Program-made: the position numbers and the translations under genes | Notes under the pieces: model-generated | The model's input: only the letters and a program-made list of their open reading frames with translations | The model's database searches: none | Told to the model about the DNA's origin: nothing | In this document: piece by piece, positions 1 through 64,000 of the stretch | Numbering within the stretch: position 1 is the first letter of the stretch | How the letters are laid out: every line of letters starts with the position of its first letter | Origin: a phage | Strand: one strand, 5' to 3' | DNA: 64,000 bases | Sequence record: OZ346228.1

Positions 1-1548
1 ATGTCTAAGATTTACGGACCGTGTTCTGAAAAGCAGAAGATGATCCTCGAAAACGATGCAGATATCTTGGTAATCGGCGGTGCCGCAGGGTCTGGCAAGT
101 CGTTCCTCTTGCAGTTGATGCCACTTAAAATTATTGATGACCCCCACAGCTCTGTGGTTATGTTCCGAAGAACAACCCCACAGTTGGAAGGTGAGGGTGG
201 ACTATGGCCTAAAGCAGTAGCTATTTATAGTGATCTGCCTGAAAACATTAAGCCAAAGTTCAGAGAGAAGGATCATAAGTTCATTTTTCCACGGTTTGAT
301 CCGAACACTGGTAAGTGGGATAGAAGCAAAAAGGGAGCTGTTGTAAAATACTGCCATATGGAGTATGTACAAGATAAGCTTAACCATCAGGGGCTTGAGT
401 ACACCATGGTTTGCTTCGATGAGGGCACGCAGTTCGAATGGGAGCAGATAGACTACCTGATGTCTCGTCTGCGATCTCAGTCAAAGTATCCATCAAGAAT
501 GGTTATCAGCTGTAACCCCGATTCAGAACACATGCTTGCCAAACTGGTTAGATGGTGGTTGGACGATGAAGGGTATCCAGATCCGGAGAAATGCGGTAAG
601 AAAAGATATTTTATCCGACGCGACGGTGAATTTATATGGGGAGACTCTAAAGAAGAGTTGATAGAGAAATACACCACGGTTAACGGACTGGGTGTGGAGA
701 TCAAGCCAAGACCGTTGTCATTCTCGTTTATAGGCGCAACAATATTCGATAATCCTGTCTGCTTAAGAGATAACCCAGAATACCTTGCTTTCCTTGAAGG
801 TCTGCCGGAACTGGAAAAAGCTCAGCTTCTTCATGGTAACTGGTTTGCAAAGCCTGAAGGTGCAAACTATTTTCAAAGATCTTTCCTTCGTGATGCCGAT
901 AGAGTACCCCTTGGATCAGTATCTTGCAGGGCATGGGATAAGGCAGGAACCGAGAGAACTTCCGGTAATAAATTTCCTGACTTTACCGCCAGTATTAAGG
1001 TAAGTAAAGATAGCGACGGCTTTTATTACCTGTCCGGTGATTATTGTCCTGAGAACGTGGATGACGGGAGGTATTCCACAGGTCTGGAAGGCAAGTTCTG
1101 TAAAAAGGCTGGTGAACGAGATGTGATCATCAGGAAACAGGCGCAGTTCGATGGTGATGATTGCATAATCGTCTTCTCTGTGGACCCAGGTCAGGCAGGT
1201 AAGAGTGAGTTCTTAACCTCATCCAGATCCTTGCTCGCCGAAGGGTTCAGGGTTGAAGAAGACCCAATGCCTTCCAACAAATCTAAACTGACAAGGTTCT
1301 CACCTTTTGCCAATCTTGCACAACAAGGAATGGTGAGGATTGTAAAATCCAGTTTCCATCCTGATACTCTGGAAGCATTTCTGACTGAACTTGAAAAATT
1401 CAACGGGGAAAGATCAACATTTAACAGAAAAGACGACTGGGCAGACTGTGTAGCTTCTGCGATTAATTTCCTGGAGAAAGAGGAGGTAGCACTTCCTTGT
1501 GTGATTCCATCAATCTCATCACCTTCTATGTTCAAGCGTTTTATCTAA
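1..1548 (+). CDS. terL: terminase large subunit
   Basis: 515-aa ORF; Walker A-like motif VIGGAAGSGKS near N-terminus; first gene of head module, followed by portal-sized gene. Confidence 0.85.
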   Translation: MSKIYGPCSEKQKMILENDADILVIGGAAGSGKSFLLQLMPLKIIDDPHSSVVMFRRTTPQLEGEGGLWPKAVAIYSDLPENIKPKFREKDHKFIFPRFDPNTGKWDRSKKGAVVKYCHMEYVQDKLNHQGLEYTMVCFDEGTQFEWEQIDYLMSRLRSQSKYPSRMVISCNPDSEHMLAKLVRWWLDDEGYPDPEKCGKKRYFIRRDGEFIWGDSKEELIEKYTTVNGLGVEIKPRPLSFSFIGATIFDNPVCLRDNPEYLAFLEGLPELEKAQLLHGNWFAKPEGANYFQRSFLRDADRVPLGSVSCRAWDKAGTERTSGNKFPDFTASIKVSKDSDGFYYLSGDYCPENVDDGRYSTGLEGKFCKKAGERDVIIRKQAQFDGDDCIIVFSVDPGQAGKSEFLTSSRSLLAEGFRVEEDPMPSNKSKLTRFSPFANLAQQGMVRIVKSSFHPDTLEAFLTELEKFNGERSTFNRKDDWADCVASAINFLEKEEVALPCVIPSISSPSMFKRFI

Positions 1549-1551
1549 GTG

Positions 1552-1580
1552 TTGCCAATCTTAATTAGATGTGGTACAAT
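1552..1580 (+). promoter_or_regulatory. sigma70-like promoter, extended -10
   Basis: TTGCCA (1552..1557), 17-nt spacer, TGgTACAAT (1572..1580). Confidence 0.45.
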
Positions 1581-1598
1581 AAAGTAATTGGAGATACT

Positions 1599-1621
1599 AG
1601 CCCTCTGACGAGGGCTATTTT
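1599..1621 (+). terminator. hairpin + U-tract (terminator or 5' UTR structure)
   Basis: AGCCCTC-TGAC-GAGGGCT followed by ATTTT; lies downstream of promoter-like element and upstream of portal start. Confidence 0.4.
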
Positions 1622-1648
1622 GTTATACTGTTTTGAGGGGTAAAGCTT

Positions 1649-3205
1649 GTGTCCAAAAAGAACCGCAGGAAACACAACGCCACAGCCAAAACTGTGAATA
1701 AATCTGGGAACGCAGGCGCACCAACTCATAATGTTCGTATGAGTGAGATCGGTTCTGGCGCACTTTCCCAAATTATGGCAGAATCGCAATCTATGATGGT
1801 TGAGGAATTGCGTTGGCCTCAGCTGATTGCCACAGTGGAGACTATGAAATGTGATTCCACAGTTGCTACTGCCTTAGATACAAAATATGTTTTCATCACG
1901 AAAGCATTCAATGATTTTAAGATCCTTTATAATGTTAAAAGTGAAGACTCTAAGAAAGCTGCCGAGCTTATAGAGTATTCTTTGCGTAATTTGGCAAACC
2001 AACAAACTCTTCGAGATATTGCAAGAAGCGCAGCTACCTTTAACGAGTATGGTTTTTCACTGTTTGAGAAAGTATACCGCAGAGAGAAAGAAGGTAAATA
2101 TGCCGGGATGCTTCTTATTGATAAAATTGCATTCCGACCTCAGGCCAGCCTGTCCAGATCAGAGCCGTTTGTTTTTGACAAGAATAGTAGAACACTGACA
2201 GGTATTTATCAGTCACCTAATGCATTTCTAAACACTCAGAATGCACGCTGGGCTGGACCTCTTGCTGCAATGCCTTCAAAAGGCTTTAATGAGCCTGAAA
2301 TTTTCATCCCTGCTAAAAAGCTTATGCTCATGACCCTGTCAGGAACAGAATCTAACCCTGCAGGTGTGTCACCGATGATAGGTTGCTACAGATCTTTCCG
2401 TGAGAAAGTTCTGATTGAAAACCTTGAGGTTGTTGGCTGTTCCAAAGACCTTGGTGGTGTGCTTGAGCTGAAAATTCCTTCCAATATTTTGAACAAGGCC
2501 AGCATTGACCCGAATTCAATGGAAGGGAGAATGGTTGCAGATCTTATGCTTGACGCAGCAAACGCCCATAGTGGTGAGCAAAGTTTCTTTATACTTCCGT
2601 CTGATAGAGATAAGTCTGGTAAAGAGCTTTACTCCATGACCCTGAAGGGGGTTGACGGTATGGGTAAGCAGTATTCCACTAAAGATTTGATTGATGCCCG
2701 TAAGAAGGCGATTCTTGACCGTTTCGGTGCTGGCTTTATTAACCTCGGTAACGATAACGTTGGATCCTTCTCTCTGTCTGAGTCAAAACAGTCTATCCAT
2801 GGTCATTTTGTTCAGCGTGATATAGATATTATCACTGAAGCCTTCAATAAGGATCTTATTCCACAGCTTCTGGCATTGAATGGTATCATCCTTGAAGATG
2901 ATGATATGCCTAAACTGAAACCTGGTCTGATTGAAGAAGTGGATATGGAGAGCTTCTCCAAGTTTGTCCAGAGGATCGGTGCTGTAGGTTACTTGCCAAA
3001 AACTCCTGCAGTAATTAATAAGATTCTTGAAGTAGGCGGGTTTGATGAAAGATTTGACGAGGACATGGATCAGGAAGAGCTGATGAAGCTCTTGGGCCAG
3101 GACATCAGTAGAGCTGGTGATGGAATGGCTGCAGGATCCACTGGCAACGGCACTTCTAAGATATCATCAACCAGAGATAATTCCATATCCAACATGGAAA
3201 ATTAA
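1649..3205 (+). CDS. portal protein (putative)
   Basis: 518-aa ORF (GTG start) directly downstream of terL and upstream of scaffold/capsid genes; size and position typical of portal. Confidence 0.6.
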   Translation: MSKKNRRKHNATAKTVNKSGNAGAPTHNVRMSEIGSGALSQIMAESQSMMVEELRWPQLIATVETMKCDSTVATALDTKYVFITKAFNDFKILYNVKSEDSKKAAELIEYSLRNLANQQTLRDIARSAATFNEYGFSLFEKVYRREKEGKYAGMLLIDKIAFRPQASLSRSEPFVFDKNSRTLTGIYQSPNAFLNTQNARWAGPLAAMPSKGFNEPEIFIPAKKLMLMTLSGTESNPAGVSPMIGCYRSFREKVLIENLEVVGCSKDLGGVLELKIPSNILNKASIDPNSMEGRMVADLMLDAANAHSGEQSFFILPSDRDKSGKELYSMTLKGVDGMGKQYSTKDLIDARKKAILDRFGAGFINLGNDNVGSFSLSESKQSIHGHFVQRDIDIITEAFNKDLIPQLLALNGIILEDDDMPKLKPGLIEEVDMESFSKFVQRIGAVGYLPKTPAVINKILEVGGFDERFDEDMDQEELMKLLGQDISRAGDGMAAGSTGNGTSKISSTRDNSISNMEN

Positions 3206-3272
3206 AAATTATCAACACAGGGGGTTGCAAAACCTCCTTTGGCGTGATAAAATAATCCACATGGGGAATAAG

Positions 3273-3692
3273 ATGCCACAGGAAGAAATGATTTCCTACG
3301 AAATCATCTACGAGCCTGACACTAAAGATGCTCACGGTGAGTGGATGAGTAAAGACACCATCAAAAAGGCTAAAGATAACTGGGACGCAGCATACGCTGC
3401 AGGCCTAGTTTCTGAAAACCTTTTCCACTTGACCTCTACAGATGCTTTCACTATTGAAAAGACGTGGATTCAAGAAGAGTTTGATGTTGTAGTAATTGGC
3501 ACTGAGCAGGTCATCAAGGCTGGCTCTTGGGTTGCTAAAGTTAAATACAATAATCCTGAATTATGGGAAGCTAAGAAGGCTGGCATTGTTGGTGGCCTAA
3601 GCATTCAGGCAACAGGTAATGTTGATGAAGAAACTGGTGAAATTACCAACGTAAACTTCGGGATCAGTGTTGTAGAAGAGGGCAATGAATAA
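3273..3692 (+). CDS. XkdF-like prohead protease / head maturation protein (putative)
   Basis: ORF between portal and scaffold; ATG at 3273 preceded by GGGGA; N-terminal region resembles XkdF-family proteins; the longer frame from 3117 overlaps the portal gene. Confidence 0.45.
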   Translation: MPQEEMISYEIIYEPDTKDAHGEWMSKDTIKKAKDNWDAAYAAGLVSENLFHLTSTDAFTIEKTWIQEEFDVVVIGTEQVIKAGSWVAKVKYNNPELWEAKKAGIVGGLSIQATGNVDEETGEITNVNFGISVVEEGNE

Positions 3693-4669
3693 TGTCTGAA
3701 AAAACGATTACTATTAAAGAGAAGGGGATTGCCCTGTGCCATAAGGCGCAAGGCTATAGCGCTAACAACAGACCTGTATCTCTTTTGATGAAGAGTGATC
3801 TTAAGCCTGAGCAGTTAACAGACGATATTGTTAAGGCACTTCGCCAAGTTACTGTGGAGCTTAGTTTTGAAGAATACCTGCGTCGTTTCTTCGATATGTG
3901 GTATGATGATGCTAAAGCACTTGCACACATGCTTGGTTTTGAGATTGAAGAGGAGGCTTGGGCTAAAGAGCATCCTGATTGGGAATGGGCGCAAGCTGAC
4001 GCAGAGTCTTGTATTGCATGGCTGGAAGAGCGTTGTGATAACGTGACCATTCATAAGGCTGCAAAAGAAGGCAAGCAGCTTAGTGTGGTAGATCAGTACA
4101 GCCTGTTAAAAACACAACAGATTTTTGAACAAGTAACCGCTGATCTCTTCGATAAAGAAGGGAACCTGATCAAGGCGGTACAGGAACCTGCTGAGGTGGA
4201 TAAAACTACCGAGGTGGATGATGTTGCAAAATCCGCAAATACCGAGGAGAATCCGGTGGACGTAACCAAAACTAAAGAGTATCTGGATCTGCTGAAGCAA
4301 GTAGAAGAGCTGAAAGCAACCCAGAGTAAAGCTGAAGAAATCATCAAGGCCCAGGTTGAAGTTGAAAAAGCTAAAATGCTGACTAAGGCTCAAGCTTTAA
4401 GCTTTGTTGGTGAAGAAGATCATGCAACCCTGGTTGACTTCATGCTGGAAAAAGCTAACGAACCTATCGTAGCTATGCTGGAGAAAGCTCAAGCAAAAAT
4501 TGAAGAGCTGGAAGCAGAGGTGCATAAAACCAAAGAAGAGTTTGCCACCACTGAACATGGTAATGATGGCGAACCTGTTGTGGATGATATTGCAAAATCC
4601 GCAGAAGAAATTCTTGCTGAAAACGTTGCAAAAGCACTTGCTCGTGCACGTGCAGAATCTACCAAATAA
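3692..4669 (+). CDS. capsid scaffolding protein (putative)
   Basis: 325 aa, acidic and helix-rich with repeated DD[IV]AKSA motif; sits immediately upstream of decoration and major capsid genes; start overlaps upstream stop (TAATG). Confidence 0.6.
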   Translation: MSEKTITIKEKGIALCHKAQGYSANNRPVSLLMKSDLKPEQLTDDIVKALRQVTVELSFEEYLRRFFDMWYDDAKALAHMLGFEIEEEAWAKEHPDWEWAQADAESCIAWLEERCDNVTIHKAAKEGKQLSVVDQYSLLKTQQIFEQVTADLFDKEGNLIKAVQEPAEVDKTTEVDDVAKSANTEENPVDVTKTKEYLDLLKQVEELKATQSKAEEIIKAQVEVEKAKMLTKAQALSFVGEEDHATLVDFMLEKANEPIVAMLEKAQAKIEELEAEVHKTKEEFATTEHGNDGEPVVDDIAKSAEEILAENVAKALARARAESTK

Positions 4670-4689
4670 GACATTAACGGGGGAAATAA

Positions 4690-5073
4690 ATGATTACCGC
4701 TCAATATTCTGATATCGTGCTCGGCAAAGTTGATTCTAGCGATGCTGGCTACAATTTTAAAGAGATGGAAATTAAACTGACAGAGCACCATCATGCTGGC
4801 ACGGTTGTGACCGAAGATGGTAGCATTGCCAATCAGGACGGTTCAGACGCCTATGGCGTTCTGGTGGATCGTGCTTTAATTCCAGACGCTGCTGGTAAAG
4901 TACATATCGCTGAACCTCTTGGCACAAAGAAATATAAACTGGTTGTTGCTGTGCGTGGTGTTACTTTTGCCAAGGATAAATTGCTGGCAACTGGTGGTGC
5001 TAAAGCAGAACAGGCTGTGTTAGACAAGCTTGAGGCTCTGGGTAACAAGATTCAGGTCCAGACTCTTGGTTAA
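4690..5073 (+). CDS. head decoration protein (putative)
   Basis: 127-aa ORF between scaffold and major capsid gene, the lambda gpD position. Confidence 0.4.
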   Translation: MITAQYSDIVLGKVDSSDAGYNFKEMEIKLTEHHHAGTVVTEDGSIANQDGSDAYGVLVDRALIPDAAGKVHIAEPLGTKKYKLVVAVRGVTFAKDKLLATGGAKAEQAVLDKLEALGNKIQVQTLG

Positions 5074-5127
5074 GAGTAAGCCATAAATTGTTCGGGAAAA
5101 TATTTAAGTTTTACTTTGGAGAAATAA

Positions 5128-6138
5128 ATGATTACTCGTAAAGATGAATTTGGCATTGTTGATTTAGGTGCTACTCTGGACCTTGTTCCGCGTCAATTCC
5201 GCCTGATTACTGGTATGGATCTGTTCGAAACCCGTCTCGGCACCTCAACAATTGCTCAGATTGAGCGTGTTGATGAAGTTGTAACCGACATTCCGGCACG
5301 CCGTCGTGGTGGTGAGCGTAACTACGTGGGTAGTGAACGTGCTCAGGTTAAAAACCTGAACATCCCGTTCTTCCCTCTGGACAAAGGCATCACCGCAGCA
5401 GATGTTCAGAACTTCCGTCGTTACTTCACCCCTGATGCTCCGAAAACTGTTCAGGACGTAGTAACCCGCGTTGTTCGCCGTATCCGTGTTTCTCATGAAG
5501 CACTGCGTGAGAAAGCGCTGTTCCAGGCTATTCTGGGTAAATCCTATGCACCTGGTGACACAACCTGTCAGTATGACTACTACACTCTGTGGGGCGTAGA
5601 TCAGAAATCTGTAGAAATCGATCCAGCAAAAGCAGATCAGGACCCGATGGAAGTTCTGGAAGACGCTCGTCTGCATATCGCCCTGCAAGCTGGTGACAAC
5701 GCTGCTGGCTACCGTATCGTGGCTCTGTGCTCGCCTGAGTTCTTCAGTGCAATCACTCACCACCCTCTGGTAGAGCTGGCATACACCTACTACGGCTCTG
5801 CTCAGGAACCTCTGCGTCGTCGTCTGGGTGCTGGCGGTCAGGACAGCGTTTATCGTGTGTTCGAACATAAAGGTATCACCTTTATCGAAGATATCTCTGG
5901 CAATATTCCTAAGAAAGAAGCTCGCATTCTGCCGATGGGTATTGATCAGATGTTCCAGCTGCACTTTGCTCCGGCAGACGATGTTAACGAAGCAAATACC
6001 CCAGCACAGGAACTGTATATGTGGTATAAACACTCTGCATACCTGCGTGAAGAGAAGATTGAATCTGAAACTTCTATGCTGGCAGTTAACACCCGTCCAG
6101 AGCTGGTTGTTAAAGTAACTCTGAAAAACGGTGGCTAA
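5128..6138 (+). CDS. major capsid protein
   Basis: 336-aa ORF with strong translational-optimal codon bias (CTG, CGT, GGT), good RBS GGAG, followed by a strong rho-independent terminator; lambda gpE-like size and position. Confidence 0.75.
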   Translation: MITRKDEFGIVDLGATLDLVPRQFRLITGMDLFETRLGTSTIAQIERVDEVVTDIPARRRGGERNYVGSERAQVKNLNIPFFPLDKGITAADVQNFRRYFTPDAPKTVQDVVTRVVRRIRVSHEALREKALFQAILGKSYAPGDTTCQYDYYTLWGVDQKSVEIDPAKADQDPMEVLEDARLHIALQAGDNAAGYRIVALCSPEFFSAITHHPLVELAYTYYGSAQEPLRRRLGAGGQDSVYRVFEHKGITFIEDISGNIPKKEARILPMGIDQMFQLHFAPADDVNEANTPAQELYMWYKHSAYLREEKIESETSMLAVNTRPELVVKVTLKNGG

Positions 6139-6162
6139 TCACTAAGGTGATTCATCCCATAC

Positions 6163-6190
6163 GGGGAGGGGGTTCTCCCCTCCCCTTTTT
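6163..6190 (+). terminator. rho-independent terminator
   Basis: GGGGAGGGGG-TTCT-CCCCTCCCC followed by TTTTT, directly after major capsid gene. Confidence 0.75.
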
Positions 6191-6222
6191 ATTTATTTAT
6201 TAGGGTTTAACAGGAGTGTCCC

Positions 6223-7050
6223 GTGAAGAGAGCCGTATATCCAGTTGAGTATGATCCTCTATTAAGAGTTTTCAACAATCAGTTAAGTTTTTATCAATTT
6301 TTAGCACAATACAATCCAGAAATCAATGTTGGTTTATCAGCTCTTCTGCCACCAACAGAATTCGTTATTGGCAGTGTTCACTATCCATGCAGAACGATTG
6401 TAGACTTCTTCCAGAAGATTGCAAAACACACAGGCCTGCCAATTGATACTGGTATTTCAACTATCCGTATGGGTGTTATTCTTCTGTTCTTCACAGAGAA
6501 CCTTGATGAAAGCACTTTAACACTGCAAAGCGGGGATGTCAATATCACACTAACTCCTTCAGTGTTTAAAGAGGTAGATGCTGCTTTCCAAGTTTCCGTG
6601 GCAGAGGGCCATCTATGGGACCCTGTAGGGATGCCTAAAAAAGTGACCATAAACGATGAGCAATGCAACATTGTTTATGAAGAAGATACCCAAACTTTCA
6701 CCATTGAGTGGCCTAAGAAACGTTCTCAGGTTGTAAATCTTGGACTGGTCTCTACGATAGCTCCACCGCCTGAACCAGAGCCGGAGCCGCCTGTAGGTCC
6801 TACTGAACCTGGTGGTGACGGTGAAGTTACTGTAGCAGATCCGCAAGATGTGACTGTATCCTCTTCCTCATTTGTAGCCATTGAGAATAAGGATGAAATC
6901 CTTAAACAGGCCGCAGCTCTTAACAACGAAGATGACAAAAGTGGTTCAAAAGATGCACTTCAAGCCTTCGCTAAAGAGTACGGTGTTACCTTAAGTAAGG
7001 CAAAAACTTTCCAAAATATGATGAAAGATTTTGAGGCTGCACTGGCATAA
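6223..7050 (+). CDS. virion protein with Pro/Glu-rich linker (head-associated, function unknown)
   Basis: 275 aa, GTG start with RBS CAGGAG; low-complexity PPPEPEPEPPVGPTEP linker; lies between capsid and tail genes. Confidence 0.4.
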   Translation: MKRAVYPVEYDPLLRVFNNQLSFYQFLAQYNPEINVGLSALLPPTEFVIGSVHYPCRTIVDFFQKIAKHTGLPIDTGISTIRMGVILLFFTENLDESTLTLQSGDVNITLTPSVFKEVDAAFQVSVAEGHLWDPVGMPKKVTINDEQCNIVYEEDTQTFTIEWPKKRSQVVNLGLVSTIAPPPEPEPEPPVGPTEPGGDGEVTVADPQDVTVSSSSFVAIENKDEILKQAAALNNEDDKSGSKDALQAFAKEYGVTLSKAKTFQNMMKDFEAALA

Positions 7051-7060
7051 TTTTGTTAAG

Positions 7061-7094
7061 GCCCCTTCCAAATCAGGAATGGGGCTTTATTTTT
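7061..7094 (+). terminator. rho-independent terminator (putative)
   Basis: GCCCC...GGGGC stem with internal pairing, followed by TTTATTTTT. Confidence 0.45.
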
Positions 7095-7109
7095 ACGAGG
7101 TATTTTCAA

Positions 7110-7730
7110 ATGGCATGGTATGAAGATGAAGAGATTATCCCGTCCCCGCCTAACCATGATGGTGTAGTCGATACCCCAGAAGAACCACCAAAAGAAGATC
7201 CTGTACCTCCGGAACCTGATCCAGACCAACCTCTTATTGATATTATGAGGTTATTGCTTGGCAATGTTGATGAGGAAACACTCCCTGACGGAGTAATTAA
7301 AACATTCCTTGACATGGAGAAGCTGAAACTAAATTATCCGGCAGACCCTGATAAGCTACCCCTGCTTAAGTACAATGTGCTTGTGCAGCTTGTGCGGTGG
7401 CTGATGATGCAGGAAGTGTCTAGTGGTAATGCAAGTATAACTTCCCGTTTGGAAAAGATAGGTGATGAGACTATAGAGATCCGTGGTGGATCTTCCTACG
7501 CCCAGTGGAAAGATTTCCTTGATTGGCTGCTGGCACACCCGGACTATGTAGATTCTGAGCTGGATGCTTACAGCAGAATGATTATCATTGGTGGTGTTCG
7601 TGTAGATGAAGGAATTCGGGTTAAATTTAATGAAAACAGCAACGGACCGTTCGATGTCCAGGGGATTACACCTATCAGTGGTCTAAATAACCAACCTCCT
7701 CGCCACCCAAGACGCAAACGCAGTTTTTAA
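7110..7730 (+). CDS. virion/head-tail joining protein (hypothetical)
   Basis: ATG at 7110 within reported ORF 7053..7730; Pro/acidic-rich N-terminus (PEEPPKEDPVPPEPDPDQP). Confidence 0.35.
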   Translation: MAWYEDEEIIPSPPNHDGVVDTPEEPPKEDPVPPEPDPDQPLIDIMRLLLGNVDEETLPDGVIKTFLDMEKLKLNYPADPDKLPLLKYNVLVQLVRWLMMQEVSSGNASITSRLEKIGDETIEIRGGSSYAQWKDFLDWLLAHPDYVDSELDAYSRMIIIGGVRVDEGIRVKFNENSNGPFDVQGITPISGLNNQPPRHPRRKRSF

Positions 7731-7736
7731 AAATTG

Positions 7737-7765
7737 TTGCTTTTGATGTATCTTTGTGGTAAAAT
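7737..7765 (+). promoter_or_regulatory. sigma70-like promoter, extended -10
   Basis: TTGCTT, 17-nt spacer, TGgTAAAAT; upstream of 7787 gene. Confidence 0.45.
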
Positions 7766-7786
7766 ACATTAGTGAGGGATATAATA

Positions 7787-8251
7787 ATGCTAAAGGTTAA
7801 ATGTCAAACAAGGTTCAACCTAAAGCGTTTAGATCGCTTCTACAAAGAACTTGTGAGACTTGAAAGTAAAACAATAACCTACGGCTTTTATGACGAACCT
7901 CACCCGTCAGGCTTAAATATGGCAACATTGGCAGCCATTCACAACTTCGGTTGGAACGGGCTGCCTGTTCGCAATTTCATGGAGACAGCTTTTGCATTTC
8001 ACAGCACTCAACTACAGACCTTGACAGAAAAATTGTTGAGAGCTATGGCTAGAGGATCAAGTGCAGAGGCTATTCTTAAGCAGATGGGGGACACAGGGGC
8101 CAAAGCTATCCAGTTTGTTATTGAGGCTGGTCAGTTTAGTAACCCTACTGTTAGTGAGCAGTGGGCACAAGAGAAGGGCTTCAACGAGGCTATGCGGCAT
8201 TACGATGTGCTGCTGGAATCTGCAACCTTTAAAATTGGACAGCAAAAATAA
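7787..8251 (+). CDS. head-tail joining protein (hypothetical)
   Basis: ATG at 7787 preceded by RBS GAGGG and promoter-like TTGCTT-17-TGgTAAAAT. Confidence 0.35.
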   Translation: MLKVKCQTRFNLKRLDRFYKELVRLESKTITYGFYDEPHPSGLNMATLAAIHNFGWNGLPVRNFMETAFAFHSTQLQTLTEKLLRAMARGSSAEAILKQMGDTGAKAIQFVIEAGQFSNPTVSEQWAQEKGFNEAMRHYDVLLESATFKIGQQK

Positions 8252-8260
8252 GGGGGTTGA

Positions 8261-8686
8261 GTGGCAGCAGGTTATAAGCTGATAGGAAAGAACAGGCTAA
8301 TACCCCGTAAAACATTCAAAGGTCGCCACAGAGTGTATAACAAAACAGTTGGTGGTCCTTTTGCTAACGAGGGGTTAGAACTTGAGTATGAAGAGTTTGA
8401 TGTCTTAGAGTGTGTTGTGCAGCCGTTGACAGGAAGGGCAGCTAAAGATTACTCCTCTCAAATAAATCCAGAAGGTGACAGACAGTACGAGGCTTTTACA
8501 GTTTACTCCTCAACCAAGTTGTATAGTCCAGATGAAGGAACATATGCAATGGCTGATCAAATTCAGCTGCCTGACATCCGTGGTGACTTGAAATGGTTTA
8601 CCGTTTTAAAATGCGATGCATATGTCACGTCTGGTGGTGGAAGATATAGATTTTTTGTGGTAGAAGAGCCTGAAGGAGAAGACTGA
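8261..8686 (+). CDS. head-tail joining protein (hypothetical)
   Basis: 141-aa ORF, GTG start after RBS AAGGGGG; structural-module context. Confidence 0.35.
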   Translation: MAAGYKLIGKNRLIPRKTFKGRHRVYNKTVGGPFANEGLELEYEEFDVLECVVQPLTGRAAKDYSSQINPEGDRQYEAFTVYSSTKLYSPDEGTYAMADQIQLPDIRGDLKWFTVLKCDAYVTSGGGRYRFFVVEEPEGED

Positions 8687-9237
8687 TGGAAGCTTTCGAA
8701 AAAGTTTTTTCTGATCTTGAAACAACCATTGCTAAGCTTGTCAAGGTTGCCACAGGAAGAACTGTAGTTCTGGCAGAAAGCTCTACCATACCGAAGCCGG
8801 AAGGTGAGTTTGTACTTTTACAAACCTTGGCGATCAATCCCACCACTTGGGAAGATAATGAGTTTCAAGATGCGGAGGGTAATGCTTACGTAACACACAG
8901 TTACACTGTTACCTATCTGTTAACAGCTTATCGTGGCAGGGCACATGCTGCACTTAGCAGAGTATTGCAAGCAATAAACCTTCCAATGTTTTATGACAAG
9001 TATTTCCCTCTGGGATCGTGCTTTGCCTACTCTAACAATTCAACAATCTCACCTCAAAGAGTGCCGTTGAATAAGCAGACGTATGAAAATAGAGCCACTG
9101 TGATGCTGACATTTAACGTAAGGTTTGTTGAAACAGACATTGGGGCTTTTGAGGATCTTCAGGGAATTAAGGCTGAAATAACCACACACTTCCCTTCACC
9201 CAATTCTGGTAAAGCGGTTACAGACAGTGGTCAGTAA
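8686..9237 (+). CDS. tail completion / neck protein (hypothetical)
   Basis: 183-aa ORF with start overlapping upstream stop; last gene before putative sheath. Confidence 0.35.
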   Translation: MEAFEKVFSDLETTIAKLVKVATGRTVVLAESSTIPKPEGEFVLLQTLAINPTTWEDNEFQDAEGNAYVTHSYTVTYLLTAYRGRAHAALSRVLQAINLPMFYDKYFPLGSCFAYSNNSTISPQRVPLNKQTYENRATVMLTFNVRFVETDIGAFEDLQGIKAEITTHFPSPNSGKAVTDSGQ

Positions 9238-9253
9238 TCGTTATAATTGTGTA

Positions 9254-9268
9254 GTGTAATGATTACAC
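9254..9268. promoter_or_regulatory. perfect palindrome GTGTAAT-g-ATTACAC (possible operator)
   Basis: 7-bp arms around a single central base in the 72-bp gap upstream of the sheath gene. Confidence 0.3.
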
Positions 9269-9309
9269 TGCGTGTTTGATATCCGTGCACAGATATTAAG
9301 AGGAAACAA

Positions 9310-10686
9310 ATGCCATATTTAGATAAAGTGGTAGATGTTACAGTTAACCTCGGAACCCAGCCTATTGACACTGTAGGTTTCGAAACTCCCCTGTTCATCG
9401 CTATCCACAACAACTTTACTGAGCGAGCTCGCGTATATGCAGAGCTGGATCAGATGGTGGAAGATGGTTTCGCACAAGGCTCTGCAGCGTATGAGTTTGC
9501 AGCAAAAGCTTTTGGTGGTGTATTCCCTCCACAATACGTTATGATCGGCAGACAGGCCAAAGAAAAGACCACTGTAGATTTTAAAGGTATTGCTGCCGCA
9601 GCTGATACCGATGTCGTAATGACTATTGCAAAAGGTAGCTACAATACCTCTTTGATAGTCCCTATCTCTGGTGGAACAGCTGCAACTCAGATTGCAGAGT
9701 CAATGAAGACTAAAATCGAAGCAGATGATAACTTGTACGATATCACTGTAAAGGCTGCTGATGGTGTTATCACCATCACTGGTGACTGTACTGTTGGTTA
9801 CCATACTGGTAACTATACAATCAAAAATATCGCCAATGCTGAAAAACCTTCTACAGTAGTTGATAAGATCAATGCTGAGCGTGACAATTGGTACTTCCTG
9901 TGCCATGAAGACCACACCGACATTGAAGCATGTGCTAAGTGGGCTCAGGCTAACTACAAGCTGCATGTCTACTCTACTGCAGAAGATGTGACTGGTAAAG
10001 ATAATAACATCGCCACCAAACTGAAAGCTGCACAATATGACAGTGTCGGCATGTACGATCCTCGTGCAGATAAGGACTTCCCGGAGGGTGGTATCATAGG
10101 TGCTATGGCATCCAACGATCCGTCTTACGGCGACAGCTTGCACTTAAAACAGATGCCAGGTGTGATTGCACCGTCTCTGACTTTAACTCAGCGTATGGCT
10201 ATTTGGGAAAACCACGTTAACTTCTACAGAATGATTAACGGTGTTGGCGCTTTCTGGGAAGGTAAGTGTGCTTCAGGTCAGTATGCAGACGCTATTCGTT
10301 TTGCACACTGGATCAAGTTCAGATCTGAAGAATCTATGTTTGGGTACATGCATCGTCGCTCCAACATGGGTTTAAGCATGAAGATGTCTGATGATGATCT
10401 TCCGGTTATCAAGTCTGTCCTGATGAACAACCCAATCAACACTGGCATTAAGAATGGTGCGATCCTGACAGGTTTCGACGAAGACAATAATGTATTCTAC
10501 GACCCGATCATCACAGTTCCTAAACGTGCAGAAATCCCAACCAATCAGTTGGCTGCTCGTGTTCTGGAAGGTGTGAAAGTAGAACTGGTGTATAACAACG
10601 CCCTGCACTTCGTTCGTATCCGGATCAACGTTCTTCTGGACAAAGTTGGTTCTAAATCCACCAATGCTGTTGCAATGACTGAATAA
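9310..10686 (+). CDS. tail sheath protein (putative; alternatively major tail protein)
   Basis: 458 aa, strong codon bias, good RBS AGAGGA; followed by 157-aa tube-sized gene, chaperone pair and tape measure; contractile-tail baseplate markers present downstream. Confidence 0.5.
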   Translation: MPYLDKVVDVTVNLGTQPIDTVGFETPLFIAIHNNFTERARVYAELDQMVEDGFAQGSAAYEFAAKAFGGVFPPQYVMIGRQAKEKTTVDFKGIAAAADTDVVMTIAKGSYNTSLIVPISGGTAATQIAESMKTKIEADDNLYDITVKAADGVITITGDCTVGYHTGNYTIKNIANAEKPSTVVDKINAERDNWYFLCHEDHTDIEACAKWAQANYKLHVYSTAEDVTGKDNNIATKLKAAQYDSVGMYDPRADKDFPEGGIIGAMASNDPSYGDSLHLKQMPGVIAPSLTLTQRMAIWENHVNFYRMINGVGAFWEGKCASGQYADAIRFAHWIKFRSEESMFGYMHRRSNMGLSMKMSDDDLPVIKSVLMNNPINTGIKNGAILTGFDEDNNVFYDPIITVPKRAEIPTNQLAARVLEGVKVELVYNNALHFVRIRINVLLDKVGSKSTNAVAMTE

Positions 10687-10696
10687 GGAAGACTAG

Positions 10697-11170
10697 ATGG
10701 AAACTCAAATTTTAACTCCTTATGCGTATGACCCTAAAAAGGTCAAACTGTACCTGATGCAGCAGCGTGTCACTGGCTTCGCTGCTGACACCAAGATCGT
10801 TGTTTCAAGAAACGAAGACAACATCTACCCTCACGTTGGTGTGGATGGCGAAATGTCTGCGGCCCTGTCTCGTAACCAATCTGGTGTTATGACTGTATCT
10901 TTGCAGAACACTTCTGTATGGAACGCTTACCTTTCTGACTGGCAGAAACAGGCATCGATTACTGGTCTGGTATTCTTCCCAGTTCTGCTGGAAGGTAGCC
11001 AGGGTCCTGGTATTTCCACAATTGGTTGGATCCAGAAACAGCCTGACCTGACTTACGGAACCGAAGTAGGTCAGCTGGACTGGGATATCGGTATTCTGGA
11101 TGCATGGCTCAACCGTGATAACATCACTGGTGCTCTTACTGGCCTCGCAGGTCTTGCAGGTATTATCTAA
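10697..11170 (+). CDS. tail tube protein (putative)
   Basis: 157-aa ORF directly after sheath-sized gene; terminator immediately downstream. Confidence 0.5.
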   Translation: METQILTPYAYDPKKVKLYLMQQRVTGFAADTKIVVSRNEDNIYPHVGVDGEMSAALSRNQSGVMTVSLQNTSVWNAYLSDWQKQASITGLVFFPVLLEGSQGPGISTIGWIQKQPDLTYGTEVGQLDWDIGILDAWLNRDNITGALTGLAGLAGII

Positions 11171-11188
11171 GGGCACACTTTAGCATAA

Positions 11189-11214
11189 GCCTCACCTTCG
11201 GGTGGGGCTTTTTG
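11189..11214 (+). terminator. rho-independent terminator
   Basis: GCCTCACC-TTCG-GGTGGGGC then TTTTT, after tube gene. Confidence 0.7.
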
Positions 11215-11260
11215 CTTTTATGGTTTTGACACACGTTCTTGAATTGCTTGAAAGGTTAAA

Positions 11261-11289
11261 TTGACAATGCACCATAATCATGGTAAAAT
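11261..11289 (+). promoter_or_regulatory. sigma70-like promoter, consensus -35 and extended -10
   Basis: TTGACA (11261..11266), 17-nt spacer, TGgTAAAAT (11281..11289); between tube terminator and chaperone gene. Confidence 0.6.
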
Positions 11290-11332
11290 ACACAAATATG
11301 GTGCACAACATGACTAATAAGGATGCTATAAA

Positions 11333-11806
11333 ATGGCTATAAACTTTAGACCTACAACAGAGATTGATTTAGCAGGGCACAACTTTGTGATCACCCACTG
11401 GGGACCGATGAAAGCAATGAAAAACATGCCTAAAATCGGTAAGATTGTGGCTGTCCCGCTAGGTGCTATCGGTGGTTCTATTATCTCTGGTGGTCAGAAT
11501 ATGGCAGAGGTCCTTCCTACTGCTCTGGCTTACCTGTTCCAAGAACTTGATGATAGCTCTATTGAAGAGTTATTTAAAATCTTGTTCGAAGATATTACCG
11601 TAGATGGTGTGGATAAGCTTAACCCAGATGTTGTGTTTGCAGGGCATCTGCTGGAGATGATTAAGCTGGCAGGTAAGGTTCTGGAGGTTAACTACGGCTG
11701 TTTTTTCACACAAGACGGTTTAGGAAGCCTTCTGGAGATGTTACAGCAGATGGGTATGATTCAGCAGGTGAACAACCTGGATCAGACTCCGGAAGAGCAG
11801 GAATAA
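11333..11806 (+). CDS. tail assembly chaperone (zero-frame product)
   Basis: 157-aa acidic protein directly upstream of tape measure; contains slippery heptamer TTTTTTC at 11701..11707. Confidence 0.65.
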   Translation: MAINFRPTTEIDLAGHNFVITHWGPMKAMKNMPKIGKIVAVPLGAIGGSIISGGQNMAEVLPTALAYLFQELDDSSIEELFKILFEDITVDGVDKLNPDVVFAGHLLEMIKLAGKVLEVNYGCFFTQDGLGSLLEMLQQMGMIQQVNNLDQTPEEQE

Positions 11807-12066
11807 GCAAGGTTGTTGTGAGGGCCAGTGAGTGGGCAGCCAAGAACAGTTCACTCAACTGGTTCGACTTTCTTTGGTGCAGGGTGCTCAAGAATTTCAA
11901 AGGGGAAAATTTTGAATCGCTAAATCTTGCAGATATGGCGTATTTTCTGAAGCTCTGTGAGTATCTTGATATCGAAGAATTCCTAGATACCGTCCAAAAC
12001 AGGGAAATGGAGCGGGAGCAGAAGGCTGCCGCAGCTGCTGCGAAAGCTAAGCGCAGGAGAGGATAA
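11333..12066 (+). CDS. tail assembly chaperone, predicted -1 frameshift fusion product
   Basis: -1 frame is open from 11692 to 12066 and spans the slippery site; classic chaperone frameshift arrangement before the tape measure gene. Confidence 0.55.
11701..11707 (+). other. -1 programmed ribosomal frameshift slippery heptamer (T TTT TTC)
   Basis: Zero-frame codons tgT TTT TTC in chaperone gene; -1 frame open 11692..12066. Confidence 0.55.
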
Positions 12067-12071
12067 TCTAA

Positions 12072-12106
12072 GGGCCGGATTCCTTTTCTGGGATCTGGCC
12101 CTTTTT
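12072..12106 (+). terminator. rho-independent terminator (putative)
   Basis: GGGCCGGAT...ATCTGGCCC imperfect stem then TTTTT, between chaperone and tape measure. Confidence 0.5.
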
Positions 12107-12120
12107 ATTATGAGGAAACC

Positions 12121-14457
12121 ATGGCTACAAACAAAATAGTTGCCACAACAGTCAACAAGATTGGCTTTGAGATAGAGAACTCCTCCTACAAAAAAGCTGT
12201 AGAGAAAATTCGCAGTATTGGGAGGGAGTTCAGGAAACTAGGTGAGGATTTTAACTCAGCCAACCCCATGAGCAGATGGCAGGCGGTAGCTGTTAAAACC
12301 CAGCAGACAATGCAGCGGGTTGCCAGACAGCAATCTCAGGCAAATGCTAAGCTGCACAGGGAGAGCGTAGCACAGGCCAAGAAAGAGGCTGCAGTAAGAG
12401 CTGCAATAGAACGTAGGGAGAATGCGAGACGTAAACAAGCTGTAGGTAATCTTACCGCTAAAAATCCAGAAATGGCTAGGATGCGTAAGTTCTACCAGCA
12501 GCAAGCTAAAGAGGCCAAAAAGGCTGCCAAATCTGCACCAGTGTCTTACGGCGGTTATAAGCCACCTAAGGCAAGAGTTCTGGCTAATGCTAAAGCTTTC
12601 AAATATATCCCCAGTAACCCTAATATGGGTGGTGTGGCTTCCGACCCTAATCTTGTGAAAGCTCAGACAGCTGCTATGAATCGTTATCATAGACAGCTAA
12701 GAAGGGACGGTAAAGCTGGTATGGATAATAGGCTTATGTCGGATCGTGAGGCAAGAAGAACCCACCTCTACAACTCCGCGATAAGACTTTCTGCCAAGTA
12801 TGGTGCCGGATTCCGTGGAAGCTTGCCAGGATACTCAGAGTTAGAGTCCAGGTTTGCTCGCGGGGAGATGAAAAAGTCAACCTTTAACGCCCACCTGTCA
12901 GCGCTGCAGTCTGGATTTAAAAGTGCCACCAGCCAAACGCTTACACTAGGCGATGCCATGAGAGACTTACGTAGATCTGTTATTAATGCAACAGCTGCGT
13001 ATACAGCTTTTTCTGGATTTGCTGCGGTTAACAGATCCGGTCACATGATGGAGGGGGCAAGTGCTGCTCTTACTGCTGTTACTGGAGATCCAAACAAAGC
13101 CAACAGTGAGGTTGCGTTTGTCCAGCAAGAGGCTATGCGTCTTGGTTTTGATCTCAAATCTGGTCTTCAAGGTTACGCCCAGATGTCGGTAAACGCCAAA
13201 AACCAGATGACAAATCAGGAAGTGCATGAGTTGTTTTCTGCATACTCCCAGTATGCTGCTGCTTATGGTGCCGATGAGGTAAAATACCAGCGCGGTATTA
13301 TGGCAATCCAACAGATGCTCGGTAAAGGGCAAGTAATGTCCGAAGAACTGAAGCAACAACTTGCTGAAGCATTGCCTGGTGCATACGAACCTTTTATCAA
13401 GGCCACCAAAGAGGCTTTTGGTCTTTCTGAACTCTCCATGGATCAGTTCATGGACATGATGAAGAAAGGTGAGGTTAAAACAGCCAAGATCATGAAGTAT
13501 GTGGCTAAGTACATGAACGAGGCATCTGCAGCTGGTTATGAAAGAATGCAGAAGTCTAACGTGCTGGCAGAAAACAGACTGAAAACCTTCATCGAACTGA
13601 CTCGTCAGAAACTGTTCACCCGTTGGTCTGACGAACTAACAGAGTTCTATTATACACTAATCCGCACTGGTGAGACTCTGCAATTTGTGTGGGATGCCTC
13701 TGGTGATTTTGTTAGCGGGTTTGTGAGAGGCCTTAACTGGGTAGTTGGCGAACTAAACAACACTATAGTCAAGATCCGCATGTTTTTCCTTGAATGGGGG
13801 ATTAAATGGGGATTCATAACAGCTAAGACGAAGGAATATTCTGAAGAGCTTCATGACACCTTTAGCTATGCTAAATGGGCAGGGTTTGCTGCTGCCATCA
13901 TGCTGGTAGTCAATGCCCTAACAAAAGGTTTTGTCATGGCATCCATGCTTGTAAAAACCTTTAAATTCCTTAACTCTTTAAGGGGTGCAGCTGGAGCAGC
14001 GGGTGCCGCTACTACAGAAGGATCTGGTGGTGGAGCTCCGGCAGGAAAAGGTGGGGGTGGCCTCAAGACACCTGGTGGCAAAGTTGGTCTGCTCGGTAAG
14101 CTGGGCATTATCGGTACAATACTAAGCGCTGGGGAATTATTTAATGACCGTTACAACCCACTAAGTGAAAGAAATCAGCAGCTGGATACTATCAGCGATA
14201 TGATTCGCAAAGATATCATATCGGGAGGTAGCGGATTTGTTAATCCTTTGGACACCTTACCGGGCGGGACTCTTCCGTTGCCAGGTGGCCCTGGTTTTGC
14301 TTCTCAATTAAGAACTATGGAAATGCTACCTTTAGAGATCAGTGATGGGAAAATCACGATTTCAATAGATGAGGGTGAGTTTAACAAAATATTTGATGCA
14401 AAACTTGAGTGGGAGAACAATAAAGATATCAACTTCATGTCTACCGACCTTTGGTAA
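12121..14457 (+). CDS. tail tape measure protein
   Basis: 778 aa, helical and Ala/Gln/Lys-rich with Gly-rich segment GAAGAAGAATTEGSGGGAPAGKGGGG; follows chaperone pair. Confidence 0.8.
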   Translation: MATNKIVATTVNKIGFEIENSSYKKAVEKIRSIGREFRKLGEDFNSANPMSRWQAVAVKTQQTMQRVARQQSQANAKLHRESVAQAKKEAAVRAAIERRENARRKQAVGNLTAKNPEMARMRKFYQQQAKEAKKAAKSAPVSYGGYKPPKARVLANAKAFKYIPSNPNMGGVASDPNLVKAQTAAMNRYHRQLRRDGKAGMDNRLMSDREARRTHLYNSAIRLSAKYGAGFRGSLPGYSELESRFARGEMKKSTFNAHLSALQSGFKSATSQTLTLGDAMRDLRRSVINATAAYTAFSGFAAVNRSGHMMEGASAALTAVTGDPNKANSEVAFVQQEAMRLGFDLKSGLQGYAQMSVNAKNQMTNQEVHELFSAYSQYAAAYGADEVKYQRGIMAIQQMLGKGQVMSEELKQQLAEALPGAYEPFIKATKEAFGLSELSMDQFMDMMKKGEVKTAKIMKYVAKYMNEASAAGYERMQKSNVLAENRLKTFIELTRQKLFTRWSDELTEFYYTLIRTGETLQFVWDASGDFVSGFVRGLNWVVGELNNTIVKIRMFFLEWGIKWGFITAKTKEYSEELHDTFSYAKWAGFAAAIMLVVNALTKGFVMASMLVKTFKFLNSLRGAAGAAGAATTEGSGGGAPAGKGGGGLKTPGGKVGLLGKLGIIGTILSAGELFNDRYNPLSERNQQLDTISDMIRKDIISGGSGFVNPLDTLPGGTLPLPGGPGFASQLRTMEMLPLEISDGKITISIDEGEFNKIFDAKLEWENNKDINFMSTDLW

Positions 14458-14468
14458 TAAACTGTGCA

Positions 14469-14492
14469 GGGGGCTCCGGCCCCCTTTATTTT
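14469..14492 (+). terminator. rho-independent terminator
   Basis: GGGGGC-TCCG-GCCCCC then TTTATTTT, after tape measure gene. Confidence 0.7.
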
Positions 14493-14499
14493 ATCGGTG

Positions 14500-14528
14500 T
14501 TGTAAAAACGGCTATTTTATGATACAAT
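14500..14528 (+). promoter_or_regulatory. sigma70-like promoter, extended -10
   Basis: TTGTAA, 17-nt spacer, TGaTACAAT; after tape-measure terminator. Confidence 0.45.
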
Positions 14529-14561
14529 ATCTAGATGGTATCGGAGTGTCCTGGAGAGGTT

Positions 14562-15446
14562 ATGCCAAGCAATATAGTTGATGAAAAAGACCTGTACAAG
14601 CCTCAAGAGGTTAAATCTCCAAAGGCTGAAAAGGCAGAACAGCAAACTGAAAGCGATGTAAAGTACACTATGTTTGTCAGCGGTCTTAACTATGGTGGTC
14701 GCAATACGGAGATGAAGGGTAAAAACTTTACTAACGATCTTGCCATCATCTTCGATCAGGTTGAGAATTACTCTTTCAAACATTCTGTTGATAAGACTGG
14801 GTTTGCGGTGGAAGATAAATCTACCCTGTCAGACCACGCTGTAATTAAAGATGGTGTATTTTCTTTTACTGGTAGGGTAAATACATCACCACATATAATC
14901 TATGAGCAAAACTACATTGACAGGAATACTGACTCTAAAAACCCTGCAGCGTCTATGCGACCAGGCGCTGCACTGGAGGCTTTGACTGAGATCATTAATA
15001 AGCGCCAGTTGGTTTCTTTGGTTACCGAGGAGAGACTCCTTGAGAACTACATCATAACCAGCCTTTCTGCCAACAAGTCTGTTGGTGAAGGTGCTGCGAT
15101 GGTGTTTGATGTAGAACTTACAGAGTTCCGCACATTCTACTTGAACAAGGTTGTTAATGCAACTGTATACAGCAACCCTAAGAAAGTAGGCAAGACCCAG
15201 CAAAAAGGTGCTGTCAACGACTGTAAGAATGGCAGTAACGTAGGTAACAAGAGGGACACAGGGGCATTTGCAGACACTGCATCCACAAATGCCGCAGAAG
15301 AGTGGCAGCCCTACAAATCTATGATGTGGACGGATGAAAACGGTGTTACTCAATCTGCTGCGGATTGGTATTATCAGGAATATGGAAGACCTTCTACCAT
15401 AGTCCCATCTGAGCAGGGAAACTACAACAAAGTTAACGGAAAATAA
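14562..15446 (+). CDS. tail/baseplate protein (hypothetical)
   Basis: ATG at 14562 after RBS GGAGAGG and promoter-like TTGTAA-17-TGaTACAAT; first gene after tape measure. Confidence 0.4.
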   Translation: MPSNIVDEKDLYKPQEVKSPKAEKAEQQTESDVKYTMFVSGLNYGGRNTEMKGKNFTNDLAIIFDQVENYSFKHSVDKTGFAVEDKSTLSDHAVIKDGVFSFTGRVNTSPHIIYEQNYIDRNTDSKNPAASMRPGAALEALTEIINKRQLVSLVTEERLLENYIITSLSANKSVGEGAAMVFDVELTEFRTFYLNKVVNATVYSNPKKVGKTQQKGAVNDCKNGSNVGNKRDTGAFADTASTNAAEEWQPYKSMMWTDENGVTQSAADWYYQEYGRPSTIVPSEQGNYNKVNGK

Positions 15447-15458
15447 GGGGAGCGTGTA

Positions 15459-15839
15459 ATGGAACTTAAAGATTGGTGCATAATCACCTTTGTGTGGGAC
15501 ATTGACGGCTTTCCTGATCAAACCATGCGTGTTGTTTTAGACAATGAGACGTATGAAATGCGTATGCAATGGAATGAGAGGGATGAGTCCTGGTGGTTAT
15601 CTCTTGGTCCGGTAGGTGACAGCCCTTTAGTAACCAGAAAAGTAACAGCTTGTCAAGATATTTTAGACGGACTGCATTACAGAGACGATTTACCGAAAGG
15701 TAGATTGATGGCGCTGTCGTTTAAAGACGATCAATATTGGGGCAGGGTTGGAAGATATAACCTTGGGGCGAGATCTGAGCTACAACTTGTATACGGCACC
15801 CCGGTTGATCTTTACAAGGAACAGCAAGGGTTAGAATAA
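15459..15839 (+). CDS. tail/baseplate protein (hypothetical)
   Basis: 126-aa ORF, RBS AAGGGGAG; tail-module context. Confidence 0.35.
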   Translation: MELKDWCIITFVWDIDGFPDQTMRVVLDNETYEMRMQWNERDESWWLSLGPVGDSPLVTRKVTACQDILDGLHYRDDLPKGRLMALSFKDDQYWGRVGRYNLGARSELQLVYGTPVDLYKEQQGLE

Positions 15840-16843
15840 TGGCAGAGTACAGACGTAGAACATGGCGATTATTGTTTGGTCGTCCTGTAGAACATGGCGG
15901 TAAATCAAAAACCAATATCCCAAAATCTGTTGAAAAGAAAGGGGAGAGTGATTCCGGAGTTTATGAAGTTAGCTCAGACACTGGTGCTGCCAATGTAGAG
16001 TTTGACATACAAAAGGACAATACCAAAGAGCCAAACAAAGGTTATGTGACAGTTTACAACCTGTCTGACGATACAGTTAACTATCTGGATATGCATCAGG
16101 CTGATGCCCTTGCAGTTATGTTTGAAGCTGGCTATGATAATGAGAACCAGTTGATATTCTCCGGAACTGTGGAGTTTGTTGAAGACAGGTGGGAAGGTCC
16201 GACCAGAAAAACTAAGTTCATCTTTGGGGATGGCACTGAGAACATCATTAAGTGCCAAAGCACAAGATCTTATCAGAAAGGTACACCTCTGAACTCTGTG
16301 CTTAATGACCTACTGAAGGATATGAACTTGCCAAAAGGTAGGGTTGTTGGTTTTGGAAACCAGACTTTGCAATACTCTATGGCTTTCTCTGGAAACACTG
16401 CAGAGAACCTCCGCAGGTTTGCAAGGCTGACCAACTCAACATTTAGCGTTCAGGATGGGGCTTTGTATTGGACCAAGGTTGGAAAAAGGTTCAAAGACTC
16501 TGTGTTTGAAATAAGTGCAGAGTCTGGGATGCACGGATCTCCTACCCCTAAAAACCCAGAACCTGCTAAAAAACGAAAAGCTAAAGCTGCTGCCAAAGGT
16601 GGTTCGACATCTAAAAAGAAAAAGAAAAACCCGAGAGAGGATGTTGGCCTTACTGTAACCACATGCCTTAACGGAGCTATCCTCCCAGAGTCCACTATTT
16701 ATCTTAAAAGCAAGCAATATACAGGCTTCTATAAGGTGATCACGGTGCATCATAAGGGCACCATAGAAGGTGGTGATTACACTACAGAGCTTGGTCTTGG
16801 GGAAACAGTGGGTGGAGTTGTTGACAAAACTGAGGAGGTATAA
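15839..16843 (+). CDS. baseplate hub-like protein (putative)
   Basis: 334 aa; overlapping start; contains unusual Lys-rich stretch KKRKAKAAAKGGSTSKKKKKN; lies upstream of spike-like and gp25-like genes. Confidence 0.35.
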   Translation: MAEYRRRTWRLLFGRPVEHGGKSKTNIPKSVEKKGESDSGVYEVSSDTGAANVEFDIQKDNTKEPNKGYVTVYNLSDDTVNYLDMHQADALAVMFEAGYDNENQLIFSGTVEFVEDRWEGPTRKTKFIFGDGTENIIKCQSTRSYQKGTPLNSVLNDLLKDMNLPKGRVVGFGNQTLQYSMAFSGNTAENLRRFARLTNSTFSVQDGALYWTKVGKRFKDSVFEISAESGMHGSPTPKNPEPAKKRKAKAAAKGGSTSKKKKKNPREDVGLTVTTCLNGAILPESTIYLKSKQYTGFYKVITVHHKGTIEGGDYTTELGLGETVGGVVDKTEEV

Positions 16844-17520
16844 TGGCAATAAATAGGAAAGATGCTGCTGTAAGATCTTTTATAGAAAAAATAATGAGGG
16901 ACTACCACACCAGTATCAGGGCCAGAGTTGTCAGTGTAGACTACAGTATACCTTCTGCAGCCGTGCAGCCAATAGCTGAAACTACGTTTGATGACGGAGA
17001 TGTGGAGAGATACCCTCTTATCTATGACGTTCCAATTCAGGTGATGTCTGCAAACAGCGGAAAGGCAAGGTTAACACTCCCTATTAAGGCTGGAGATGTT
17101 GTAGGATTGCAGTTTTCAGAGAGAAATGAAAACAATAACGACGATCAACAAACTCACGGCCTGTTTCCAGGGTGGGCAATCACCTCTGTTCATTCAGACT
17201 CAAACGCCTTACAGATCGATCCTGATAACGTAGAGTTATGGAATGATAGGGTTTATTTTAAACTGACACCTTCTGGCGATTTTGAGCTTCAAACACCTGG
17301 TGGGACATTACGGTGCGACAGCAGCGGGGAGTTTTCTTTCACTAACGGGGCTGCCAATTTGCGAGCTGCTGTGGATGGGAATATCAGAATGAATGGTGCT
17401 ACAATAGACCCATCTGGTAGAATTATAACTGCTGCTGGCGTGGATTTGGATTCATTCTATGCAGAATATAAAGGTCATACCCACTCTTGCCCTGATGGCG
17501 AGACAAGTGGACCGCACTAA
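16843..17520 (+). CDS. baseplate central spike-like protein (putative)
   Basis: 225 aa; His/Cys-containing C-terminal tip HTHSCPDGETSGPH; immediately upstream of gp25-like gene. Confidence 0.4.
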   Translation: MAINRKDAAVRSFIEKIMRDYHTSIRARVVSVDYSIPSAAVQPIAETTFDDGDVERYPLIYDVPIQVMSANSGKARLTLPIKAGDVVGLQFSERNENNNDDQQTHGLFPGWAITSVHSDSNALQIDPDNVELWNDRVYFKLTPSGDFELQTPGGTLRCDSSGEFSFTNGAANLRAAVDGNIRMNGATIDPSGRIITAAGVDLDSFYAEYKGHTHSCPDGETSGPH

Positions 17521-17532
17521 TAGAGGGCTTTC

Positions 17533-18249
17533 ATGGCTACGCTTTATAGTGATATATTGATGGACCCGCAGACAGGCGATTTGGCGATAGACAAAGGTCT
17601 TGAGTTGATAGATTCAAACCAGGTAAGTCTGCGCCAGCGCTTGTGGATGAGGTTTAATACGTGGAAGGGGAGCTGGTACTTTGACGAGCTGTTTGGCTTC
17701 CCTTATATGGACTTTCTCAGCAAGAAGGTCATGAAGACTGTTCTTGATAACAAGATCATGGAAGTGGCAAGACAAGAGCCGGATGTGCTAAACATCATAA
17801 ACTTCCAGTCTACCATGGACCGAAGATCGAGAACATACCAAGCGTTCTTCGAGGTTGTTACCAAAGAGAACGAGATTGTAAGGCTGGCTTTCGTAGGTCT
17901 TGATCAGTTCACCTACCCACAGCCTGATTCTGGGACAACCTCTCTCTGTGATGATGAGGGTTGGATTAAGTGGGCTAATAAACTGTACTATCTGATCAAC
18001 TTCAGATTGCCTAGAACAGGAGATGCCACATGGTGGAACCAGTATGCTGGCCCTGAGATGGAAAACCCGATCCCTGTAGGCTCTCTGTTGACTCAGGATA
18101 AAGATCTGCTGATGACTGAGGCAGAACAAACCATTAACCGCAATACCTGGACGCTTGCTCCAGATGAGCGCGAATACTCTGGTGTTATTGCTACCTCCAA
18201 TGATGAGGCTATTGCCAACCAGTCTGGTCGTGCTATTGATGTTAACTAA
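17533..18249 (+). CDS. baseplate wedge protein, gp25/gpW-like N-terminal domain
   Basis: N-terminus TLYSDI..SLRQRL..NTWKGSWYFDELFG matches T4 gp25 pattern KLYSDI..T.KGSRPFDPEFG recalled from memory; 238 aa is longer than typical gp25. Confidence 0.6.
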   Translation: MATLYSDILMDPQTGDLAIDKGLELIDSNQVSLRQRLWMRFNTWKGSWYFDELFGFPYMDFLSKKVMKTVLDNKIMEVARQEPDVLNIINFQSTMDRRSRTYQAFFEVVTKENEIVRLAFVGLDQFTYPQPDSGTTSLCDDEGWIKWANKLYYLINFRLPRTGDATWWNQYAGPEMENPIPVGSLLTQDKDLLMTEAEQTINRNTWTLAPDEREYSGVIATSNDEAIANQSGRAIDVN

Positions 18250-18258
18250 GGAGAAATC

Positions 18259-18927
18259 ATGGCTGTAGCTTATCCTACAATACCAATTCCAGATCTTGAA
18301 GATGCAGAAACAGTCCTGAGTGATGACTTCTTGGTTGTCAACCAGACTGATGGGACAAGAAAGGCTAAGATTGACGATGTTGTCAACGATCTTAGTATTA
18401 CTAAGATAGTCTATTTCACAGAGGGTGGTTATCTTAAGAGCAAGAAGGACTTTGCTTATGACCCAGAGACTAAGCGCTACTACACGTGGAACGGGGATTA
18501 TCCTAAAATAATCCTCCCAGACTCCACCGTAGAGGGTGCTGGGGGCGTGTCTGCAAATGCCTGGTCTGTTTTTGGTGAGCTTGCTGCAACTTCTTCTGGC
18601 AGAATAGTTGATTACGGATCTATCGGTGGTCAGCTTGATATGGATCTTGAAGTTGCGGATACCTTTAAGGTTCGACTAACTTCAAATACCACAATCTCTT
18701 TTGAAAATCAAACAGAAGGTCTTGAAGGGGTGGCGAGAACTATAACCGTATGCATTACTCAGACCTCTGGCGGCAACAAAGTCTATTGGCCTGGTAATGT
18801 TAAATGGTCCTACGGAAGAGATCCTATCCTAACATTTACAGCTGGTGCAACAGATATTTTCAAGTTGGAAACCTACGACAACGGGTTAACTTGGTACGGG
18901 GCACTGATTATCGCAGGAGCTATCTAA
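18259..18927 (+). CDS. receptor-binding protein anchor-domain protein (putative)
   Basis: 222 aa; N-terminal region is paralogous to N-terminus of 21562..22713 (DD.LVV.Q.D.TR.KI.DVV ... EGG.L ... FAY). Confidence 0.45.
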   Translation: MAVAYPTIPIPDLEDAETVLSDDFLVVNQTDGTRKAKIDDVVNDLSITKIVYFTEGGYLKSKKDFAYDPETKRYYTWNGDYPKIILPDSTVEGAGGVSANAWSVFGELAATSSGRIVDYGSIGGQLDMDLEVADTFKVRLTSNTTISFENQTEGLEGVARTITVCITQTSGGNKVYWPGNVKWSYGRDPILTFTAGATDIFKLETYDNGLTWYGALIIAGAI

Positions 18928-18928
18928 G

Positions 18929-21526
18929 ATGCGTATTCAACATAACATTGATAACGTATTTCAGATGATTGAGGGGCACAGGAAGTGCCTCGATAACAAC
19001 ACAGGTATTACCAACACCTCTACACAAAATAAGCTAGTAAACCCTGATGGTCTTATAGCTGCAGGGTGGGCAGGTAATAAGATAAATAATGATTGGGCAA
19101 TGCATGAGTCCCAAGCTGTGTTGATTCTGGGATACATTGAAGCATATAGGGCATCGAAAAGCGATTTCTATCTGGATAGGGCAAAAGATGCTTGGGAAGC
19201 TTACAATAGTCATCTTCTGGGTACATATGCAGTAGAAAGTAAAATGCAAAGATTGTCCCACTACCCTCTATCCACAGATGGGGTTCCATCACATGGTGGG
19301 TTTAAAGATGTGGTGGTGTCTTTTACCAACGGTAGAGGAAAAATCCCAGCTGGATCTCCGACATGGGGGGAATACCTTGACAAGGCATTCCAAGCGTATA
19401 ACGGTGTGTTAGGAAGAAACACTGTAGACTCTGATGTTTACGGTGGCACAGATGCTAACCCAGATTGGACAACATCCGGATTAAGTTGGTGGGTTGAGTG
19501 GTACATAGCATGGGATGGTAACCGCTATTGGGCTAACGGTAGCATAGCCGACAGTGGTCATACGTCTGTAGAGTTCGGCACAATCCAATTACAAGATAAG
19601 GGTGTTACAGGCAGCCACAAGGTAACCTATTGTGTAAGATTACCTCAAGAGCAGGGCGGATCGGTGATACCTGCTGGATCCCCTGTAATTGTAAATCCTA
19701 TAAACGTGGTTGCAGATAATCAGGCCCCAGAGTTGGACGGGGAAGAAATGTGGTGTGACGCTTGTTATCAACTCTACACCTTGACAGGTGAGGAAAAGTA
19801 TTACACCGCATTTAAACAGTCTTACAACAAGTTGCTTAATTTCAGTGATATAAACGCCTACGACAAGCTGTTTAGAAAGACCACGTTGATTAAGGCACCG
19901 TTTACAGACGGTACTTGTCTTGTTGCAGGAACAGTTCCTGTCATGAGCAGAGACAGTGACGGGTATATCAACTTTAGAATGAACGCACGCCAGCCTTGCG
20001 AAATAATTCAAAAAGGGACTACATACAAAATAGGCAGAGATGCTGAAATTGTTATGAATTTCGGAGGAGAAGGGGTTCTGTTCCAGCCACATTTCATCCT
20101 TAATGATGGCAACAATAACAAAAAACAGTACAGGATAGGGGTTCCTTTTGGAGGGGCAGAGGTAACAGAAATAGTTGCCAAGGTTACTGATTTCGTAGAG
20201 GTAGTTGGTAAAGACGGTAATCCGTACCTTTTACCTAAAGAGGAAAACATTGCCGTGAGCGGTGGTGCCAGTGTTAGTATGCAGTACGCTACTGACATTT
20301 ACAACCACTCTGACAACTTCACCCGTTGTAATATAGCAAGAGGCAAAGTAACTTTCAATTTTGGAAGAGAGATTTCTTTAAACTCAGTAACTTATCGATC
20401 AGATGATGAGATGGTAAGGGTCAAATTTCTTGACAAAGACAGGTGGTTATGGTATGCTGATCTATATGCCACTAATGGACAATGGATAACAGAAACTCTT
20501 ACTCTAGGAGATTTCAAACTAGATCCGACACAACCTCATCACACTGAAGAAGAGATTAAACCTTTCTTTGCTAATCCTAAGGGACTCACCTCTGTAGATT
20601 TCACCCTAAGCGACAGGCAGATAGGTAATGGCTTGTTTGATCTATATTGCGTCAACACACTGCCGCAATTCTATATTGCAGATAGGGATGCTTATCTAAT
20701 CTGGTTTAGCGTATGGATGGCAAGCAAGACAGAATCAACCGCTAAGGTTGGTGATTGCTATGTCAGAAACTACAAGCAAGGTGCATACAGGCACACACCA
20801 GGTGTGTTCCCTGCCGGAAAGGTGATAGATAAGGAAAACTATCTCTTAGAGGAAAGGCCAAATTGGCCCTACCCAGGCATGCAATACCCAGCAGTCTACT
20901 GCATGGGTGCAGAAAACATAGATCGCCATAGATTGTCAAATACAATAGGCTTTCTGTATGACGCTCAAGTCTGGTATAATAATACATTTAAGACAGAGGG
21001 TCCAGTTGCCTCACGTTATGTATGGCAGAGAGGTAATGAAGGGTTGACTGGTTGGTGGGAGATGGTAGATAACTCTAAGCTCCAGTCAAGATCTTTTGTT
21101 GCTGCGTGCCGCACAATATATGAGCTCAAGAAACATAAAGAACCTGTTGATGAAAGACTGTTCCTGTTCTGCCAGAAATGGGCATGGTTCCTCAACAGAT
21201 TCCAGTCATCTCATTCAGGAAATCTGCCTACAGACTTTAACACCTCTGGGGGATACTCTTATCAAGACAGAGGGGACAGGATGTGGGTGGTAGGTGAATG
21301 GCTTGCAGGTTGCTGCTGGCTAGGTCTGTGCGGGTATTCAGAGACAATACCCCAAATAGATATTGTTGTAGAAGCCTGTGTGAAGCTACTGCAAAAGCAC
21401 CACTTCATTAATGGGGATAATGTTTTAAACGGCTGCTGGGCAGTTTCTGATCCGGTAGGCTATCACTCTGGCGAAATCCTTCGCGGTCTGGGCCTCTATG
21501 CTCAATACCGTGGATTGTACCTTTAA
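18929..21526 (+). CDS. tail spike-like protein with putative polysaccharide-degrading domain
   Basis: 865 aa; Trp/Tyr-rich with alpha/alpha-barrel-like glycoside hydrolase flavour; start 2 nt after stop of anchor-domain gene. Confidence 0.4.
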   Translation: MRIQHNIDNVFQMIEGHRKCLDNNTGITNTSTQNKLVNPDGLIAAGWAGNKINNDWAMHESQAVLILGYIEAYRASKSDFYLDRAKDAWEAYNSHLLGTYAVESKMQRLSHYPLSTDGVPSHGGFKDVVVSFTNGRGKIPAGSPTWGEYLDKAFQAYNGVLGRNTVDSDVYGGTDANPDWTTSGLSWWVEWYIAWDGNRYWANGSIADSGHTSVEFGTIQLQDKGVTGSHKVTYCVRLPQEQGGSVIPAGSPVIVNPINVVADNQAPELDGEEMWCDACYQLYTLTGEEKYYTAFKQSYNKLLNFSDINAYDKLFRKTTLIKAPFTDGTCLVAGTVPVMSRDSDGYINFRMNARQPCEIIQKGTTYKIGRDAEIVMNFGGEGVLFQPHFILNDGNNNKKQYRIGVPFGGAEVTEIVAKVTDFVEVVGKDGNPYLLPKEENIAVSGGASVSMQYATDIYNHSDNFTRCNIARGKVTFNFGREISLNSVTYRSDDEMVRVKFLDKDRWLWYADLYATNGQWITETLTLGDFKLDPTQPHHTEEEIKPFFANPKGLTSVDFTLSDRQIGNGLFDLYCVNTLPQFYIADRDAYLIWFSVWMASKTESTAKVGDCYVRNYKQGAYRHTPGVFPAGKVIDKENYLLEERPNWPYPGMQYPAVYCMGAENIDRHRLSNTIGFLYDAQVWYNNTFKTEGPVASRYVWQRGNEGLTGWWEMVDNSKLQSRSFVAACRTIYELKKHKEPVDERLFLFCQKWAWFLNRFQSSHSGNLPTDFNTSGGYSYQDRGDRMWVVGEWLAGCCWLGLCGYSETIPQIDIVVEACVKLLQKHHFINGDNVLNGCWAVSDPVGYHSGEILRGLGLYAQYRGLYL

Positions 21527-21530
21527 CATA

Positions 21531-21550
21531 GGGGGCTGTTTGCCCCCTTT
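21531..21550 (+). terminator. weak hairpin (possible attenuator)
   Basis: GGGGGC-TGTTT-GCCCCC followed by only TTT. Confidence 0.3.
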
Positions 21551-21561
21551 CAGGAGAAAGA

Positions 21562-22713
21562 ATGGCTGATATTAAAGTTGTCAGAATTGAATCTCTTCCT
21601 GCCACTACCGCAGTGACAGAGGATGATTACCTGGTTGTTCAACAACCAGACCTGACCCGTCGTGTAAAAATTGGCGATGTTGTCCATGTTGATGGGACTG
21701 TTTCTCATGTAATCTCCTTTAAGGAAGGTGGTAAGTTAAACGGCCCAATGGATTTTGCCTACTTCGAAGAGGAAGACCTCTACCTGCGTTGGAAAGGCGA
21801 ATTTCCACACACTGTTCCTGCACTGTCTTCACCGTACTCCGATGGTGGGATTACTGACGCTGCATGGATGGTATATACTGACCCGTCCTTAAGGGAGGAG
21901 CTGGAATCTACCATTGGCGCATCTATGATCATGACAGCCGAAGGGCAGTCTGTCCAGGATGTAATGGATGTTACTGTTCAGACAGCTAACGATGCCAAAG
22001 CACTTGCACAGCGTGTAGATTTTGGTACAGTGCACACTGTAGGCGATGTTATTCACCTTGATAACTTTGTTGGCCCTGCAGTTATTGAAGAGGGAAGAAC
22101 TACCAACTACCCTTCTGTAGCAGCTGGTGAAAAATTTCTGAACGGTGTGGTATCTCGTCGTGATACTACAACTGTTGATGGTATTTTCCGTGGCGCTACC
22201 ACCGGAGCCATGTACACCATTGCAGTAACCAACGGTGTAGCAACAACGAAAAGAATAGCACTTCGTGATGAATTTAAACGCCTAGAGGCAAACAACCCAA
22301 CAAGAACAGTTATCCGTGCTGGAGATGATTTAAATACGGCAGGGTACTTGCAGCTTGATGCAACAGGCCGTTGGGGTATGTGGAACCAACAAACAGCTTC
22401 GTGGCAACCTCTTGCTATAGAGCAAGGCGGCACAGGGGCTACAACTTTAGCATATGCTCAGAATCTGTTCAAAGTTCCTATAGCAGCAGGTGTAAAAGAC
22501 TTCTTAACACTGCCAAGAACTGCAGGAATGGAAGATGGGAAATACTACCCAATCATCGTTAGAACAGATCCGTATTACGCCCCTTCGACAGGTACAGATA
22601 TTACTATAGTCACCAGGTCTTCATCTGGAAATGACCCTATGAACTGTGCCACCCTGCAGTGTCACTATAGAACTGGCGGCTGGACGGGCAGGGGGACTCT
22701 TTCTACGGGGTAG
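21562..22713 (+). CDS. tail fibre/spike protein with shared N-terminal anchor domain
   Basis: 383 aa; N-terminus paralogous to 18259..18927; RBS CAGGAG. Confidence 0.45.
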   Translation: MADIKVVRIESLPATTAVTEDDYLVVQQPDLTRRVKIGDVVHVDGTVSHVISFKEGGKLNGPMDFAYFEEEDLYLRWKGEFPHTVPALSSPYSDGGITDAAWMVYTDPSLREELESTIGASMIMTAEGQSVQDVMDVTVQTANDAKALAQRVDFGTVHTVGDVIHLDNFVGPAVIEEGRTTNYPSVAAGEKFLNGVVSRRDTTTVDGIFRGATTGAMYTIAVTNGVATTKRIALRDEFKRLEANNPTRTVIRAGDDLNTAGYLQLDATGRWGMWNQQTASWQPLAIEQGGTGATTLAYAQNLFKVPIAAGVKDFLTLPRTAGMEDGKYYPIIVRTDPYYAPSTGTDITIVTRSSSGNDPMNCATLQCHYRTGGWTGRGTLSTG

Positions 22714-22748
22714 TAAATTTCTACCAGAATGAAAAAGCACTTCTTGGG

Positions 22749-25157
22749 ATGGTTGCTCCAACAAGGGGTAAACAAGAGTATGTTGCTTTCTATGCAGAGG
22801 CTCGTGCTTTCCCTGTCAGCATATACGCAAGTAGAAATGTTGTCGAAGTGTTTACCAGAGAGCAAGATTATCAAGTCGGCTCTGTAACAAACAATCAGAA
22901 TGGGGTTAAGTTCGTTGCACCTCTTCAATCAGCAGATTTGAATCTTGCTATTCTTGGATATAACAACACCAATACCAGACCTATTGTTGACTTCAAAGGT
23001 ACTTCAGGATTCTACACTGGTGGCGGCACACAGTGGCACTATATAGGTTCTGCTGAACGCTATGCTGTGATGAGCAAAATGAATATGCCAAAAGTCGAGC
23101 TATGGGCAGACGGTCTTGACTATTTGTGCTACGGCAGTCCTAGAAAGGCGTTATTCTCTAATGCAGGATTCCAGTGTGCATCCGATGGGACAGAGGATCT
23201 GACTAACGGTACGTTTACCTCTAAATGCGGTAATGGTGCTGGTCTCAAAGGTCAGGCAGAGTTCAGATCTACTCCGGAAGCGGGTCAAGTTATTGTTCGC
23301 GATGTTGTAGGCACAGCTCATAGATTCTACAACTTCAACAAGGATGGTACTTTCTCAGCACCAGGTGGTTTTGTATGCCACACAGGTGCAGACTGGAACA
23401 ACCAGTTCGGGAATAACAACCCTTCTAAAATAATGGCAGGCAATGTCAACGGACCTGAAGGATCGATGGTTGTTGGTGGGTTGTCTGTGGCATTTTCTGG
23501 AAACTACGCTTTCCAGATGGCAGGTCGTTTAGATCAGCTGTACACTCGTTCCATAGAGCAGGGAAACCACAGAGCGTGGAACAAAGTTATTCAGCACCGT
23601 GGTCAAGGGTTGGGAACTAATGACCTTAACGACTACAAGGCAGATCGTGAAGGGATTTACCATCAAGAGGCAAATGCCAACGCCACAGCGGAAAGAAATT
23701 ACCCACCAGGGCAGCAGATGGCTGGTACGCTGATCGTTCTTAGGAACTCCGCTAACGAAGGAACAGGTTGTATCCAGATATATAAAATGTATCTTGGTGG
23801 AACATGGGAAAGGTATTACAATAACCTTGGCAGCGGAATGGCTTGGAGCCCTTGGAAGAGAACAAGCTTCCCAGAAAACACCACCGCTCCAGGTATGCCT
23901 GACTTGTGGTTGCCTTTAACCTCTAACCTAAAACCTGCACTGGGTGAAGGTGAGATGGTCTTCTCCAGACCTTCTACAGCAACCTATTTCACTAAGCGTG
24001 GTGTTATGGCTGTTGCACAAGCAAACCAACCACGTTTTGAAAGAGATGGTCTGCTTATTGAAGGGCGAAGGACAAACCTAATGCTTAACAGTGAAGACCC
24101 TAGTAAATGGGGAGCCAGTCAACTGATTACTGTTGGTGGTACTGTGACAAACACCAACGGCACAAAAGGTGCAAGATTTACAGTAAACACTGCATCCGGT
24201 GTGGAAACAACAGCGTTAAACCTTGCTACAGTTCCAGCCACCAGAGGTGCCGATGTAACAGGTGCTGAGAAATTCTGTACTGGGTCTATTATTGCAAGGG
24301 GAGGTAAAGCGAACCAGAGATTACGTATAAGATTCGACATGTACGACGGATCCACCACAACATTTCAAGGTGATGCTTATGTTAACCTGTCAACACTTGA
24401 AGTTAAAACAACAGGTGTTGCAGCGGGGAGAATTAAAGTAAAAGCTGAGAGATGGCAAACAGCCGGACCTGCTTGGATAAGGGTTGTTGCTACGTTTGAG
24501 GCAGTGTCCTCTGACAGGAATATCGGTTGCCAGTTCCAGATTGCCCCGCCGGAGAGTTCTCAACATGCCGTAGGGGATTGGGTTGACGTTGCAATACCTC
24601 AGTTTGAGTTGGGATCTTGTGAGTCCTCGTTTATCCCTACAGGGTCTTCACCTGTAACCAGGGCGGCAGATCTTTGTAAATTCCCAATGACGGATAACCT
24701 AGCGCCCAGACCATTCACTATCGCCGCTACGGTTGATGCCAACTGGAGAGGCTGGGGCAAAGCTCCTAACGCAGCCCCTAGGGTTATTGATACAGAGGGT
24801 CATCAATCCGGTGCTGCATTTATCATGGGGTTTGGCTCTGCAACAAATATTGCGGAGGACGGTCATCCATACTGTGATATTGGAGGGTCAAACAGACGTG
24901 TTTACGAGATGGCTAAAGCCCGTAAATTGAAAATTGGGTTCAGGATAAAAGATGACGGTAAAACCTGCTCTTTTGCTAACGGACTGGTGAGCACGGAAAC
25001 GCAGTCTTCTTGGGAATTCCTAGCAGGAGGCGCTTTCATCCGCATTGGTGGTCAAACGGCGACAGGTGAAAGACACTTATTTGGTCATATTAAGGACATA
25101 AGAGTTTGGAACTCTGCACTGACAGACACCCAGCTTATGATGGAGAGTGTTGAATAA
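22749..25157 (+). CDS. tail fibre protein with knob-like and lectin (LamG-like) C-terminal domain (putative)
   Basis: 802 aa; Gly/Asn/Thr-rich fibre-like composition; C-terminal motif HLFGHIKDIRVWNSALTDTQL resembles concanavalin-like lectin domains. Confidence 0.45.
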   Translation: MVAPTRGKQEYVAFYAEARAFPVSIYASRNVVEVFTREQDYQVGSVTNNQNGVKFVAPLQSADLNLAILGYNNTNTRPIVDFKGTSGFYTGGGTQWHYIGSAERYAVMSKMNMPKVELWADGLDYLCYGSPRKALFSNAGFQCASDGTEDLTNGTFTSKCGNGAGLKGQAEFRSTPEAGQVIVRDVVGTAHRFYNFNKDGTFSAPGGFVCHTGADWNNQFGNNNPSKIMAGNVNGPEGSMVVGGLSVAFSGNYAFQMAGRLDQLYTRSIEQGNHRAWNKVIQHRGQGLGTNDLNDYKADREGIYHQEANANATAERNYPPGQQMAGTLIVLRNSANEGTGCIQIYKMYLGGTWERYYNNLGSGMAWSPWKRTSFPENTTAPGMPDLWLPLTSNLKPALGEGEMVFSRPSTATYFTKRGVMAVAQANQPRFERDGLLIEGRRTNLMLNSEDPSKWGASQLITVGGTVTNTNGTKGARFTVNTASGVETTALNLATVPATRGADVTGAEKFCTGSIIARGGKANQRLRIRFDMYDGSTTTFQGDAYVNLSTLEVKTTGVAAGRIKVKAERWQTAGPAWIRVVATFEAVSSDRNIGCQFQIAPPESSQHAVGDWVDVAIPQFELGSCESSFIPTGSSPVTRAADLCKFPMTDNLAPRPFTIAATVDANWRGWGKAPNAAPRVIDTEGHQSGAAFIMGFGSATNIAEDGHPYCDIGGSNRRVYEMAKARKLKIGFRIKDDGKTCSFANGLVSTETQSSWEFLAGGAFIRIGGQTATGERHLFGHIKDIRVWNSALTDTQLMMESVE

Positions 25158-25489
25158 TGAATACTTTTACCCTTGGGTTTACTGACAGGGAGGATTTTAA
25201 CGGTTTCATGGACGAAATCGGCTTTTACGAGAATGAGGTGTTGCAAAACACCCTTCTTGTAGAGGTTGTCGGGTTCATTTACACAGAGACTGGAGACACT
25301 TATGAGGCCGAAGATGAATTTGGCAACATGGTTGTCTACCCGGTTTGCGAGAAAAGTGAATTGTTTTATGTTAACGTTCTGGCTCTGGACGAGGATGCAG
25401 AAAACATCGTCTCTAAAAGCGGAAAAGTTGTAGATCCGATAAGGTTGAACATGTTCGACCCATCAGTATCCACCTTGGAAGCACTTTAA
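25157..25489 (+). CDS. hypothetical acidic protein (possible fibre chaperone)
   Basis: 110 aa, start overlaps upstream stop (TAATG); followed by terminator. Confidence 0.3.
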   Translation: MNTFTLGFTDREDFNGFMDEIGFYENEVLQNTLLVEVVGFIYTETGDTYEAEDEFGNMVVYPVCEKSELFYVNVLALDEDAENIVSKSGKVVDPIRLNMFDPSVSTLEAL

Positions 25490-25495
25490 AGTATT

Positions 25496-25521
25496 GCCCT
25501 CGCTTCGGCGGGGGCTTTTTG
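25496..25521 (+). terminator. rho-independent terminator
   Basis: GCCCTCGC-TTCG-GCGGGGGC then TTTTT. Confidence 0.7.
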
Positions 25522-25527
25522 TTTGTA

Positions 25528-25556
25528 TTGCGTATTAACTTAAAATCTGGTAAAAT
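25528..25556 (+). promoter_or_regulatory. sigma70-like promoter, extended -10
   Basis: TTGCGT, 17-nt spacer, TGgTAAAAT. Confidence 0.45.
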
Positions 25557-25587
25557 AACTATCATGATTGTTTAACCTGGAGGCACA

Positions 25588-26178
25588 ATGTTTTTATGGG
25601 AAAGGCCTAGATACCTTCCGGATATTAGATTGGAGCTGCTGGCAGATATTGTTACGTTTAAAAGTCCGTTTACAGGTAAAACGCAAAAAGTAACCTATGC
25701 CACACCTAATTGGAAAGGCACTTTGACAGTTTCCAATATCAGCGAGTCACAGTTGCTGGAGCTTAAGAGCTTTGTTGATCAGGTGTATAGAGATGGAAAC
25801 ATCTTTCTTATTAAAACTTACGGTCACTCAGTTACAGCTAATGAGCCAATCGCCCTTGGGCCTACTGGTAACGACGATTTTTTGAAGACGGTTGGGTGGG
25901 AGCCAAACAGAGACATAGCTAGAGCTGGGGATAAAATATCTGTCAATGATGAATTGAAAGTGGTAACAGCTCCAGTGCGTAGCGATGGTGTTGGGTCTGC
26001 TGTTATAAGCATATCTCCAAGACTTAGAAAACCTATTGCCGCAGGTGACACTATGAAGATAATAACTCAATCCCCGAAGGGTAGGTTTCATATCAGAGAT
26101 ATTTATAAAATTAAGCAAAAAGTCGATGCTATGCAAAAAGGTGATAATATAGTTATCAACTTCTTTGAGGATTTCTAA
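25588..26178 (+). CDS. tail tip/minor tail protein (hypothetical)
   Basis: 196 aa after promoter TTGCGT-17-TGgTAAAAT and RBS GGAGG; upstream of NlpC/P60 and J-like genes. Confidence 0.35.
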   Translation: MFLWERPRYLPDIRLELLADIVTFKSPFTGKTQKVTYATPNWKGTLTVSNISESQLLELKSFVDQVYRDGNIFLIKTYGHSVTANEPIALGPTGNDDFLKTVGWEPNRDIARAGDKISVNDELKVVTAPVRSDGVGSAVISISPRLRKPIAAGDTMKIITQSPKGRFHIRDIYKIKQKVDAMQKGDNIVINFFEDF

Positions 26179-26179
26179 G

Positions 26180-26731
26180 ATGATCAGAGCGCCATTAGAT
26201 AATTTATTTCTTGAAAAGCTGGAGCTTGATGGTGTTGAGATCTTAATTGCTGCAAAGCTGGAGCTACCGACAGGAACTGTCAGGGTGTGCTCAGGCACTG
26301 GTGTTGTAGTAATTGAGGGGCAACATTTTATAGGGATAGGTGGATCAGCAACGTTAACTGCTGTGTCTGAGAAAGATGCCACCAACTTCGGATCTGTGGT
26401 AGCGACATTGAACGGGTTTGATCCTAAGTATGTGGGTGATCTGCTAAAGACTGAGTATTCTGGTTGTCGTGCCACGTTGTACATTACCGCTATGGAGAAT
26501 GGTCTGCCTGTTACAACTAATGGCTTGTTTGACGGCCTTATAACAGATATGGCTATTCAGACAGGTGAGAATAGCGCTTTGTCCATATCCATCTCTTCCA
26601 TCTTTAACAGTTGGTTAAGAGGTTTTCCTTATCGGTACACGGAGGAAAGCCACAGCTCAAGAAACGATAATGACAGATTTTTTAAATATGTGGATCAGGT
26701 GGCGAGCCGCCCGATCATTTGGGAGGTTTAA
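26180..26731 (+). CDS. tail tip/minor tail protein (hypothetical)
   Basis: ATG 26180 two nt after upstream stop; lambda gpL-position relative to K-like and J-like genes. Confidence 0.35.
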   Translation: MIRAPLDNLFLEKLELDGVEILIAAKLELPTGTVRVCSGTGVVVIEGQHFIGIGGSATLTAVSEKDATNFGSVVATLNGFDPKYVGDLLKTEYSGCRATLYITAMENGLPVTTNGLFDGLITDMAIQTGENSALSISISSIFNSWLRGFPYRYTEESHSSRNDNDRFFKYVDQVASRPIIWEV

Positions 26732-27156
26732 TGAGCACACACCCTCGTTTAGTGGATTGGCAAGAAAGATTGTGGAAAGTGTTTGACGAAGAGGCCACCA
26801 TACCTTTTGAATGGGGATTCCACGATTGCTGCACCTTTGCAGCTAAGTGTGTTGATGCCCAATACGGAACAGATTTTCTTTCTAACTTCGAAGGAACGTA
26901 TAAAACAGAGTTGGAAAGCAAAAGATGGTGCATGCTCCGTTTCAAAACCACACACCTGCCTACTATTTTTGATCTCTTTATGACTCGACTAGATACTCCT
27001 AAACAGGTTCAGCGTGGCGATATTGTTATCTTCGAAGGTCTGAACGGGCTCACCGCTGGTGTGTTCTGGAACAACCAGATTTGGGCGAAAGGTGATAAAG
27101 GGGTCTTTATGTTCGACATGAAAGATTCTATAGTTGTTGATGTCTGGAGGTATTAA
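26731..27156 (+). CDS. NlpC/P60-family tail protein (lambda gpK-like)
   Basis: 141 aa; Cys-containing motif FHDCCTFAAKCVDAQYG resembling NlpC/P60 catalytic region; immediately upstream of J-like gene. Confidence 0.5.
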   Translation: MSTHPRLVDWQERLWKVFDEEATIPFEWGFHDCCTFAAKCVDAQYGTDFLSNFEGTYKTELESKRWCMLRFKTTHLPTIFDLFMTRLDTPKQVQRGDIVIFEGLNGLTAGVFWNNQIWAKGDKGVFMFDMKDSIVVDVWRY

Positions 27157-30100
27157 TGCCAATTGCAATGATTGATAACATCGTTGCTTCTGCAAGATCT
27201 TCAAGTTATGACTGGAACGCATCCAAGGCAGCTCTGGCTGACAGCCTGAACACTGTTACCACCAGAACTCTGGATAAGATTTTTGAGGGCAACAAATCTT
27301 ACAGAAGTCAGCAAGATAGACAAAAGCTTCTCAGATCTTCTGCTGCACCCTGCTCTGTAGTGTATGGGAAGACACGCACATCCGGATTGCTTGCGTTTTT
27401 GGAGCAGGATAGCGACAGAACTCTCCATTGTGCTATTGTTCTTGCCAATCACCCTCTGGAAGGTATAGAAGATATACTTATCGACGGTAATCCTATTTCC
27501 TCGTATGGAGATCTGGTATCGTGGGAGCTACATAACGACAGAAAAACATCTGATCCTTTCATGGGTACACACTGCCCATCATGGTCACCCGACATGATAG
27601 GTAGAGGGATCAGTTGGCTACGTGCCAGCTTCAGGTTTGACCCTAACAAGTTTCCTTTTGGGTTGCCAAACGTTACACTTGTCAAGGTTGGTAAAAAATG
27701 CTATGATCCTCGTATCAGTAAAGAGGTGTATACCAATAACGCGGCCTTGGTGATCCTAGACTATTTAAGAACGTACCTTAAATGTCCTGACGAAACCATT
27801 AACTGGGAGTCCTTCAAGGAGGCTGCCAACATATGCGACGAGGCGGTAAAAAACGCTGACGGAACCAGTGAGCGACGTTACACCATTAACGGTGAGTTTG
27901 ACATGGATGAGGCCCCAGCAAGCATTATGGCAGAAATGCTGAAAGCTTGTGGTGCAGATCTCAGCTATGTAGCTGGTAAGTATGGTTTGCTGGTTGGTGC
28001 ATACTATGGCCCGGCAACAATGACACTGAGTGAGGATTGTGTCTGTGGTGAGGTCAAGATCTATCCGGAAGCCTCATTTGACAAAAGATCCAACACAATA
28101 ACTGGCAGATTCACCAGTCCTACCAAAGGGTATTCTGAAACAGATTTTCCATCAGTGTTTGTCCCAGAGTGGATAGAGAAGGATGGAGAAAGAAAGATAA
28201 TCGATATAGACTATCGCTTTGTTACCAGTCCTTATCAAGCTCAGCGTGTTTCTGCAATCTTCCTAAGACGTGCCAGAGCTGGCAGGATTATTGAAGTCAC
28301 CTGCAATATGCGAGGTTTCAAATTTAAACCTGGTCGTTACGTTACAATGGACCTCCCAAGTATTGGTATAGTGGGCCAAGAAATGAGGGTTCTTGAATGG
28401 GAGTTCACCAAAAAGGGCGGTGTCAAGGTAAAACTTCGTCAAGATGCTAAAGAGTGGAATGATGCCACAGGGCAACTTCCGGATTCCGGCGATGTAGATA
28501 TTCCGATATCCCCGTCCGGTGTAGCTCAGCCGCAAAACTTCAGATACTCCGTTCTCCAAGCTGGGGAAGTAACTCACGGTGTTTTGGCTTGGGACAACGT
28601 TGGAACTTACGCTCAAAATATTGTGCAGGTAAGAAAGAACGGAGAGATTGTTTGGACAGCACAGACAGTTGAGCAGTTTGTCAAAGTAGAAGGCTTGACC
28701 AAAGGGTCATACACAGCAACCGTGGTTGCAACATCTTATAAAGGTGGTGTATCTCCGGAAGCATATTGTGAGTTCAACATTCAGGCACCTGAAGCTCCTG
28801 TTTCTGTGGAGGTTAAACAGGGATACTTTGCTATTACCCTGATCCCGCACAGCAGAGACTTGGCTAGTGTAAGCACCCAGTACGACTTTTGGACATCTGG
28901 GATGACAAGATTGCCAGATACCAGTGATGCAACCGTTACTTCAAAAGCCACTCGTATGGGTGTTGGTTCAACTTGGACATCTGAAGGTCTGCAGAACGAT
29001 AAGATTTATTACTGGTATATCAGGACAACAAATGCTTTTGGTTCATCTGCTTTTGTGGAGTGTGCAGCCCACTGTTACACATCCATAGAAGATCTTATGC
29101 CACAGATTGATGCTGAGTTCAAAAAGACAGAGACTTATAAAGAGCTTACCGCCAATCTTGATAATGCAGTCAAGGAAATGGATAAAAATGTTGGTGCAGT
29201 CAATGACCGTGTTACTAGCATTTTTGAAGAGCTTGGGGATACAATAGAGGGTGTTGTCAGAGAGACGACAGAAAAATTTACAGGGGTTAATGGAGAAATT
29301 TCTGCCCTTAACAGTAAGCTGGTAGCAGCTCAGCAATCATTTGACGATAAACTTGCAGCAGAGTCTGGTAGGCTTGGGTCACTAATCGAGACAACAAATA
29401 GATCAACCGTTGATCTTGTTAATCGTAAAACTCAAGCATTGAGTGAGCAAATAACTGCAACTCAAGGTACTCTGCGGGAAGAGTTGAAGAACACTGAGAG
29501 CAAACTTAACTCCTCTATTCAAGAAACCAACAAGGCAACAACAGATCTGCTAAATAAGACAACGGAAGCTATTAAGCAGGATCTGGTGGCAGCTACAGGG
29601 AAGATCACCAAGCTGGAAGATGATGTGCAGAAAGAGGTTGCCAATCTGCAAGCATCTATTCAAGAAACTAACAGTACAACAGTTGATCTTGTTAATAATA
29701 CAGCCACAGCGATCCGTCAAGAACTTACCTCTGCAAAACAAGAAATTGTTGACGAAATGGGTAATATTGATGAGCTCAGGGCTACAGTATCTAATACCTC
29801 TAAAGCTGTAACAACACTTGAGGGTAAAATAAATGCTCAGTGGGGAGCTAAGATTCAGGTAGACTCTGCAGGGAATAAGTATGTTGCAGGTATCCAGCTA
29901 GGCATGGAGGGGTCTGGAGGACAAGTTCAATCCTACTTCATGGTTAGTGCAAACAATTTTGCGGTATACAACCCTGGAAATGGAACAGCAACCCTTGCTT
30001 TCGCAATCAAGAACAACCAAGCGTTCTTGAAAGACGCTTTTATAGAGAATGGCACGATCTCCTCTGCCAAGATCGCACAAGAAATTTCGTCAAACAACTA

Positions 30101-30755
30101 CGATGGCAACGGGTACCATAAATACGGTTGGTACATTAACAAGAACGGGCACGCCCAATTTATGGATGTGTGGGTGAAAGGCAACATCAACGCCAGTTCT
30201 GGTAACTTCACAGGGGCAGTTAACGCCACCAGTGGTACCTTCCGTGGAGATGTTTATGCCAATAATGGTAACTTTAGGGGTACCATAGATGCAACTGGAG
30301 GTACCTTCCGTGGGCGTGTAGAAGCTTCTGTTATCCGTGCTAACCAGTTCGAAGGTGCAATAGTTGCACACAGAACCTACGGTGACTGTCCTCCAGTATA
30401 CAACTCGCAGCAGAGGGTTTGCCGTTGGAGGTGGAGATATGTGGACAACGTTTCAGGACAAGGTAAGAACGTAACATTCTTCTTTAAACTAAACGGAACA
30501 TTGTCTGGCTCCCAGCTTAACGTTTGGATAGCCGGACATCAAATCCTTGCAGGTAAGAAGTACGGAAACGACAACAACGGCATGTGTGCGGTAGGGATAA
30601 CTGGTCTAGGTGAACAAACTATAGACATTATTGTCGAGATTTACACACCGTGGTCAACGTCTAGCGTGACAGGTGTCACAATCTCCTGTCCCACTGTGAT
30701 CGTTAGTCGTTCTAACTCAAGCTTCCAGGGACCTTGGAACGAGTCTCACGACTAA
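27156..30755 (+). CDS. host specificity protein, lambda gpJ-like
   Basis: 1199 aa; segments APEAPVSVEV.QGYFAITLIPH..YDFW..YYWYIRTTNAFGSSAFVE and AGIQLGMEG..FMVSANNFAVYNPGNG match lambda J regions as recalled; internal coiled-coil repeats. Confidence 0.7.
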   Translation: MPIAMIDNIVASARSSSYDWNASKAALADSLNTVTTRTLDKIFEGNKSYRSQQDRQKLLRSSAAPCSVVYGKTRTSGLLAFLEQDSDRTLHCAIVLANHPLEGIEDILIDGNPISSYGDLVSWELHNDRKTSDPFMGTHCPSWSPDMIGRGISWLRASFRFDPNKFPFGLPNVTLVKVGKKCYDPRISKEVYTNNAALVILDYLRTYLKCPDETINWESFKEAANICDEAVKNADGTSERRYTINGEFDMDEAPASIMAEMLKACGADLSYVAGKYGLLVGAYYGPATMTLSEDCVCGEVKIYPEASFDKRSNTITGRFTSPTKGYSETDFPSVFVPEWIEKDGERKIIDIDYRFVTSPYQAQRVSAIFLRRARAGRIIEVTCNMRGFKFKPGRYVTMDLPSIGIVGQEMRVLEWEFTKKGGVKVKLRQDAKEWNDATGQLPDSGDVDIPISPSGVAQPQNFRYSVLQAGEVTHGVLAWDNVGTYAQNIVQVRKNGEIVWTAQTVEQFVKVEGLTKGSYTATVVATSYKGGVSPEAYCEFNIQAPEAPVSVEVKQGYFAITLIPHSRDLASVSTQYDFWTSGMTRLPDTSDATVTSKATRMGVGSTWTSEGLQNDKIYYWYIRTTNAFGSSAFVECAAHCYTSIEDLMPQIDAEFKKTETYKELTANLDNAVKEMDKNVGAVNDRVTSIFEELGDTIEGVVRETTEKFTGVNGEISALNSKLVAAQQSFDDKLAAESGRLGSLIETTNRSTVDLVNRKTQALSEQITATQGTLREELKNTESKLNSSIQETNKATTDLLNKTTEAIKQDLVAATGKITKLEDDVQKEVANLQASIQETNSTTVDLVNNTATAIRQELTSAKQEIVDEMGNIDELRATVSNTSKAVTTLEGKINAQWGAKIQVDSAGNKYVAGIQLGMEGSGGQVQSYFMVSANNFAVYNPGNGTATLAFAIKNNQAFLKDAFIENGTISSAKIAQEISSNNYDGNGYHKYGWYINKNGHAQFMDVWVKGNINASSGNFTGAVNATSGTFRGDVYANNGNFRGTIDATGGTFRGRVEASVIRANQFEGAIVAHRTYGDCPPVYNSQQRVCRWRWRYVDNVSGQGKNVTFFFKLNGTLSGSQLNVWIAGHQILAGKKYGNDNNGMCAVGITGLGEQTIDIIVEIYTPWSTSSVTGVTISCPTVIVSRSNSSFQGPWNESHD
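29385..29790 (+). repeat. three imperfect tandem repeats (about 132-141 bp) within J-like gene
   Basis: Repeated protein unit IQETN[KS].T.DL[LV]N..T.AI+Q[DE]L at about 44-47 aa spacing; DNA units begin near 29385, 29517 and 29657. Confidence 0.6.
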
Positions 30756-30762
30756 CCTTTAA

Positions 30763-30789
30763 AGCCCCGCTTCGGCGGGGTTTATTTTT
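30763..30789 (+). terminator. rho-independent terminator
   Basis: GCCCCGC-TTCG-GCGGGG then TTTATTTTT, after J-like gene. Confidence 0.7.
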
Positions 30790-30798
30790 ATGCTCAGA

Positions 30799-30827
30799 TT
30801 GACTATTGTTACAAAATTTGGTAAAAT
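30799..30827 (+). promoter_or_regulatory. sigma70-like promoter, extended -10
   Basis: TTGACT, 17-nt spacer, TGgTAAAAT; after J-like gene terminator. Confidence 0.55.
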
Positions 30828-30860
30828 ACCTTGTAGAGATTTTCATACCGGAGGAGTGAC

Positions 30861-32351
30861 GTGGCTAAGTATGGATTGACAGAGGCTGGTTTCGTTATAC
30901 CAACCCTAAATGACCTAATCGTTGAAACTAAGCAAAGCCTGATCCGTGCTTTTGGCGAAAACTTCAACGTACAGAGTAACTCCGTTGCAGATAAGCTGAC
31001 CACTATCTTCAACGAGCGAGAGTATCAACTTATTCTTATGGCAGCATCTGTATACGCATCACAGACGCTGTATGGGGCAGAAGGTATCTACCTAGATGAG
31101 CTTCTTGGAAGACAGGGTATTTACCGAAGAGGCCGTTCTAAATCATCAGGTACCTGCCAGTTGACAATCAACACAACTGTGCCGTACAATATGATTTATG
31201 ATTCCAAAACTTATACGCTGGACAGTGGCAACTTTGTTCTTAGCAACGATGTGCAAGTAGCAGGGAATCTTATTGCTCACAGAATAAATGCTCCAGACCT
31301 AAGGATTGGGAAATACAACTTCCAAATTACCAACCAGACAGATGGAAGTATCAAAACAAAAAGCCTGGTTTTAACAGATAAATCTCTGGACTCTTCTGAT
31401 TTGCCAAGCTTTTACGGAGAGATTAAGCAATTCATTGTCGATAATACAACCCTGTTGAACGACGATTTGATTCAGATCGATATGTTGACAGGAACGTTGT
31501 GGATAGGGTACAATTCGAATCTTAATCAAGTTGGACTTAACAGTAGGGTAGATTTCAGAGTATCCCCGATTGTAGGGGAAAGAACTATCACACTGGATGT
31601 TATCGCTAACGAGGCTGGTGAGCTGTCAAGAGAAGCAGAAACCGTGACAACAATGTCACCTACTCCTAGTGGATTTATCAAGCTTACCAACCGAGAAAGA
31701 TTCAATGAGGGCAGGGATGTTGAGAAAGACTCAGAGTATCGCTTAAGAGCTTCCAGCACAAAACAGTTAACATCTAAGGCTACCCGTCCTGCAATCCTTA
31801 GCGCTGTAAGCGAGGTGAAAGGTGTTGAGAAAGTGAGAGTGTTCTCCAACAACACCGATAAAACTGATGCTAAAGGTATACCTCCTTACAAGTTCCAAGT
31901 GGTTGTGTTTGGTGGTGCAACGGAAGACATTTGCCAAGCACTTTACCAAACTATAGCCTGTACGAACAGGACTTATGGTAATATTTTCTACGATGTCACT
32001 ACATCTGACGGTCAAACTGAAAGAATTTATTACTCCAAGGCAAACACCTACCGCCTAGATGTAAGAATTACCTACTCCGGTGCTGCGCTTTCTACAACCG
32101 AAAAAGATGCCATTATAGAGGCTCTTTTGCAGGTTGTTAACGGACTGGATGTTGCAGATACGTTGTATAATATCCAATTGGTAGGTGCTGCATCTGCTGC
32201 TGTGTCAATAGGCAGATTTAATAGGCTGGTAATTCAAGTTAAATCCGTAGGAGCTTCTGATGAAGCTTACACTACAAACGATATTGTTGCGAACATGACC
32301 GAGGTGTTTGACCTCGACGAAAGTAATATAACTTTCCAACAAACTATTTAA
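30861..32351 (+). CDS. baseplate J-like wedge protein (P2 gpJ / T4 gp6 family, putative)
   Basis: 496 aa, GTG start after RBS GGAGG and promoter TTGACT-17-TGgTAAAAT; segment EKDSEYRLRASS..SKATRPAILSAVSEVKGVEKVRV resembles P2 gpJ ESDTDYRLRIQ..GLSVAGSVGAY. Confidence 0.5.
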   Translation: MAKYGLTEAGFVIPTLNDLIVETKQSLIRAFGENFNVQSNSVADKLTTIFNEREYQLILMAASVYASQTLYGAEGIYLDELLGRQGIYRRGRSKSSGTCQLTINTTVPYNMIYDSKTYTLDSGNFVLSNDVQVAGNLIAHRINAPDLRIGKYNFQITNQTDGSIKTKSLVLTDKSLDSSDLPSFYGEIKQFIVDNTTLLNDDLIQIDMLTGTLWIGYNSNLNQVGLNSRVDFRVSPIVGERTITLDVIANEAGELSREAETVTTMSPTPSGFIKLTNRERFNEGRDVEKDSEYRLRASSTKQLTSKATRPAILSAVSEVKGVEKVRVFSNNTDKTDAKGIPPYKFQVVVFGGATEDICQALYQTIACTNRTYGNIFYDVTTSDGQTERIYYSKANTYRLDVRITYSGAALSTTEKDAIIEALLQVVNGLDVADTLYNIQLVGAASAAVSIGRFNRLVIQVKSVGASDEAYTTNDIVANMTEVFDLDESNITFQQTI

Positions 32352-32362
32352 GGCGGCGAGAT

Positions 32363-33049
32363 ATGGCAGAGATTAAGTCGGATGTTAACCACATCCACAC
32401 TCTGCCAGATTTTGTTCAGGGAGGTCTTGACTACCTGCCTGGAGATTTTCTGGCTGAGAAGGTTAATTTAGTCACATTCTTAACCGTATACCTTAAAAGG
32501 TTGGAGGATGTTGATAAGATGCTGGTAGGTTTGGCTGAAGGAAGATTGCTTAACAATGCCAGCGGAAGATACCTTGACGAAGTTGGTAATCAACTTGGTA
32601 TTCTTAGGAATGGACTTTCAGATGCTGATTTTCGTGCCACACTAATTATTCAGCAGGCCGCAGCATCAATGGGCGGGACTCGCGAAGATGTCATCTCCAC
32701 CTTGCGACAATTGTTCGGAAGAGACAATTTCGATACGTGGAAAGGAGACAACTTCAGGTTTGACATAAATATTAGAAAAACTTGCTTTGACATATTGCAG
32801 TCTATCGATCAGATCTTAGATATGCTACCATTGCCTTGTCATTTGCGTCTTACAGAATCGCAAGGGCAAGCTTTTGGTTTTGAAGGGGACTCTACAGCTC
32901 TTGGCTTCGGATCAGTATGGGAAGAAAACCAGTTTGGAGTTGGTGGACTGGCTACTTTGCTGTATGTTCCTGACGTAAGACCTGATTGGGACACCACAAC
33001 CATTTATTGTGAAAGTATTACAGTAAACGCAACTAGACAGGAGGGTTAA
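32363..33049 (+). CDS. baseplate/tail protein (gpI-position, hypothetical)
   Basis: 228-aa ORF directly downstream of Baseplate-J-like gene. Confidence 0.35.
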   Translation: MAEIKSDVNHIHTLPDFVQGGLDYLPGDFLAEKVNLVTFLTVYLKRLEDVDKMLVGLAEGRLLNNASGRYLDEVGNQLGILRNGLSDADFRATLIIQQAAASMGGTREDVISTLRQLFGRDNFDTWKGDNFRFDINIRKTCFDILQSIDQILDMLPLPCHLRLTESQGQAFGFEGDSTALGFGSVWEENQFGVGGLATLLYVPDVRPDWDTTTIYCESITVNATRQEG

Positions 33050-35121
33050 TGGCAACAGCTGTTTTTAAACCTTACCGTGATTACTCTACAATGGCTGCAC
33101 GGTTTCATTACCGAACAGTTCAGGATACTGCCGTTCCTGGTAGGGATTATGATCATGTTGAGGGCGATGTAACTATCCCAGTTGGGGCAACCAGTATTGA
33201 GATCCCCGTGGAAATTGTTGACAAATTACCCAACAGGTTGCCAAGAAGCTTCTTTATGGAGTTTTCATCAAAATCTCAAGGGGTGATGATTGGAACACAA
33301 AGGGCGAAATGTACAATAGTTTCAGATGAGAATCTTGACAGGATATCTTGGGATACTGTTGAGGAGAGAATGTTTCACCCAAGATATTGGGTTACAACCA
33401 CTCAGCAGACTGAAAGTACCTGTATTGTTGCAGATAACAACTGTTGTATTAACCGTTTAGTGTCAAGAACATATGGAGGTATGGCTGGGTGCATTTGGGA
33501 AACAGTTGACAAGTATGACCATTTCGGTATTGGGTTTGATGATCACTATGAGATGAGAAACACCAAGCTTTGGTTCAGAATGTCAATAACCAACGCCAGC
33601 AACTTCTCCACTCCTGAAAAGATGATTATGACTGTAGACCTTGTTGATGGCACAATCATCTATGTTCCTTTAGCTCAATATGCTGTCAGCATCTCAGAGG
33701 ATAAGAATGTTGCAGAAATTCATATTGATTTTGAGGACTGCGTCGGGATGGACCAGAACAACAACATGATGGGTGTTGATCCTCGGCAGGTGAGAAGGAT
33801 TTTAATACCGCTTATGCCTAAAGACTGGGTAAGTAATAGCACAGACCCGAGAACGGAAAATGTAAAGTGTGAGTTGCGCCTAGATCTGCTTCAGCCAGAC
33901 ACAGGCTGGAAAATGATGCAACTTAACAATATCCAGGTGAGAGAGCACGATGTTGGGATCTGCACCGCATATGACGATATGTGGAACGTGTCTCCTTTAA
34001 GGGTGTTGAACAATATCAAGCGTCTGGGCTATACCGGAACCATAAACCATTATGTTGGTATGAGTCATTATTATGACTACACATGGTCAGGAACCCAATG
34101 GTCTATAAACAGAACAGGAGCGCTAAACGCTGCAGCTTATAAATGGCATGATGATTTTATGTACAATGCCAAACGACATAACTTCGACGTTATGCAATCT
34201 GTAAGTTTTGAGCTTTTCAGCGATGCCTGCCCGTTGGAATGGACCCAAAGAGACTGGAACGATAACTACGCTAAAACAGGGTATACACCTTGTAGCTACC
34301 TCCTGTCTCCAACCATTGAAGAGGGTATGAATTTCCTTACTGCAGTATTTAAGAATTTTGCATCAGCCGCTATGAGAAACAACCTGCCAGTGATTATGCA
34401 GGTTGGTGAACCGTGGTGGTGGTACAATACCGATACTCGTAGACCTTGTATTTATGATTACCCTACAAAACAGGCGTTTTATGATGAGACAGGCGAGTAT
34501 GCATTAGATATTGGGACTATTGACGATCCTAAAACTGGCGGTGTTTACGATAAGTATGTAGCATTTTGTCGTGGTAAGCTTGGCGCTCGTATTGCGGCTA
34601 TTTCAAAGGCAATAAAGGCACACGCTGCATCAGCTCAGATGACAGCTCTGCTGTTTTTCCCAACCATTATGGAAACCGAGCTTACGCAAAAGCTTAACCT
34701 TGCTGACCAATATAAAAAGGAAGCAGGTGCTCTTGATTTCTTCTGCACCGAGTGCTACGATTGGGTGATGCAGGGAGGTATTGAAAAGGCAAAAGAGTCT
34801 GTAAACATACCTATCGTTAAGTTAGGTTGGCAACCGTCTGAAATACAATACCTTGCAGGGTTCGTTCCTAGTAAAGAGCTTGCTCCGGTATATGGCTACG
34901 ACCCAACCAGGAATTACCAAGAATTTTTATGGAGATGTATCTGCGGAAACATGGCAACCATAGAGTATAGATACCCTGAGGTAAAACAGTATGTGTGGGC
35001 ATACCCGCAAGTAATGTCTGACAGCATCACTGTTACAGCCAGAGATTCTACCGTGCTTCATATGGGGCAGGTTGCTCTGAAAGGGTATGTAGAAGATGTT
35101 GTCCCTCCAGACTTCTCATAA
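33049..35121 (+). CDS. tail protein with Calx-beta-like N-terminal domain (putative)
   Basis: 690 aa; N-terminal GRDYDHVEGDVTIPVGATSIEIPVEIVDK resembles Calx-beta motif; Trp/Tyr-rich body. Confidence 0.3.
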   Translation: MATAVFKPYRDYSTMAARFHYRTVQDTAVPGRDYDHVEGDVTIPVGATSIEIPVEIVDKLPNRLPRSFFMEFSSKSQGVMIGTQRAKCTIVSDENLDRISWDTVEERMFHPRYWVTTTQQTESTCIVADNNCCINRLVSRTYGGMAGCIWETVDKYDHFGIGFDDHYEMRNTKLWFRMSITNASNFSTPEKMIMTVDLVDGTIIYVPLAQYAVSISEDKNVAEIHIDFEDCVGMDQNNNMMGVDPRQVRRILIPLMPKDWVSNSTDPRTENVKCELRLDLLQPDTGWKMMQLNNIQVREHDVGICTAYDDMWNVSPLRVLNNIKRLGYTGTINHYVGMSHYYDYTWSGTQWSINRTGALNAAAYKWHDDFMYNAKRHNFDVMQSVSFELFSDACPLEWTQRDWNDNYAKTGYTPCSYLLSPTIEEGMNFLTAVFKNFASAAMRNNLPVIMQVGEPWWWYNTDTRRPCIYDYPTKQAFYDETGEYALDIGTIDDPKTGGVYDKYVAFCRGKLGARIAAISKAIKAHAASAQMTALLFFPTIMETELTQKLNLADQYKKEAGALDFFCTECYDWVMQGGIEKAKESVNIPIVKLGWQPSEIQYLAGFVPSKELAPVYGYDPTRNYQEFLWRCICGNMATIEYRYPEVKQYVWAYPQVMSDSITVTARDSTVLHMGQVALKGYVEDVVPPDFS

Positions 35122-35133
35122 TCAGGAGATAAA

Positions 35134-36174
35134 ATGTCAAAACCTAGTTTTCCATTAGAGATTTGGGCAGAGGAGGATCAGGTTCTGCCTAACACCCACA
35201 GACAGAACAGGCTACGCCCGATCGATGATTTGTGGAGAAAAGGTTGGGATCTTGGTCAAAAGCCATCCTGTGAAGAACTTAACTATATTTTCAATATGCT
35301 CGGAACTTGGGCAAAATACATTGCTGACGAGCAGATCCCCGCTCAAGAAGGCCGTTATCTGGTACGTGATAATAACTTGAGCGATCTTTTGAACATCCCT
35401 GTTGCCCGTAGAAACCTTGGGATTATCACTAAGGAAGAGGCAGACGCCAGGTATGTAAAAGTTACAGGTGATACAATGACAGGCCCCTTGGGGTTGCAAC
35501 GTATCAACTTTAAAGCTGCCGAGACAGATAAGGCTTGGATAGAGACAACTATTGGCCCAGATAAGACAACTCTCGACTTTGGGTTAAGTGATAATACCGG
35601 GTCGTTTGATGATGGTGGTACATCTACAGTGGATGCGTTTCGTTGGAGATTCCAGCCAACTCAGCCGGATATTAATCCAGAGTTCACTTTGATGTACCTT
35701 AACGCGATCACGGCTAATCGTGCGCTGTTGAAAGTGGTAGGCAATGTTGAAGTTGTCGATAACATGAGGTGCAATAACCTTACTATCAGCAATACAGCAA
35801 CATTCACCAACTGTAATGTGGCTAGTCAGTTGACGGCTGGGTCAGTATATGTTAATGGTGGTGCAAGTTGTGACAGTATGGTTGTAAGAAGCCAGCACTG
35901 TGTTGTCGGTAACAGAAATGTGGTGCGCTCCGTGAATGGAGTGACGGCTAACGGTAACGGTGATGTAACGATCACTATCCCGCAGACAGGTGTGCAAGAC
36001 ATCAGAATCGGTGCAAGACTTGTGGACGGCGTTTCTGAATCTCCAATCCGCAACGGCTACGTTGTCACAGGCTGGCATTTCGGTGACAAAAAAGAGATGC
36101 GTGGTTCAACCTACTGGGCAGGACCCTTACAAAAACTTGTAAATGGTCAATGGATCACTGTTAATTATGCATAG
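35134..36174 (+). CDS. tail fibre protein (copy 1)
   Basis: 346 aa; followed by Tfa-type assembly gene; N- and C-termini paralogous to 37187..38230 (ends GPLQKLVNGQWITVNYA). Confidence 0.65.
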   Translation: MSKPSFPLEIWAEEDQVLPNTHRQNRLRPIDDLWRKGWDLGQKPSCEELNYIFNMLGTWAKYIADEQIPAQEGRYLVRDNNLSDLLNIPVARRNLGIITKEEADARYVKVTGDTMTGPLGLQRINFKAAETDKAWIETTIGPDKTTLDFGLSDNTGSFDDGGTSTVDAFRWRFQPTQPDINPEFTLMYLNAITANRALLKVVGNVEVVDNMRCNNLTISNTATFTNCNVASQLTAGSVYVNGGASCDSMVVRSQHCVVGNRNVVRSVNGVTANGNGDVTITIPQTGVQDIRIGARLVDGVSESPIRNGYVVTGWHFGDKKEMRGSTYWAGPLQKLVNGQWITVNYA

Positions 36175-36188
36175 ATCGGAGGACTAGC

Positions 36189-36773
36189 ATGAAAATACTT
36201 CAAGAGTTTAAACTTTACCAACCAGGATCTGGCGAATACCACTCCAACAAGGAAACCAAGGAGCTGACCCCTCAAGAGGTAGAGGATTACACCGCATACA
36301 CTGGGTATTTTTTACGTAATGATGATGGTGATTGGTATGTGCAGTCACGAACATTACGACAAGAAAATCCAGGGTGTATCTTCCTACTTGTTGACGAGAA
36401 GGGAATTCTTAAGACATCTACAGAAGAACCTGATGCCTTATGGCCTGCTCCAGGTCTTCGTGTGGTTATCGCCAAAAAAGAAGAGGTACCAGAAAACATT
36501 ATGCTTCACCACGACGCTTTGCGTTTAGTTGGTGATGAATTTGTCACAGACAATGAATTCTTTGTTCAACAGGCAGAGGGTGTCATAGAGACAGAACTTG
36601 CTTGGGCTACTGCTAGAATTGGTGCCTATCAAGACATGATTGACCTTGAATATGATCTTACTGATGACCAGAAACGTAACATCAGAGATTTGAAAATGTA
36701 CAGGGTAAAACTTCTTGAAATAGATACATCTAAAGCCCCTGACATTTTCTTCCCAGAGCGACCTACCCTCTAA
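36189..36773 (+). CDS. tfa: tail fibre assembly protein (Tfa family)
   Basis: 194 aa; C-terminal signature YRVKLLEIDTSKAPDIFFPERP typical of lambda Tfa / P2 gpG; immediately downstream of fibre gene. Confidence 0.75.
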   Translation: MKILQEFKLYQPGSGEYHSNKETKELTPQEVEDYTAYTGYFLRNDDGDWYVQSRTLRQENPGCIFLLVDEKGILKTSTEEPDALWPAPGLRVVIAKKEEVPENIMLHHDALRLVGDEFVTDNEFFVQQAEGVIETELAWATARIGAYQDMIDLEYDLTDDQKRNIRDLKMYRVKLLEIDTSKAPDIFFPERPTL

Positions 36774-36784
36774 GAGGAGGTGTT

Positions 36785-37099
36785 GTGGAGTTGGATTTGG
36801 CGGCATTGTACGGTATCTGCATGGGTACCGTTGTCCCGATCTGTGTATGGGCTTTCAACCAGTGGCACACCAAATGGAAAGACATTTCCAAGAGGTTGGA
36901 TGAGCTGGAGAAAGACCTCATCTTAGTGAAAAACAGTATGGTTACAAAAGATAAACTTGATTCCGTTATAGAGACCCGGTTAAGCAAGCTAGAGGCCGAT
37001 ATTAACGACCTTAAGCAGGATGTCAGGACAGATGTCTCCGGCATCAGAGCCGATGTACAAAAGATTTTGCACATGCTCGTAGAGCATAGTAAAAGGTAA
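36785..37099 (+). CDS. small membrane-anchored coiled-coil protein (hypothetical)
   Basis: 104 aa, GTG start after RBS AGGAGG; hydrophobic N-terminus LAALYGICMGTVVPICVWAF followed by heptad-like helix. Confidence 0.35.
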   Translation: MELDLAALYGICMGTVVPICVWAFNQWHTKWKDISKRLDELEKDLILVKNSMVTKDKLDSVIETRLSKLEADINDLKQDVRTDVSGIRADVQKILHMLVEHSKR

Positions 37100-37127
37100 A
37101 CAAAGGTCAGAACGGAAAGGACTCCTC

Positions 37128-37156
37128 TTGCATTTTGTTCCCTAAAGTGTTAAAAT
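37128..37156 (+). promoter_or_regulatory. sigma70-like promoter, extended -10
   Basis: TTGCAT, 17-nt spacer, TGtTAAAAT; upstream of second tail fibre gene. Confidence 0.5.
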
Positions 37157-37186
37157 AGTCCTAAGGAATTTTCTCAGGAGAACGTG

Positions 37187-38230
37187 ATGACTAAACCAGT
37201 TATCCCTCTTGATATTTGGGCCAATCAGGATGTTGTGCTTGAAAATACGGGAGAGTTGAATAAGTCTCAACCAAAAAAAGAAGAGAGATTGAAAGGTTGG
37301 GATATGACACAAAGAGTGGCATGTGAAGTTGTTAACTTTGAACTTCACATGCTTTCTGCGTGGTTAAAGCATTTAACAGAAGATGTTGTCCCAGGATGGG
37401 ATAATAGATTCTTAAGGGTCACTAATAATCTAGCAGACGTTCCAGACAAAGCTGCTGCACGTCAAGTTCTCAATGTATACTCGCCTGAAGAAATGGACGA
37501 TCTGTATGTTGACAAGTCTGGAGACATAATGACTCAGACTCAAACTTTAGGCCTTCAAAGAATCGAGTTTGCATCTGCGTCAACAGACAATGCGGCAATA
37601 TATACCACCATAACTCCAGACAAGACGACGATGGACTTCTGGATTATGGACAACATCGGTGGTGCTGACGGCACAGACCTTGATGATCCTTCTCACCAAA
37701 TAGACGGGTTCCGTTGGAGATTTCAACCTTCTGGTGGGCAGCCTGTGTTTTCGGCTATGAAGCTCAATGCTATAACTGCCAACCGTGCAAGACTGGCTAT
37801 CCAAGGAAATCTTGAATGCAACGATGCAAAAAGTTCCTCTGCAAATGCCAATGCGGTCACGATACCAAGAGCCACTGTTAACGGACAACAATCCTGCGGA
37901 AGCGCTCAAATAGGTGGAAGAGTTGATTGTAACGATGAAACCGTTAGAGGCCAATATGCAACCGTTGGTGGAAGAAACGTGGTCCGCAGGGTAAACGGTA
38001 ACAGCGCAGACGGTAGTGGTAACCTTACTGTCCCTATGCCCAGTAGAGGGGTTGACGATGTAAGGATAGCGAACCGTTTCAAAACCACCTACAGAGAGTC
38101 AAGGGTCTACCCTGGACATGTGATGTGCTCTGGTAACTACGCTTATAAACACCCTTATCAAGGTGATTACTGGACAGGTGCTATCCAAAAACTTGTAAAC
38201 GGTCAATGGATCACTATATCTTATGCTTAA
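37187..38230 (+). CDS. tail fibre protein (copy 2, paralog)
   Basis: ATG 37187 after RBS CAGGAG and own promoter TTGCAT-17-TGtTAAAAT; N-terminus PLDIWA and C-terminus GAIQKLVNGQWITISYA shared with copy 1. Confidence 0.6.
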   Translation: MTKPVIPLDIWANQDVVLENTGELNKSQPKKEERLKGWDMTQRVACEVVNFELHMLSAWLKHLTEDVVPGWDNRFLRVTNNLADVPDKAAARQVLNVYSPEEMDDLYVDKSGDIMTQTQTLGLQRIEFASASTDNAAIYTTITPDKTTMDFWIMDNIGGADGTDLDDPSHQIDGFRWRFQPSGGQPVFSAMKLNAITANRARLAIQGNLECNDAKSSSANANAVTIPRATVNGQQSCGSAQIGGRVDCNDETVRGQYATVGGRNVVRRVNGNSADGSGNLTVPMPSRGVDDVRIANRFKTTYRESRVYPGHVMCSGNYAYKHPYQGDYWTGAIQKLVNGQWITISYA

Positions 38231-38241
38231 AAAGAGGGTAA

Positions 38242-38508
38242 ATGAAACTAACTCAGTTTTTATGGGGACTGGTTGCGGAATCTGATGACCCTACGAAAGT
38301 ATCCCAATCTAAGCTATGGTCGAACATAGGCATGGTGGTGATGACTGGGGTGTTTATTCATATGGGGTATAATGATACGCTTCCTGAATGGTATGCGTGG
38401 ATATATGCACCTTCAGTAGCCTGCCCCCAGCTTATTAGCAAATTCATCTCGCTCCGGTGGGGTTGCCAGCACCCTGACCACGTTAAAAACGAAGAGCAAA
38501 AAGCTTAA
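38242..38508 (+). CDS. small hydrophobic protein (hypothetical)
   Basis: 88 aa with central hydrophobic segment NIGMVVMTGVFIHMG; follows second fibre gene. Confidence 0.3.
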   Translation: MKLTQFLWGLVAESDDPTKVSQSKLWSNIGMVVMTGVFIHMGYNDTLPEWYAWIYAPSVACPQLISKFISLRWGCQHPDHVKNEEQKA

Positions 38509-38517
38509 GGAGAAATC

Positions 38518-40263
38518 ATGGCGCAAGACATGACAAGCTTCGAGCAGGCGGTAGATCAAGTAATTGTTGATTCTGAACGTTTGCACTTGATTGTCAACGG
38601 TAACGCTGTGGATGAAGTTGTCGTAGAGGATGGGACCACTATCCCTACGGTACGAAAAGCCATGCTTGACACCCTTTATTTTAAAACGCCACCAATCCCT
38701 TGGGCGTATGGTGCATCCACAACAGTTTTTAACCAGTTGTATGAGTTTAAAGGGGATACAGGCACTCAGTGGTGGTACGCCCCAGCAGCATCAAAATCTA
38801 ACCCGGTTAGAATGCCAGCAGATCCTTCACAATCTCCAAACTGGAGATTATACACCGACTCTGCAGTAATGGCAAAATACTACGCAAAACTTAACAGCCC
38901 AAGGTTCGAAGGTGACCCGCGAGTACCTACACCTCCAATGGACGATAAGTCAGAGTCCATAGCAAACACAGAGTTTGTTGTTGACTATGTTGATAGCATA
39001 TTTAAAGCCATGGAGGGGATGAAAGTTACTGTAGGATCTTTGGTGGTAAAAGGTCTTACAGAACTCGCTAACACTATAGTTGGTGGCACCCTTACCTTAC
39101 ATGGACCTGTTAATGGGGCAGATTCTACTGCACGCTTTAGGAATCTAATCCTCACGGCAAATACTTCTACACTTACTTTTGCGTGGAGCGATCCTAAGCA
39201 TGCAGACTGGAGAAGTACAGAGCTGCAACCTCATGAAGTGTCCACCCACAGGGTTATAGCTGACACTATAACTTCTGGGAAACCAGTGGCTAATAATAAC
39301 GATGTGCATTTTGATGGTCTGGGTAATAACTTTTTTGACTACGTGTACATTCGTGGTAATGCCATGAAGGCAGCAACCGAACCGACATTGCAGGTAGATG
39401 GGACCACCAGGGTTAAGAACCTTGAGGTGACAGGTACCGTTACAGGGATAACATACTCTGTCGATGGCACCATGATCTACCCTAGCTATATTGAAAGCAC
39501 TGGTGATGCATTGATAAATGGCGATTTGGAGGTTGGCGGGTCTGTAGTTATTCGAGGTACGGCCTCTATCCAAAACATAGCTCTGAATACCTTAAGAGTC
39601 AATGAGCGTGCAACTTTTGAAGGAGAAGGGCTTACAGCCAACAAAGGTGTAATTACCGAGCTGACAACAACCACTTTAACTGCAACAGCTGCAAACTCTG
39701 AAAACTGCAACGTTACCCGCAACTTGCAGGTAAATGGAGATGTCAGTTTAAACGCAGCAGGGCCTGGCACCACCTCTGTTCACAACCTTGAAATATCCGG
39801 CACGGTGACTGGGTGGTTGCCTGACTTCTCTAATGTCACCTTTGTCTGTAATGGCATTAACTCCAGTGGCAAGATAACCACCTCTCAAGAAATTGAGGCG
39901 GGTAAAACCATTACTGCCCCTACTTTCCACGCAGGAAAGGTAGATTTTGATTTAGAGGAGGTTGACGCGTCCAGTGGGACATGGACACCTAACGGGCAGG
40001 CCAGTATGTATGTTGTTCACGCGAAAGGGGATTTTACAATAGGACAGTGGCCTGGGACATCAGCGGAAGATAAACCTTATCCATTCACTGCGGTTATCTA
40101 TGTAATTCAGGATGCTGTAGGTCACAACGTGACTTTGCACGATAAGTATGCTATCCTGTCGGCAACACCTGTTATTAACAACAAGGCTAACAGTGTTACC
40201 TTGCTGCAATTAACGTATTGTGGTGTTGGTGATATCGTAGACGTAGTAATTGCACAACGTTAA
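38518..40263 (+). CDS. tail fibre protein (beta-structure rich)
   Basis: 581 aa; Thr/Gly/Val/Asn-rich repetitive segments typical of fibre shafts; RBS TAAGGAGAA. Confidence 0.5.
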   Translation: MAQDMTSFEQAVDQVIVDSERLHLIVNGNAVDEVVVEDGTTIPTVRKAMLDTLYFKTPPIPWAYGASTTVFNQLYEFKGDTGTQWWYAPAASKSNPVRMPADPSQSPNWRLYTDSAVMAKYYAKLNSPRFEGDPRVPTPPMDDKSESIANTEFVVDYVDSIFKAMEGMKVTVGSLVVKGLTELANTIVGGTLTLHGPVNGADSTARFRNLILTANTSTLTFAWSDPKHADWRSTELQPHEVSTHRVIADTITSGKPVANNNDVHFDGLGNNFFDYVYIRGNAMKAATEPTLQVDGTTRVKNLEVTGTVTGITYSVDGTMIYPSYIESTGDALINGDLEVGGSVVIRGTASIQNIALNTLRVNERATFEGEGLTANKGVITELTTTTLTATAANSENCNVTRNLQVNGDVSLNAAGPGTTSVHNLEISGTVTGWLPDFSNVTFVCNGINSSGKITTSQEIEAGKTITAPTFHAGKVDFDLEEVDASSGTWTPNGQASMYVVHAKGDFTIGQWPGTSAEDKPYPFTAVIYVIQDAVGHNVTLHDKYAILSATPVINNKANSVTLLQLTYCGVGDIVDVVIAQR

Positions 40264-40311
40264 TATATCTAACCGCTCCTGACGGGGCGGTTTTCTTATC
40301 TGGAGAACACA

Positions 40312-43300
40312 ATGCTTCCAATCCCTTTGCTAAAACTTGGTCGTCATTTCCTCGATAAGAGGGGTGGAATTAAGGAACTTGCTGTTCTGTCATACCCAAT
40401 AGACAACAGTGATGGTACAAGCAACACAGTATCCTATGTAAATAGCTTAGCTATACTTTTTGATGATGGTCAGCTTAATATTACTGGCTATAACAAGTTC
40501 GGAGAGTGCCGCACTGGGGATCGTAGCCCTATAAACTATCCGAGCGAAACAGCCTGGAATGTTGATCATGTGTGGAGAGCAGACCGCGCGTTTGTGATCC
40601 GGACTTTTGATAACCAGTTTTTCTACATCGGCTGCACTGCAGGTCTTATCGGATCCACTGCGGCAGGCGGTAATGATGTTTGCGTAAACGAGTGGACACC
40701 ACTCCCAGAGCAGATTGTTAAAGGATTGCACCTTGACACCCACCCAGAACGCCTTATTGAGGTGATGGGCGGTATTAACAACACTGTCTGGGTTATTGCA
40801 GAGGCAGAAGGTACTGGCATACTTAACCTGTATGGATCTGGTAACAACACCTACGGATCTTTGCATGTAGATAAAAATCAGCATGCAACCCCTGTAAAGA
40901 TTGGTGAGACATCGGAAAATCCTGAAACAGGCCCTTGGAAAAACCCAAGCATCAACTGTGAGGTGCATGACAACTCTGTTATTTTCGGTGGTCCTAGGGG
41001 TTTCTGGATTGCTGGATACGACTTTCTGAGAAATAACAGTAGAAACGACCTTGTTTGGCCTCCTGTGCAGATTACTCGTAACGATTTGAGGGGCATTCCT
41101 GCAGATGAGGAGTGGAAAGGGTTTATGTGTGGTCCTAACGGGGCAGTAATTGCTACACAGAGGATGCATAGACCCGATGACCAGCAGCTTGTTAACGTAT
41201 TTTATGGTCAAAACATTTGGGGAGATGATACATGGCGGGAACTGAATATCACCTACACCCATGAGGTAATGATGGCTCGTGGGTACGGCACAAGTGGCAT
41301 TTTCTTCAATAATGGCACTAAGCAGTATCGTGGGTTCTCTCGCAACTTATGTAATGATATTGGTGCACAATCTGCAAACAATAGTCCTAGGGCCGATTTT
41401 ATCCACTATCAAGCTCTTGCTACAGCTAAATATGTTGAGCAACGCCTGCCAGTCAGCTGGACAGAGAGTGTTTATTTCCAAGGCATCCACAGAGAAGGTT
41501 TCTTAGGGACCTTTACTGTTGTTAATGGTAAACTTTGGTGGTCAGGTATCCCAAGGGGAAGTTTTACAGGCTCTAATAACCTGTTTGGCGGCAGACTTAA
41601 TAGTCAGGGGTTCACAGAGGTTCCTGAGAATTGGTATAAAAATGTCCCAGTAGACAGTTGGGGCGTTGATGATATTTTCGACGTTAATGGTGTTAGCAGT
41701 GTTAGCAATATCTACATTGGTGACACGGTCAAGATGAAATTGAAGCCTCAGCCAGAGGGAGCTACGTTCATCATTGACAAGATTGAACTGGTGAATGCTG
41801 CAGGTACGGTTGTTACAGATGCAAATTACCAATTCTCCACCAACTGGAACCACGGCGGGGCCAACGAAGTTGTTGTTACCCAGTATAACAGAAATGTTAA
41901 CAGACGTGGCCTGTACTCTGTAAAAATAACCTATCATGACAAGCATGGCACAGGCAGAACTCACACGACAAGGACTTTGAACTGGAACACCATAGTTCCT
42001 GCGTATCCGTCCAACGGCAAGTGGCATACCGTTGGTAGAAACAAGCAGTTCCATGTTAACGATACTGTATACTTTGGGCTGAATGGGACCCAGCCTGCAG
42101 TAGAAGGGGATACATCGTATATGGTCAGACTCCACAGAATGGATGCTGGATCAGTCACTTATGATGTGACCCAAGAGATCTACGATCAAAGACGCGCCAC
42201 GTATGACAATATTGTGAAAACACAAGCCTTGTGGGAGTTCAATCCTAATGGCAAGGGTGGTAAAATGTTGCAGGTTAATGAGCAGAACGGAACGTCGTTG
42301 ACTGTTCACGAACACCCAGACCCTTGGCCTGATCCTGGAAAACCTCACCCGGGAGCTCGTACACTGAAAATTGTCAGCCATGATGCAGGATATTTCGGAA
42401 TACGCTGGGAAGCTACAGTAAGATATGTCGACGGGACAACAAACAACATAGGGATTACACTTGGCGGCACTAGTGAAGATAGCTCGCTGAAAATTGCCTA
42501 CACGCCCAGAGGTATCTCTATTGATAATATGGATGTTGTTCGCAATGGTTACGGCGATGTGAATGTCAAAGTTACTCTTGGCGAACATCTTGGTGGGGAA
42601 AGGATCATCATGTATGCCTTTGATCATGATCCACGCACCAATGGAACTTATGCAAATCAGGCATGGAGTTACCTGATAAATGCACCTGAGCCGAATACTA
42701 AAGAGTTCTACTATGGCATGAAGCGAGATGTGTGCAAGAAAACAGGAACACATGACTGGATTGCTATCTGCGTTAAAGATGAGCGCACAGCTTGGGATGA
42801 GCCTGTTAACAGATGGTTCATAGGTATTCCTACCAGAAGTGATAAGTATGTCGCAGAATATATTGTATGCATGGGCGGTACCAACCTAAACATGTGTTGG
42901 AACGAAGATGTAAACAAATACTCTGATTATGACTATATGAGGGATTACTCTTGTAATTTGTGGTTTAACCAAACTACAGGTTACCCTCCAAGACAGGCGA
43001 GAGTAAACCCTGCAATCTTCACAGACACGCAGGTTTTCTTGACAAAACAGGCCAACGAGGTTCAGACCTTCAAGAATAAATACGATCCTAACAAGTGGTT
43101 CTACAACTGTTACGGCGCATTTTTCTGGGGACCTGGTGAGTTACCTGGTGGTGGATCTTGCTTGAATGAGGCAACTTACGCAAGTGACTACATCATGGGG
43201 CAGGTCAAGAAGTATAAGATAATCCCCGGTCCTGAGACTTTGGGCAATGCCGTTGACCCTTATATCATCATGACTGCACTGAGATCAAACATGGATGGGA

Positions 43301-45948
43301 CATCCATGTCCATGCAAATTCCGGTAACAAACGGATACAAACGTGTTGTGATGATCATTAAGTGCGACCTGATAGGTAAACAAGTTCTTGCAGAAAACGG
43401 GACATCCACACATCCTTTTGAGATCGCTCTGCACTATCAGTTTGCTGACTCACCTTTTGCAGGGGATAAGAGAATATCTGATACAGACGCACAGCGTTGT
43501 AAGAAAGTATTGTTGGGTGCAGGTTGGTGGTGGTATGAGTTTGATTTAACAGACAAATTCACCGACACGTCTAAAGTTGTAACAGGACTTCGTCTAGACC
43601 TTGGCGAGAACATGCACAAAGCTGTTTGTGATGGCACCTATGGTGACCCTACAATATACCTAAAATATGTTTCTTTTGAGCATCCGGAAGATGTTGTCTA
43701 CGGTCCAAAACTGAGATTGTTTGGCAGCTGGATTGCAAAAGATAGGGTAGGCATGGGTAAGAAGGTAAGAGGGTTCTTGGTTGATGCAGGAACAGAAGAC
43801 ATGCTGGTTAATGCAGTATGGCCTGAATTACCTGGGACTCAGTGGGACAACTCAGCCAAATCTATAAACTGGTTTAACATTCATAGGGCCATGTGGACCA
43901 CTAACTGCTACTTGTGGAGAGAGCTTAACGATCAGGCCTTTGGATTCAGCGAGGGTAGAAGGATGGCGATCATTTGCTGGACAACACTGCAAAGATGTTA
44001 TGACCATGACTATGAGATTGGGGGCAGGGCATGGAAAAATATCAGGGATAGAATCATAACCAATTTTGCAGACGACAACGGTGGTGGAGCACATAACTTT
44101 GGCACAAGCCGACTCATCCATTTGAACGGATCCTCAGCCTACAAGAAAGAAGGTTACTCTGGGTCTATGATCGAGCGGGGTCTGGTGAAAGATGCTCGCG
44201 TATTGATGGGCCAGCAACTTGCTGCCGCAGTAGGTCCCAGCGCAGTGCAGTCGGTTAAACCAGCGTGGTTCGATATTCCATTGTGGTCACCCGGAACACC
44301 GGGAACTGCTGCAATCAACCCTACCACTGGGGATCTGGAAATCTCCTGGGAAGACCTGAAGCAGGTCGGTGGTTGGGACAAAACAGGGTATCAGGTTCAA
44401 TGGTGGAGGGCTGACGGATCTTTAGCCGCTGATGAGTTTGTTAAGGACAATTTCTACACTATGTCCTCTGCAAAAGCACAGCAATTATTTGGTCAGGCAA
44501 CTCCGTCAACGATCACCATGTCTATGTGCTGTAAAGACAACAGGACTGGAGCTTTGGGGCCAAGGGTTGCTAAAGTTTTCTCAGGTATTAAATGGAATCT
44601 ACCTGTCCAAAGTATTTCATGGAAGCAAATAGGTGATAACAAGCTGCTGGTTACCCCTGCCTGTCAGTTCAACGCAACTCTTAACGTTGATCCTGCTGTT
44701 GCGGCAAACTCAGCTAAAGCTTCTGACTTCTCTGTGTCTAACACTGCTATGGCAGATGTGAGGAAGATTGACACGCTGAACGCCAGAATTACCTGTAAAA
44801 ACACTTATGGCACATTCCAAATCATCAACAACTTCACAGATGCTGATTCTAAGGTAGTGAGGACAGCAAGCCAGACTCTGAGTTTAGGAACTCTGGCCTA
44901 TGCGGCCCTGATCACCGAACAGTCGGCAACACTCCAAGGAGGTGGTGTAGGCAAGTCCATTACAACACCTGTGTGGAAGCCAAATGAGTGGGTTGTGTTT
45001 GATTTGACTGTGGACTTCTCCAGCGATAATAACTGGACATGGGTAAGGAATTGTTTGTCACAGTTGATGGGCGGTCCAAGCTCCGTTAGTGATAGTCACG
45101 ACTCTACTGACCCGAGTGTGTTCCAGGTAGGTAAAACTCACCCAGAGACTGGAGAAACGTTGCCTGACAGGAAGTATGCTTTGGTTTGCATCTCTTACGG
45201 GAAGGCAGATGTCGCCTTCTCAGGGACACACACTTATAACGGAACCTACAACTTCTCAAGGAAGTATAGTCTCAAAGCAGGGAACATTATAGACGAGGTT
45301 GGTGCGCTGTATAATCCGGGCAACGGCATAGGGATTGTTGGTGGTAAACTGCAGATGCAGGAACCTTCTATTACCCCTTCCAACGTATCCGGGATTAGAA
45401 AGACTTGGGAAAGTAGTAATACCAACATTGCAACAGTGGATGCCACCACAGGACTGGTAACATTTAAAGCTACTGGGAATGTCACCATAAAGTTTGTAGT
45501 TACTGATGATGTAGGGCGCAAAACGTCTTCAACATCTTTTACTGTCAAACAGATGGCACCACAGTGGAGAATGTGGATAGGTACAGCAACAAACGGGGCA
45601 TACCCTAATCCGTCAGGTACTTCTGGTATGAAGACTTTCTCTACAAGCAAACCGATGGAGTACGGCAGCGGTCCTAAGGTAGGGCAGATGGTGTACTTTG
45701 GTGCGTATATTCCTGAAATTATAGGGCTTCCTAGAAGTCAGCTTCAGTTGCTGTTTGGGGCTGGTGTTGACGATCTTGCCACTTTCGGGTATAGCGACAA
45801 CATCGAGGCTGCAAGGAGTTCAGGATGGGTAGGGTTCAGAATGGAGTCTGGAAAGGAAGGCAGGATTCTAGGGACAGCCTCTATAGGTGTTATGTTCCCT
45901 GGTGACCAGCAGTATCGTCTAGAAGCCTACGCAACCTTTTCTCGTTAA
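40312..45948 (+). CDS. giant virion-associated protein with Ig-like domain(s)
   Basis: 1878-aa uninterrupted ORF; C-terminal region contains bacterial Ig-like motif (SNVSGIRKTWESSNTNIATVDATTGLVTFKATGNVTIKFVVTDDVGRKT); ends at bidirectional terminator. Confidence 0.5.
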   Translation: MLPIPLLKLGRHFLDKRGGIKELAVLSYPIDNSDGTSNTVSYVNSLAILFDDGQLNITGYNKFGECRTGDRSPINYPSETAWNVDHVWRADRAFVIRTFDNQFFYIGCTAGLIGSTAAGGNDVCVNEWTPLPEQIVKGLHLDTHPERLIEVMGGINNTVWVIAEAEGTGILNLYGSGNNTYGSLHVDKNQHATPVKIGETSENPETGPWKNPSINCEVHDNSVIFGGPRGFWIAGYDFLRNNSRNDLVWPPVQITRNDLRGIPADEEWKGFMCGPNGAVIATQRMHRPDDQQLVNVFYGQNIWGDDTWRELNITYTHEVMMARGYGTSGIFFNNGTKQYRGFSRNLCNDIGAQSANNSPRADFIHYQALATAKYVEQRLPVSWTESVYFQGIHREGFLGTFTVVNGKLWWSGIPRGSFTGSNNLFGGRLNSQGFTEVPENWYKNVPVDSWGVDDIFDVNGVSSVSNIYIGDTVKMKLKPQPEGATFIIDKIELVNAAGTVVTDANYQFSTNWNHGGANEVVVTQYNRNVNRRGLYSVKITYHDKHGTGRTHTTRTLNWNTIVPAYPSNGKWHTVGRNKQFHVNDTVYFGLNGTQPAVEGDTSYMVRLHRMDAGSVTYDVTQEIYDQRRATYDNIVKTQALWEFNPNGKGGKMLQVNEQNGTSLTVHEHPDPWPDPGKPHPGARTLKIVSHDAGYFGIRWEATVRYVDGTTNNIGITLGGTSEDSSLKIAYTPRGISIDNMDVVRNGYGDVNVKVTLGEHLGGERIIMYAFDHDPRTNGTYANQAWSYLINAPEPNTKEFYYGMKRDVCKKTGTHDWIAICVKDERTAWDEPVNRWFIGIPTRSDKYVAEYIVCMGGTNLNMCWNEDVNKYSDYDYMRDYSCNLWFNQTTGYPPRQARVNPAIFTDTQVFLTKQANEVQTFKNKYDPNKWFYNCYGAFFWGPGELPGGGSCLNEATYASDYIMGQVKKYKIIPGPETLGNAVDPYIIMTALRSNMDGTSMSMQIPVTNGYKRVVMIIKCDLIGKQVLAENGTSTHPFEIALHYQFADSPFAGDKRISDTDAQRCKKVLLGAGWWWYEFDLTDKFTDTSKVVTGLRLDLGENMHKAVCDGTYGDPTIYLKYVSFEHPEDVVYGPKLRLFGSWIAKDRVGMGKKVRGFLVDAGTEDMLVNAVWPELPGTQWDNSAKSINWFNIHRAMWTTNCYLWRELNDQAFGFSEGRRMAIICWTTLQRCYDHDYEIGGRAWKNIRDRIITNFADDNGGGAHNFGTSRLIHLNGSSAYKKEGYSGSMIERGLVKDARVLMGQQLAAAVGPSAVQSVKPAWFDIPLWSPGTPGTAAINPTTGDLEISWEDLKQVGGWDKTGYQVQWWRADGSLAADEFVKDNFYTMSSAKAQQLFGQATPSTITMSMCCKDNRTGALGPRVAKVFSGIKWNLPVQSISWKQIGDNKLLVTPACQFNATLNVDPAVAANSAKASDFSVSNTAMADVRKIDTLNARITCKNTYGTFQIINNFTDADSKVVRTASQTLSLGTLAYAALITEQSATLQGGGVGKSITTPVWKPNEWVVFDLTVDFSSDNNWTWVRNCLSQLMGGPSSVSDSHDSTDPSVFQVGKTHPETGETLPDRKYALVCISYGKADVAFSGTHTYNGTYNFSRKYSLKAGNIIDEVGALYNPGNGIGIVGGKLQMQEPSITPSNVSGIRKTWESSNTNIATVDATTGLVTFKATGNVTIKFVVTDDVGRKTSSTSFTVKQMAPQWRMWIGTATNGAYPNPSGTSGMKTFSTSKPMEYGSGPKVGQMVYFGAYIPEIIGLPRSQLQLLFGAGVDDLATFGYSDNIEAARSSGWVGFRMESGKEGRILGTASIGVMFPGDQQYRLEAYATFSR

Positions 45949-45966
45949 CAAGGGGATAAATAAAAA

Positions 45967-45991
45967 GGGGCCAAACGGCCCCTTTCTTTTT
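45967..45991. terminator. bidirectional rho-independent terminator
   Basis: GGGGCC-AAAC-GGCCCC flanked by A-run upstream and T-run downstream, between convergent operons. Confidence 0.7.
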
Positions 45992-45995
45992 ATAG

Positions 45996-46196
45996 TTAGT
46001 AATACTCCCAACATGCCCCATCTTCAGACGGCTTGACGCGCTTACCTTTATGGTCAACATAGGTATAGCCACAACCTTCACAAATAACAGGTGCTGCATA
46101 GCCTTCCTTCCACTGATCCTCAGTGATCAGACCTTCCAAATCTTTGCAGTCAAAGCCAAACAACTCTTCAGAGCAATCTTTACAAAAATCAGCCAT
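45996..46196 (-). CDS. small Cys-rich zinc-ribbon-like protein
   Basis: 66 aa with paired Cys motifs (CKDC, CEGCG); last gene of reverse-strand island before the bidirectional terminator. Confidence 0.4.
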   Translation of the reverse strand: MADFCKDCSEELFGFDCKDLEGLITEDQWKEGYAAPVICEGCGYTYVDHKGKRVKPSEDGACWEYY

Positions 46197-46199
46197 TTC

Positions 46200-46664
46200 T
46201 CAGTCCTCGCATTTAACAAATTTTTCTATAGATCCACCAAGCACAGCTTGTTGTTTGATGGCACTTTCTTCATCATAGTGGATAGACTTATGTTCCGTAC
46301 CTCCAAACTTACCTGTGTGGAAGGTGTGCACCCAAATCTCTTTAGGAAGGGATTTATTCTCTTCCTCCACCAACTCCCACATACCCCACAAGTGATCTGT
46401 GATATCTCTGATGAAATATCCCTCGCCGAGGTTTGTATTCACACTGTAAGCTGATTCGTGATCTCCGCAAATATAACGGAAGGCAGTGTACTCTTTACCT
46501 GGTGTGAAGTGAGTATCCATTAGTATGGCTGTTAAAGAATAAGGGTCTCGAAAGCCCAAGAACTTTAGTTTAACAATTTCGACATTTACATCTGCAAGAT
46601 TATCCATGACGATCTCCTCTGTTTGGTTGGTGAGAATTATATATAGATCTGGTGGTGGCGTCAA
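46200..46664 (-). CDS. hypothetical protein
   Basis: 154-aa ORF, tightly spaced with neighbours on the reverse strand. Confidence 0.4.
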   Translation of the reverse strand: MTPPPDLYIILTNQTEEIVMDNLADVNVEIVKLKFLGFRDPYSLTAILMDTHFTPGKEYTAFRYICGDHESAYSVNTNLGEGYFIRDITDHLWGMWELVEEENKSLPKEIWVHTFHTGKFGGTEHKSIHYDEESAIKQQAVLGGSIEKFVKCED

Positions 46665-46768
46665 GCTTAATTTTAAGAGATCTGAGAGGGTATTTTATTC
46701 AGGAAGGCAATCGCACAGGGTGGAGAAATTTATGAAGGCACAGGCCTCGTTTGAGGCCTTAAATTCTA

Positions 46769-47149
46769 TTATGACACTTTGACATAGCGCTCTGACAAAG
46801 CTGGGAAGCCAAAAGTAGTGCCTATACTACCATAGGCTATCCACCATTGGAGTTCATCGTGACACCATTTTCCGATCAGGAAGGTGCTGGGATAGCGGGT
46901 CAGTATTTTGGCATAAGCTTTAGGATCTGCATCTTCTGGGATAATGATGCTTGGAATATCTTTGTTATGACCACAGCAGCAGTTTAGCGTTTTCAAACCT
47001 GCTGCCCACAAACTCATGATAGGCTTAGCCATACACTTATCAAGGCACACACGTTTTTTGCCGTCACGAAGATTTTTAGGCACATCAACGATAACATTTG
47101 GATGCTTGGCACCTTTTACTTTCCAATTATAGGATTTACACTTGCACAT
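46769..47149 (-). CDS. Cys-rich hypothetical protein
   Basis: 126 aa with CKCK and NCCCGH clusters suggesting metal binding. Confidence 0.4.
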   Translation of the reverse strand: MCKCKSYNWKVKGAKHPNVIVDVPKNLRDGKKRVCLDKCMAKPIMSLWAAGLKTLNCCCGHNKDIPSIIIPEDADPKAYAKILTRYPSTFLIGKWCHDELQWWIAYGSIGTTFGFPALSERYVKVS

Positions 47150-47199
47150 TTAATCAGTCTCCGTCTAGAAAGCCGCACTATACGTTTTTGAGGTATACT

Positions 47200-47370
47200 T
47201 TACTTAAAGTCTTTATCACCTGCCACGATTGCATGAATCCACTCATTGTGATGCTCAATAGCGGTGAGATGTAACATGATGTAGTGATCGTCATTGCCAA
47301 ACATGATATGATAGGCTTTGGCAGCATTTTGATATAACTTCCACATCAGGTAATGATATCTTCGCCTCAT
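47200..47370 (-). CDS. small hypothetical protein (56 aa)
   Basis: ORF below the 60-aa track cutoff, read from reverse complement (MRRRYHYLMWKLYQ...GDKDFK); fills an otherwise gene-free 226-bp gap. Confidence 0.25.
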   Translation of the reverse strand: MRRRYHYLMWKLYQNAAKAYHIMFGNDDHYIMLHLTAIEHHNEWIHAIVAGDKDFK

Positions 47371-47375
47371 GGCTC

Positions 47376-47846
47376 TTACTCCGGTTCAGGATCTGGGTAA
47401 TCTTCAATAATAAAGGGCCATCCGTTCCGCTTAGCCTCAGACTTATACTCAATCTCCTTCATTGCAAACTCTAACTGATTCTTAGCCGGAATACATGCCG
47501 GAGAATCATCAATCCAGATATCTGGGTAGATATCAAACTGCGCCAGGTAGGCTGCCTTCTGAACACCACCTGTGTAGAACACACCAACATCGAGCTCCTT
47601 GCGCCAATACTCAATGTCTACATTGTCTTGAGTAATGAATCGGAAAGTCACAAGGTAGACTGTCCACCCCTCCTTCTTCAGATCCCTGATCAGGCGGGAG
47701 AAGATGAAAGGGCTCGCATTAAACGTTCCATCAAAGTCGATGGCAATGATGTGCGTGCCGTGGCGAGTCTCATATGGATTGCTCGTGGTAAGATTGCTGT
47801 AATTAAAAGGGACTTCTTCCCCGCAGTAGCTGTAGTCCATATTCAC
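47376..47846 (-). CDS. HAD-superfamily phosphatase-like protein
   Basis: 156 aa; HAD motif I IAIDFDGT and motif IV-like IWIDDSP. Confidence 0.55.
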   Translation of the reverse strand: MNMDYSYCGEEVPFNYSNLTTSNPYETRHGTHIIAIDFDGTFNASPFIFSRLIRDLKKEGWTVYLVTFRFITQDNVDIEYWRKELDVGVFYTGGVQKAAYLAQFDIYPDIWIDDSPACIPAKNQLEFAMKEIEYKSEAKRNGWPFIIEDYPDPEPE

Positions 47847-48118
47847 ACCTTCTCGTTGATAAATTTACGGGCGGTTTGGTGAGTTGTTTCTGCTGTCTTC
47901 AGAATGATATTAATTTTATCGTCAAGATCATTCATCTCGGCAGTTAATTCAGGAATCTCTCCGGCATGCATGGTGAAATCATACATAGACATGCCCAAGA
48001 TCTCATTGATGCGGCGGTTGCATTCTGCAGCACGCTGGTTCATTTTCCAAGCTAACACCAAAGCCTCCTGCGTAGCCTCTAGTGCAAAATCTAATACGTC
48101 GGCCTCTTCTTTCGTCAT
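47843..48118 (-). CDS. hypothetical helical protein
   Basis: 91 aa; start overlaps upstream stop; RBS AGGAGAG on reverse strand. Confidence 0.4.
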   Translation of the reverse strand: MTKEEADVLDFALEATQEALVLAWKMNQRAAECNRRINEILGMSMYDFTMHAGEIPELTAEMNDLDDKINIILKTAETTHQTARKFINEKV

Positions 48119-48175
48119 CTTAGTCTCTCCTGTTGTATTGTTGGTAGGTGTATGAATACCTTATAACTCACCTTT

Positions 48176-48742
48176 TTATTCAAACTGCAATAGTAAGTCC
48201 ACCACCGCGCTAGGTCTGTCAACAAATTCCCCAGGTCCACATGCCCACAGAGGGTATCCGTCTACATACCGCCAAATCCAACCTGCAGTGTGGAGTTCGA
48301 GCAGGGCAGTACCGTCCTTACTGTCAACCACTCTTTCCCACAGTGTCGGGCAGCGAAGCTTGAGGATCGGATCCCCTCCCTTATACCCATCCATGTAGAT
48401 ACCCATTGCAAAGTTCAGCATCATCTTTTTGTGCACTGATCTTTTACTGAGGGTACTCATCACTTCCTCTTTGTGAATGTTTGTAAGCTTCTCCTTGGCT
48501 ACCCGCAGATCGTTGCAACCATTGTTCAGCAGATCTTCCAGACACTTGATCCGAAGGTCGTGAATGTCTTTGTCGTGTACCGTTGGCACAGGGTCGTAGC
48601 GGTATAGCACTGTTGATACAAGGTTGCTCGGGTGTGGGTCTGACAGCAACCCATAACCCCAATACTCTTCTGTATCTGAAAGGACAAGACACCCAATGTC
48701 TCTGTCAAGCTTTCCTGTGTTGTAAGCCACATTGACCGCCAT
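48176..48742 (-). CDS. hypothetical protein
   Basis: 188-aa ORF within reverse-strand operon. Confidence 0.4.
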   Translation of the reverse strand: MAVNVAYNTGKLDRDIGCLVLSDTEEYWGYGLLSDPHPSNLVSTVLYRYDPVPTVHDKDIHDLRIKCLEDLLNNGCNDLRVAKEKLTNIHKEEVMSTLSKRSVHKKMMLNFAMGIYMDGYKGGDPILKLRCPTLWERVVDSKDGTALLELHTAGWIWRYVDGYPLWACGPGEFVDRPSAVVDLLLQFE

Positions 48743-48744
48743 GA

Positions 48745-48990
48745 CTATAGCTCCACTAGCAAAGTGCTTTCAAAGTGACGTTCATGCAGACCGTTGTAAG
48801 GGACCACTTCCACAACGCCATCACGGACATATGGGGCCATCATGGTGGTATAATCTCCAAACGGGTTGGTATTGTCACTAACCACAACCACCTTCTGCCC
48901 TTCCTTGGCAGAGTGCCAAATAGATCTGCACTTCATCAGGTGTTCGAGAGCCCCAGGTAAAATTTTGTTACGTTCTTTACGGGTCTTCAT
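48745..48990 (-). CDS. small hypothetical protein (possibly related to the small paralog family)
   Basis: 81 aa; contains G-x-KVVVV..D hydrophobic beta-like core similar to the 49453..50480 paralogs. Confidence 0.35.
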   Translation of the reverse strand: MKTRKERNKILPGALEHLMKCRSIWHSAKEGQKVVVVSDNTNPFGDYTTMMAPYVRDGVVEVVPYNGLHERHFESTLLVEL

Positions 48991-49436
48991 AACAGGTATA
49001 GCTCCTTATGAAAGTGATCTTTTAATTTCTCACTGAGAAACTTCTTGATACCTTCCTCTAAAGTGTTTTCGATGTAGTCCAGCTTAACTGCTTCGATGGA
49101 CATATCATAGATCGCCAGCTCTAAGCTGTCAAGTCCCATCATAGCATGAACCATAAGATTTTCATCTTCAGATACATTCAGGGGACTTCCTATAACATCT
49201 GGAGGCAGAATAGTTTCCCAATTATTCTGGGTGGTAGTTCTCCCTCCCTCTACTTTACGGCGCAGTTCGAATGTGTTCTTAGTGTAGAACACTTCATAAG
49301 AAACGATACGACTGTCGCTCTCGTAATAAACGAAGTTCAGGTAGGAGCCTAGCCGCAGTCGGCAAACTTCTACCCCAAACCATTGTTTCTTATAAGAATT
49401 CAGGCTAATGCTGTCGCATTCACGTTTGCTCAACAC
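48987..49436 (-). CDS. hypothetical protein
   Basis: 149-aa ORF overlapping neighbour by 4 nt. Confidence 0.4.
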   Translation of the reverse strand: MLSKRECDSISLNSYKKQWFGVEVCRLRLGSYLNFVYYESDSRIVSYEVFYTKNTFELRRKVEGGRTTTQNNWETILPPDVIGSPLNVSEDENLMVHAMMGLDSLELAIYDMSIEAVKLDYIENTLEEGIKKFLSEKLKDHFHKELYLL

Positions 49437-49452
49437 GGCTCTCTCCTTTTTG

Positions 49453-49689
49453 TTAATCTTCGTAAATCAGGATTTCTGCTTTAGGTTTTCGTGCTTTCAT
49501 GTCCAGCTCTATCCAGTGCACCATAGCTGTTTCAAGAAAAACAGCCTGGATGCATCCGTCCTCAGCAGCGTGTCCTAGCAGCATAACAAGATCTTCTCCT
49601 TCGTCATCTGCACCACGAACATACAGAATCTCCCCGGGTTCAAAATCTTTAACAACCTGATTGTTGGATAATTTACGAATTTTCGCCAT
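49453..49689 (-). CDS. small paralog family member 4
   Basis: 78 aa; shares K-rich N-terminus, PG[TE]-hydrophobic motif (EPGEILYV) and acidic C-terminus with the three upstream 87-aa genes. Confidence 0.5.
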   Translation of the reverse strand: MAKIRKLSNNQVVKDFEPGEILYVRGADDEGEDLVMLLGHAAEDGCIQAVFLETAMVHWIELDMKARKPKAEILIYED

Positions 49690-49690
49690 A

Positions 49691-49954
49691 TTAGAAACCC
49701 TCTAAAAAGCTCTTGTAGAAAATAATTTCAGTATCTACACCAGTCACGATCTTATCGTTCCTGATTTCATCTGTAAGGTAGGTGTCAAAACGCAGAACCT
49801 GTGTGGTGTTGTCACACATCCACTCAGCTGTGACCATTGCGAAAATCTTAGCATCTTCATTATCTGGTGTGAATGTTACCACCTCACCGCACTTAAACTT
49901 TTCGATAGGCTGAGTGTTAGCTTTCGGTTCTGCGATAGTGATTTTTGTGGTCAT
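49691..49954 (-). CDS. small paralog family member 3
   Basis: 87 aa; motif KCGEVVTF; tandem with members 1, 2 and 4. Confidence 0.5.
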   Translation of the reverse strand: MTTKITIAEPKANTQPIEKFKCGEVVTFTPDNEDAKIFAMVTAEWMCDNTTQVLRFDTYLTDEIRNDKIVTGVDTEIIFYKSFLEGF

Positions 49955-50217
49955 TATTCTCCTCCTTCTTTTGAATAGCTTGTCTCTCCAAGGATGGTAA
50001 TTTTGGTGTCAAGCTCTGTAACTTTCATGTTTGGCGGCAGATCGTACAACTCATTATTTTCTAAATCGAACCCCCACACACAATGTTCTCCTGTTTTGAC
50101 AATCATAACTATGTTTTGAATGCCGTCTCCGTCGCAACTTACCACAGTCCCACACGGAAAGCTGTCTGCACGCTTTTTGTTCTTCACCTTAGAATTGAAT
50201 ACAATGCTGGTAGCCAT
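49954..50217 (-). CDS. small paralog family member 2
   Basis: 87 aa; motif PCGTVVSC; stop/start overlap with neighbours. Confidence 0.5.
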   Translation of the reverse strand: MATSIVFNSKVKNKKRADSFPCGTVVSCDGDGIQNIVMIVKTGEHCVWGFDLENNELYDLPPNMKVTELDTKITILGETSYSKEGGE

Positions 50218-50480
50218 TATTGTTCCTCCACCATAACTTCGCCAATAATTTCTATGCAGGCATCCATTTCTGTAACAACCAAACTGTGAGGTAGTTCTAC
50301 AAACACCTTTCTGAACAGGTCAAATACCCCAACATATATGTTTGCAGGATGTGATTTTACAACAAGTGCTGTATTCACATCCCCAAGTTCATCAACAAAC
50401 ATCACCACAGTGCCTGGAGCTACTGAGGACAGATACTTCTTAGTTTTACGGTTTGATGCAAATTTTAACTCTGTTGCCAT
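50217..50480 (-). CDS. small paralog family member 1
   Basis: 87 aa; motif APGTVVMFVD; first of four tandem same-length genes directly downstream of the metallopeptidase-VWA gene. Confidence 0.5.
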   Translation of the reverse strand: MATELKFASNRKTKKYLSSVAPGTVVMFVDELGDVNTALVVKSHPANIYVGVFDLFRKVFVELPHSLVVTEMDACIEIIGEVMVEEQ

Positions 50481-50495
50481 AAATAACCTCCTCTC

Positions 50496-51977
50496 TTACT
50501 TAGCGTACTCGATTAATTCCACAGTTTTACCAAAGCTCGGGATATAATTTTTATTATACCCCTCAGTGAGGACCCATAGAGTATCGTACTTTTTCCACTT
50601 GTTGTCAACAACCTTTTGTTCAAAGTTATGCTCAAAGTATAGGTCGGTCAGGACGATGACATCTTTTGCATTAGGTATGTTGGCATCCAGATACTCGAAC
50701 ACGCAAGCAGCTGTTGTGCCCCATGTTGAGTGGACCTCATAGTTGATCATCTCGTCTATGTTGCCGCGAGTGTATACTTTAACCTCTCCAACCTCAGTTG
50801 ACCAACAGAACATTGTAACCTTAAACTCTTTATACAGATTGCACAATCCGGTGATTTCATTGAACATTTTCTTTAAAGTTCTTTGAGAGATCGAGCCAGA
50901 AACGTCTAAAGCCACCACAATATCTATAGTGTTTTCCGGATTACGACCAGGAACAATAACGTGCTGGTTCTTGTTTATAGCCCCAACTTTTCGCATTGTG
51001 CTGGTCAAAGACCCAGATCGGCGACCAGGTTTTCTGTAGGTCAGTTCGGCCTTTCTTTTAGACAACATACGTTGCTTAATGATGTCTATATAGTTGATTA
51101 CAGGCTTACCTCTGTTCTTGACAAACTCACGCACCGCCTCAGGGCAACGGCCTCCGGACGCTTGCATTGCTGCCTCCAGCATATCACCAGAGTCCTGCAT
51201 GGCCTGATCTTTATCAGATTGGCTGATTACAGGTTGTGGCTGATCATACCCCATAGCCTTTCCAAGATTATCACTGGTGCCACCGTTCCCACTCATGTGA
51301 TCATCGGTTTGTCGCTTATCACTTTGAGAGTTCTCACCTTTACCGTTCTTACTTTTACCGTTATTCTGATCTCTTTGCTTATCAAGAACTGCATAAACGT
51401 TCTCAGCAATCCATCCATGAAACTTCATGTCGCAGTAGCAGCTGGCTAAGAAGCCAAAAGGCTTACCTTTCATGAACGTAGTGCTTTTCCCCTTCGGGAA
51501 GAAAACACAAGGGGGTTTGCTAAAGTCAACCACAAGGCCTGTGTTGATAACGTGATCACAAGCAATATTGAACAGTTCCGGCTCAAAGCTTTTACCACGG
51601 ACTAGGTGATCACAGATAATATGCCCCACCTCATGTGACAGAAGGAAGGCCACCTCTTTCACAGATTTTGGGGAATAGAAAACTTCAGCCATCTCAAACT
51701 GCTCGTCAGTTAGAGAAGCCTTAAGAATAGCCTTGCGCTCATCAGCCAATCCCATAATGAACTCAGGACTGTAATAGATGCGTTTATGGTCGGTTGCCAT
51801 GGTGGAGCACCATGTGTGGTTTTCTACGAACTGCAACCCTGACAGTAGTGTGCCATAAAACGGCAGCTTTTCAAGGAGATACATACGTGCAGCCTGCAAC
51901 ATTCTCAGGGCATCATCTTTCTGCGAGGCAATGATTTCTGAACTTCTGCTATCCATTAAAACTCCAGAAGGGGCCAT
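50496..51977 (-). CDS. putative zinc metallopeptidase domain + von Willebrand factor A (VWA) domain protein
   Basis: 493 aa; HExxH motif (HEVGHIICDH) in N-terminal half, Gly/Ser/Asp-rich linker, C-terminal MIDAS-like motif DIVVALDVSGS. Confidence 0.7.
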   Translation of the reverse strand: MAPSGVLMDSRSSEIIASQKDDALRMLQAARMYLLEKLPFYGTLLSGLQFVENHTWCSTMATDHKRIYYSPEFIMGLADERKAILKASLTDEQFEMAEVFYSPKSVKEVAFLLSHEVGHIICDHLVRGKSFEPELFNIACDHVINTGLVVDFSKPPCVFFPKGKSTTFMKGKPFGFLASCYCDMKFHGWIAENVYAVLDKQRDQNNGKSKNGKGENSQSDKRQTDDHMSGNGGTSDNLGKAMGYDQPQPVISQSDKDQAMQDSGDMLEAAMQASGGRCPEAVREFVKNRGKPVINYIDIIKQRMLSKRKAELTYRKPGRRSGSLTSTMRKVGAINKNQHVIVPGRNPENTIDIVVALDVSGSISQRTLKKMFNEITGLCNLYKEFKVTMFCWSTEVGEVKVYTRGNIDEMINYEVHSTWGTTAACVFEYLDANIPNAKDVIVLTDLYFEHNFEQKVVDNKWKKYDTLWVLTEGYNKNYIPSFGKTVELIEYAK

Positions 51978-51989
51978 CGGCCCCTGTCA

Positions 51990-53030
51990 TTATTTAACGT
52001 GTTTGAAAATACCTGCCAACTCGGTCATTGTCATGCGGGTGGTCTTCATAAGATCTGTCATAGCTTTCTCCATAATTGGAGATACTACCATAAAGTTTCC
52101 TTTAGTGAAACCTTTATTCCAGTCGGTCACCAACAGGGGTTTAAGTCCAGCTCCAAGACGTTCACCAGTTAAAGCACAGCATTTGCGAATATACGAACTC
52201 TTAAATTGGCTGAACGACAGATCAACTTTCATACCTACATCGTAGAACGTTTGACAATAGAAAGTGTAAGCTTTGGCAATCTCAACATCATCAGGTAGTG
52301 CAGGAACCTCTTCTGTAAGCTCCTCTTCGACCTCCTGAGTCTCTTTTTCCTCTTCATGCACCTGTTGCGTCATTTCTTCAATCTCTTCTGTGATAGGCTC
52401 GTTTACAATGTCGGAAATGTGCTTCTTGGGTGCACGATAAGTAACTTTAGACATCGGTAGCATATCTTCCTCCTCTTCTTCGTCAAAGAGTGCTAGTTTA
52501 TCCTCTTCCGTTCCATATTGCAAGATGAAATCTTCAAAAGTATAATCACCTTTCAATTTCTCCATACGCTCTTCGCTCAGGTGGAGCATCATCTGCTGGA
52601 CAATTTTTCGATCAGTTTCGTCTTTAATCAAGACTGCAGTCTTTTTATCTACCAGACAGTCCTTTAGAGAGTTGCATCTCAATCCCACCACACAACAGTT
52701 ATCAACCGCATAAGGACCTTCATCATCTATCCGCTCCAGAGATGGGTAGAAAGGATTCCCCAGCCCGTTTTCATCTGTGTGCATGTCAAAAGGTATAAGG
52801 GTATAGTCGCATACTCCATCTCCTAAAAGTTTTTTACCAAATAGGAGGTATTCTTCCCATGACAGGTCGAACTCTATATCTCGTTTCCGTGCGTTATTCT
52901 GTTTGCGTCTATATTTTTTGAGCAAGCGCTCTAACTCTTCTGGTGTATAATATTTTTCAAGATTCATGAGTCGTCTCTCGTGCTCTGTAAGTGAAGAAAT
53001 CGTATCAATTGTCTCAACAGATGTCAACAT
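51990..53030 (-). CDS. tandem His-Me-finger (HNH-like) endonuclease-domain protein
   Basis: ATG at 53030 (track starts at TTG 53033); first domain C.Y..PSLERIDDEGPYAVDNCCVVGLRCNSLK; degenerate second copy ALTGERL..LLVTDWNKGFTKGNFMVV; acidic linker between. Confidence 0.45.
   Translation of the reverse strand: MLTSVETIDTISSLTEHERRLMNLEKYYTPEELERLLKKYRRKQNNARKRDIEFDLSWEEYLLFGKKLLGDGVCDYTLIPFDMHTDENGLGNPFYPSLERIDDEGPYAVDNCCVVGLRCNSLKDCLVDKKTAVLIKDETDRKIVQQMMLHLSEERMEKLKGDYTFEDFILQYGTEEDKLALFDEEEEEDMLPMSKVTYRAPKKHISDIVNEPITEEIEEMTQQVHEEEKETQEVEEELTEEVPALPDDVEIAKAYTFYCQTFYDVGMKVDLSFSQFKSSYIRKCCALTGERLGAGLKPLLVTDWNKGFTKGNFMVVSPIMEKAMTDLMKTTRMTMTELAGIFKHVK
52431..52459. repeat. 29-bp inverted repeat, left copy (reverse complement of TACCGATGTCTAAAGTTACTTATCGTGCA)
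   Basis: Reverse complement of 52431..52459 matches 54293..54321 exactly; lies in linker of tandem-HNH-like gene. Confidence 0.85.
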
Positions 53031-53040
53031 CAAAAACGTG

Positions 53041-53069
53041 TTGACTTTACTCTAACTCCACAATATAGT
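53041..53069 (+). promoter_or_regulatory. sigma70-like promoter for + early operon
   Basis: TTGACT, 17-nt spacer, TATAGT; in divergent region between 53030 (-) and 53110 (+) gene starts. Confidence 0.5.
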
Positions 53070-53109
53070 GCACCCATTCGAAAGAAAACTAACATAGGAG
53101 CACTTACTT

Positions 53110-54009
53110 ATGGCAAATCTTAACAGTTTTAGTACGCGGTGGAAACAGGACATAACAACCAATCTTTCAGCTGGGGACATCCTTTCTGCAATTTACGAGG
53201 CTTTAGATGATAAAGCTACTTCAAAAGCGGTTTGTACCAACCCATTAATTCCTATAGTGATGAAGGTTATTGAGCGTAGATTGGTATCTGGGTCTGATAA
53301 GTGGACATATTTAGATAATGAAGGACACACCTATTCCAATGGGTATGTCGATATAAAAGTAGAATACGCGGTATCATACCGCCGGAGCGGTTCTGTAACT
53401 TTCAACTTCTCTGGAGGTTTTCGATCTCTGGCTACCTCACCTTTTGTTTCCTCAGAGGAGAAGTATGAGCTGCCATTTCTTTGGATGATGGCTAACGCGA
53501 CAGGAAAAACCCCCGTTAGCATCCGAGTAAAATACAACTACAACGGATCTAGTAAGATCTATGCCGAAAGTGTCTCAGCAAGTTTTTATTTTGTGATGGG
53601 GGATGGAATCCTCAAACATATAAAGATGTGCGATATGCATGATGTTATAAATGAAGTGACTGATAAGAATGTTCTAGTGAAAGACCTCAACAATTTTTAT
53701 ACACCTGGAGACTATTACGTCAGCCGTCCACTGTGCATCTTTAATGCCGCACACCCTCTAGGTGAGTATTTGATCGCCAATAGCGATATTGCCAATAACC
53801 GCTTCGAGGTAGCAAGAGTTCAGAATGAGGTATTGACATCTTGCAAGAGCGGTGATAAGTTTACCGAAGAAGAGATGGGTGTTTTAGAAATGATGGGATA
53901 TAAGTGTAGCCTTTGGGTAGATGAGGTGTTTAATGATTGCATCTATGGACAGGATATTTACCCATTAAAGAAGTATACTGATACAAGTTTAATTTATGCG
54001 AGGGTTTGA
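53110..54009 (+). CDS. hypothetical early protein
   Basis: 299 aa; first gene after divergent promoter TTGACT-17-TATAGT; RBS AGGAG. Confidence 0.45.
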   Translation: MANLNSFSTRWKQDITTNLSAGDILSAIYEALDDKATSKAVCTNPLIPIVMKVIERRLVSGSDKWTYLDNEGHTYSNGYVDIKVEYAVSYRRSGSVTFNFSGGFRSLATSPFVSSEEKYELPFLWMMANATGKTPVSIRVKYNYNGSSKIYAESVSASFYFVMGDGILKHIKMCDMHDVINEVTDKNVLVKDLNNFYTPGDYYVSRPLCIFNAAHPLGEYLIANSDIANNRFEVARVQNEVLTSCKSGDKFTEEEMGVLEMMGYKCSLWVDEVFNDCIYGQDIYPLKKYTDTSLIYARV

Positions 54010-54011
54010 CT

Positions 54012-54284
54012 ATGATGAAGGCATGTGGTAATGTATATTACGTCGGTGAACATGTTCAGGCAGACAGTGTGTGGAAATCTATTAAGTCCACCACTGACGA
54101 TGCCCTTCTGAGTGGACTATGTTTCCCCAATCCGGGAGACATCCTCCCTCATCCTGGAGATTTTGTTGTCAACAAGATGGACGGTTATACCGTGTGCCTG
54201 ATGGTTGAAAAAATCTTTTTAGACACTAGACACAATCACCGTCTTGTGTTAAAATTTCAAGAATGTAAAATGACAATTGCCTAA
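54012..54284 (+). CDS. small hypothetical protein
   Basis: ATG at 54012 (track start TTG 54006 overlaps upstream stop). Confidence 0.4.
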   Translation: MMKACGNVYYVGEHVQADSVWKSIKSTTDDALLSGLCFPNPGDILPHPGDFVVNKMDGYTVCLMVEKIFLDTRHNHRLVLKFQECKMTIA

Positions 54285-54292
54285 GGAGACCT

Positions 54293-54321
54293 TACCGATG
54301 TCTAAAGTTACTTATCGTGCA
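54293..54321. repeat. 29-bp inverted repeat, right copy (TACCGATGTCTAAAGTTACTTATCGTGCA)
   Basis: Contains ATG start of 54298 gene; exact inverted match to 52431..52459. Confidence 0.85.
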
Positions 54322-54654
54322 GCTATTTACTGCAATGAACACCCAATCAATAATGATGGTCACTGCCTTTTTAAAGAAAATCAATTGGGCTGTATTGTCC
54401 TCCCTGATGAAGGGGAAGGTTATCTGATTGCATTGACAGGGTTTGAACCTGAGGCTCTGGAAGCCAATCTGGACTACCTGGTAGAAGAGGGTGCTGCAGA
54501 CCTGGTTGCCAATGGCCTCTCCATAAGCCTTGACGAAGTAGAGCGCTTCATGGGCAATTACCGTGTAGTGCGTGAGTTTACTATCGAGGTGGAAACTCCC
54601 GAGTGGAGTAGCCATGAAACTAATGCCGAAGAAAAAGAAGAGGAGGTAGAATAA
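54298..54654 (+). CDS. hypothetical acidic protein
   Basis: ATG 54298 after RBS AAGGAG; N-terminal codons MSKVTYRA lie inside the 29-bp inverted repeat. Confidence 0.45.
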   Translation: MSKVTYRAAIYCNEHPINNDGHCLFKENQLGCIVLPDEGEGYLIALTGFEPEALEANLDYLVEEGAADLVANGLSISLDEVERFMGNYRVVREFTIEVETPEWSSHETNAEEKEEEVE

Positions 54655-54911
54655 TGAAAGTGCAGATCTTGACTAATGCCGAGAAGATGTTTATTGAAGA
54701 TACACCTTTTGAAGCTGGTGAGCTACAGTTCGTTTATTTTGTTGACTTAGATAAGGTGTTTCCTGCACTGAATCTAGGTTTGGATGAAGTTCCTCATAAG
54801 GTTTTGTGCCAAGTTGTTCGTGCCTTAGCGGCAGAGGGGGAGTTCCACACCCTTCAAGATGTCCAGACCTACGGGTATCTTGAACTACAACGAGAAGAAG
54901 AGGTGGACTGA
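54654..54911 (+). CDS. small hypothetical protein
   Basis: 85 aa; start overlaps upstream stop. Confidence 0.4.
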   Translation: MKVQILTNAEKMFIEDTPFEAGELQFVYFVDLDKVFPALNLGLDEVPHKVLCQVVRALAAEGEFHTLQDVQTYGYLELQREEEVD

Positions 54912-54913
54912 TA

Positions 54914-55294
54914 ATGGCTCAGTGGAAGACGACAGTTGACCTTCATGATCAGTGGTTAGGACGCATCACTGAAGACGGGAAGCTAGTGGAGTGGGACAAT
55001 AAGCATGTTAGCGAGTTGGCAAGTATTGTGGCTGGCAAGTTACGCTCCAAGTTCCCTGAACAACTGGATCCTGATAGTTCAAAGTTCGATCCTGAGTTGG
55101 AGGATGTTGTATACTACTTCGATACCGTGGATGACTACGATGCGTGGTTTGCAGCACGGGAGCTTTACCCACAAGGCTCTGCTATGCGCCAGATGGAAGA
55201 AGATTATCCTCCGTGTGAGCAATTCAATAGTGCAATGACTTGCCTCTATGATTGGGCAGATAAGAACCTTGTCTGGATTCGGACTGCATTTTAG
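54914..55294 (+). CDS. hypothetical protein
   Basis: 126-aa ORF in tightly packed + operon. Confidence 0.4.
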   Translation: MAQWKTTVDLHDQWLGRITEDGKLVEWDNKHVSELASIVAGKLRSKFPEQLDPDSSKFDPELEDVVYYFDTVDDYDAWFAARELYPQGSAMRQMEEDYPPCEQFNSAMTCLYDWADKNLVWIRTAF

Positions 55295-55338
55295 TGGGCA
55301 GGAATGGCGGCAAGGATGCCGCTTAAGGAGTAGTAGAG

Positions 55339-55608
55339 ATGTTATACCAGCAATATGAACTTCGTGCAGAAAAAGAGTTAAATTTTGACAAAGATATTCA
55401 CAGATATTATTATGGGAAAGTTAGAGGGCAAGCAAGAAAGTGTACTCCAACACTCTTTTATGCCAGCAGACGACTAGCGCCAGAAGAGGCAACAGCAGAA
55501 AGGGTTGCGTACAACTGGAGAGTCACGTATGATATTGACAGATTCGATGTGATATCTGTTTTGGAAAACTTTGAAAACACTTACACACAAGTAGAGGACT
55601 TTTACTAA
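55339..55608 (+). CDS. small hypothetical protein
   Basis: 89 aa; RBS AAGGAG. Confidence 0.4.
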   Translation: MLYQQYELRAEKELNFDKDIHRYYYGKVRGQARKCTPTLFYASRRLAPEEATAERVAYNWRVTYDIDRFDVISVLENFENTYTQVEDFY

Positions 55609-56792
55609 TGTCAAGAAACGTATTCGAAAGTGGTCAAATCACTGTCCGTGAGTTGCCAGCTATTATTCAGTTTGCCCAACGTCATAGCCGATCTGTCCTA
55701 ATTTTGGGACCAATGGGTGTGGGTAAAAGCCAGGTGATGAAGCAGATCGCTGATAATATGTTCGGTGAGCGAGATGACAACCTTGTTGACGTGCGACTGT
55801 CAGATAAAGATCCTGCCGACTTATCTGGGCTACCTATCCCTGTAGAAGCGGATGGAACTACACGTACAGTGTTTGCAATTCCAGAATTTTGGCCTGCGGA
55901 TCCTGACTGGAGCGGAATTATCTTTCTGGATGAGCTCACTCATGCAGATAACTACCTGCAAAAGGTTGCAATGCAAATTATGCTTGACCACAAGTGCGGC
56001 ACCTATGCATTCCCTAAGGGTTCTGTTTTTGTGGCTGCGGGTAACCGTTCTACAGATGGTGCGGTTCTTTCGGCGCTCGAAGCCCCTCTGGCTAACCGTT
56101 TTATCATTGTAGAGGTTACAAGCAATGCAGAGGTGTTTATTGAGGACTACGCATTCCTCAACGGGGTTCACTCCTCTGTAATTGGGTATCTGAAAAGAGT
56201 TCCATCAGCTATTGATAATTATGAGGCTATGGCTGAGATTAATTGTCCATCTTTTGCCACACCACGATCTTGGGTTGCTGCATCTGACATCTTGCACGAT
56301 TTTGACAGCGGTATTATTTCTGACGCTATGGCCCGTGTTCTTCTGCAAGGTGCTATTGGTCACACTGCAGCGGTAGAGATCTGGACATACCACACCAAGA
56401 AACGCAATTTACCGGAAATCGGTCGGATTATGGCAGGTGGCTGCAAAGAATACGTAGGCCCTAAGCAGCCAGACATTTTGTGGATTCTTGGATCTGAAGG
56501 TTGTATCGCTATTCGTAATATGATGGAAAATGCAAGTATCTCAGACGAAGATCTTGTCAGCTGTGTGGCAAACTTCCTCGATTTCCTTTGGGAAAACTTC
56601 AAGGACGAGAACCGAGATTTTGTATTCTCAGTCTTTATGGCGATGATGAAACCTAATGCCTTAGGAAATGCCTTGCTTATCGGTAAAGGGCGTGACAAGA
56701 TTGTTGCTCAGCTGATCAAAGCATACCCAAACCTGATGAAGATTGTAAAAGAGTTTGGTGAAGAGTTTAGCGCCATTTTGGCTAAAGCTTAA
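55608..56792 (+). CDS. MoxR-like AAA+ ATPase
   Basis: 394 aa; Walker A GPMGVGKS, Walker B IIFLDELTHAD, sensor-like AAGNRS; MoxR/CbbQ-type architecture. Confidence 0.7.
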   Translation: MSRNVFESGQITVRELPAIIQFAQRHSRSVLILGPMGVGKSQVMKQIADNMFGERDDNLVDVRLSDKDPADLSGLPIPVEADGTTRTVFAIPEFWPADPDWSGIIFLDELTHADNYLQKVAMQIMLDHKCGTYAFPKGSVFVAAGNRSTDGAVLSALEAPLANRFIIVEVTSNAEVFIEDYAFLNGVHSSVIGYLKRVPSAIDNYEAMAEINCPSFATPRSWVAASDILHDFDSGIISDAMARVLLQGAIGHTAAVEIWTYHTKKRNLPEIGRIMAGGCKEYVGPKQPDILWILGSEGCIAIRNMMENASISDEDLVSCVANFLDFLWENFKDENRDFVFSVFMAMMKPNALGNALLIGKGRDKIVAQLIKAYPNLMKIVKEFGEEFSAILAKA

Positions 56793-56802
56793 GGGGGGTT
56801 GT

Positions 56803-57183
56803 ATGGCTAAAGTAGGTAAGCGGGGAAACTACCTGGTGGTATTGACCGAGGAGCCGGAGAAGGAGTACGAATGCAGCTCCACTTGCGTGATCGATATCCG
56901 AGAAAAAGATGTAGATGAAATCTGGTTTAAAATATTGGACGCTTGCGATAGCAGTGATTATTTCTTCATTTATGTCAACGATAAGGCTGGATTCTTCCAT
57001 GACGACGGAGAGTTGCCGTATGAAATCTATGAACTTGTAGAGGCTTGCCATCGTGGAGATGCGGAGTTGTTTGGCCTACGGCTGAAAAGCGGTAAATTCT
57101 TCTATCAAGATGAGTGCATGAATCTTCATAACTTTGTAGAGGGAACTTGCAACGATGGAGAGATTTTGGCACACTACGATTAA
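56803..57183 (+). CDS. hypothetical Cys-containing protein
   Basis: ATG 56803 after RBS AAGGGGGG; followed by terminator. Confidence 0.4.
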   Translation: MAKVGKRGNYLVVLTEEPEKEYECSSTCVIDIREKDVDEIWFKILDACDSSDYFFIYVNDKAGFFHDDGELPYEIYELVEACHRGDAELFGLRLKSGKFFYQDECMNLHNFVEGTCNDGEILAHYD

Positions 57184-57196
57184 TTTCTAAGACCTC

Positions 57197-57223
57197 CCCC
57201 GCTTCGGCGGGGATTTTCTATTT
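57197..57223 (+). terminator. rho-independent terminator
   Basis: CCCCCGC-TTCG-GCGGGG then TTTTCTATTT. Confidence 0.65.
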
Positions 57224-57232
57224 GGAGTCATT

Positions 57233-57733
57233 GTGAAAATTAAGATCTTTGCTATTATTTTGAGCGCACTTTTATCGCTGCCTGTTGTTGCAGCACCAAA
57301 ACAAAAAGTATATCATACTTGCAAGCCCTCAGATACTAAGGAAAACATTCTGGCATGCAATATCTACAGGGAGGCTAGAGGGGATGGCACGATGGGTATG
57401 CTGGCATCAGGGTTTGCCACACTAAACAGGAAATCTCACCCCAAATACCCAGACACTATAAGAAAGATTGTCTACCAACCTAACCAGTTTTCGTGGACAA
57501 ACCACGGCAAAACTTTTAAGGTGACAGAAAAAGATTCATGGGATCACGCTAAAAGTCTTGCAAAGATGCTTCTAAAGGTCTATAATAACAACCATGTTGC
57601 ATACATGGCTATGGACATAACAGGTGGAGCAACACACTACCATACAACCAAAGTACGACCGAAATGGGCAAAAAAGATGCAGAGGACAGCTCAATTCGGG
57701 AGTCATATCTACTACAAGGAGCGCAATAAATGA
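57233..57733 (+). CDS. SleB/CwlJ-family cell wall hydrolase with signal peptide (candidate endolysin)
   Basis: 166 aa, GTG start; N-terminal signal-like MKIKIFAIILSALLSLPVVAAP; motifs NIYREARGDG, LNRKSHPKYPDTIRKIVYQPNQFSW. Confidence 0.7.
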   Translation: MKIKIFAIILSALLSLPVVAAPKQKVYHTCKPSDTKENILACNIYREARGDGTMGMLASGFATLNRKSHPKYPDTIRKIVYQPNQFSWTNHGKTFKVTEKDSWDHAKSLAKMLLKVYNNNHVAYMAMDITGGATHYHTTKVRPKWAKKMQRTAQFGSHIYYKERNK

Positions 57734-58275
57734 TTGTAAACAGTAATGAAACTAAAGCAGTACTAACCGGAAATATGGAGGTCACCAGGGGCTCAATTTC
57801 TCTGAACAAAGAGACTTTTGGGCTAATCATTAAAGGGATTTACGAAGATAAGGTGCTGGCAAGCTGCCGTGAACCAATCTTCAATGCTGTGGACTCCCAT
57901 GTTGAGTCTGGACGGGGTGATGTACCGATCATCATTCACTCTCCTACAGACCTTGAACCATACTTCTTTGTGCAGGACGTTGGATTGGGCATGTCGGAAG
58001 AGATGGTCCGCAACACTTTCATGAACCTCGGGGAGTCAACCAAGCGCAACAGCAACGCTCTGGTAGGTAATAAAGGTGTAGGTTCAAAGGCCCCGTTCAG
58101 CATGGTGGACACTTTCGATGTGATCAGTGTGCCATACCAACACAACAGTGCTAAGTGCCGTGCATGCCGCTACGAAATAGTAGCAGCACCGGAATCACGC
58201 AAAGATGGCGATCCGATTGAATACGTAGTTGACCGTGATGGTAACATCATCGACATTATCTACGAGGAGGCGTAA
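57730..58275 (+). CDS. GHKL-type ATPase-like domain protein (putative)
   Basis: 181 aa; Bergerat-fold-like motifs EPIFNAVD (N box), DVGLGM (G1 box), GNKGVGSKA (G2 box). Confidence 0.4.
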   Translation: MIVNSNETKAVLTGNMEVTRGSISLNKETFGLIIKGIYEDKVLASCREPIFNAVDSHVESGRGDVPIIIHSPTDLEPYFFVQDVGLGMSEEMVRNTFMNLGESTKRNSNALVGNKGVGSKAPFSMVDTFDVISVPYQHNSAKCRACRYEIVAAPESRKDGDPIEYVVDRDGNIIDIIYEEA

Positions 58276-59645
58276 TGGAAAAAGGGCAGTATGACGTAGG
58301 CACAGATGCTGCCCTCATTGCAATCATGAGTGGTGAGAATGTCTTCGTTTCAGGACCTGCAGGTTGTGGGAAGACGTATCTCATCAACATGATCCAGTCA
58401 ATGTATGGAGACTCTTGCATAACGGTTGCCCCGACAGGGGTAGCCGCTTTAAACGTTAATGGAGCAACAGCACACCGAACATTCGATCTTGCAGCAGGTG
58501 TGAGCATGGAGTCGGACTGGACCGCAATAAGGGCAAAAACAGCAAAGCCTTTGAAAAGCAAGGCATTTACCATCCTAATTATCGATGAAATCTCTATGAT
58601 CCGTGCTGATAAGTTTATAGAGATGGATAGGAAACTCCGCTTCCTTCGAAAAAATGACAAACCTTTCGGAGGCATACAGGTCATATTGTTTGGCGATTTT
58701 TACCAGGCACCTCCTGTTGTCTCTTCTATGGAGAAGGAAGCCTACTTCAACTTCTACCATACGGACCTGTGTTGCTACACCGAATCTTGGAAAGAGCTTG
58801 ACCTCCACAACATAGCCCTAATAGATCAGTTCCGACAGGAGTCTATTCGATTTGCCACAATGCTTAACTGTGTTCGTGAGGGTCGTCGCATAAAAGAGGT
58901 TGTAGCAGAACTTAATGCTCGCTGTTACAAAGGTGGTGTACCAACAGATGCTCTCACAATTTGCGCCACCAACAAACAAGCAGAGGAAGTAAACAGAAGG
59001 TTCTATGATGCCATCAACGCCCCAGAGAAGGTATACACTGGTGAAATGAAGGGTAAGTTTCCCTCCACCCTGCCAGTTGAGCAGGAGATGAAGTTGAAAA
59101 TTGGCATGAAAGTTATGATAACCGCCAACGATGTTGACCCGACGCACAAAGTACCTTATTATGTTAACGGAACACGTGCCACAATTGTTAAATTTAAGAA
59201 CAAGGCGGTGGTGGTAGAGCTTGAAGATGGAACACAGGTTGACATAGAGCAGAGGTTGTGGGAGAATAACGAGTATAAGCCCTCTCAGAGATACAACATT
59301 GCAGAAAGGAAGATGGAGAAGTTTATAGAGAGGGTAGTGATTGGGTCATACAAGCAACTTCCTCTGAAATCTGGGTACGCCGTAACATCTCATAAAAGTC
59401 AAGGACTTACGCTAGATTGTTACAACCTAGACCTTGGAAAGAACGGAGCTTTCTCTCCTGGGATGACGTATGTCGCTTTGAGTAGAGTTAAGACAATACA
59501 AGGAATAAACTTGTTGCGTCCCCTAAGAGAAGTTGACATTATTGTTGACCCGCGAGTAGTAGAGTTTTACAATACAACATTCCCTGACTTAGACAAAATT
59601 GTCAGGAAAGATTTTGAAACCAGAGCAGAAGAGGGGGACGTATGA
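58275..59645 (+). CDS. PIF1/RecD-like DNA helicase
   Basis: 456 aa; Walker A GPAGCGKT, Walker B LIIDEISM, C-terminal helicase motifs VTSHKSQGLT and YVALSRV. Confidence 0.8.
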   Translation: MEKGQYDVGTDAALIAIMSGENVFVSGPAGCGKTYLINMIQSMYGDSCITVAPTGVAALNVNGATAHRTFDLAAGVSMESDWTAIRAKTAKPLKSKAFTILIIDEISMIRADKFIEMDRKLRFLRKNDKPFGGIQVILFGDFYQAPPVVSSMEKEAYFNFYHTDLCCYTESWKELDLHNIALIDQFRQESIRFATMLNCVREGRRIKEVVAELNARCYKGGVPTDALTICATNKQAEEVNRRFYDAINAPEKVYTGEMKGKFPSTLPVEQEMKLKIGMKVMITANDVDPTHKVPYYVNGTRATIVKFKNKAVVVELEDGTQVDIEQRLWENNEYKPSQRYNIAERKMEKFIERVVIGSYKQLPLKSGYAVTSHKSQGLTLDCYNLDLGKNGAFSPGMTYVALSRVKTIQGINLLRPLREVDIIVDPRVVEFYNTTFPDLDKIVRKDFETRAEEGDV

Positions 59646-59983
59646 GTTTGTGGAGAAATATCGTTAACTACGTGTGTGGCAATCCGACTCCTGAAGAGAA
59701 GGATGTTGTGATTCACGATTTTACTAAAAGATCTCGTGAAAAAGATCTACTGCTAACAAAGGTGACTGATAAAGATCCTGCAGTAGGGGACTGGGCAGGT
59801 TTTGCGTTTACATCGGACAAATACACCTTTAACAAAGGTGACTACCTTGTTGTGGATTTTAACGAAGACATTGAGGGTGCTGAACCTTACTATCAAACCC
59901 TTATTGTTGCAGGGTGTGTTAATCTCTCTGCAGGTATGCACAGTTTGATTCTTTTTGAGCTTGACTCTGAAGACCTTGAGTAG
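59642..59983 (+). CDS. hypothetical protein
   Basis: 113-aa ORF overlapping helicase stop. Confidence 0.4.
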   Translation: MSLWRNIVNYVCGNPTPEEKDVVIHDFTKRSREKDLLLTKVTDKDPAVGDWAGFAFTSDKYTFNKGDYLVVDFNEDIEGAEPYYQTLIVAGCVNLSAGMHSLILFELDSEDLE

Positions 59984-60044
59984 TAAGATGTGAGTATAAA
60001 GGGGAGGCACTCCTCCCCACAAAAACTAAGGAGAGCACCAAACG

Positions 60045-61370
60045 ATGAGTAAAACCAAATTAGAACTAACCTGGATAGGTAAAAACGAGCGCAAAAAGTT
60101 AGAGCCGCACATTTTGTTAGAAGATTCTAGCAAGTCTTACCACAGCCAGAAAGTGACCGAAAACGATATTTTTGATAATAAACTGATTTTTGGAGATAAC
60201 TTATTAGCATTGAAGGCGCTAGAGCAAGAGTATGCAGGCAAAGTGAAGTGTGTTTACATAGACCCGCCATTCAATACCGGGAGGGCTTTTGAGCACTACG
60301 ATGATAGCCTGGAGCATTCCATTTGGCTGGGCTTAATGAGGGATAGGTTAGAAATAATTCGTAATCTTCTAAGTGATGATGGGGTAATATTCGTTCACTT
60401 AGATGATTGCGAAATGGCGTATTTAAAAGTTTTGATGGACGAGATTTTTGGTCGTGCAAATCAGTTAAATACCATATCGATGACCACAAATTCCCCTTCG
60501 GGATTTAAGGCAACAGGAGCCACAGTTTTCTCCACAGCAAACTTTTTGCTTGTATATGCAAAAGATCGCACCCAGAAACCGCTTAATAAAATCTATATAC
60601 CTAAAGGGTACGATACAGGATATAACAAATACCTATTAAACCCGGATGACCATTATAAAAATTGGACGTGGTGCAGTATTGCCGATGCGTTTGCAAAGGC
60701 CAATGGCTATAAGGATGCAAAAGAAGCCAAGAAAAAACTGCCTGACACATTCGATGATGAATTAGCACAATTCGCAATTGATAATGCAGAACGTGTATTT
60801 CAATCTGTTGCAATTGGTGGTGGTGCTAAAATAAAGAGAAAAGAAACTATCGAGAAGTCAAAGAAAGATAGGGATAAGGTTTATGTACATCCAAATGAGG
60901 ATGTTGAAGGATTTTATATCGCAAATGGTAGGCAAATGGTCTTTTACTCCAATAGGCTTTTGGAAATTGACGGTGAGATGCAACCTGCGGAACTAATAAC
61001 TGATGTTTGGACAGACATTAGTTGGAATGGAATAGCAAATGAAGGCGGCGTTAGTTTCAAAAATGGGAAAAAACCAGAAGCGCTTTTGAAGCGGATTTTC
61101 GAAATGTGTACGCGAGAAGGCGATTTGGTATTGGATTCATTCGGTGGTTCGGGAACTACTGCTGCTGTAGCTCACAAGATGAAAAGACGTTGGATCTCAA
61201 TCGAGCTAGGTGATCATTGTCATACCCATATTATTCCGCGCTTGGAAAAAGTGATCGATGGCGAAGATCAAGGTGGTATTTCTAAGTCTGTAAGCTGGCA
61301 AGGTGGTGGTGGCTTCCGTTATTACAAACTCACCCCGGCCTTAGTTGCGAAAGATAAGTCTGATCAATAA
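60045..61370 (+). CDS. DNA methyltransferase (beta-class, probable N6-adenine)
   Basis: 441 aa; motif IV DPPF (VYIDPPFNTG) precedes motif I FGGSGTT, the order typical of beta-class amino-methyltransferases. Confidence 0.75.
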   Translation: MSKTKLELTWIGKNERKKLEPHILLEDSSKSYHSQKVTENDIFDNKLIFGDNLLALKALEQEYAGKVKCVYIDPPFNTGRAFEHYDDSLEHSIWLGLMRDRLEIIRNLLSDDGVIFVHLDDCEMAYLKVLMDEIFGRANQLNTISMTTNSPSGFKATGATVFSTANFLLVYAKDRTQKPLNKIYIPKGYDTGYNKYLLNPDDHYKNWTWCSIADAFAKANGYKDAKEAKKKLPDTFDDELAQFAIDNAERVFQSVAIGGGAKIKRKETIEKSKKDRDKVYVHPNEDVEGFYIANGRQMVFYSNRLLEIDGEMQPAELITDVWTDISWNGIANEGGVSFKNGKKPEALLKRIFEMCTREGDLVLDSFGGSGTTAAVAHKMKRRWISIELGDHCHTHIIPRLEKVIDGEDQGGISKSVSWQGGGGFRYYKLTPALVAKDKSDQ

Positions 61371-61383
61371 AGAGTACAATCAA

Positions 61384-61689
61384 ATGATGAAACGTTATAA
61401 ACCATACACTTTTGAAATCGATTTCGAACTTGACGATATGTTCACTGTGGAAGCTCAGGCAGTTGTCCAGTTGCCAGACCCAGAGTGTCGTGATTCTGAT
61501 GTTGACTATTATGGATTTAGACAGATCACTGATGTGCATGTTTACCACAACGGTGAAGAGGTGGACTTCCACCAATTGCCAAACGATATGCGCCACTCAA
61601 TTTACAAACGTGCAGCCCGTGAACTAGAGTCCTATCTGGATGCAGCGACGACAGCAGCTGCATTTGCTGAAGAAGTGGGAGGTTTCTGA
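61384..61689 (+). CDS. hypothetical protein
   Basis: ATG 61384 within reported ORF 61345..61689 that otherwise overlaps the methyltransferase. Confidence 0.4.
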   Translation: MMKRYKPYTFEIDFELDDMFTVEAQAVVQLPDPECRDSDVDYYGFRQITDVHVYHNGEEVDFHQLPNDMRHSIYKRAARELESYLDAATTAAAFAEEVGGF

Positions 61690-62084
61690 TGATTACAGGT
61701 GTGAAGATTATCCAATACCACTTAACCAAATTGGAAGATGCTGAAAAAGAGCTTGCAGAAGTTCTAAATAGTGGATATACTTTGCTATCATGCGCCTGCT
61801 CAGACACCTACGCTGTGTGGACACTTATCCGGAAGGAGGAGCCTGCAGGGATCTTGGTGCCAAACCCTAAGATTATCAGTGAAGTGGATGACTGCTCTCA
61901 GGACGGCCTGTCAGAAGACTGGGAAGCATGGGAAGGTGGTGAAAACCCTGCACCAGGTAAGTGGGTAAAATACAAACTACGTAGCGGTGCACAGCACGCT
62001 GGATACTCTGATAACCTGGACTGGAGTCATTCTTCACCGGAATCATTGGTAAGTGCATATGATATCGTTGCTTTTCAGGAATAA
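61689..62084 (+). CDS. hypothetical protein
   Basis: 131 aa; RBS GGAGG. Confidence 0.4.
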   Translation: MITGVKIIQYHLTKLEDAEKELAEVLNSGYTLLSCACSDTYAVWTLIRKEEPAGILVPNPKIISEVDDCSQDGLSEDWEAWEGGENPAPGKWVKYKLRSGAQHAGYSDNLDWSHSSPESLVSAYDIVAFQE

Positions 62085-62096
62085 GGAGAGAGTGTT

Positions 62097-62579
62097 ATGT
62101 CAGATTTTATGTGGAAAGTAGGTTATGCCTCTCCTGAAATGTGCGAGGCTTGCTTTGTAAAAATAGGCCGCGAGGATATTGACAAAGTGATCTTTAAGTT
62201 TCGTGATGTATCTGTGATCGGCAACCGAGTGCTTAAGCACTTAAAGAATCTGAAGCTCACCAAAAAGAAGTTCTTCGGACTTTTCGAAGAGAAAGTTGAT
62301 GCTTGGACCCATTGCATTCAGGAAGCTAAATCTCACTACAGTGCTATCGTTACCCCAGAACGGGTAGCCAAGATGGAAGGATTCATCAACAGCACAGAGT
62401 TTGAGTGCCTAAAGGCTGCCCTTAATAGTTATCCAAAGTGCCTCAAACACCTTGACAAGTATGTAGAAAAGGATGGGGAAATGTATCTCACCCTGGACGC
62501 ATATTATGAGATGCAAGAAATTTTAAATTTAGATTTGACATTGGTATCCACCGAGTATACAATAGGTATCCGGGTTTAA
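62097..62579 (+). CDS. hypothetical protein
   Basis: 160 aa; RBS AAGGAGAG; followed by terminator. Confidence 0.4.
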   Translation: MSDFMWKVGYASPEMCEACFVKIGREDIDKVIFKFRDVSVIGNRVLKHLKNLKLTKKKFFGLFEEKVDAWTHCIQEAKSHYSAIVTPERVAKMEGFINSTEFECLKAALNSYPKCLKHLDKYVEKDGEMYLTLDAYYEMQEILNLDLTLVSTEYTIGIRV

Positions 62580-62585
62580 CACTAG

Positions 62586-62612
62586 GCCCTGCCCGAAAGG
62601 GTGGGGCTTTTT
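62586..62612 (+). terminator. rho-independent terminator
   Basis: GCCCTGCCC-GAAA-GGGTGGGGC then TTTTT; overlaps probable start region of the C5-MTase-like gene. Confidence 0.6.
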
Positions 62613-62630
62613 GCATTAGGAGACAGCAAA

Positions 62631-63395
62631 TTGAAATTTATCTACAAAGAACACTACCACAAAGGTGTTGTGTGGAGTCTATTTGACGGGTCTGGTGGTG
62701 CAGTCATTGACTGGGCAAAAGCTGGGTACCTGTGCCTGTGCTTTAATGCAGAAGGCGCTGATCACGGCAGTTATGCAGAGGTTATAACCGATCATCCCAA
62801 CATTCACTATGTGGATTATTGGATTGACCCATGGTTCCCTCAGGAAACTTTTTGCATGTACCCAGCTCCAGACTTTATTCTTGCATTTCCTCCGTGCACG
62901 CATTTAGCGGTATCAGGTGCTGCACATTTTAAGAAAAAGCTGGCTAAGGACCCTCTGATCCAAATTAATGCCGTAAAGGATGCTCGGGTTGCGGAAGAGC
63001 TGGGAGAGATTTACGATTGCCCGTGGCATGTAGAGAATCCTGTGGGTGTTATGTCCACACTGTGGCGCAAACCTGATTACCGTTTTCATCCTTCTGACTA
63101 TGGTGGGTATTTACCGGAGGATGATGTAAACCCTTGGTTTCCTGAATTTATAGCTCCACGTGATGCCTATCCAAAAATAACTTGCGGCTGGATAGGTAAT
63201 GGATTTATAATCCCGCCCACAAAACCTGTCCCGCAAATAGTTGACGCGGTTAGCGGGTATTCTATGCAACACGCCAAGCTGGGTGGAAAGAGTGCAAGAA
63301 CGAAGATGATTCGAAGTCTCACACCACGTGGCTGGGCAAAAGCCGTATTCTTAGCAAACGAGCCTGTAGTAAGGAGCAGAATTAATGGGAAGTAA
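62631..63395 (+). CDS. C5-cytosine methyltransferase-like protein (minimal, putative)
   Basis: Probable TTG start 62631 after RBS AGGAG; motifs FDGSGG (motif I-like), FPPCTHLAVSGA (PC motif IV-like), HVENPVG (ENV motif VI-like); about 254 aa, short for this family. Confidence 0.4.
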   Translation: MKFIYKEHYHKGVVWSLFDGSGGAVIDWAKAGYLCLCFNAEGADHGSYAEVITDHPNIHYVDYWIDPWFPQETFCMYPAPDFILAFPPCTHLAVSGAAHFKKKLAKDPLIQINAVKDARVAEELGEIYDCPWHVENPVGVMSTLWRKPDYRFHPSDYGGYLPEDDVNPWFPEFIAPRDAYPKITCGWIGNGFIIPPTKPVPQIVDAVSGYSMQHAKLGGKSARTKMIRSLTPRGWAKAVFLANEPVVRSRINGK

Positions 63396-64000
63396 ATTTA
63401 TGGCATCTGCATACAACCGTTTCGGTGAGCCAAACCCGAAAGCAACTAAGTATAAAAGTGGGGGGAGTGTGAAACGAGACTATCGTGATGAAAAAGAAGT
63501 TGAAACTGTAGAGACTGTTTTAGAAAATACTAAAATTGTCCCTGTCCCACAACAAAATATCGGTCTGATGGCTGCACAATATTTTGGTGTGCGATCAGCA
63601 TTGTCCCAAGAAGACGGTGTGACAGTCACTGCAACATATTTCCCATATTACGACCGCTACGGAAATCTGTCTGGTTTCAAAAAGCGTGACTGGACTATTC
63701 CTAAAGAGCAAAGGGGCCATTTCTCCGTTGTTGGCATCGTAAAGGCCAACTCCCAGATGTTTGGTCAAAAGCTGTGTGCATCTTCCAACAACCGTAAGCA
63801 GATTAATGTTTGTGAGGGAGAAGGTGATGTTATTGCAGCATGGCAGGCTGCATATCAAATACAAGTAAAAGGGATTCTCACCAACGCTAAAGCCCCGGCA
63901 AAGGTGAAACAGTGGGCTAAAGAGGTCCAGGACGGGATCGATGCAGTTATCAACGGGGGTGATTTGGCAGGAAAACCCTGCCTGCCTTTTGTTGGAATTA
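63385..64000 (+). CDS. DNA primase, TOPRIM-type (partial, 3' end outside window)
   Basis: ORF runs off window end; TOPRIM-like acidic motif INVCEGEGDVIAAWQA; follows helicase and methyltransferase genes. Confidence 0.5.
   Translation, partial: MGSKFMASAYNRFGEPNPKATKYKSGGSVKRDYRDEKEVETVETVLENTKIVPVPQQNIGLMAAQYFGVRSALSQEDGVTVTATYFPYYDRYGNLSGFKKRDWTIPKEQRGHFSVVGIVKANSQMFGQKLCASSNNRKQINVCEGEGDVIAAWQAAYQIQVKGILTNAKAPAKVKQWAKEVQDGIDAVINGGDLAGKPCLPFVGI

What the first reader, a model, noticed from the sequence alone, without database searches (positions are those of the whole stretch)
45996..53030. 7-kb reverse-strand accessory island between tail and replication modules
About fifteen short, tightly packed reverse-strand genes break an otherwise + strand genome. 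They include Cys-rich zinc-ribbon-like proteins, a HAD-type phosphatase (IAIDFDGT), the small-paralog array, the VWA-metallopeptidase and the tandem-HNH-like protein. Most have no motif I can place. Such islands in lytic phages often hold host-takeover and anti-defence functions, so this is the most likely location for an uncharacterised system.
Basis: inference. Interest (0 to 1): 0.65.

Follow-up and report, generated by a model that had tools for sequence, protein, structure and literature searches.

The report
Early accessory operon of rV5-like phage
The reverse-strand block is real, but it is the already-described leftward transcription unit (rV5 genes 11-26) of an E. coli Vequintavirus: a mixed set of lab-dispensable accessory genes, not one new system, and only its VWA-metallopeptidase has experimental hints of a counter-defence role.

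Summary
The window is Escherichia phage naswa (Vequintavirus, rV5-like; 100% identity). In detail: 15 tightly packed minus-strand genes (45996-52967, 95% coding) with reversed GC skew. They run from a near-consensus sigma-70 promoter (52999-53027) to a bidirectional terminator (45964-45985). This block equals rV5 "genes 11-26", described in 2013 as one of four transcription units. It is not a foreign or variable island: its GC content matches the flanks, and 113 of 122 related genomes carry it at 90% identity or more.

Contents:
- a protein with two degenerate, His-less HNH-like domains of the T4 Srd type
- a DUF2201 Zn-metallopeptidase/VWA protein with intact HExxH and MIDAS motifs
- three, possibly four, 87-aa paralogs, two of them (o12/o13) in a polymorphic slot
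- a minimal HAD-motif phosphatase
- a 66-aa zinc ribbon shared with FelixO1- and T5-like phages
- eight lineage-restricted proteins of unknown function (six confined to the genus)

Published transposon data on the relative Bas54 show every island gene is dispensable on E. coli K-12. Only the metallopeptidase is significantly depleted on one clinical isolate. That is the same host where its presumed partner, the AAA+ "MoxR" ATPase on the divergent arm, is required against defence system DS-28.

Verdict: already known and only moderately interesting. The host-takeover/anti-defence reading is partly supported; "one uncharacterised system" is not.

The parts
45964..45985 (.). Bidirectional rho-independent terminator (AAAGGGGCC-loop-GGCCCCTTT) between the tail-fibre gene and the last island gene. 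It is T-rich on both strands.
   Evidence: [quoted passage not shown]
45996..46196 (-). o1: 66 aa, acidic, zinc-ribbon-like (C5xxC8 ... C39xxC42). Function unknown.
   Evidence: phrog_2210, E 1e-36, unknown function. Homologues at 60-72% identity in Felixounavirus and T5-like phages, 836 records. Cys positions. The Bas54 orthologue is non-essential.
46200..46607 (-). o2: 135 aa (annotated start), function unknown. It lies in the variable distal part of the unit.
   Evidence: phrog_15992. 76% identity in FV3, which has two extra genes here. Bas54 has two smaller genes at this position.
46636..46664 (-). Internal sigma-70-like promoter (TTGACG-17-TATAAT, 11/12) in the 161-nt gap upstream of o2.
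   Evidence: PhagePromoter prediction at the same place in phage Gotham. Consensus match only; not shown to be active.
46769..47149 (-). o3: 126 aa, basic (net charge +10), 8 Cys including CCC57-59. Function unknown. Confined to Vequintavirus.
   Evidence: phrog_12958, unknown function. No Pfam, NCBIfam, PADLOC or PDB match. tblastn: 120 records, nearly all Vequintavirus.
47200..47370 (-). o4: 56 aa, His-rich, function unknown.
   Evidence: phrog_12006. No other match.
47376..47840 (-). o5: 154 aa, minimal capless HAD-type phosphatase candidate. Motifs: D35-x-D37-x-T39, T65, K95, D111-D112.
47843..48118 (-). o6: 91 aa, acidic, function unknown.
   Evidence: phrog_12604. Only a sub-threshold Pfam hit.
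48176..48742 (-). o7: 188 aa, function unknown, confined to the genus.
   Evidence: phrog_12232. No other match.
48745..48990 (-). o8: 81 aa, function unknown. Overlaps o9 by 4 nt.
   Evidence: phrog_4868. Overlap.
48987..49436 (-). o9: 149 aa, soluble, restricted to Vequintavirinae. Possible accessory of the VWA-metallopeptidase.
   Evidence: 25-28% identical homologues in Seunavirus and Mydovirus lie immediately downstream of, or overlapping, the VWA-metallopeptidase gene. Only one true homologue cluster among 1.84 billion representatives. Bas54 orthologue log2FC -2.28 on the clinical isolate, p 0.028, q 0.195, not significant. The 'tail protein' and 'holin' labels are unsupported: no TM segment and non-essential.
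49453..49689 (-). o10: 78 aa, acidic. Possible fourth, very divergent member of the paralog array.
   Evidence: Profile E 0.07; alignment z-scores 3-5 to o11-o13. Alignment A1.
49691..49954 (-). o11: 87 aa, a distant paralog of o12/o13.
   Evidence: Profile E 1.4e-5. 98% identical in FV3.
49954..50217 (-). o12: 87 aa paralog (phrog_10698).
   Evidence: 36% identical to o13, E 1e-10. phrog_10698.
50217..50480 (-). o13: 87 aa paralog (phrog_10698). It sits in a polymorphic slot next to the metallopeptidase gene.
   Evidence: Among 118 Vequintavirus records the distribution is bimodal: 44 carry o13 at 90% identity or more and have two matching places per record (o13 plus o12); 74 have a single copy at about 38-41% identity. 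The flanking genes are 98% identical in FV3.
50496..51956 (-). o14: 486 aa DUF2201 protein, an N-terminal Zn-metallopeptidase (H108-E-x-x-H112) fused to a C-terminal VWA domain with a MIDAS site (D351-x-S353-G-S355, T414, D438).
   Evidence: Pfam DUF2201_N 4e-28 and DUF2201 6e-11. The motifs are invariant down to N4 gp25 at 25% identity. 621 phage records carry homologues. Bas54 orthologue: non-essential on K-12; log2FC -2.20, q 0.009 on the clinical isolate.
51969..51985 (-). GC-rich hairpin (AGGGGCC-GAT-GGCCCCT) between the o15 stop codon and the o14 ribosome-binding site. There is no T tract on the minus strand, so it may be an RNA processing or stability element.
   Evidence: Function not tested.
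51990..52967 (-). o15: 325 aa, very acidic (net charge -23). Two Srd-type degenerate HNH-like domains (about residues 8-110 and 235-325) are joined by a Glu-rich linker. This is the first gene of the unit.
   Evidence: PHROG: phrog_3118 8e-113; phrog_4592 'decoy of host sigma70' 3e-15; phrog_1400 'Srd anti-sigma factor' 3e-10; endonuclease VII 1e-10. BLASTP to T4 Srd: N-domain E 3e-7, C-domain E 1e-3, both against the same Srd segment. In all five aligned sequences an E-R pair stands where I place the catalytic D-H of canonical HNH; that placement is my reading of the alignment, which contains no reference HNH sequence. rV5 gp11 was called a Srd homologue.
52999..53027 (-). Leftward sigma-70 promoter of the unit (TTGACA-17-TACGAT with an extended-10 TG).
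   Evidence: Promoter predictions at the same place in Gotham. Bidirectional promoters are reported between rV5 genes 10 and 11.
53041..53069 (+). Divergent rightward sigma-70 promoter (TTGACT-17-TATAGT). The two -35 boxes form an inverted repeat at 53023-53045.
55608..56792 (+). AAA+ ATPase annotated as MoxR. It lies outside the island, on the divergent arm, and is the presumed partner of o14.
   Evidence: phrog_1297 2e-110, the same family as N4 gp24. 27% identity and E 3e-28 to N4 gp24, which is adjacent to the DUF2201 protein gp25. Conserved at 50-53% identity in Seunavirus and Mydovirus. The Bas54 orthologue is required against DS-28. Pfam gives only AAA_14 at 4e-4, below the cut-off.

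Best explanation
Identity of the region. This is the leftward transcription unit of a Vequintavirus (phage naswa), equal to rV5 genes 11-26. Host RNA polymerase most likely starts at a near-consensus sigma-70 promoter (52999-53027), back-to-back with the rightward promoter. It would read 15 genes to a bidirectional terminator at 45964-45985, with a possible second start upstream of o2. Early timing is inferred, not shown.

What the products are. They are soluble, mostly acidic proteins that the phage does not need in a laboratory host. They form a collection of separate host-interaction accessories, not one machine. The likely roles are:
1. o15 carries two catalytically dead HNH-like domains of the T4 Srd type. 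By analogy it binds a host RNA-metabolism or transcription factor (T4 Srd binds and stimulates RNase E) to speed host shut-off. This is inferred.
2. o14 is an active-looking Zn-metallopeptidase fused to a VWA/MIDAS domain. It probably works with the AAA+ MoxR-like ATPase encoded 3.6 kb away on the divergent arm. In this model the MIDAS site grips a target, the ATPase remodels it and the peptidase cuts it. The target is probably a host immunity component, because the ATPase is required against defence system DS-28 and o14 mutants are depleted on the same host. The pairing is inferred from conserved gene association. The target and the proteolysis are not shown. o9 may be an accessory of this pair.
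3. o10-o13 are small acidic paralogs, with o12/o13 in a slot that has two deeply diverged allelic states. They are probably binders or inhibitors of variable host proteins. This is speculative.
4. o5 is a capless HAD-type phosphatase, probably acting on nucleic-acid ends or nucleotides. This is inferred from motifs.
5. The remaining genes are ORFans restricted to the genus, or broadly shared in the case of o1, and have no assignable role.
For: - Identity and prior description: 100% match to MN850595; annotation; rV5 transcription units and the Srd call.
- Unit boundaries: promoters and terminator; 95% coding density and skew reversal.
- Heterogeneity: only o15, o14, o9 and o5 have homologues in Seunavirus and Mydovirus. 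No Pfam, NCBIfam or PADLOC family for 13 of 15 genes.
- Dispensability: all Bas54 orthologues are non-essential on K-12, one with reduced fitness.
- Srd link. Srd function.
- ATPase/VWA pair: Pfam and motifs. The ATPase is homologous to N4 gp24, which is adjacent to DUF2201 gp25. The divergent arrangement is kept in three genera. The same pair was noted in jumbo phages.
- Counter-defence hint: MoxR log2FC -7.23 and knockout sensitive to DS-28; metallopeptidase -2.20 at q 0.009; intervening genes unaffected, which argues against polarity.
- o9 adjacency to the VWA gene in other genera.
- Paralogs and bimodal alleles.
- HAD.
- All products lack TM segments.
Against: - No transcript data exist for any Vequintavirus in the searched literature. 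Timing and operon structure rest on consensus matches.
- The metallopeptidase effect is moderate. It is one of 27 significant genes in that comparison, and the preprint validates the ATPase, not the peptidase. The data sheets also carry a strain-label discrepancy.
- The much weaker phenotype of o14 relative to the ATPase means the ATPase must have at least one o14-independent role.
- The window ATPase is not recognised as MoxR-class by Pfam.
- The Srd similarity covers only the N-domain at 24% identity, and the architecture differs. Srd-like mutants show no phenotype in Bas54 (log2FC -0.08).
- HAD assignment fails every HMM library, and the fold matches are not significant on their own.
- The structure prediction of o15 failed.
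Confidence: 0.6

Rival explanations
1. The AAA+/VWA-metallopeptidase pair, and perhaps o9 (annotated 'tail protein'), is a morphogenesis chaperone-protease that helps assemble or process virion proteins. This was proposed for the same pair in jumbo phages and shown for a MoxR-VWA system in the archaeal virus ATV. On this view the island sits next to the tail module for that reason.
For: Iyer et al. 2021 propose this role. The island abuts the tail-fibre genes. o9 homologues are labelled 'tail protein' in several records and in phrog_6790.
Against: - In Bas54 the ATPase, the metallopeptidase and o9 all tolerate insertions at 91-94% of TA sites on K-12, while true structural genes are essential.
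- The ATPase becomes essential only on a host, or a plasmid, carrying DS-28.
- The genes sit behind sigma-70-type promoters together with a Srd-like gene, not in the late structural operon.
- The 'tail protein' label has no supporting evidence that I could find.
Confidence: 0.1
2. The block is an ordinary nucleic-acid metabolism and homing-endonuclease cluster. On this view o15 and o14 are HNH endonucleases, as RefSeq and PHROG label them, and o5 is a polynucleotide kinase/phosphatase for RNA repair.
For: 'HNH endonuclease' labels in RefSeq FV3, Murica and SSE121 and in PHROG. o15 matches endonuclease and endonuclease VII PHROGs at 1e-13 and 1e-10. o5 is labelled polynucleotide kinase in some records and resembles the T4 PNK phosphatase domain in fold searches.
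Against: - o14 is unambiguously DUF2201 metallopeptidase plus VWA, so the HNH label is an annotation error.
- In both o15 domains, and in T4 Srd, the position I assign to the HNH catalytic His is occupied by E-R or lost. No Pfam HNH model matches.
- o15 is syntenic and single-copy in all relatives, unlike mobile homing endonucleases.
- o5 has no kinase domain.
Confidence: 0.1
3. All fifteen genes form one coherent, novel multi-gene anti-defence or takeover system.
For: Tight packing, a common orientation and apparently one main promoter and terminator. Conservation as a block within the genus.
Against: - Only four genes persist in sister genera, and the rest are replaced by unrelated genes.
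- Gene content varies at two spots within the genus.
- Transposon phenotypes differ gene by gene, and 14 of 15 show none.
- The one functional link points outside the block, to the ATPase.
Confidence: 0.05
4. The block is a horizontally acquired mobile island, or moron cluster, inserted between the tail and replication modules.
For: Opposite orientation to the flanks. Some members (o1; the extra FV3 genes similar to T4-like phage proteins) are shared with unrelated phage groups.
Against: GC content is indistinguishable from the flanks. There is no integrase, transposase, flanking repeat, tRNA or other structured RNA. The promoter-proximal synteny, including the divergent ATPase arm, is ancestral to at least three genera.
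Confidence: 0.05

Closest known systems
rV5 transcription unit 'genes 11-26' (Kropinski et al. 2013, PMC3606486) and its orthologues in more than 100 deposited Vequintavirus genomes
   Same: It is the same locus. The gene order matches. There are bidirectional promoters at the gene 10/11 boundary and a bidirectional terminator at the gene 26/27 boundary. The first gene is called a Srd homologue.
   Different: Phage naswa (species V. murica) carries two copies (o12 and o13) in the polymorphic paralog slot, where rV5 and FV3 carry one divergent copy. It also lacks the two extra distal genes of FV3.
T4 Srd (stimulator of host RNase E; earlier postulated to be a sigma-70/sigma-S decoy)
   Same: The N-terminal domain is homologous (PHROG 3e-15 and 3e-10; BLASTP 3e-7), with a shared C..Y..F..E-R-x-D..Y..N..N signature. 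The gene is the first in a sigma-70-driven unit of a lytic myovirus.
   Different: o15 has a second, more degenerate copy of the domain and a roughly 100-residue Glu-rich linker. It lacks similarity to the C-terminal half of Srd. Identity is only 24%. No RNase E interaction has been tested. The Bas54 orthologue has no fitness phenotype.
MoxR AAA+ ATPase / VWA cofactor pairs, specifically the DUF2201 metallopeptidase-VWA type (N4 gp24/gp25; group 2.2 jumbo phages; bacterial homologues)
   Same: The two Pfam domains are the same. HExxH and MIDAS are invariant. The ATPase belongs to the same PHROG as N4 gp24. Co-occurrence is conserved.
   Different: Here the two genes are not adjacent or co-transcribed. 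They sit on opposite arms of a divergent promoter, 3.6 kb apart. The Vequintavirinae peptidase has lineage-specific inserts. The only functional data point to counter-defence, not the assembly role proposed for jumbo phages.
Capless (C0) HAD phosphatases such as the T4 polynucleotide kinase 3'-phosphatase domain
Early host-takeover gene blocks of lytic coliphages (T4 immediate-early region around srd/modA/modB; T5 pre-early and T7 class I genes)
   Same: They are runs of small, acidic, non-essential genes behind host-type promoters, mixing takeover and counter-defence functions. This comparison rests on general knowledge.
   Different: Timing has not been measured here. Apart from Srd, no gene is shared with those blocks.

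Membership tests
T4 Srd family | Significant sequence similarity to Srd | tested here: met
   phrog_4592 at 2.9e-15 and phrog_1400 at 2.9e-10. BLASTP to T4 Srd at E 3e-7, N-domain only, 24% identity.
T4 Srd family | Same domain architecture as Srd (one N-domain plus a helical C-terminal half, about 250 aa) | tested here: not met
   o15 has two N-type domains and an acidic linker. The C-terminal half of Srd does not align.
T4 Srd family | Binds the N-terminal half of RNase E and stimulates host mRNA decay | not testable with these tools
   The function is known for T4 Srd only. The Bas54 orthologue has no fitness phenotype.
HNH / His-Me finger nucleases | Profile match to an HNH or endonuclease VII family | tested here: inconclusive
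   PHROG 'endonuclease' 1.2e-13 and 'endonuclease VII' 1e-10. No Pfam HNH hit even at E 5. No PDB sequence hit with single sequence or profile.
HNH / His-Me finger nucleases | Catalytic histidine (general base) in the first beta-hairpin | tested here: not met
   The position I assign to the catalytic D-H, by comparison with the HNH consensus recalled from memory (no reference HNH was in the alignment), is E-R in the N-domain of all four Vequintavirinae proteins and in T4 Srd. It is lost altogether in the C-domain.
HNH / His-Me finger nucleases | beta-beta-alpha metal-finger fold | tested here: inconclusive
   The single-sequence AF2 model is unusable (pLDDT 34).
DUF2201 metallopeptidase-VWA (MoxR cofactor type) | Both Pfam domains above the gathering threshold | tested here: met
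   DUF2201_N 99.1 bits (cut-off 23.2) and DUF2201 43 bits (cut-off 26.4).
DUF2201 metallopeptidase-VWA (MoxR cofactor type) | Intact HExxH zinc site and MIDAS (DxSxS...T...D) | tested here: met
   H108, E109, H112, D351, S353, S355, T414 and D438 are invariant from naswa to N4 gp25.
DUF2201 metallopeptidase-VWA (MoxR cofactor type) | Genomically associated AAA+ ATPase partner | tested here: met
   The ATPase at 55608-56792 is homologous to N4 gp24 (E 3e-28, same phrog_1297), which is adjacent to gp25. The association is kept in Seunavirus and Mydovirus. Here the two genes are divergent, not adjacent.
DUF2201 metallopeptidase-VWA (MoxR cofactor type) | Partner ATPase belongs to the MoxR (AAA_5) class | tested here: inconclusive
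   The window ATPase hits only AAA_14 at 4e-4, below the cut-off. N4 gp24 hits AAA_5 at 5e-4, just below the cut-off. PDB hits cover the Walker A region only. The MoxR label comes from the depositors' annotation.
HAD phosphatase superfamily | Four catalytic motifs (DxDxT; S/T; K/R; DD or DxxxD) in order | tested here: met
   D35, D37, T39, T65, K95, D111 and D112 are invariant in 8 sequences of 39-98% identity.
HAD phosphatase superfamily | Rossmannoid fold with the motifs at the C-terminal ends of the strands | tested here: inconclusive
HAD phosphatase superfamily | Match to a curated HAD HMM | tested here: not met
   No Pfam hit (E up to 5) and no NCBIfam hit. A profile against PDB gives only a HAD hydrolase at E 0.94.
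Zinc ribbon | Two CxxC knuckles spaced by a beta-hairpin-sized segment | tested here: met
   o1 has C5xxC8 and C39xxC42. This is motif-level only, with no structure. o3 has 8 Cys but no canonical pair pattern, so it is inconclusive for o3.
Phage anti-defence gene (functional class) | Dispensable on a permissive host but required on a host carrying a given defence system | tested here: inconclusive
   Literature data for orthologues in Bas54: every island gene is non-essential on K-12. Only the metallopeptidase is depleted on the clinical isolate (q 0.009). Direct plating against DS-28 is reported for the ATPase, not for any island gene.
Horizontally acquired genomic island | Compositional deviation, mobility genes or repeats, or patchy presence among close relatives | tested here: not met
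   GC is 0.435 against 0.44-0.45 in the flanks. No tandem repeats of note, no tRNA in five related loci and no Rfam match in the island. No integrase- or transposase-type Pfam match in any of the 15 proteins. Present in 113 of 122 relatives at 90% identity or more.

The most novel reading that the evidence does not exclude
The DUF2201 VWA-metallopeptidase (o14), the divergently encoded AAA+ MoxR-like ATPase and perhaps o9 form an ATP-driven, MIDAS-targeted protease. It would destroy or disable a component of the two-gene defence system DS-28. This would be a proteolytic, chaperone-assisted mode of phage counter-defence. Through N4 gp24/gp25 and the jumbo-phage homologues (621 phage records), it would be widespread.
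Probability: 0.25. Interest if true: 0.65.

Novelty: already known. Interest (0 to 1): 0.3.

Why it matters
As a genome feature it adds nothing new. The locus is deposited, annotated and described as a transcription unit, and its recognisable parts belong to known families.

Its value is as a pointer. rV5-like phages are among the commonest broad-host-range coliphages used in therapy cocktails, yet nine of these fifteen genes have no assignable function. Three concrete, cheap hypotheses come out of this check:
1. The widespread phage AAA+/VWA-metallopeptidase pair is a counter-defence device rather than an assembly chaperone, with the peptidase and o9 as testable co-factors of the recently reported anti-DS-28 ATPase.
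2. The Srd family includes a two-domain form.
3. A two-allele paralog slot next to the peptidase marks a likely arms-race locus.

The check also flags several misleading database labels that propagate through phage annotation: 'HNH endonuclease' and 'anti-sigma factor' for the metallopeptidase, and 'tail protein' and 'holin' for o9.

Tried and rejected
Searches that found nothing:
- NCBIfam and PADLOC scans of the island proteins: no hits.
- Relaxed Pfam scan (E up to 5): nothing usable.
- phmmer or profile searches of o15, o14, o5 and o3 against PDB sequences: no meaningful hits.
- Rfam and tandem-repeat scans of the island: nothing.

Searches of limited value:
- The three word-indexed homologue searches (o13, o9, o5) returned almost only near-identical Vequintavirus proteins, so no deep alignments could be built.
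- The exhaustive representative search for o9 found one real relative, which shows it is a lineage ORFan but gives no function.
- AF2 of o15 without an alignment failed (pLDDT 34), so the HNH fold could not be checked and no fold search was run on it.

Literature:
- No Vequintavirus transcriptome was found.
- CRISPRi-ART used the relative EdH4 only for capsid and rII targets.
- The DRT10 paper concerns Bas52 gene 0087, outside the island.
- Qi et al. 2015 on Srd is not held in the library.

Readings rejected:
- Foreign island: the composition and synteny argue against it.
- A single 15-gene system.
- Active HNH nucleases.
- o9 as a holin or tail protein.
- A polar-effect explanation for the o14 phenotype: insertions in the genes between o14 and o9 are neutral.

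Full report
**Identity of the window.** Megablast of 45900-53100 gives a 100% full-length match to Escherichia phage naswa (MN850595, Vequintavirus murica, an rV5-like myovirus). There are 122 matching phage records, and 113 of them cover at least 80% of the region at 90% identity or more. The deposited annotation lists 15 minus-strand genes here, naswa_71 to naswa_85. Thirteen are 'hypothetical' and two are 'anti-sigma factor'. Phages CarlMeissner and Gotham have the same layout.

**The observation.**
- The ORF list shows 15 consecutive minus-strand ORFs. With annotated starts they span 45996-52967 at 95% coding density. Gaps are mostly -4 to 16 nt; four larger gaps measure 161, 50, 57 and 33 nt.
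- GC skew is -0.119 inside and +0.09/+0.12 outside. GC content itself (0.435) equals the flanks.
- Every long ORF elsewhere in the window that is not nested inside a longer + strand ORF is on the + strand.
- The description is therefore correct and not a chance pattern.
- Two corrections apply. The stated end (53030) comes from an over-long TTG ORF, and the real start is the ATG at 52967. The whole genome is not 'otherwise + strand', because rV5-type genomes have four transcription units.

**Boundaries.**
- A near-consensus leftward promoter (TTGACA-17-TACGAT with TG, 53027..52999) stands back-to-back with a rightward one (TTGACT-17-TATAGT, 53041-53069). Their -35 boxes form an inverted repeat.
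- At the other end a perfect GC hairpin flanked by A and T runs (45964-45985) can terminate both the tail-fibre gene and the island.
- A further 11/12 promoter match lies in the 161-nt gap upstream of o2. It was also predicted in Gotham.
- The rV5 genome paper already defined 'genes 11-26' as one of four transcription units. [quoted passage not shown]
- No transcript data for this phage group turned up. 'Early operon' therefore remains an inference.

**Gene by gene**

*o15 (51990-52967)*
- It matches PHROG families annotated HNH endonuclease, decoy of sigma-70, Srd anti-sigma factor and endonuclease VII.
- Direct BLASTP to T4 Srd aligns the N-domain at 24% identity (E 3e-7). The C-terminal domain of o15 aligns to the same Srd segment (E 1e-3).
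- An alignment with FV3, SSE121, Seu621 and T4 Srd shows a shared C..Y..F..E-R-x-D..Y..N..N signature. An E-R pair stands where I place the catalytic D-H of canonical HNH (my reading; the alignment holds no reference HNH). The second domain is more degenerate still.
These are Srd-type, probably non-catalytic modules joined by a Glu-rich linker.
- T4 Srd binds the N-terminal half of RNase E and stimulates host RNA decay.
- Pfam, PDB sequence searches and AF2 gave nothing further.

*o14 (50496-51956)*
- It is a DUF2201_N metallopeptidase plus a DUF2201 VWA domain.
- HExxH and the full MIDAS motif are invariant down to N4 gp25.
- Homologues occur in 621 phage records, including N4-like and jumbo phages.
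- The labels 'HNH endonuclease' (RefSeq, PHROG) and 'putative anti-sigma factor' (naswa) are annotation errors.

*Paralog array (o10-o13)*
- o12 and o13 are clear paralogs (36% identity, E 1e-10).
- A profile adds o11 (E 1.4e-5) and marginally o10 (E 0.07).
- Among 118 Vequintavirus genomes the o12/o13 slot is bimodal. Forty-four carry o13 at 90% identity or more and have two matching places per record (o13 plus o12). Seventy-four carry one copy only about 40% identical.
- The neighbours are 98% identical in FV3.

*o5 (47376-47840)*
- It carries all four HAD motifs, invariant in homologues of 39-98% identity.
- A moderate AF2 model (core pLDDT 70-85) puts them at the expected strand ends.
- No HMM library recognises it.

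*o1 (45996-46196)*
- It is a 66-aa CxxC...CxxC protein.
- It has 60-72% identical homologues in FelixO1-like and T5-like phages, 836 records in all.

*Remaining genes*
- o3 is basic, has 8 Cys and is confined to the genus.
- o2, o4, o6, o7 and o8 match only unknown-function PHROGs.
- No product has a TM segment.

**Conservation beyond the genus.**
- A tblastn matrix against FV3, Seunavirus SSE121 and Mydovirus Seu621 shows that only four island genes persist across genera: o15 (39%), o14 (44-45%), o9 (25-28%) and o5 (44-49%). On the other arm, a 126-aa protein and the ATPase (50-53%) also persist.
- In those genera the divergent layout is the same, and the o9 homologue lies immediately downstream of the metallopeptidase gene.
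- The paralog array therefore looks like a Vequintavirus-specific insertion between o14 and o9.
- o9 has only one true relative cluster among 1.84 billion representative proteins.

**The partner ATPase.**
- The 394-aa ATPase at 55608-56792 is annotated MoxR. Pfam gives only a sub-threshold AAA hit.
- It is nevertheless 27% identical (E 3e-28) to N4 gp24 and belongs to the same PHROG.
- N4 gp24 is adjacent to gp25, a strong DUF2201 protein.
- Iyer et al. noted the same MoxR plus vWA-metallopeptidase pair in jumbo phages and proposed a role in virion assembly.

**Experimental evidence from the literature.**
- The HIDEN-SEQ preprint mapped transposon insertions in Bas54, a Vequintavirus with the same island: genes 0042-0056, with matching gene lengths.
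- All 15 genes are non-essential on K-12, and one shows reduced fitness.
- In the comparison with a clinical isolate, the MoxR ATPase has log2FC -7.23. The metallopeptidase has -2.20 (p 0.0009, q 0.009). The o9 orthologue has -2.28 (q 0.195, not significant). The Srd-like gene has -0.08. All other island genes are neutral, apart from the o10 orthologue at -1.32, which is also not significant.
- Insertions in two of the three genes between o14 and o9 (bas54_0053, 0054) are neutral, so polarity does not explain the o14 signal.
- The authors show that the ATPase knockout is specifically sensitive to DS-28, a two-gene predicted defence system. They do not discuss the peptidase.
- Caveats: 27 genes are significant in that comparison. 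Two sheets carry identical numbers under different strain labels.

**Interpretation.** The block is best read as a sigma-70-driven accessory operon whose members act separately:
- a Srd-like takeover factor;
- the peptidase half of an AAA+/VWA-metallopeptidase device that probably serves counter-defence, perhaps together with o9;
- a polymorphic array of small acidic proteins;
- a minimal HAD phosphatase;
- ORFans.

The assembly-chaperone rival is weakened by dispensability on K-12. The nuclease rival is weakened by the apparent lack of a catalytic His and by the Pfam assignment of o14. The 'one system' and 'foreign island' readings are weakened by conservation patterns and composition.

**Novelty.** The locus and its transcription-unit status are already published, and the recognisable genes belong to known families. 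What is new here is modest:
- the link between the island's peptidase (and o9) and the reported anti-DS-28 ATPase;
- the two-domain Srd architecture;
- the bimodal paralog slot;
- several annotation corrections.

Interest is therefore low to moderate. The proteolytic counter-defence hypothesis is the one reading worth an experiment.

Noticed in passing
window 45900-53100 versus GenBank MG0656xx records: Sixteen records named 'Campylobacter phage' (host C. jejuni) are 90-99.7% identical to E. coli Vequintavirus across the island. The host label looks doubtful; contamination or mislabelling is possible.
   Followed up: no
window 45996-46196 (o1): This 66-aa CxxC...CxxC protein is unusually well conserved across unrelated virulent phage groups (Vequintavirus, Felixounavirus, T5-like) at 60-72% identity in 836 records. 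That suggests a strongly constrained, horizontally shared host-interaction module. It is non-essential in Bas54.
   Followed up: partly
window 53023-53045: The inverted repeat GTCAACA-N9-TGTTGAC spans the -35 hexamers of both divergent promoters. It could simply reflect two TTGAC boxes, or it could be a shared regulator site.
   Followed up: no
window 51969-51985: A GC-rich hairpin lies between the Srd-like gene's stop codon and the metallopeptidase ribosome-binding site, with no T tract on the coding strand. It may be a processing or stability element, or a partial attenuator.
   Followed up: no
window 50496-51956, 48987-49436 and 53110-54009: Database labels look wrong or unsupported. The DUF2201 metallopeptidase is called 'HNH endonuclease' (RefSeq, phrog_1314) or 'putative anti-sigma factor'. 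o9 is called 'tail protein' or 'putative holin' despite having no TM segment and being non-essential. The 299-aa 'alpha 1-3 fucosyltransferase' has no Pfam match.
   Followed up: partly
L009 (FV3) 10106-10926; Bas54 genes 0043/0044: The stretch between o3 and o1 is a second plastic spot. FV3 carries two extra genes similar to proteins of T4-like phages (Phi1, RB49). Bas54 has two small genes where naswa has o2. The spot lies just downstream of the internal promoter-like site.
   Followed up: partly
HIDEN-SEQ Extended Data Table 8, sheets S6/S7: The sheet titled 'K-12 vs CFE303' records a console command that uses the '311' data file. A later sheet shows identical numbers. The strain label of the resampling data is therefore ambiguous.
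   Followed up: partly
window 54914-55294 (+ strand, 126 aa): This small acidic protein just upstream of the ATPase is the only other + arm gene conserved in Seunavirus and Mydovirus (33-37% identity). Its Bas54 orthologue shows no phenotype on the clinical isolate, so it is probably not part of the ATPase/peptidase function.
   Followed up: partly

Follow-up and report, generated by a model that had tools for sequence, protein, structure and literature searches.

A lineage-specific tandem array of four small acidic proteins with a predicted SH3/Tudor-like fold in rV5-like phages: a constrained gene pair beside an exchangeable first slot

The closest precedent for the genes described here is found in phage T4, where GoF as well as MotB.1 and Frd.2 represent small proteins encoded in early or host-takeover regions, occur as several paralogs per genome that are related at the profile or fold level only, are restricted to a lineage and adopt a five-stranded barrel of SH3 topology; their genes are non-essential in the laboratory (PMC12152347). 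The four tandem genes of an rV5-like phage that we analyzed, designated A to D, encode proteins resembling this family in all of these traits save the last, insofar as their barrel is predicted and their early timing is probable, but there are differences as well, in that the T4 proteins have additional domains at the C-terminus and are scattered over the genome, whereas the rV5 proteins are single-domain and encoded by tandem, coupled genes. Homology to the T4 family was considered and rejected for the two members compared, with hhalign of A3 yielding 0.4% against GoF and 0.1% against MotB.1. Similar in size and predicted fold are barrels of 70-90 aa in BFVD (e.g. N4 Gp21 and proteins of Serratia phage Hera and Vibrio phage Thalassa), which were matched by Foldseek at E 1e-4 to 1e-2 and TM 0.5-0.7 with sequence identities of 8-22%; none of them was recovered in an exhaustive HMM search of 1.84 billion representatives. 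T4 already provides families of early proteins with a small beta-barrel that are confined to a lineage, and the array is no new kind of system. New here are the link that joins three catalogued protein groups into one family, the fold assigned to these proteins by modelling, the copy number series of 0/1/3/4, and the way in which a frozen C-D pair contrasts with a swappable first slot.

Among E. coli myoviruses, phages like rV5 are some of the most often isolated, and they serve in phage typing and in therapy work; to our knowledge most of their non-structural genes are without an assigned function. The window analyzed here is a 64,000-nucleotide stretch of phage DNA (sequence record OZ346228.1). 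Between 48700 and 52000 it shares 99.9% identity with Escherichia phage naswa (Vequintavirus murica), and 119 rV5-like phage records match this region at 90-99% identity. The initial annotation had described four same-sized small reading frames on the minus strand, and all four were found at the positions given: gene A at 50217-50480 (87 aa, naswa_83, a variable-slot member in PHROG 10698), gene B at 49954-50217 (87 aa, naswa_82, the second variable-slot member, PHROG 10698 at E=5e-41), gene C at 49691-49954 (87 aa, naswa_81, PHROG 12861, a highly conserved member whose protein is identical in sequence to rV5 gp015) and gene D at 49453-49689 (78 aa, naswa_80, PHROG 12046, the ortholog of rV5 gp016, conserved, the most divergent of the four and a probable member). 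All four are annotated as hypothetical proteins in naswa. The start of gene A lies 15 nt past the stop of a peptidase-VWA gene, and a Shine-Dalgarno sequence precedes every start codon, with a strong one for B. As for the stop/start overlaps that had been attributed to the array, these hold for the A/B and B/C junctions, each with a TAATG overlap, but not for C and D, which are separated by a 1-nt spacer; the four genes are translationally coupled. They are also real coding genes under purifying selection, as exemplified by dN/dS values of 0-0.33 within each type (Nei-Gojobori, orthologs in seven other genomes), values of 0-0.15 for gene B against its orthologs, and 16-19 synonymous with zero nonsynonymous differences between gene C and three relatives. 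The proteins share the motif F-x-x-G-[TE]-[VI]-[VL], a basic N-terminal stretch, an acidic pI of 4.5-5.0 and a net charge of -4 to -7, and no transmembrane segments were found in any of them; the best-supported reading is that they are cytoplasmic, acidic, single-domain proteins.

The common pattern of A-D, which had been taken as a sign of paralogy, exceeds what is expected by chance. Across all 87 aa, A and B share 36% identity (blastp), and they fall together in PHROG 10698 and pVOG VOG5597. The window contains 446 stop-to-stop segments of 50 aa or more, and when all of these were searched with an HMM of the A/B type, C came third, at E=9.8e-5, and fourth was D, at E=0.27; once the profile included C, D was recovered at E=1.2e-4, the next-best window segment reaching E=0.56. 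Profile-profile alignment by hhalign related A/B to C at 92.7% (P=4e-7, 74 columns) and to D at 70.5% (P=4e-5, 67 columns, colinear), and the direct comparison of C with D was weak (2.6%, P=0.018, 19 columns). Judged from these sequence comparisons, A, B and C firmly form one paralogous family, and D is a probable member with the weakest link, its membership being further backed by position, size, charge and predicted fold. A-D are catalogued in PHROGs 10698, 12861 and 12046 as three separate groups, and we merge these into one family. What is conserved between the paralogs is confined to scaffold residues (the F-x-x-G-[TE]-V-V strand and core hydrophobics), and the remainder differs. No further family member was found elsewhere in the naswa genome, in 131 of its 138.6 kb. 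The 81-aa protein at 48745-48990 on the minus strand, which had been put forward as a possible fifth and diverged member, does not belong: hhalign against the family gave 0.1%, phmmer found no match (best E=2.6), the protein sits in other PHROGs (4868 and 12865), and it is basic with a net charge of +1 as opposed to the acidic A-D.

AlphaFold2, run on the family alignment, produced all-beta models for gene A (pLDDT 80.5) and gene D (pLDDT 80.1), the latter from an input alignment that included A/B/C and hence without the force of an independent test of a common fold. In both models there are five core strands in the same order, to which the model of A adds one N-terminal strand and a long C-terminal strand. 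The predicted folds resemble the SH3-like domain of uL2, Tudor domains (SMN, TDRD, TDRKH), PWWP and chromo domains, EF-P and KOW, the C-terminal Tudor domains of UvrD/PcrA and the SH3-like domains of IdeR type, at sequence identities of 5-20% to the SH3-like structural matches. On these models, A and D belong to the SH3/Tudor-like small beta-barrel superfold with no preferred family, and the resemblance to Tudor, KOW and Sm/LSm proteins is one of predicted fold class only. Membership in the Tudor family (Pfam TUDOR) was rejected, since no Pfam match was obtained at E<=1 and the alignment has no conserved aromatic set and no aromatic cage, with only F20 being widely conserved; a KOW, NusG-Spt5 or uL24 type was likewise rejected, as there was neither a KOW profile match nor the KOW glycine pattern in the alignment. 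A well-characterized family might have emerged from these searches and would have told against the initial annotation, but scans of Pfam (E<=1) and NCBIfam gave no match for A-D, the PHROG scan returned only their own PHROGs, which carry no functional label, and a profile search of PDB sequences gave a single non-significant match (2mmp_A, E=0.12). Foldseek against predicted viral structures recovered the family itself along with many uncharacterized phage proteins of 70-90 aa.

The family is narrowly distributed. Word-indexed searching of 5.8 billion proteins, carried out twice, gave 23 and 44 clusters, and a further 9 matches came from the exhaustive HMM search across 1.84 billion representatives, all of them on Vequintavirus-type contigs and none outside; by tblastn, family genes are present in 118 phage records, all of them Vequintavirus, and in these 118 records the product of gene C is 94-100% identical in amino acid sequence. 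Copy number varies among lineages. Four family genes are found in this window, in Murica-type phages and in L010-L013 and L016; three in rV5, L003 and L004 (gp014, gp015 corresponding to C, and gp016 corresponding to D); one, of 83 aa and in the same slot, in an uncultured sister lineage (L005-L008) whose peptidase is 61-62% identical; and none in L009, Seunavirus (SSE121, EC152) or the phi92-like UPEC06. In addition, contig L018 carries a gp014-type member (P0045) alone, in a different neighbourhood and without an adjacent peptidase. The array is a recent, genus-level, lineage-specific expansion, in keeping with the tandem diversification of one small fold that had been proposed for it. The gene next to it, at 50496-51977 on the minus strand, encodes a protein of 493 aa in which Pfam identifies DUF2201_N (metallopeptidase) and DUF2201 (VWA), and this peptidase-VWA has a far wider range, being present in 462 phage records of many genera, from Escherichia to Pseudomonas and Vibrio phages and jumbo phages. 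L009, Seunavirus, phi92-like phages and another 344 phage records have this peptidase but lack the small genes. Given these differing distributions, the peptidase-VWA and the array are not obligate partners, and any functional link between them beyond adjacency, as the initial annotation had implied, is unsupported.

Variation in the array is restricted to its first slot and proceeds by allele replacement. In a comparison of the window with rV5, identity is 98-100% for the flanking proteins but only ~40% for A and B against gp014; at the nucleotide level, identity drops from ~95% to ~50% at the start codon of A and recovers at the start of C. Because identity collapses exactly at gene boundaries, we regard A+B and the single gp014-type gene of rV5 as alternative cassettes, the swappable segment in the window being 49960..50475 on the minus strand. 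Of the 118 genomes, about 44 have A+B, and 74 have a single gene in its place. Both cassettes have deep alleles: identity to A is 56% for A2 (P0026), identity to gp014 is 61% for P0045, and identity to B is 66-70% for its divergent allele B2 (P0017). The dS of the peptidase gene is 0.13 to rV5, which has the gp014 type, and 0.33 to ECP26, which has the A+B type as does the window, and since cassette type does not follow the divergence of the flank, these data point to recombination. The diversifying selection that had been suggested for the family is not supported, as dN/dS within types and the frozen state of C and D speak against it; it is the first slot alone that is variable between otherwise near-identical genomes.

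In contrast to the first slot, C and D show the highest conservation of all proteins in the operon. Their identities to the divergent lineage L016 are 96.6% and 92.3%, respectively, vs. 37-82% for their operon neighbours, and the synonymous sites of these neighbours are saturated (pS 0.72-0.91) vs. pS ~0.45 for C and D. In the same comparison, omega for C and D is ~0.03-0.04, and overall dN/dS of C is 0-0.04. Compared with phage EcoIv14a_Aya (L013:1501-1764), gene C differs at 43 of ~54 synonymous sites, which is essentially saturation, while the protein is 94% identical, vs. a dS of 0.1-0.4 for the neighbours of gene C in the same comparison. The locus is a mosaic at single-gene resolution, and C and D form a strongly constrained pair whose exchange between lineages also appears to be more recent than that of the genes around it.

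The array lies within a transcription unit that could be delimited in the window. At its head, a sigma70-type promoter at 52999..53027 on the minus strand is identical to the annotated rV5 P11 (consensus scan TTGACA-17-TACGAT, with an extended -10 TG), and at its end a bidirectional rho-independent terminator at 45958..45993 (scan match at 45964-45985) is the same as the signal annotated in rV5 between genes 26 and 27. The two bracket a minus-strand block that corresponds to rV5 genes 11-26, which the rV5 paper describes as one transcription unit (PMC3606486). This unit begins with an Srd-like gene, a postulated anti-sigma factor, followed by the peptidase-VWA, and the divergent unit encodes a MoxR ATPase, a SleB-like hydrolase and rIIA. 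The operon is probably dependent on host RNA polymerase and so early; we infer this timing from the sigma70-type promoter and the gene neighbourhood alone. A role for A-D as virion structural proteins was not supported, with the genes lying outside the late/structural unit and no peptides of gp014-016 being listed in the rV5 virion mass spectrometry tables, a single data set (PMC3606486). Searches of the literature on DUF2201 in phages, on rV5 locus tags and accessions and on Vequintavirus transcriptomics yielded nothing on these genes.

The explanation we favor, with about as much belief as doubt, is a tandem expansion of an acidic SH3/Tudor-like barrel whose paralogs act as binding modules for different partners in host takeover. 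One small, acidic, cytoplasmic barrel gene would have expanded in tandem from one copy to three and then four, and A-D are co-transcribed and translationally coupled in a sigma70-promoter operon headed by an Srd-like anti-sigma factor and a MoxR-associated VWA-metallopeptidase. Each paralog would most likely serve as a single-domain binding module with a partner of its own during host takeover, given that only scaffold residues are common between paralogs; we infer that these partners would be host rather than phage targets. C and D, as a strongly constrained core pair, may engage conserved partners, and the interchangeable alleles of the first slot (A+B or gp014), recombined among co-circulating phages, may serve a variable partner or an accessory role. 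Our analysis provides four hypothetical proteins with a predicted fold and an evolutionary structure, namely a single family in which the C-D pair is frozen and the first slot recombines, and the array offers a small and well-defined target for host-takeover or host-range experiments.

Tight coupling and the conservation of C and D would fit equally well with subunits of one complex. We surmise that a hetero-oligomeric assembly, with an invariant C-D core, exchangeable first-slot specificity subunits (A+B or gp014) and coupling that would lead to equimolar production, is unlikely, even though it could account for the TAATG overlaps and the 1-nt spacer as well as for the extreme constraint on C and D, with synonymous divergence below that of the flanks as if the two were inherited together; many small beta-barrels, such as Sm/Hfq and Tudor, do oligomerise (PMC12152347), and the extra N- and C-terminal strands in the model of A could pair between subunits. 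However, the copy number of 1, 3 or 4 and the lone members in L005-L008 and L018 imply that the fold works without the others. A related proposal, in which the C-D core and the exchangeable specificity subunits swapped by recombination would form a modular complex directed at the host, strikes us as quite improbable; if true, it would represent, on the scale of small proteins, a counterpart of systems with a "constant core plus variable adaptor" by which a host pathway is subverted or evaded. Distinctly unlikely as well is the possibility that A-D bind nucleic acids or the transcription or translation machinery, in the manner of KOW, Tudor-RID or uL2-SH3 domains on RNA polymerase or the ribosome, and together with the Srd-like factor redirect host expression. 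The position of an Srd-like gene as the first of the operon and the effect on mRNA stability of the LSm-like early protein GoF of T4, in its D25Y form (PMC12152347), are consistent with such a role, but the fold matches of this type are mixed with unrelated Tudor, PWWP and chromo domains at equal Z, no Pfam match to KOW, CarD_TRCF_RID, LSM or Tudor was obtained at E<=1, and the overall acidity of A-D is unfavourable for binding nucleic acids.

The two remaining alternatives both have a slim chance of being correct. That the adjacent MoxR-associated VWA-metallopeptidase has A-D as its substrates, adaptors or regulators is suggested by their position 15 nt downstream of the DUF2201_N/DUF2201 gene in all Vequintavirus genomes, and by the MoxR ATPase encoded nearby, which directly adjoins the peptidase in UPEC06. 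The distribution of the two runs against it, as evidenced by: 1) the presence of the peptidase in 462 phage records vs. 118 for the small family; 2) its presence without any member in L009, Seunavirus and phi92-like phages; 3) the member in L018, which has no neighbouring peptidase. On the same counts we reject an obligate coupling to the peptidase-VWA, and co-occurrence is not consistent enough for A-D to be accessory subunits of a MoxR-VWA-peptidase module. An anti-defence function, with the variable slot tracking variable host immunity, would suit small, acidic, genus-restricted proteins from an early-type operon in which one slot has deep allelic lineages swapped by recombination. Recombined deep alleles at a single slot are a pattern typical of counter-defence loci. 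The invariance of C and D argues against this function, as does the lack of similarity to any characterized anti-defence protein in our searches; moreover, Vequintaviruses are reported to be exceptionally sensitive to restriction-modification and Abi systems, with minor differences from phage to phage (BASEL, PMC8594841), and the BASEL phenotypes gave no usable link between cassette type and sensitivity to defence. Among these readings, we continue to prefer that of expanded barrels acting as separate binding modules.

A number of observations were made on the neighbours of the array. Public labels for the peptidase-VWA vary among "anti-sigma factor", "HNH endonuclease", "metallopeptidase" and "VWA-like"; PHROG 1314 names it an HNH endonuclease, and Pfam backs the peptidase/VWA reading only. 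In the rV5 RefSeq entry the gene is split into gp012 and gp013 by an apparent frameshift, and in UPEC06 it comes directly after the MoxR ATPase gene. Two Seunavirus contigs hold a gene of 85-86 aa between the Srd-like gene and the peptidase (L020:2178-2435 and L021:2168-2428; SSE121 gp111), for which no relation to the family was detected (HMM E>10); it might represent a small protein of analogous kind. The Srd-like gene itself, at 51990-53033 on the minus strand, matches PHROGs labelled "HNH endonuclease", "decoy of host sigma70" and "Srd anti-sigma factor"; the central stretch of its product is acidic and rich in Glu, and at 89% identity to rV5 gp011 and 55% to L016 it is diverging much faster than C and D. 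Downstream of the array, protein F (149 aa, 48987-49436 on the minus strand, rV5 gp017) is called a "tail protein" in RefSeq and PHROG 6790, which is probably a propagated misannotation, since the gene lies in a non-structural operon and the protein is absent from the rV5 virion list; it is 47-49% conserved in the sister lineage, where it comes right behind the single family member. A protein of 188 aa (48176-48742), encoded downstream of the 81-aa protein at 48745-48990, has two tandem diverged copies in L005-L008 (~6400-7600), each 25-33% identical to the window protein, which amounts to another local tandem duplication in the same operon. Lastly, 16 GenBank records named "Campylobacter phage" (e.g. 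MG065635.1, host Campylobacter jejuni) share 98-99.6% identity with rV5-like phages of E. coli in this region, suggesting that they are mislabelled or contaminant isolates.

What the first reader, a model, noticed from the sequence alone, without database searches (positions are those of the whole stretch)
52431..54321. 29-bp perfect inverted repeat that carries a start codon and sits in-frame inside two opposed genes
TACCGATGTCTAAAGTTACTTATCGTGCA occurs at 54293..54321 and as an exact reverse complement at 52431..52459. In both genes it encodes LPMSKVTYRA in frame: at the start of the + gene 54298..54654, and inside the acidic linker between the two HNH-like domains of the - gene 51990..53030. 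A 29-bp exact match by chance is very unlikely in 64 kb. The bracketed 1.8-kb segment holds the intact N-terminal HNH-like domain, the divergent promoter region and two + genes. Possible explanations: an invertible segment that swaps which body follows the shared N-terminal codons, a shared translational operator, or a recombination scar.
Basis: seen in the sequence. Interest (0 to 1): 0.7.

Follow-up and report, generated by a model that had tools for sequence, protein, structure and literature searches.

The report
Copied patch scar in phage gene
The 29-base perfect inverted repeat is real, but it is the footprint of a one-off copying accident in one branch of the rV5-like coliphages: the start of one gene was pasted into the flexible linker of a neighbouring, oppositely oriented gene. 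It is not a DNA switch or a regulatory site.

Summary
The window is Escherichia phage naswa (Vequintavirus, rV5-like). The 29-bp exact inverted repeat is at the stated coordinates, in frame in both genes, and far beyond chance.

The two arms have different histories:
- **Right arm (54293-54321).** This is the ribosome-binding spacer plus the first 8 codons of the rV5 gp008 homolog. It is present in all 116 full-length Vequintavirus records.
- **Left arm (52431-52459).** It lies in the acidic linker of the Srd-like gene (rV5 gp011 homolog). It occurs in only 28 records (26 phages), which form a tight allele group.
- **The other 88 records.** They carry a different, 12-nt-longer linker (DMSPMQDFKNFMADRAANKHIS). 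A related form of that linker occurs in relatives with about 65% identical protein, so it is ancestral.

The ancestral linker already shared 7 nt (ACCGATG) and 10 nt (ATCGTGCAGC) with the gp008 start, exactly at the patch edges. The donor is unchanged. This is therefore a non-reciprocal, microhomology-bounded templated mutation (template switch or ectopic micro-conversion).

No record shows the inverted orientation. I found no invertase in the genome. The arms are already diverging independently in nomine, A51.2 and ECP32, and the 29-mer has no special RNA structure.

Verdict: a real feature with an ordinary mechanism, most likely a neutral scar.

The parts
54293..54321 (+). Donor arm: the last 5 nt of the SD-AUG spacer plus codons 1-8 (MSKVTYRA) of the rV5 gp008 homolog. 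It is ancestral and genus-wide.
   Evidence: The 69-nt context is present at 90% identity or more in all 116 Vequintavirus records. 45 are at 100%, including rV5, which lacks the other arm. The gene is annotated naswa_88 with an RBS upstream.
52431..52459 (-). Recipient arm: a derived 29-nt copy of the donor inside the acidic linker of the Srd-like gene. It replaces about 41 nt of ancestral linker, a net loss of 12 nt.
   Evidence: It is present in only 28 of 116 records. The others read ...ATGTCACC(G/A)ATGCAGGA(T/C)TTTAAAAA(T/C)TT(C/T)ATGGCT(G/A)ATCGTG(C/G)AGCC.... The protein alignments agree.
51990..52967 (-). Srd-like 'anti-sigma factor' gene (rV5 gp011 homolog): two conserved domains joined by a hypervariable acidic linker.
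   Evidence: phrog_3118 matches the full length; phrog_1400 (Srd) and phrog_4592 (sigma70 decoy) match the N-terminal domain. The rV5 paper calls gp11 an Srd homolog (PMC3606486). The architecture is kept in Seunavirus and Avunavirus, where linker length is very variable.
54298..54654 (+). rV5 gp008 homolog, 118 aa, function unknown. It is the owner of the donor sequence.
   Evidence: phrog_12908 (unknown function), no Pfam hit. Annotated naswa_88. A 29%-identical homolog in a more distant relative starts differently, MKVVVL....
52999..53069 (.). Divergent sigma70-type promoters for the two early operons, lying between the arms: - strand 53027..52999, + strand 53041..53069.
   Evidence: Both score 10/12 in the scan. 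Bidirectional promoters between rV5 genes 10 and 11 are reported in PMC3606486. Promoter P11 is annotated in rV5.
53110..54284 (+). rV5 gp010 homolog (53110-54009) and gp009 homolog (54012-54284), the two + genes between the arms. They are bystanders.
   Evidence: Annotation. phrog_12338 and phrog_12847, both of unknown function; no Pfam support for the 'fucosyltransferase' label.

Best explanation
**What it is.** The repeat is the footprint of one templated, non-reciprocal mutation.

**What happened.** In an ancestor of the Murica-type Srd allele, DNA synthesis through the Srd-like linker briefly used the start of gp008 as template. That start lies 1.8 kb away in inverted orientation. Entry and exit were at pre-existing microhomologies: ACCGATG on one side and ATCGTG(CAGC) on the other. 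About 25 nt of linker (CAGGATTTTAAAAAYTTCATGGCTR) were overwritten by 13 nt of gp008 sequence (TCTAAAGTTACTT). This produced a 29-nt perfect inverted repeat and changed the peptide from SPMQDFKNFMADRAAN to LPMSKVTYRAPK.

**Why it survived.** The change is in frame and sits in a linker whose length and sequence vary freely across the subfamily. It then spread by homologous recombination among co-infecting Vequintaviruses.

**What it does now.** Nothing is maintaining it. It is a scar, not a switch or an operator.

**Shown versus inferred.** Shown: derived state, donor identity, non-reciprocity, microhomology, restricted distribution, fixed orientation, independent decay of the arms. Inferred: the enzymology (replication-fork or repair-synthesis template switch rather than recombinase-mediated micro-conversion) and neutrality.
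For: - **Derived versus ancestral.** 28 of 116 records carry the patch. The other 88 carry the longer linker, and loci with 63-65% identical protein (L005-L008) carry a recognisably related form of it.
- **Single origin.** Patch-bearing Srd proteins are at least 98.5% identical to the window, and the next allele is 92.7% or less. 27 of the 28 are 100% identical over the 69-nt junction.
- **Donor pre-exists and is unchanged.** The gp008 start is in all 116 records, and is identical in rV5, which lacks the patch. This excludes a reciprocal exchange or a double inversion.
- **Microhomology.** The rV5-type ancestral linker shares ACCGATG and ATCGTGCAGC with the donor, exactly at the patch borders. 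Such quasi-repeats are common by chance: about 30 per 64 kb within 3 kb, against 18-27 in shuffles.
- **No maintenance.** In nomine and A51.2 the + arm has A>G at position 2 while the Srd arm is intact. In ECP32 the arms differ at 2 positions.
- **Tolerant site.** The linker ranges from very short (Av-05) to long (GAP31) across Vequintavirinae.
- **Spread by recombination.** The locus is mosaic. The patch occurs in phages assigned to different species: naswa and LL12 in V. murica, nomine in V. APECc02.
- **Precedent.** Template switching between imperfect inverted repeats that homogenises the arms and rewrites several codons at once is documented (PMC5941160, PMC8604942). The first of these cites it for phage T4.
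Against: - **Distance.** The donor and recipient are 1,833 bp apart. That is far beyond the spacers of 70 bp or less used in the surveys of quasipalindrome template switching I read. The classical hairpin version does not fit; a cross-fork or repair-synthesis switch has to be assumed.
- **Unexplained junction changes.** Three substitutions next to the patch match neither the donor nor any sampled ancestor: TCA>CTA on the left, and GCC AAC>CCC AAG on the right. No second template was found, and no intermediate allele either.
- **Replaced motif was conserved.** The replaced peptide (M-x-P-x-Q-[DE]-[FL]-[KR]-x-F-M...R) is kept between alleles with about 65% identical protein. Strict neutrality is therefore not proven.
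- **Frequency.** The patch allele makes up about a quarter of sequenced isolates and sits in several backgrounds. That could reflect hitch-hiking or some advantage.
- **Limits of assemblies.** Consensus assemblies cannot exclude rare inversions within phage populations.
Confidence: 0.85

Rival explanations
1. Invertible segment. The 29-bp repeats are crossover sites, and inversion of 52460-54292 swaps which body follows the shared LPMSKVTYRA codons. The products would be a Srd-N::gp008 fusion and a free Srd C-terminal domain.
For: The geometry allows it. In-silico inversion gives two open, in-frame products, and the divergent promoters would travel with the segment. The arm length is in the range of known crossover sites (own knowledge of Mu gix and Salmonella hix).
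Against: - All 116 records, including the 28 with both arms, are collinear in one piece.
- The repeat is absent in 88 of 116 relatives.
- No invertase, integrase or resolvase is annotated in naswa.
- tblastn with Hin, Gin, gamma-delta resolvase, XerD, FimB and Cre gives nothing below E=1 on the whole genome.
- The 29-mer lacks the dyad symmetry of hix/gix sites; it has only a 5-bp internal stem.
- The arms are diverging.
Confidence: 0.03
2. Shared RNA element. Both mRNAs carry the same 29 nt around an AUG. A translational repressor, sRNA or RNase would then act on both, or the copy would create an internal start that expresses the Srd C-terminal domain separately.
For: Both copies are in the sense strand of their mRNA. 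A purine-rich, SD-like GAGGAGGAAGAT precedes the Srd-internal ATGs.
Against: - The Srd copy is absent from three quarters of the genus.
- The Met codons and the GA-rich stretch are ancestral features of an acidic linker, not imports.
- The SD itself (AAGGAG) was not copied.
- The 5' part of the arm varies freely among genomes: TACCG, TGCCG, TACCA, TATCA, TACTA, TACCT.
- There is no significant structure: z = -0.05 for the 29-mer, and the two contexts fold differently.
Confidence: 0.05
3. Adaptive linker edit. The origin is the same templated event, but the new linker peptide (shorter, and lacking the conserved QDFKNFMA motif) was selected because it changes Srd-like protein function. The inverted repeat is then incidental.
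For: The replaced motif is conserved between loci whose proteins are about 65% identical. The patch allele is common (26 phages from several countries and hosts) and occurs in more than one species background.
Against: - Linker length and sequence are highly variable across the subfamily.
- The locus is mosaic, so the spread is explained by ordinary recombination and hitch-hiking.
- There are no functional data.
Confidence: 0.1
4. Foreign allele. The Srd linker allele was imported from another phage, and its identity to gp008 is coincidental or comes from that other genome.
For: The 52300-52700 segment of the window is of FV3/SYGMH1 type, while the flanks are JeffSchatz/rV5 type. This shows that this part of the gene does move between genomes.
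Against: - 29 of 29 identity to the resident gp008 start cannot be coincidence.
- Every sampled FV3-type allele has the ancestral linker.
- A donor on a co-infecting Vequintavirus genome would be the same mechanism, only in trans.
Confidence: 0.02

Closest known systems
Quasipalindrome / inverted-repeat template-switch mutations (Ripley model; phage T4, E. coli thyA and rpsL hotspots; yeast coding-sequence cases in PMC8604942; proteobacterial IR survey PMC5941160)
   Same: - A cluster of substitutions plus an indel appears in one step.
- Every templated change increases complementarity to a pre-existing inverted sequence.
- The donor is unchanged.
- Short microhomologies flank the tract.
- An imperfect inverted repeat becomes a perfect one, and several neighbouring amino acids change at once.
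   Different: The arm separation here is 1,833 bp, against 70 bp or less in the surveys read. An intrastrand hairpin is therefore implausible, and an inter-strand (cross-fork) or repair-synthesis switch is needed. The tract is long, 13 nt of new sequence and 29 nt of final identity. Three junction-adjacent changes are untemplated.
Ectopic (non-allelic) gene conversion and microhomology-mediated template switching during break repair (MMBIR/FoSTeS type)
   Same: Non-reciprocal copying from a donor kilobases away, microhomology at the switch points, and extra point changes near the junctions.
   Different: Classical gene conversion needs much longer flanking homology than 7 to 10 nt. MMBIR is usually described for large rearrangements, whereas here the outcome is a clean 29-nt in-frame patch with return to the original template.
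Phage DNA-inversion switches (Mu G segment/Gin, P1 C segment/Cin, e14 Pin, Salmonella Hin)
   Same: Short inverted repeats lie inside coding sequence, so that a constant N-terminal part could in principle be joined to alternative bodies. An in-frame outcome is possible.
   Different: There is no invertase and no second orientation in 116 genomes. The repeats are not conserved in relatives. There is no hix/gix-like dyad. The genes are early genes of unknown or Srd-like function, not tail-fibre genes.
T4 Srd (for the recipient gene)
   Same: The N-terminal domain matches the PHROG families annotated Srd anti-sigma factor and sigma70 decoy. The rV5 paper assigns gp11 as an Srd homolog.
   Different: The similarity is distant and covers the N-terminal domain only. 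There is no Pfam family and no solved relative. Function in rV5-like phages is untested.

Membership tests
Templated (template-switch / micro-conversion) mutation | The changed state is derived: outgroups and most ingroup genomes carry a different, mutually homologous sequence. | tested here: met
   88 of 116 records and the loci with about 65% identical protein (L005-L008) have the longer ancestral linker. The patch allele is a tight group, at least 98.5% identical against 92.7% or less for the rest.
Templated (template-switch / micro-conversion) mutation | The new sequence matches a pre-existing sequence elsewhere in the same genome exactly. | tested here: met
   29 of 29 identity to the gp008 start, which is present in all 116 records.
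Templated (template-switch / micro-conversion) mutation | Non-reciprocal: the donor is unchanged. | tested here: met
   The gp008 start is identical in patch genomes and non-patch genomes such as rV5. No record shows MQDFKNFMA at gp008.
Templated (template-switch / micro-conversion) mutation | Microhomology between the ancestral recipient and the donor at both tract ends. | tested here: met
   ACCGATG (7 nt) and ATCGTGCAGC (10 nt) in the rV5-type allele. ACC.ATG and ATCGTG.AGC in the FV3-type allele.
Templated (template-switch / micro-conversion) mutation | Classical quasipalindrome form: arms close enough to form a hairpin (spacer of tens of bp). | tested here: not met
   The spacer is 1,833 bp. 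The surveys read used 70 bp or less. The mechanism is therefore template-switch-like, but this is not a classical quasipalindrome hotspot.
Site-specific DNA inversion system (Gin/Hin/Cin/Pin type or tyrosine-invertase type) | A recombinase gene in the element or genome. | tested here: not met
   None is annotated in the 138.6-kb genome. tblastn with six recombinases gave no hit below E=1.
Site-specific DNA inversion system (Gin/Hin/Cin/Pin type or tyrosine-invertase type) | Both orientations found among isolates or within populations. | tested here: not met
   116 of 116 full-length records are collinear in a single piece. inoa and ECP32 were checked by coordinates and sequence. Within-population heterogeneity is not testable with these tools.
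Site-specific DNA inversion system (Gin/Hin/Cin/Pin type or tyrosine-invertase type) | Inverted repeats conserved in relatives and kept identical. | tested here: not met
   The left arm is absent in 88 of 116 records. The arms diverge in nomine, A51.2 and ECP32.
Shared translational operator (RegA-type or autogenous repressor site) | The site overlaps the functional initiation region of each regulated gene. | tested here: not met
   The Srd copy is about 170 codons inside the ORF. The gp008 SD was not copied.
Shared translational operator (RegA-type or autogenous repressor site) | Conservation of the site across related genomes. | tested here: not met
   The left arm is missing in most relatives. 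The 5' part of the right arm is polymorphic.
Shared translational operator (RegA-type or autogenous repressor site) | A cognate RNA-binding repressor and a measurable effect on translation. | not testable with these tools
   This needs expression or binding experiments.
Srd-like anti-sigma / sigma70-decoy family (recipient gene) | Significant profile match to the family. | tested here: met
   phrog_1400 at 2.3e-10 and phrog_4592 at 3.3e-13, on the N-terminal domain. Function was not tested.

The most novel reading that the evidence does not exclude
In Murica-clade phages the accidental 29-bp inverted repeat could now serve as a substrate for rare, recombinase-independent homologous inversion of the 1.8-kb promoter-bearing segment. 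That would give subpopulations that make a Srd-N::gp008 fusion and a free Srd C-terminal domain. This would be a nascent gene-shuffling switch caught at birth. Alternatively, the copied gp008 start codons could drive internal initiation of the Srd C-terminal domain in this clade only.
Probability: 0.04. Interest if true: 0.6.

Novelty: new member of a known kind. Interest (0 to 1): 0.22.

Why it matters
This is a clean natural example, with donor, recipient, ancestral allele and microhomologies all visible. It shows how a single templated event can rewrite a dozen codons of a phage protein and create a long perfect inverted repeat between opposed genes.

It matters mainly as a caution. A statistically impossible perfect repeat that sits in frame in two genes looks like an engineered switch, but comparison with about 116 relatives shows it to be a recent scar.

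It also extends documented inverted-repeat template switching from spacers of tens of bp to about 1.8 kb in a lytic phage. It marks the Srd-like linker as a site that tolerates drastic change. It does not reveal a new regulatory or recombination system.

Tried and rejected
- **Gene-fusion scar.** I considered that the Srd C-terminal half was once a separate gene starting with MSKVTYRA. Rejected: the two-domain protein is full length across Vequintavirinae (Seunavirus, Avunavirus) at 37-45% identity, and none has that sequence.
- **Reciprocal exchange by two successive inversions at the two microhomologies.** Rejected, because gp008 keeps its own sequence everywhere.
- **A second template for the three untemplated junction changes.** None was found in the window.
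- **Intermediate alleles.** A metagenome scan with a degenerate linker pattern gave only 4 loci, 1 patch type and 3 ancestral type, with no intermediates. IMG/VR gave only 6 related loci.
- **RNA structure of the shared 29-mer.** Not significant.
- **An internal promoter created by the patch.** A TTGACG-16-TATGCT match at 52486..52459 scores 9/12. The region has 8 promoter-like sites against 6.4 expected, so I gave it no weight.
- **Solved-structure and Pfam searches of the Srd-like protein.** Nothing found.
- **Schultz & Drake 2008, on templated mutagenesis in T4.** Not available in the library. It is cited only through the reference lists of PMC5941160 and PMC8604942.
- **Recombinase search.** The negative result is supportive, not definitive.
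Full report
**1. Observation**

The 29-mer TACCGATGTCTAAAGTTACTTATCGTGCA occurs at 54293-54321 (+) and as an exact reverse complement at 52431-52459. No other copy appears with up to 3 mismatches, and none of 100 dinucleotide shuffles gives two matches. It is the only perfect long inverted repeat in the window.

It is read as LPMSKVTYRA in both ORFs. An in-silico inversion of the intervening 1,833 bp gives two open, in-frame chimeric ORFs.

**2. Identity of the locus**

The window is 100% identical to Escherichia phage naswa (MN850595; Vequintavirus, rV5-like).

- **The - gene** is the rV5 gp011 homolog, annotated 'anti-sigma factor'. The rV5 genome paper calls it an Srd homolog (PMC3606486). 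PHROG profiles agree for its N-terminal domain. Pfam and PDB sequence searches find nothing.
- **Its start** is most likely ATG 52967, not 53030. A TTGACA-17-TACGAT promoter lies at 53027-52999, and rV5 has an annotated promoter at the equivalent position.
- **The + gene**, 54298-54654, is the gp008 homolog of unknown function.
- **Between the arms** lie the Srd N-terminal domain, the divergent promoters described for rV5 genes 10 and 11, and the gp010 and gp009 homologs.
- **'Two HNH-like domains' could not be substantiated.** The C-terminal domain has no independent family hit, and N versus C gives BLASTP E=0.81.

**3. Comparative evidence**

A 2.8-kb query spanning both arms and their flanks matches 119 phage records. 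116 of them match over at least 80% of the query, and each match is one collinear piece. No deposited genome has the segment inverted.

| Arm | 69-nt query | Records with a match | Detail |
|---|---|---|---|
| Right (gp008 start) | 54273-54341 | 116 of 116 at 90% or more | 45 at 100%, including rV5 |
| Left (Srd linker) | 52411-52479 | 28 (26 distinct phages) | 27 at 100%, ECP32 at 97% |

The other 88 records carry a different linker:

- Derived linker: ...EEDMLPMSK----VTYRAPKKHIS...
- Ancestral linker...EEDMSPMQDFKNFMA[DN]R[AG]ANKHIS...

The longer form has a recognisable counterpart, MTPAQELREFMEKRAEKHIK, in relatives with 63-65% identical protein (L005-L008). In those relatives the gp008 homolog starts differently.

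Across other Vequintavirinae genera (PVP-SE1, GAP31, Av-05) the two-domain protein is conserved. Its linker varies greatly in length and sequence, and never contains MSKVTYRA.

Patch-bearing Srd proteins are at least 98.5% identical to the window. All others are 92.7% or less. The left arm is therefore a recent, single-origin, derived state, and the right arm is the ancestral donor.

**4. Anatomy of the event**

| Sequence | DNA |
|---|---|
| Ancestral recipient (rV5 type) | GATATG TC**ACCGATG** CAGGATTTTAAAAATTTCATGGCTG **ATCGTGCAGC** CAACAAA |
| Donor (gp008 start) | GGAGACCTT **ACCGATG** TCTAAAGTTACTT **ATCGTGCAGC** TATTTAC |
| Derived recipient (window) | GATATG CT**ACCGATG** TCTAAAGTTACTT **ATCGTGCA**CC CAAGAAG |

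- About 25 nt were replaced by 13 nt, a net loss of 12 nt that keeps the frame. The replaced tract lies between microhomologies of 7 and 10 nt that already existed in the recipient.
- The donor is unaltered in every genome, so the event was non-reciprocal. This excludes a pair of inversions.
- Quasi-repeats of this kind (an inverted 10-mer plus a collinear 7-mer within 3 kb) are common by chance: 31 in the window against 18-27 in shuffles. The pre-existing microhomology needs no special explanation. It simply marks where a switch could happen.
- Three changes adjacent to the patch match neither donor nor sampled ancestors: one on the left and two within 6 nt on the right. I found no second template and no intermediate allele. 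They remain unexplained. Error-prone synthesis at the switch points or later substitutions are both possible.

**5. After the event**

The arms are not being kept identical.

- nomine and A51.2 have an A>G change at position 2 of the + arm, while their Srd arm is intact.
- ECP32 has TACCTATG in the Srd arm and TATCAATG in the + arm.
- The 5' part of the + arm (the SD-AUG spacer) is polymorphic across the genus.
- The locus is strongly mosaic. JeffSchatz is about 100% identical to the window on both sides but only 68-77% at 52300-52500.
- The patch allele occurs in phages assigned to different species. It has therefore been moved around by ordinary homologous recombination.

**6. Tests of the functional readings**

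*Invertible segment.*
- No alternative orientation exists in 116 assemblies.
- The repeat is absent in most relatives.
- No recombinase is annotated in the whole 138.6-kb genome.
- tblastn with Hin, Gin, gamma-delta resolvase, XerD, FimB and Cre gave no hit below E=1.

*Shared RNA operator or internal start.*
- The Srd copy is deep inside an ORF.
- The gp008 SD was not copied.
- The two Met codons and the GA-rich stretch upstream are ancestral features of the acidic linker.
- The 29-mer folds no better than shuffles, and its two contexts fold differently.

Internal initiation itself cannot be tested here.

**7. Mechanism and comparison with known processes**

The signature has four parts: a derived multi-nucleotide change, an exact match to an inverted sequence nearby, an unchanged donor, and microhomology at both ends. 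This is the signature of templated mutagenesis by template switching between imperfect inverted repeats. That process is documented in E. coli, yeast and humans, and is cited for phage T4 (PMC5941160, PMC8604942).

The difference is scale. The arms are 1.8 kb apart, whereas the surveys I read consider spacers of 70 bp or less. A hairpin in the nascent strand is therefore implausible.

I infer a switch across the replication fork, or during repair or recombination-dependent synthesis, with return to the original template. This amounts to a microhomology-mediated ectopic micro-conversion. The enzymology is inference. The evolutionary facts are shown.

**8. Verdict**

The feature is real and the cause is ordinary.

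It is a new instance of a known kind of mutational process, unusually long-range and unusually well resolved. It also serves as a warning against reading function into improbable repeats without comparative data.

A small residual possibility, about 4%, is that the repeat now supports rare inversions or clade-specific internal initiation.

Noticed in passing
window 51900-54700 versus GenBank MG0656xx records: Sixteen GenBank records named 'Campylobacter phage' (host C. jejuni) are 92-99.6% identical to E. coli Vequintavirus genomes at this locus. They are about 135-143 kb, like rV5. They are probably coliphage contaminants or mislabelled entries.
   Followed up: no
window 53023-53045: The -35 boxes of the two divergent early promoters form an 8-bp inverted repeat, GTCAACAT-7 nt-GTGTTGAC. 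The terminator scan also picks it up. It could be an operator-like palindrome shared by both promoters.
   Followed up: no
window 52250-52750: There are sharp mosaic breakpoints inside the Srd-like gene. Phage JeffSchatz is about 100% identical to the window at 52788-54900 and 97-100% at 51800-52200, but only 68-77% at 52300-52500. In that stretch the window resembles FV3/SYGMH1/ECP32-type alleles.
   Followed up: partly
window 50496-51977 (-) and 55608-56792 (+): A DUF2201_N metallopeptidase plus DUF2201 VWA-like protein and a MoxR-like AAA ATPase flank the locus in divergent operons. RefSeq names the first one, and the Srd-like gene, 'HNH endonuclease', which Pfam does not support.
   Followed up: partly
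window 49691-50480 (-): Three consecutive genes of exactly 264 nt encode distantly related 87-aa proteins (20-26% identity to the first). They form a small tandem paralog family of unknown function.
   Followed up: partly
window 36112-36173 and 38168-38229: A 62-nt direct repeat (81% identical) forms the 3' ends of two tail-fibre genes, naswa_63 and naswa_66. Each is followed by a small accessory gene, suggesting duplicated receptor-binding modules.
   Followed up: partly
window 53110-54009 (+): The long-propagated annotation 'putative alpha 1-3 fucosyltransferase' for the gp010 homolog has no Pfam support. Its only match is a PHROG family of unknown function.
   Followed up: no
L015 (ECP32) and L029 (metagenome contig ODLN01005777.1): ECP32's Srd-linker arm has T at arm position 5 (TACCTATG). 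That variant exists in the gp008 start of other genomes (L029), but not in ECP32's own gp008 start (TATCAATG). This is either chance at a synonymous site or a hint of a second conversion before recombination reshuffled the locus.
   Followed up: partly
naswa record 16198-18351 (window 1-728 covers the end): The large terminase subunit is annotated as three separate CDS pieces (naswa_29, 30, 31) with a 350-nt gap. This suggests an intervening element or an annotation split.
   Followed up: no
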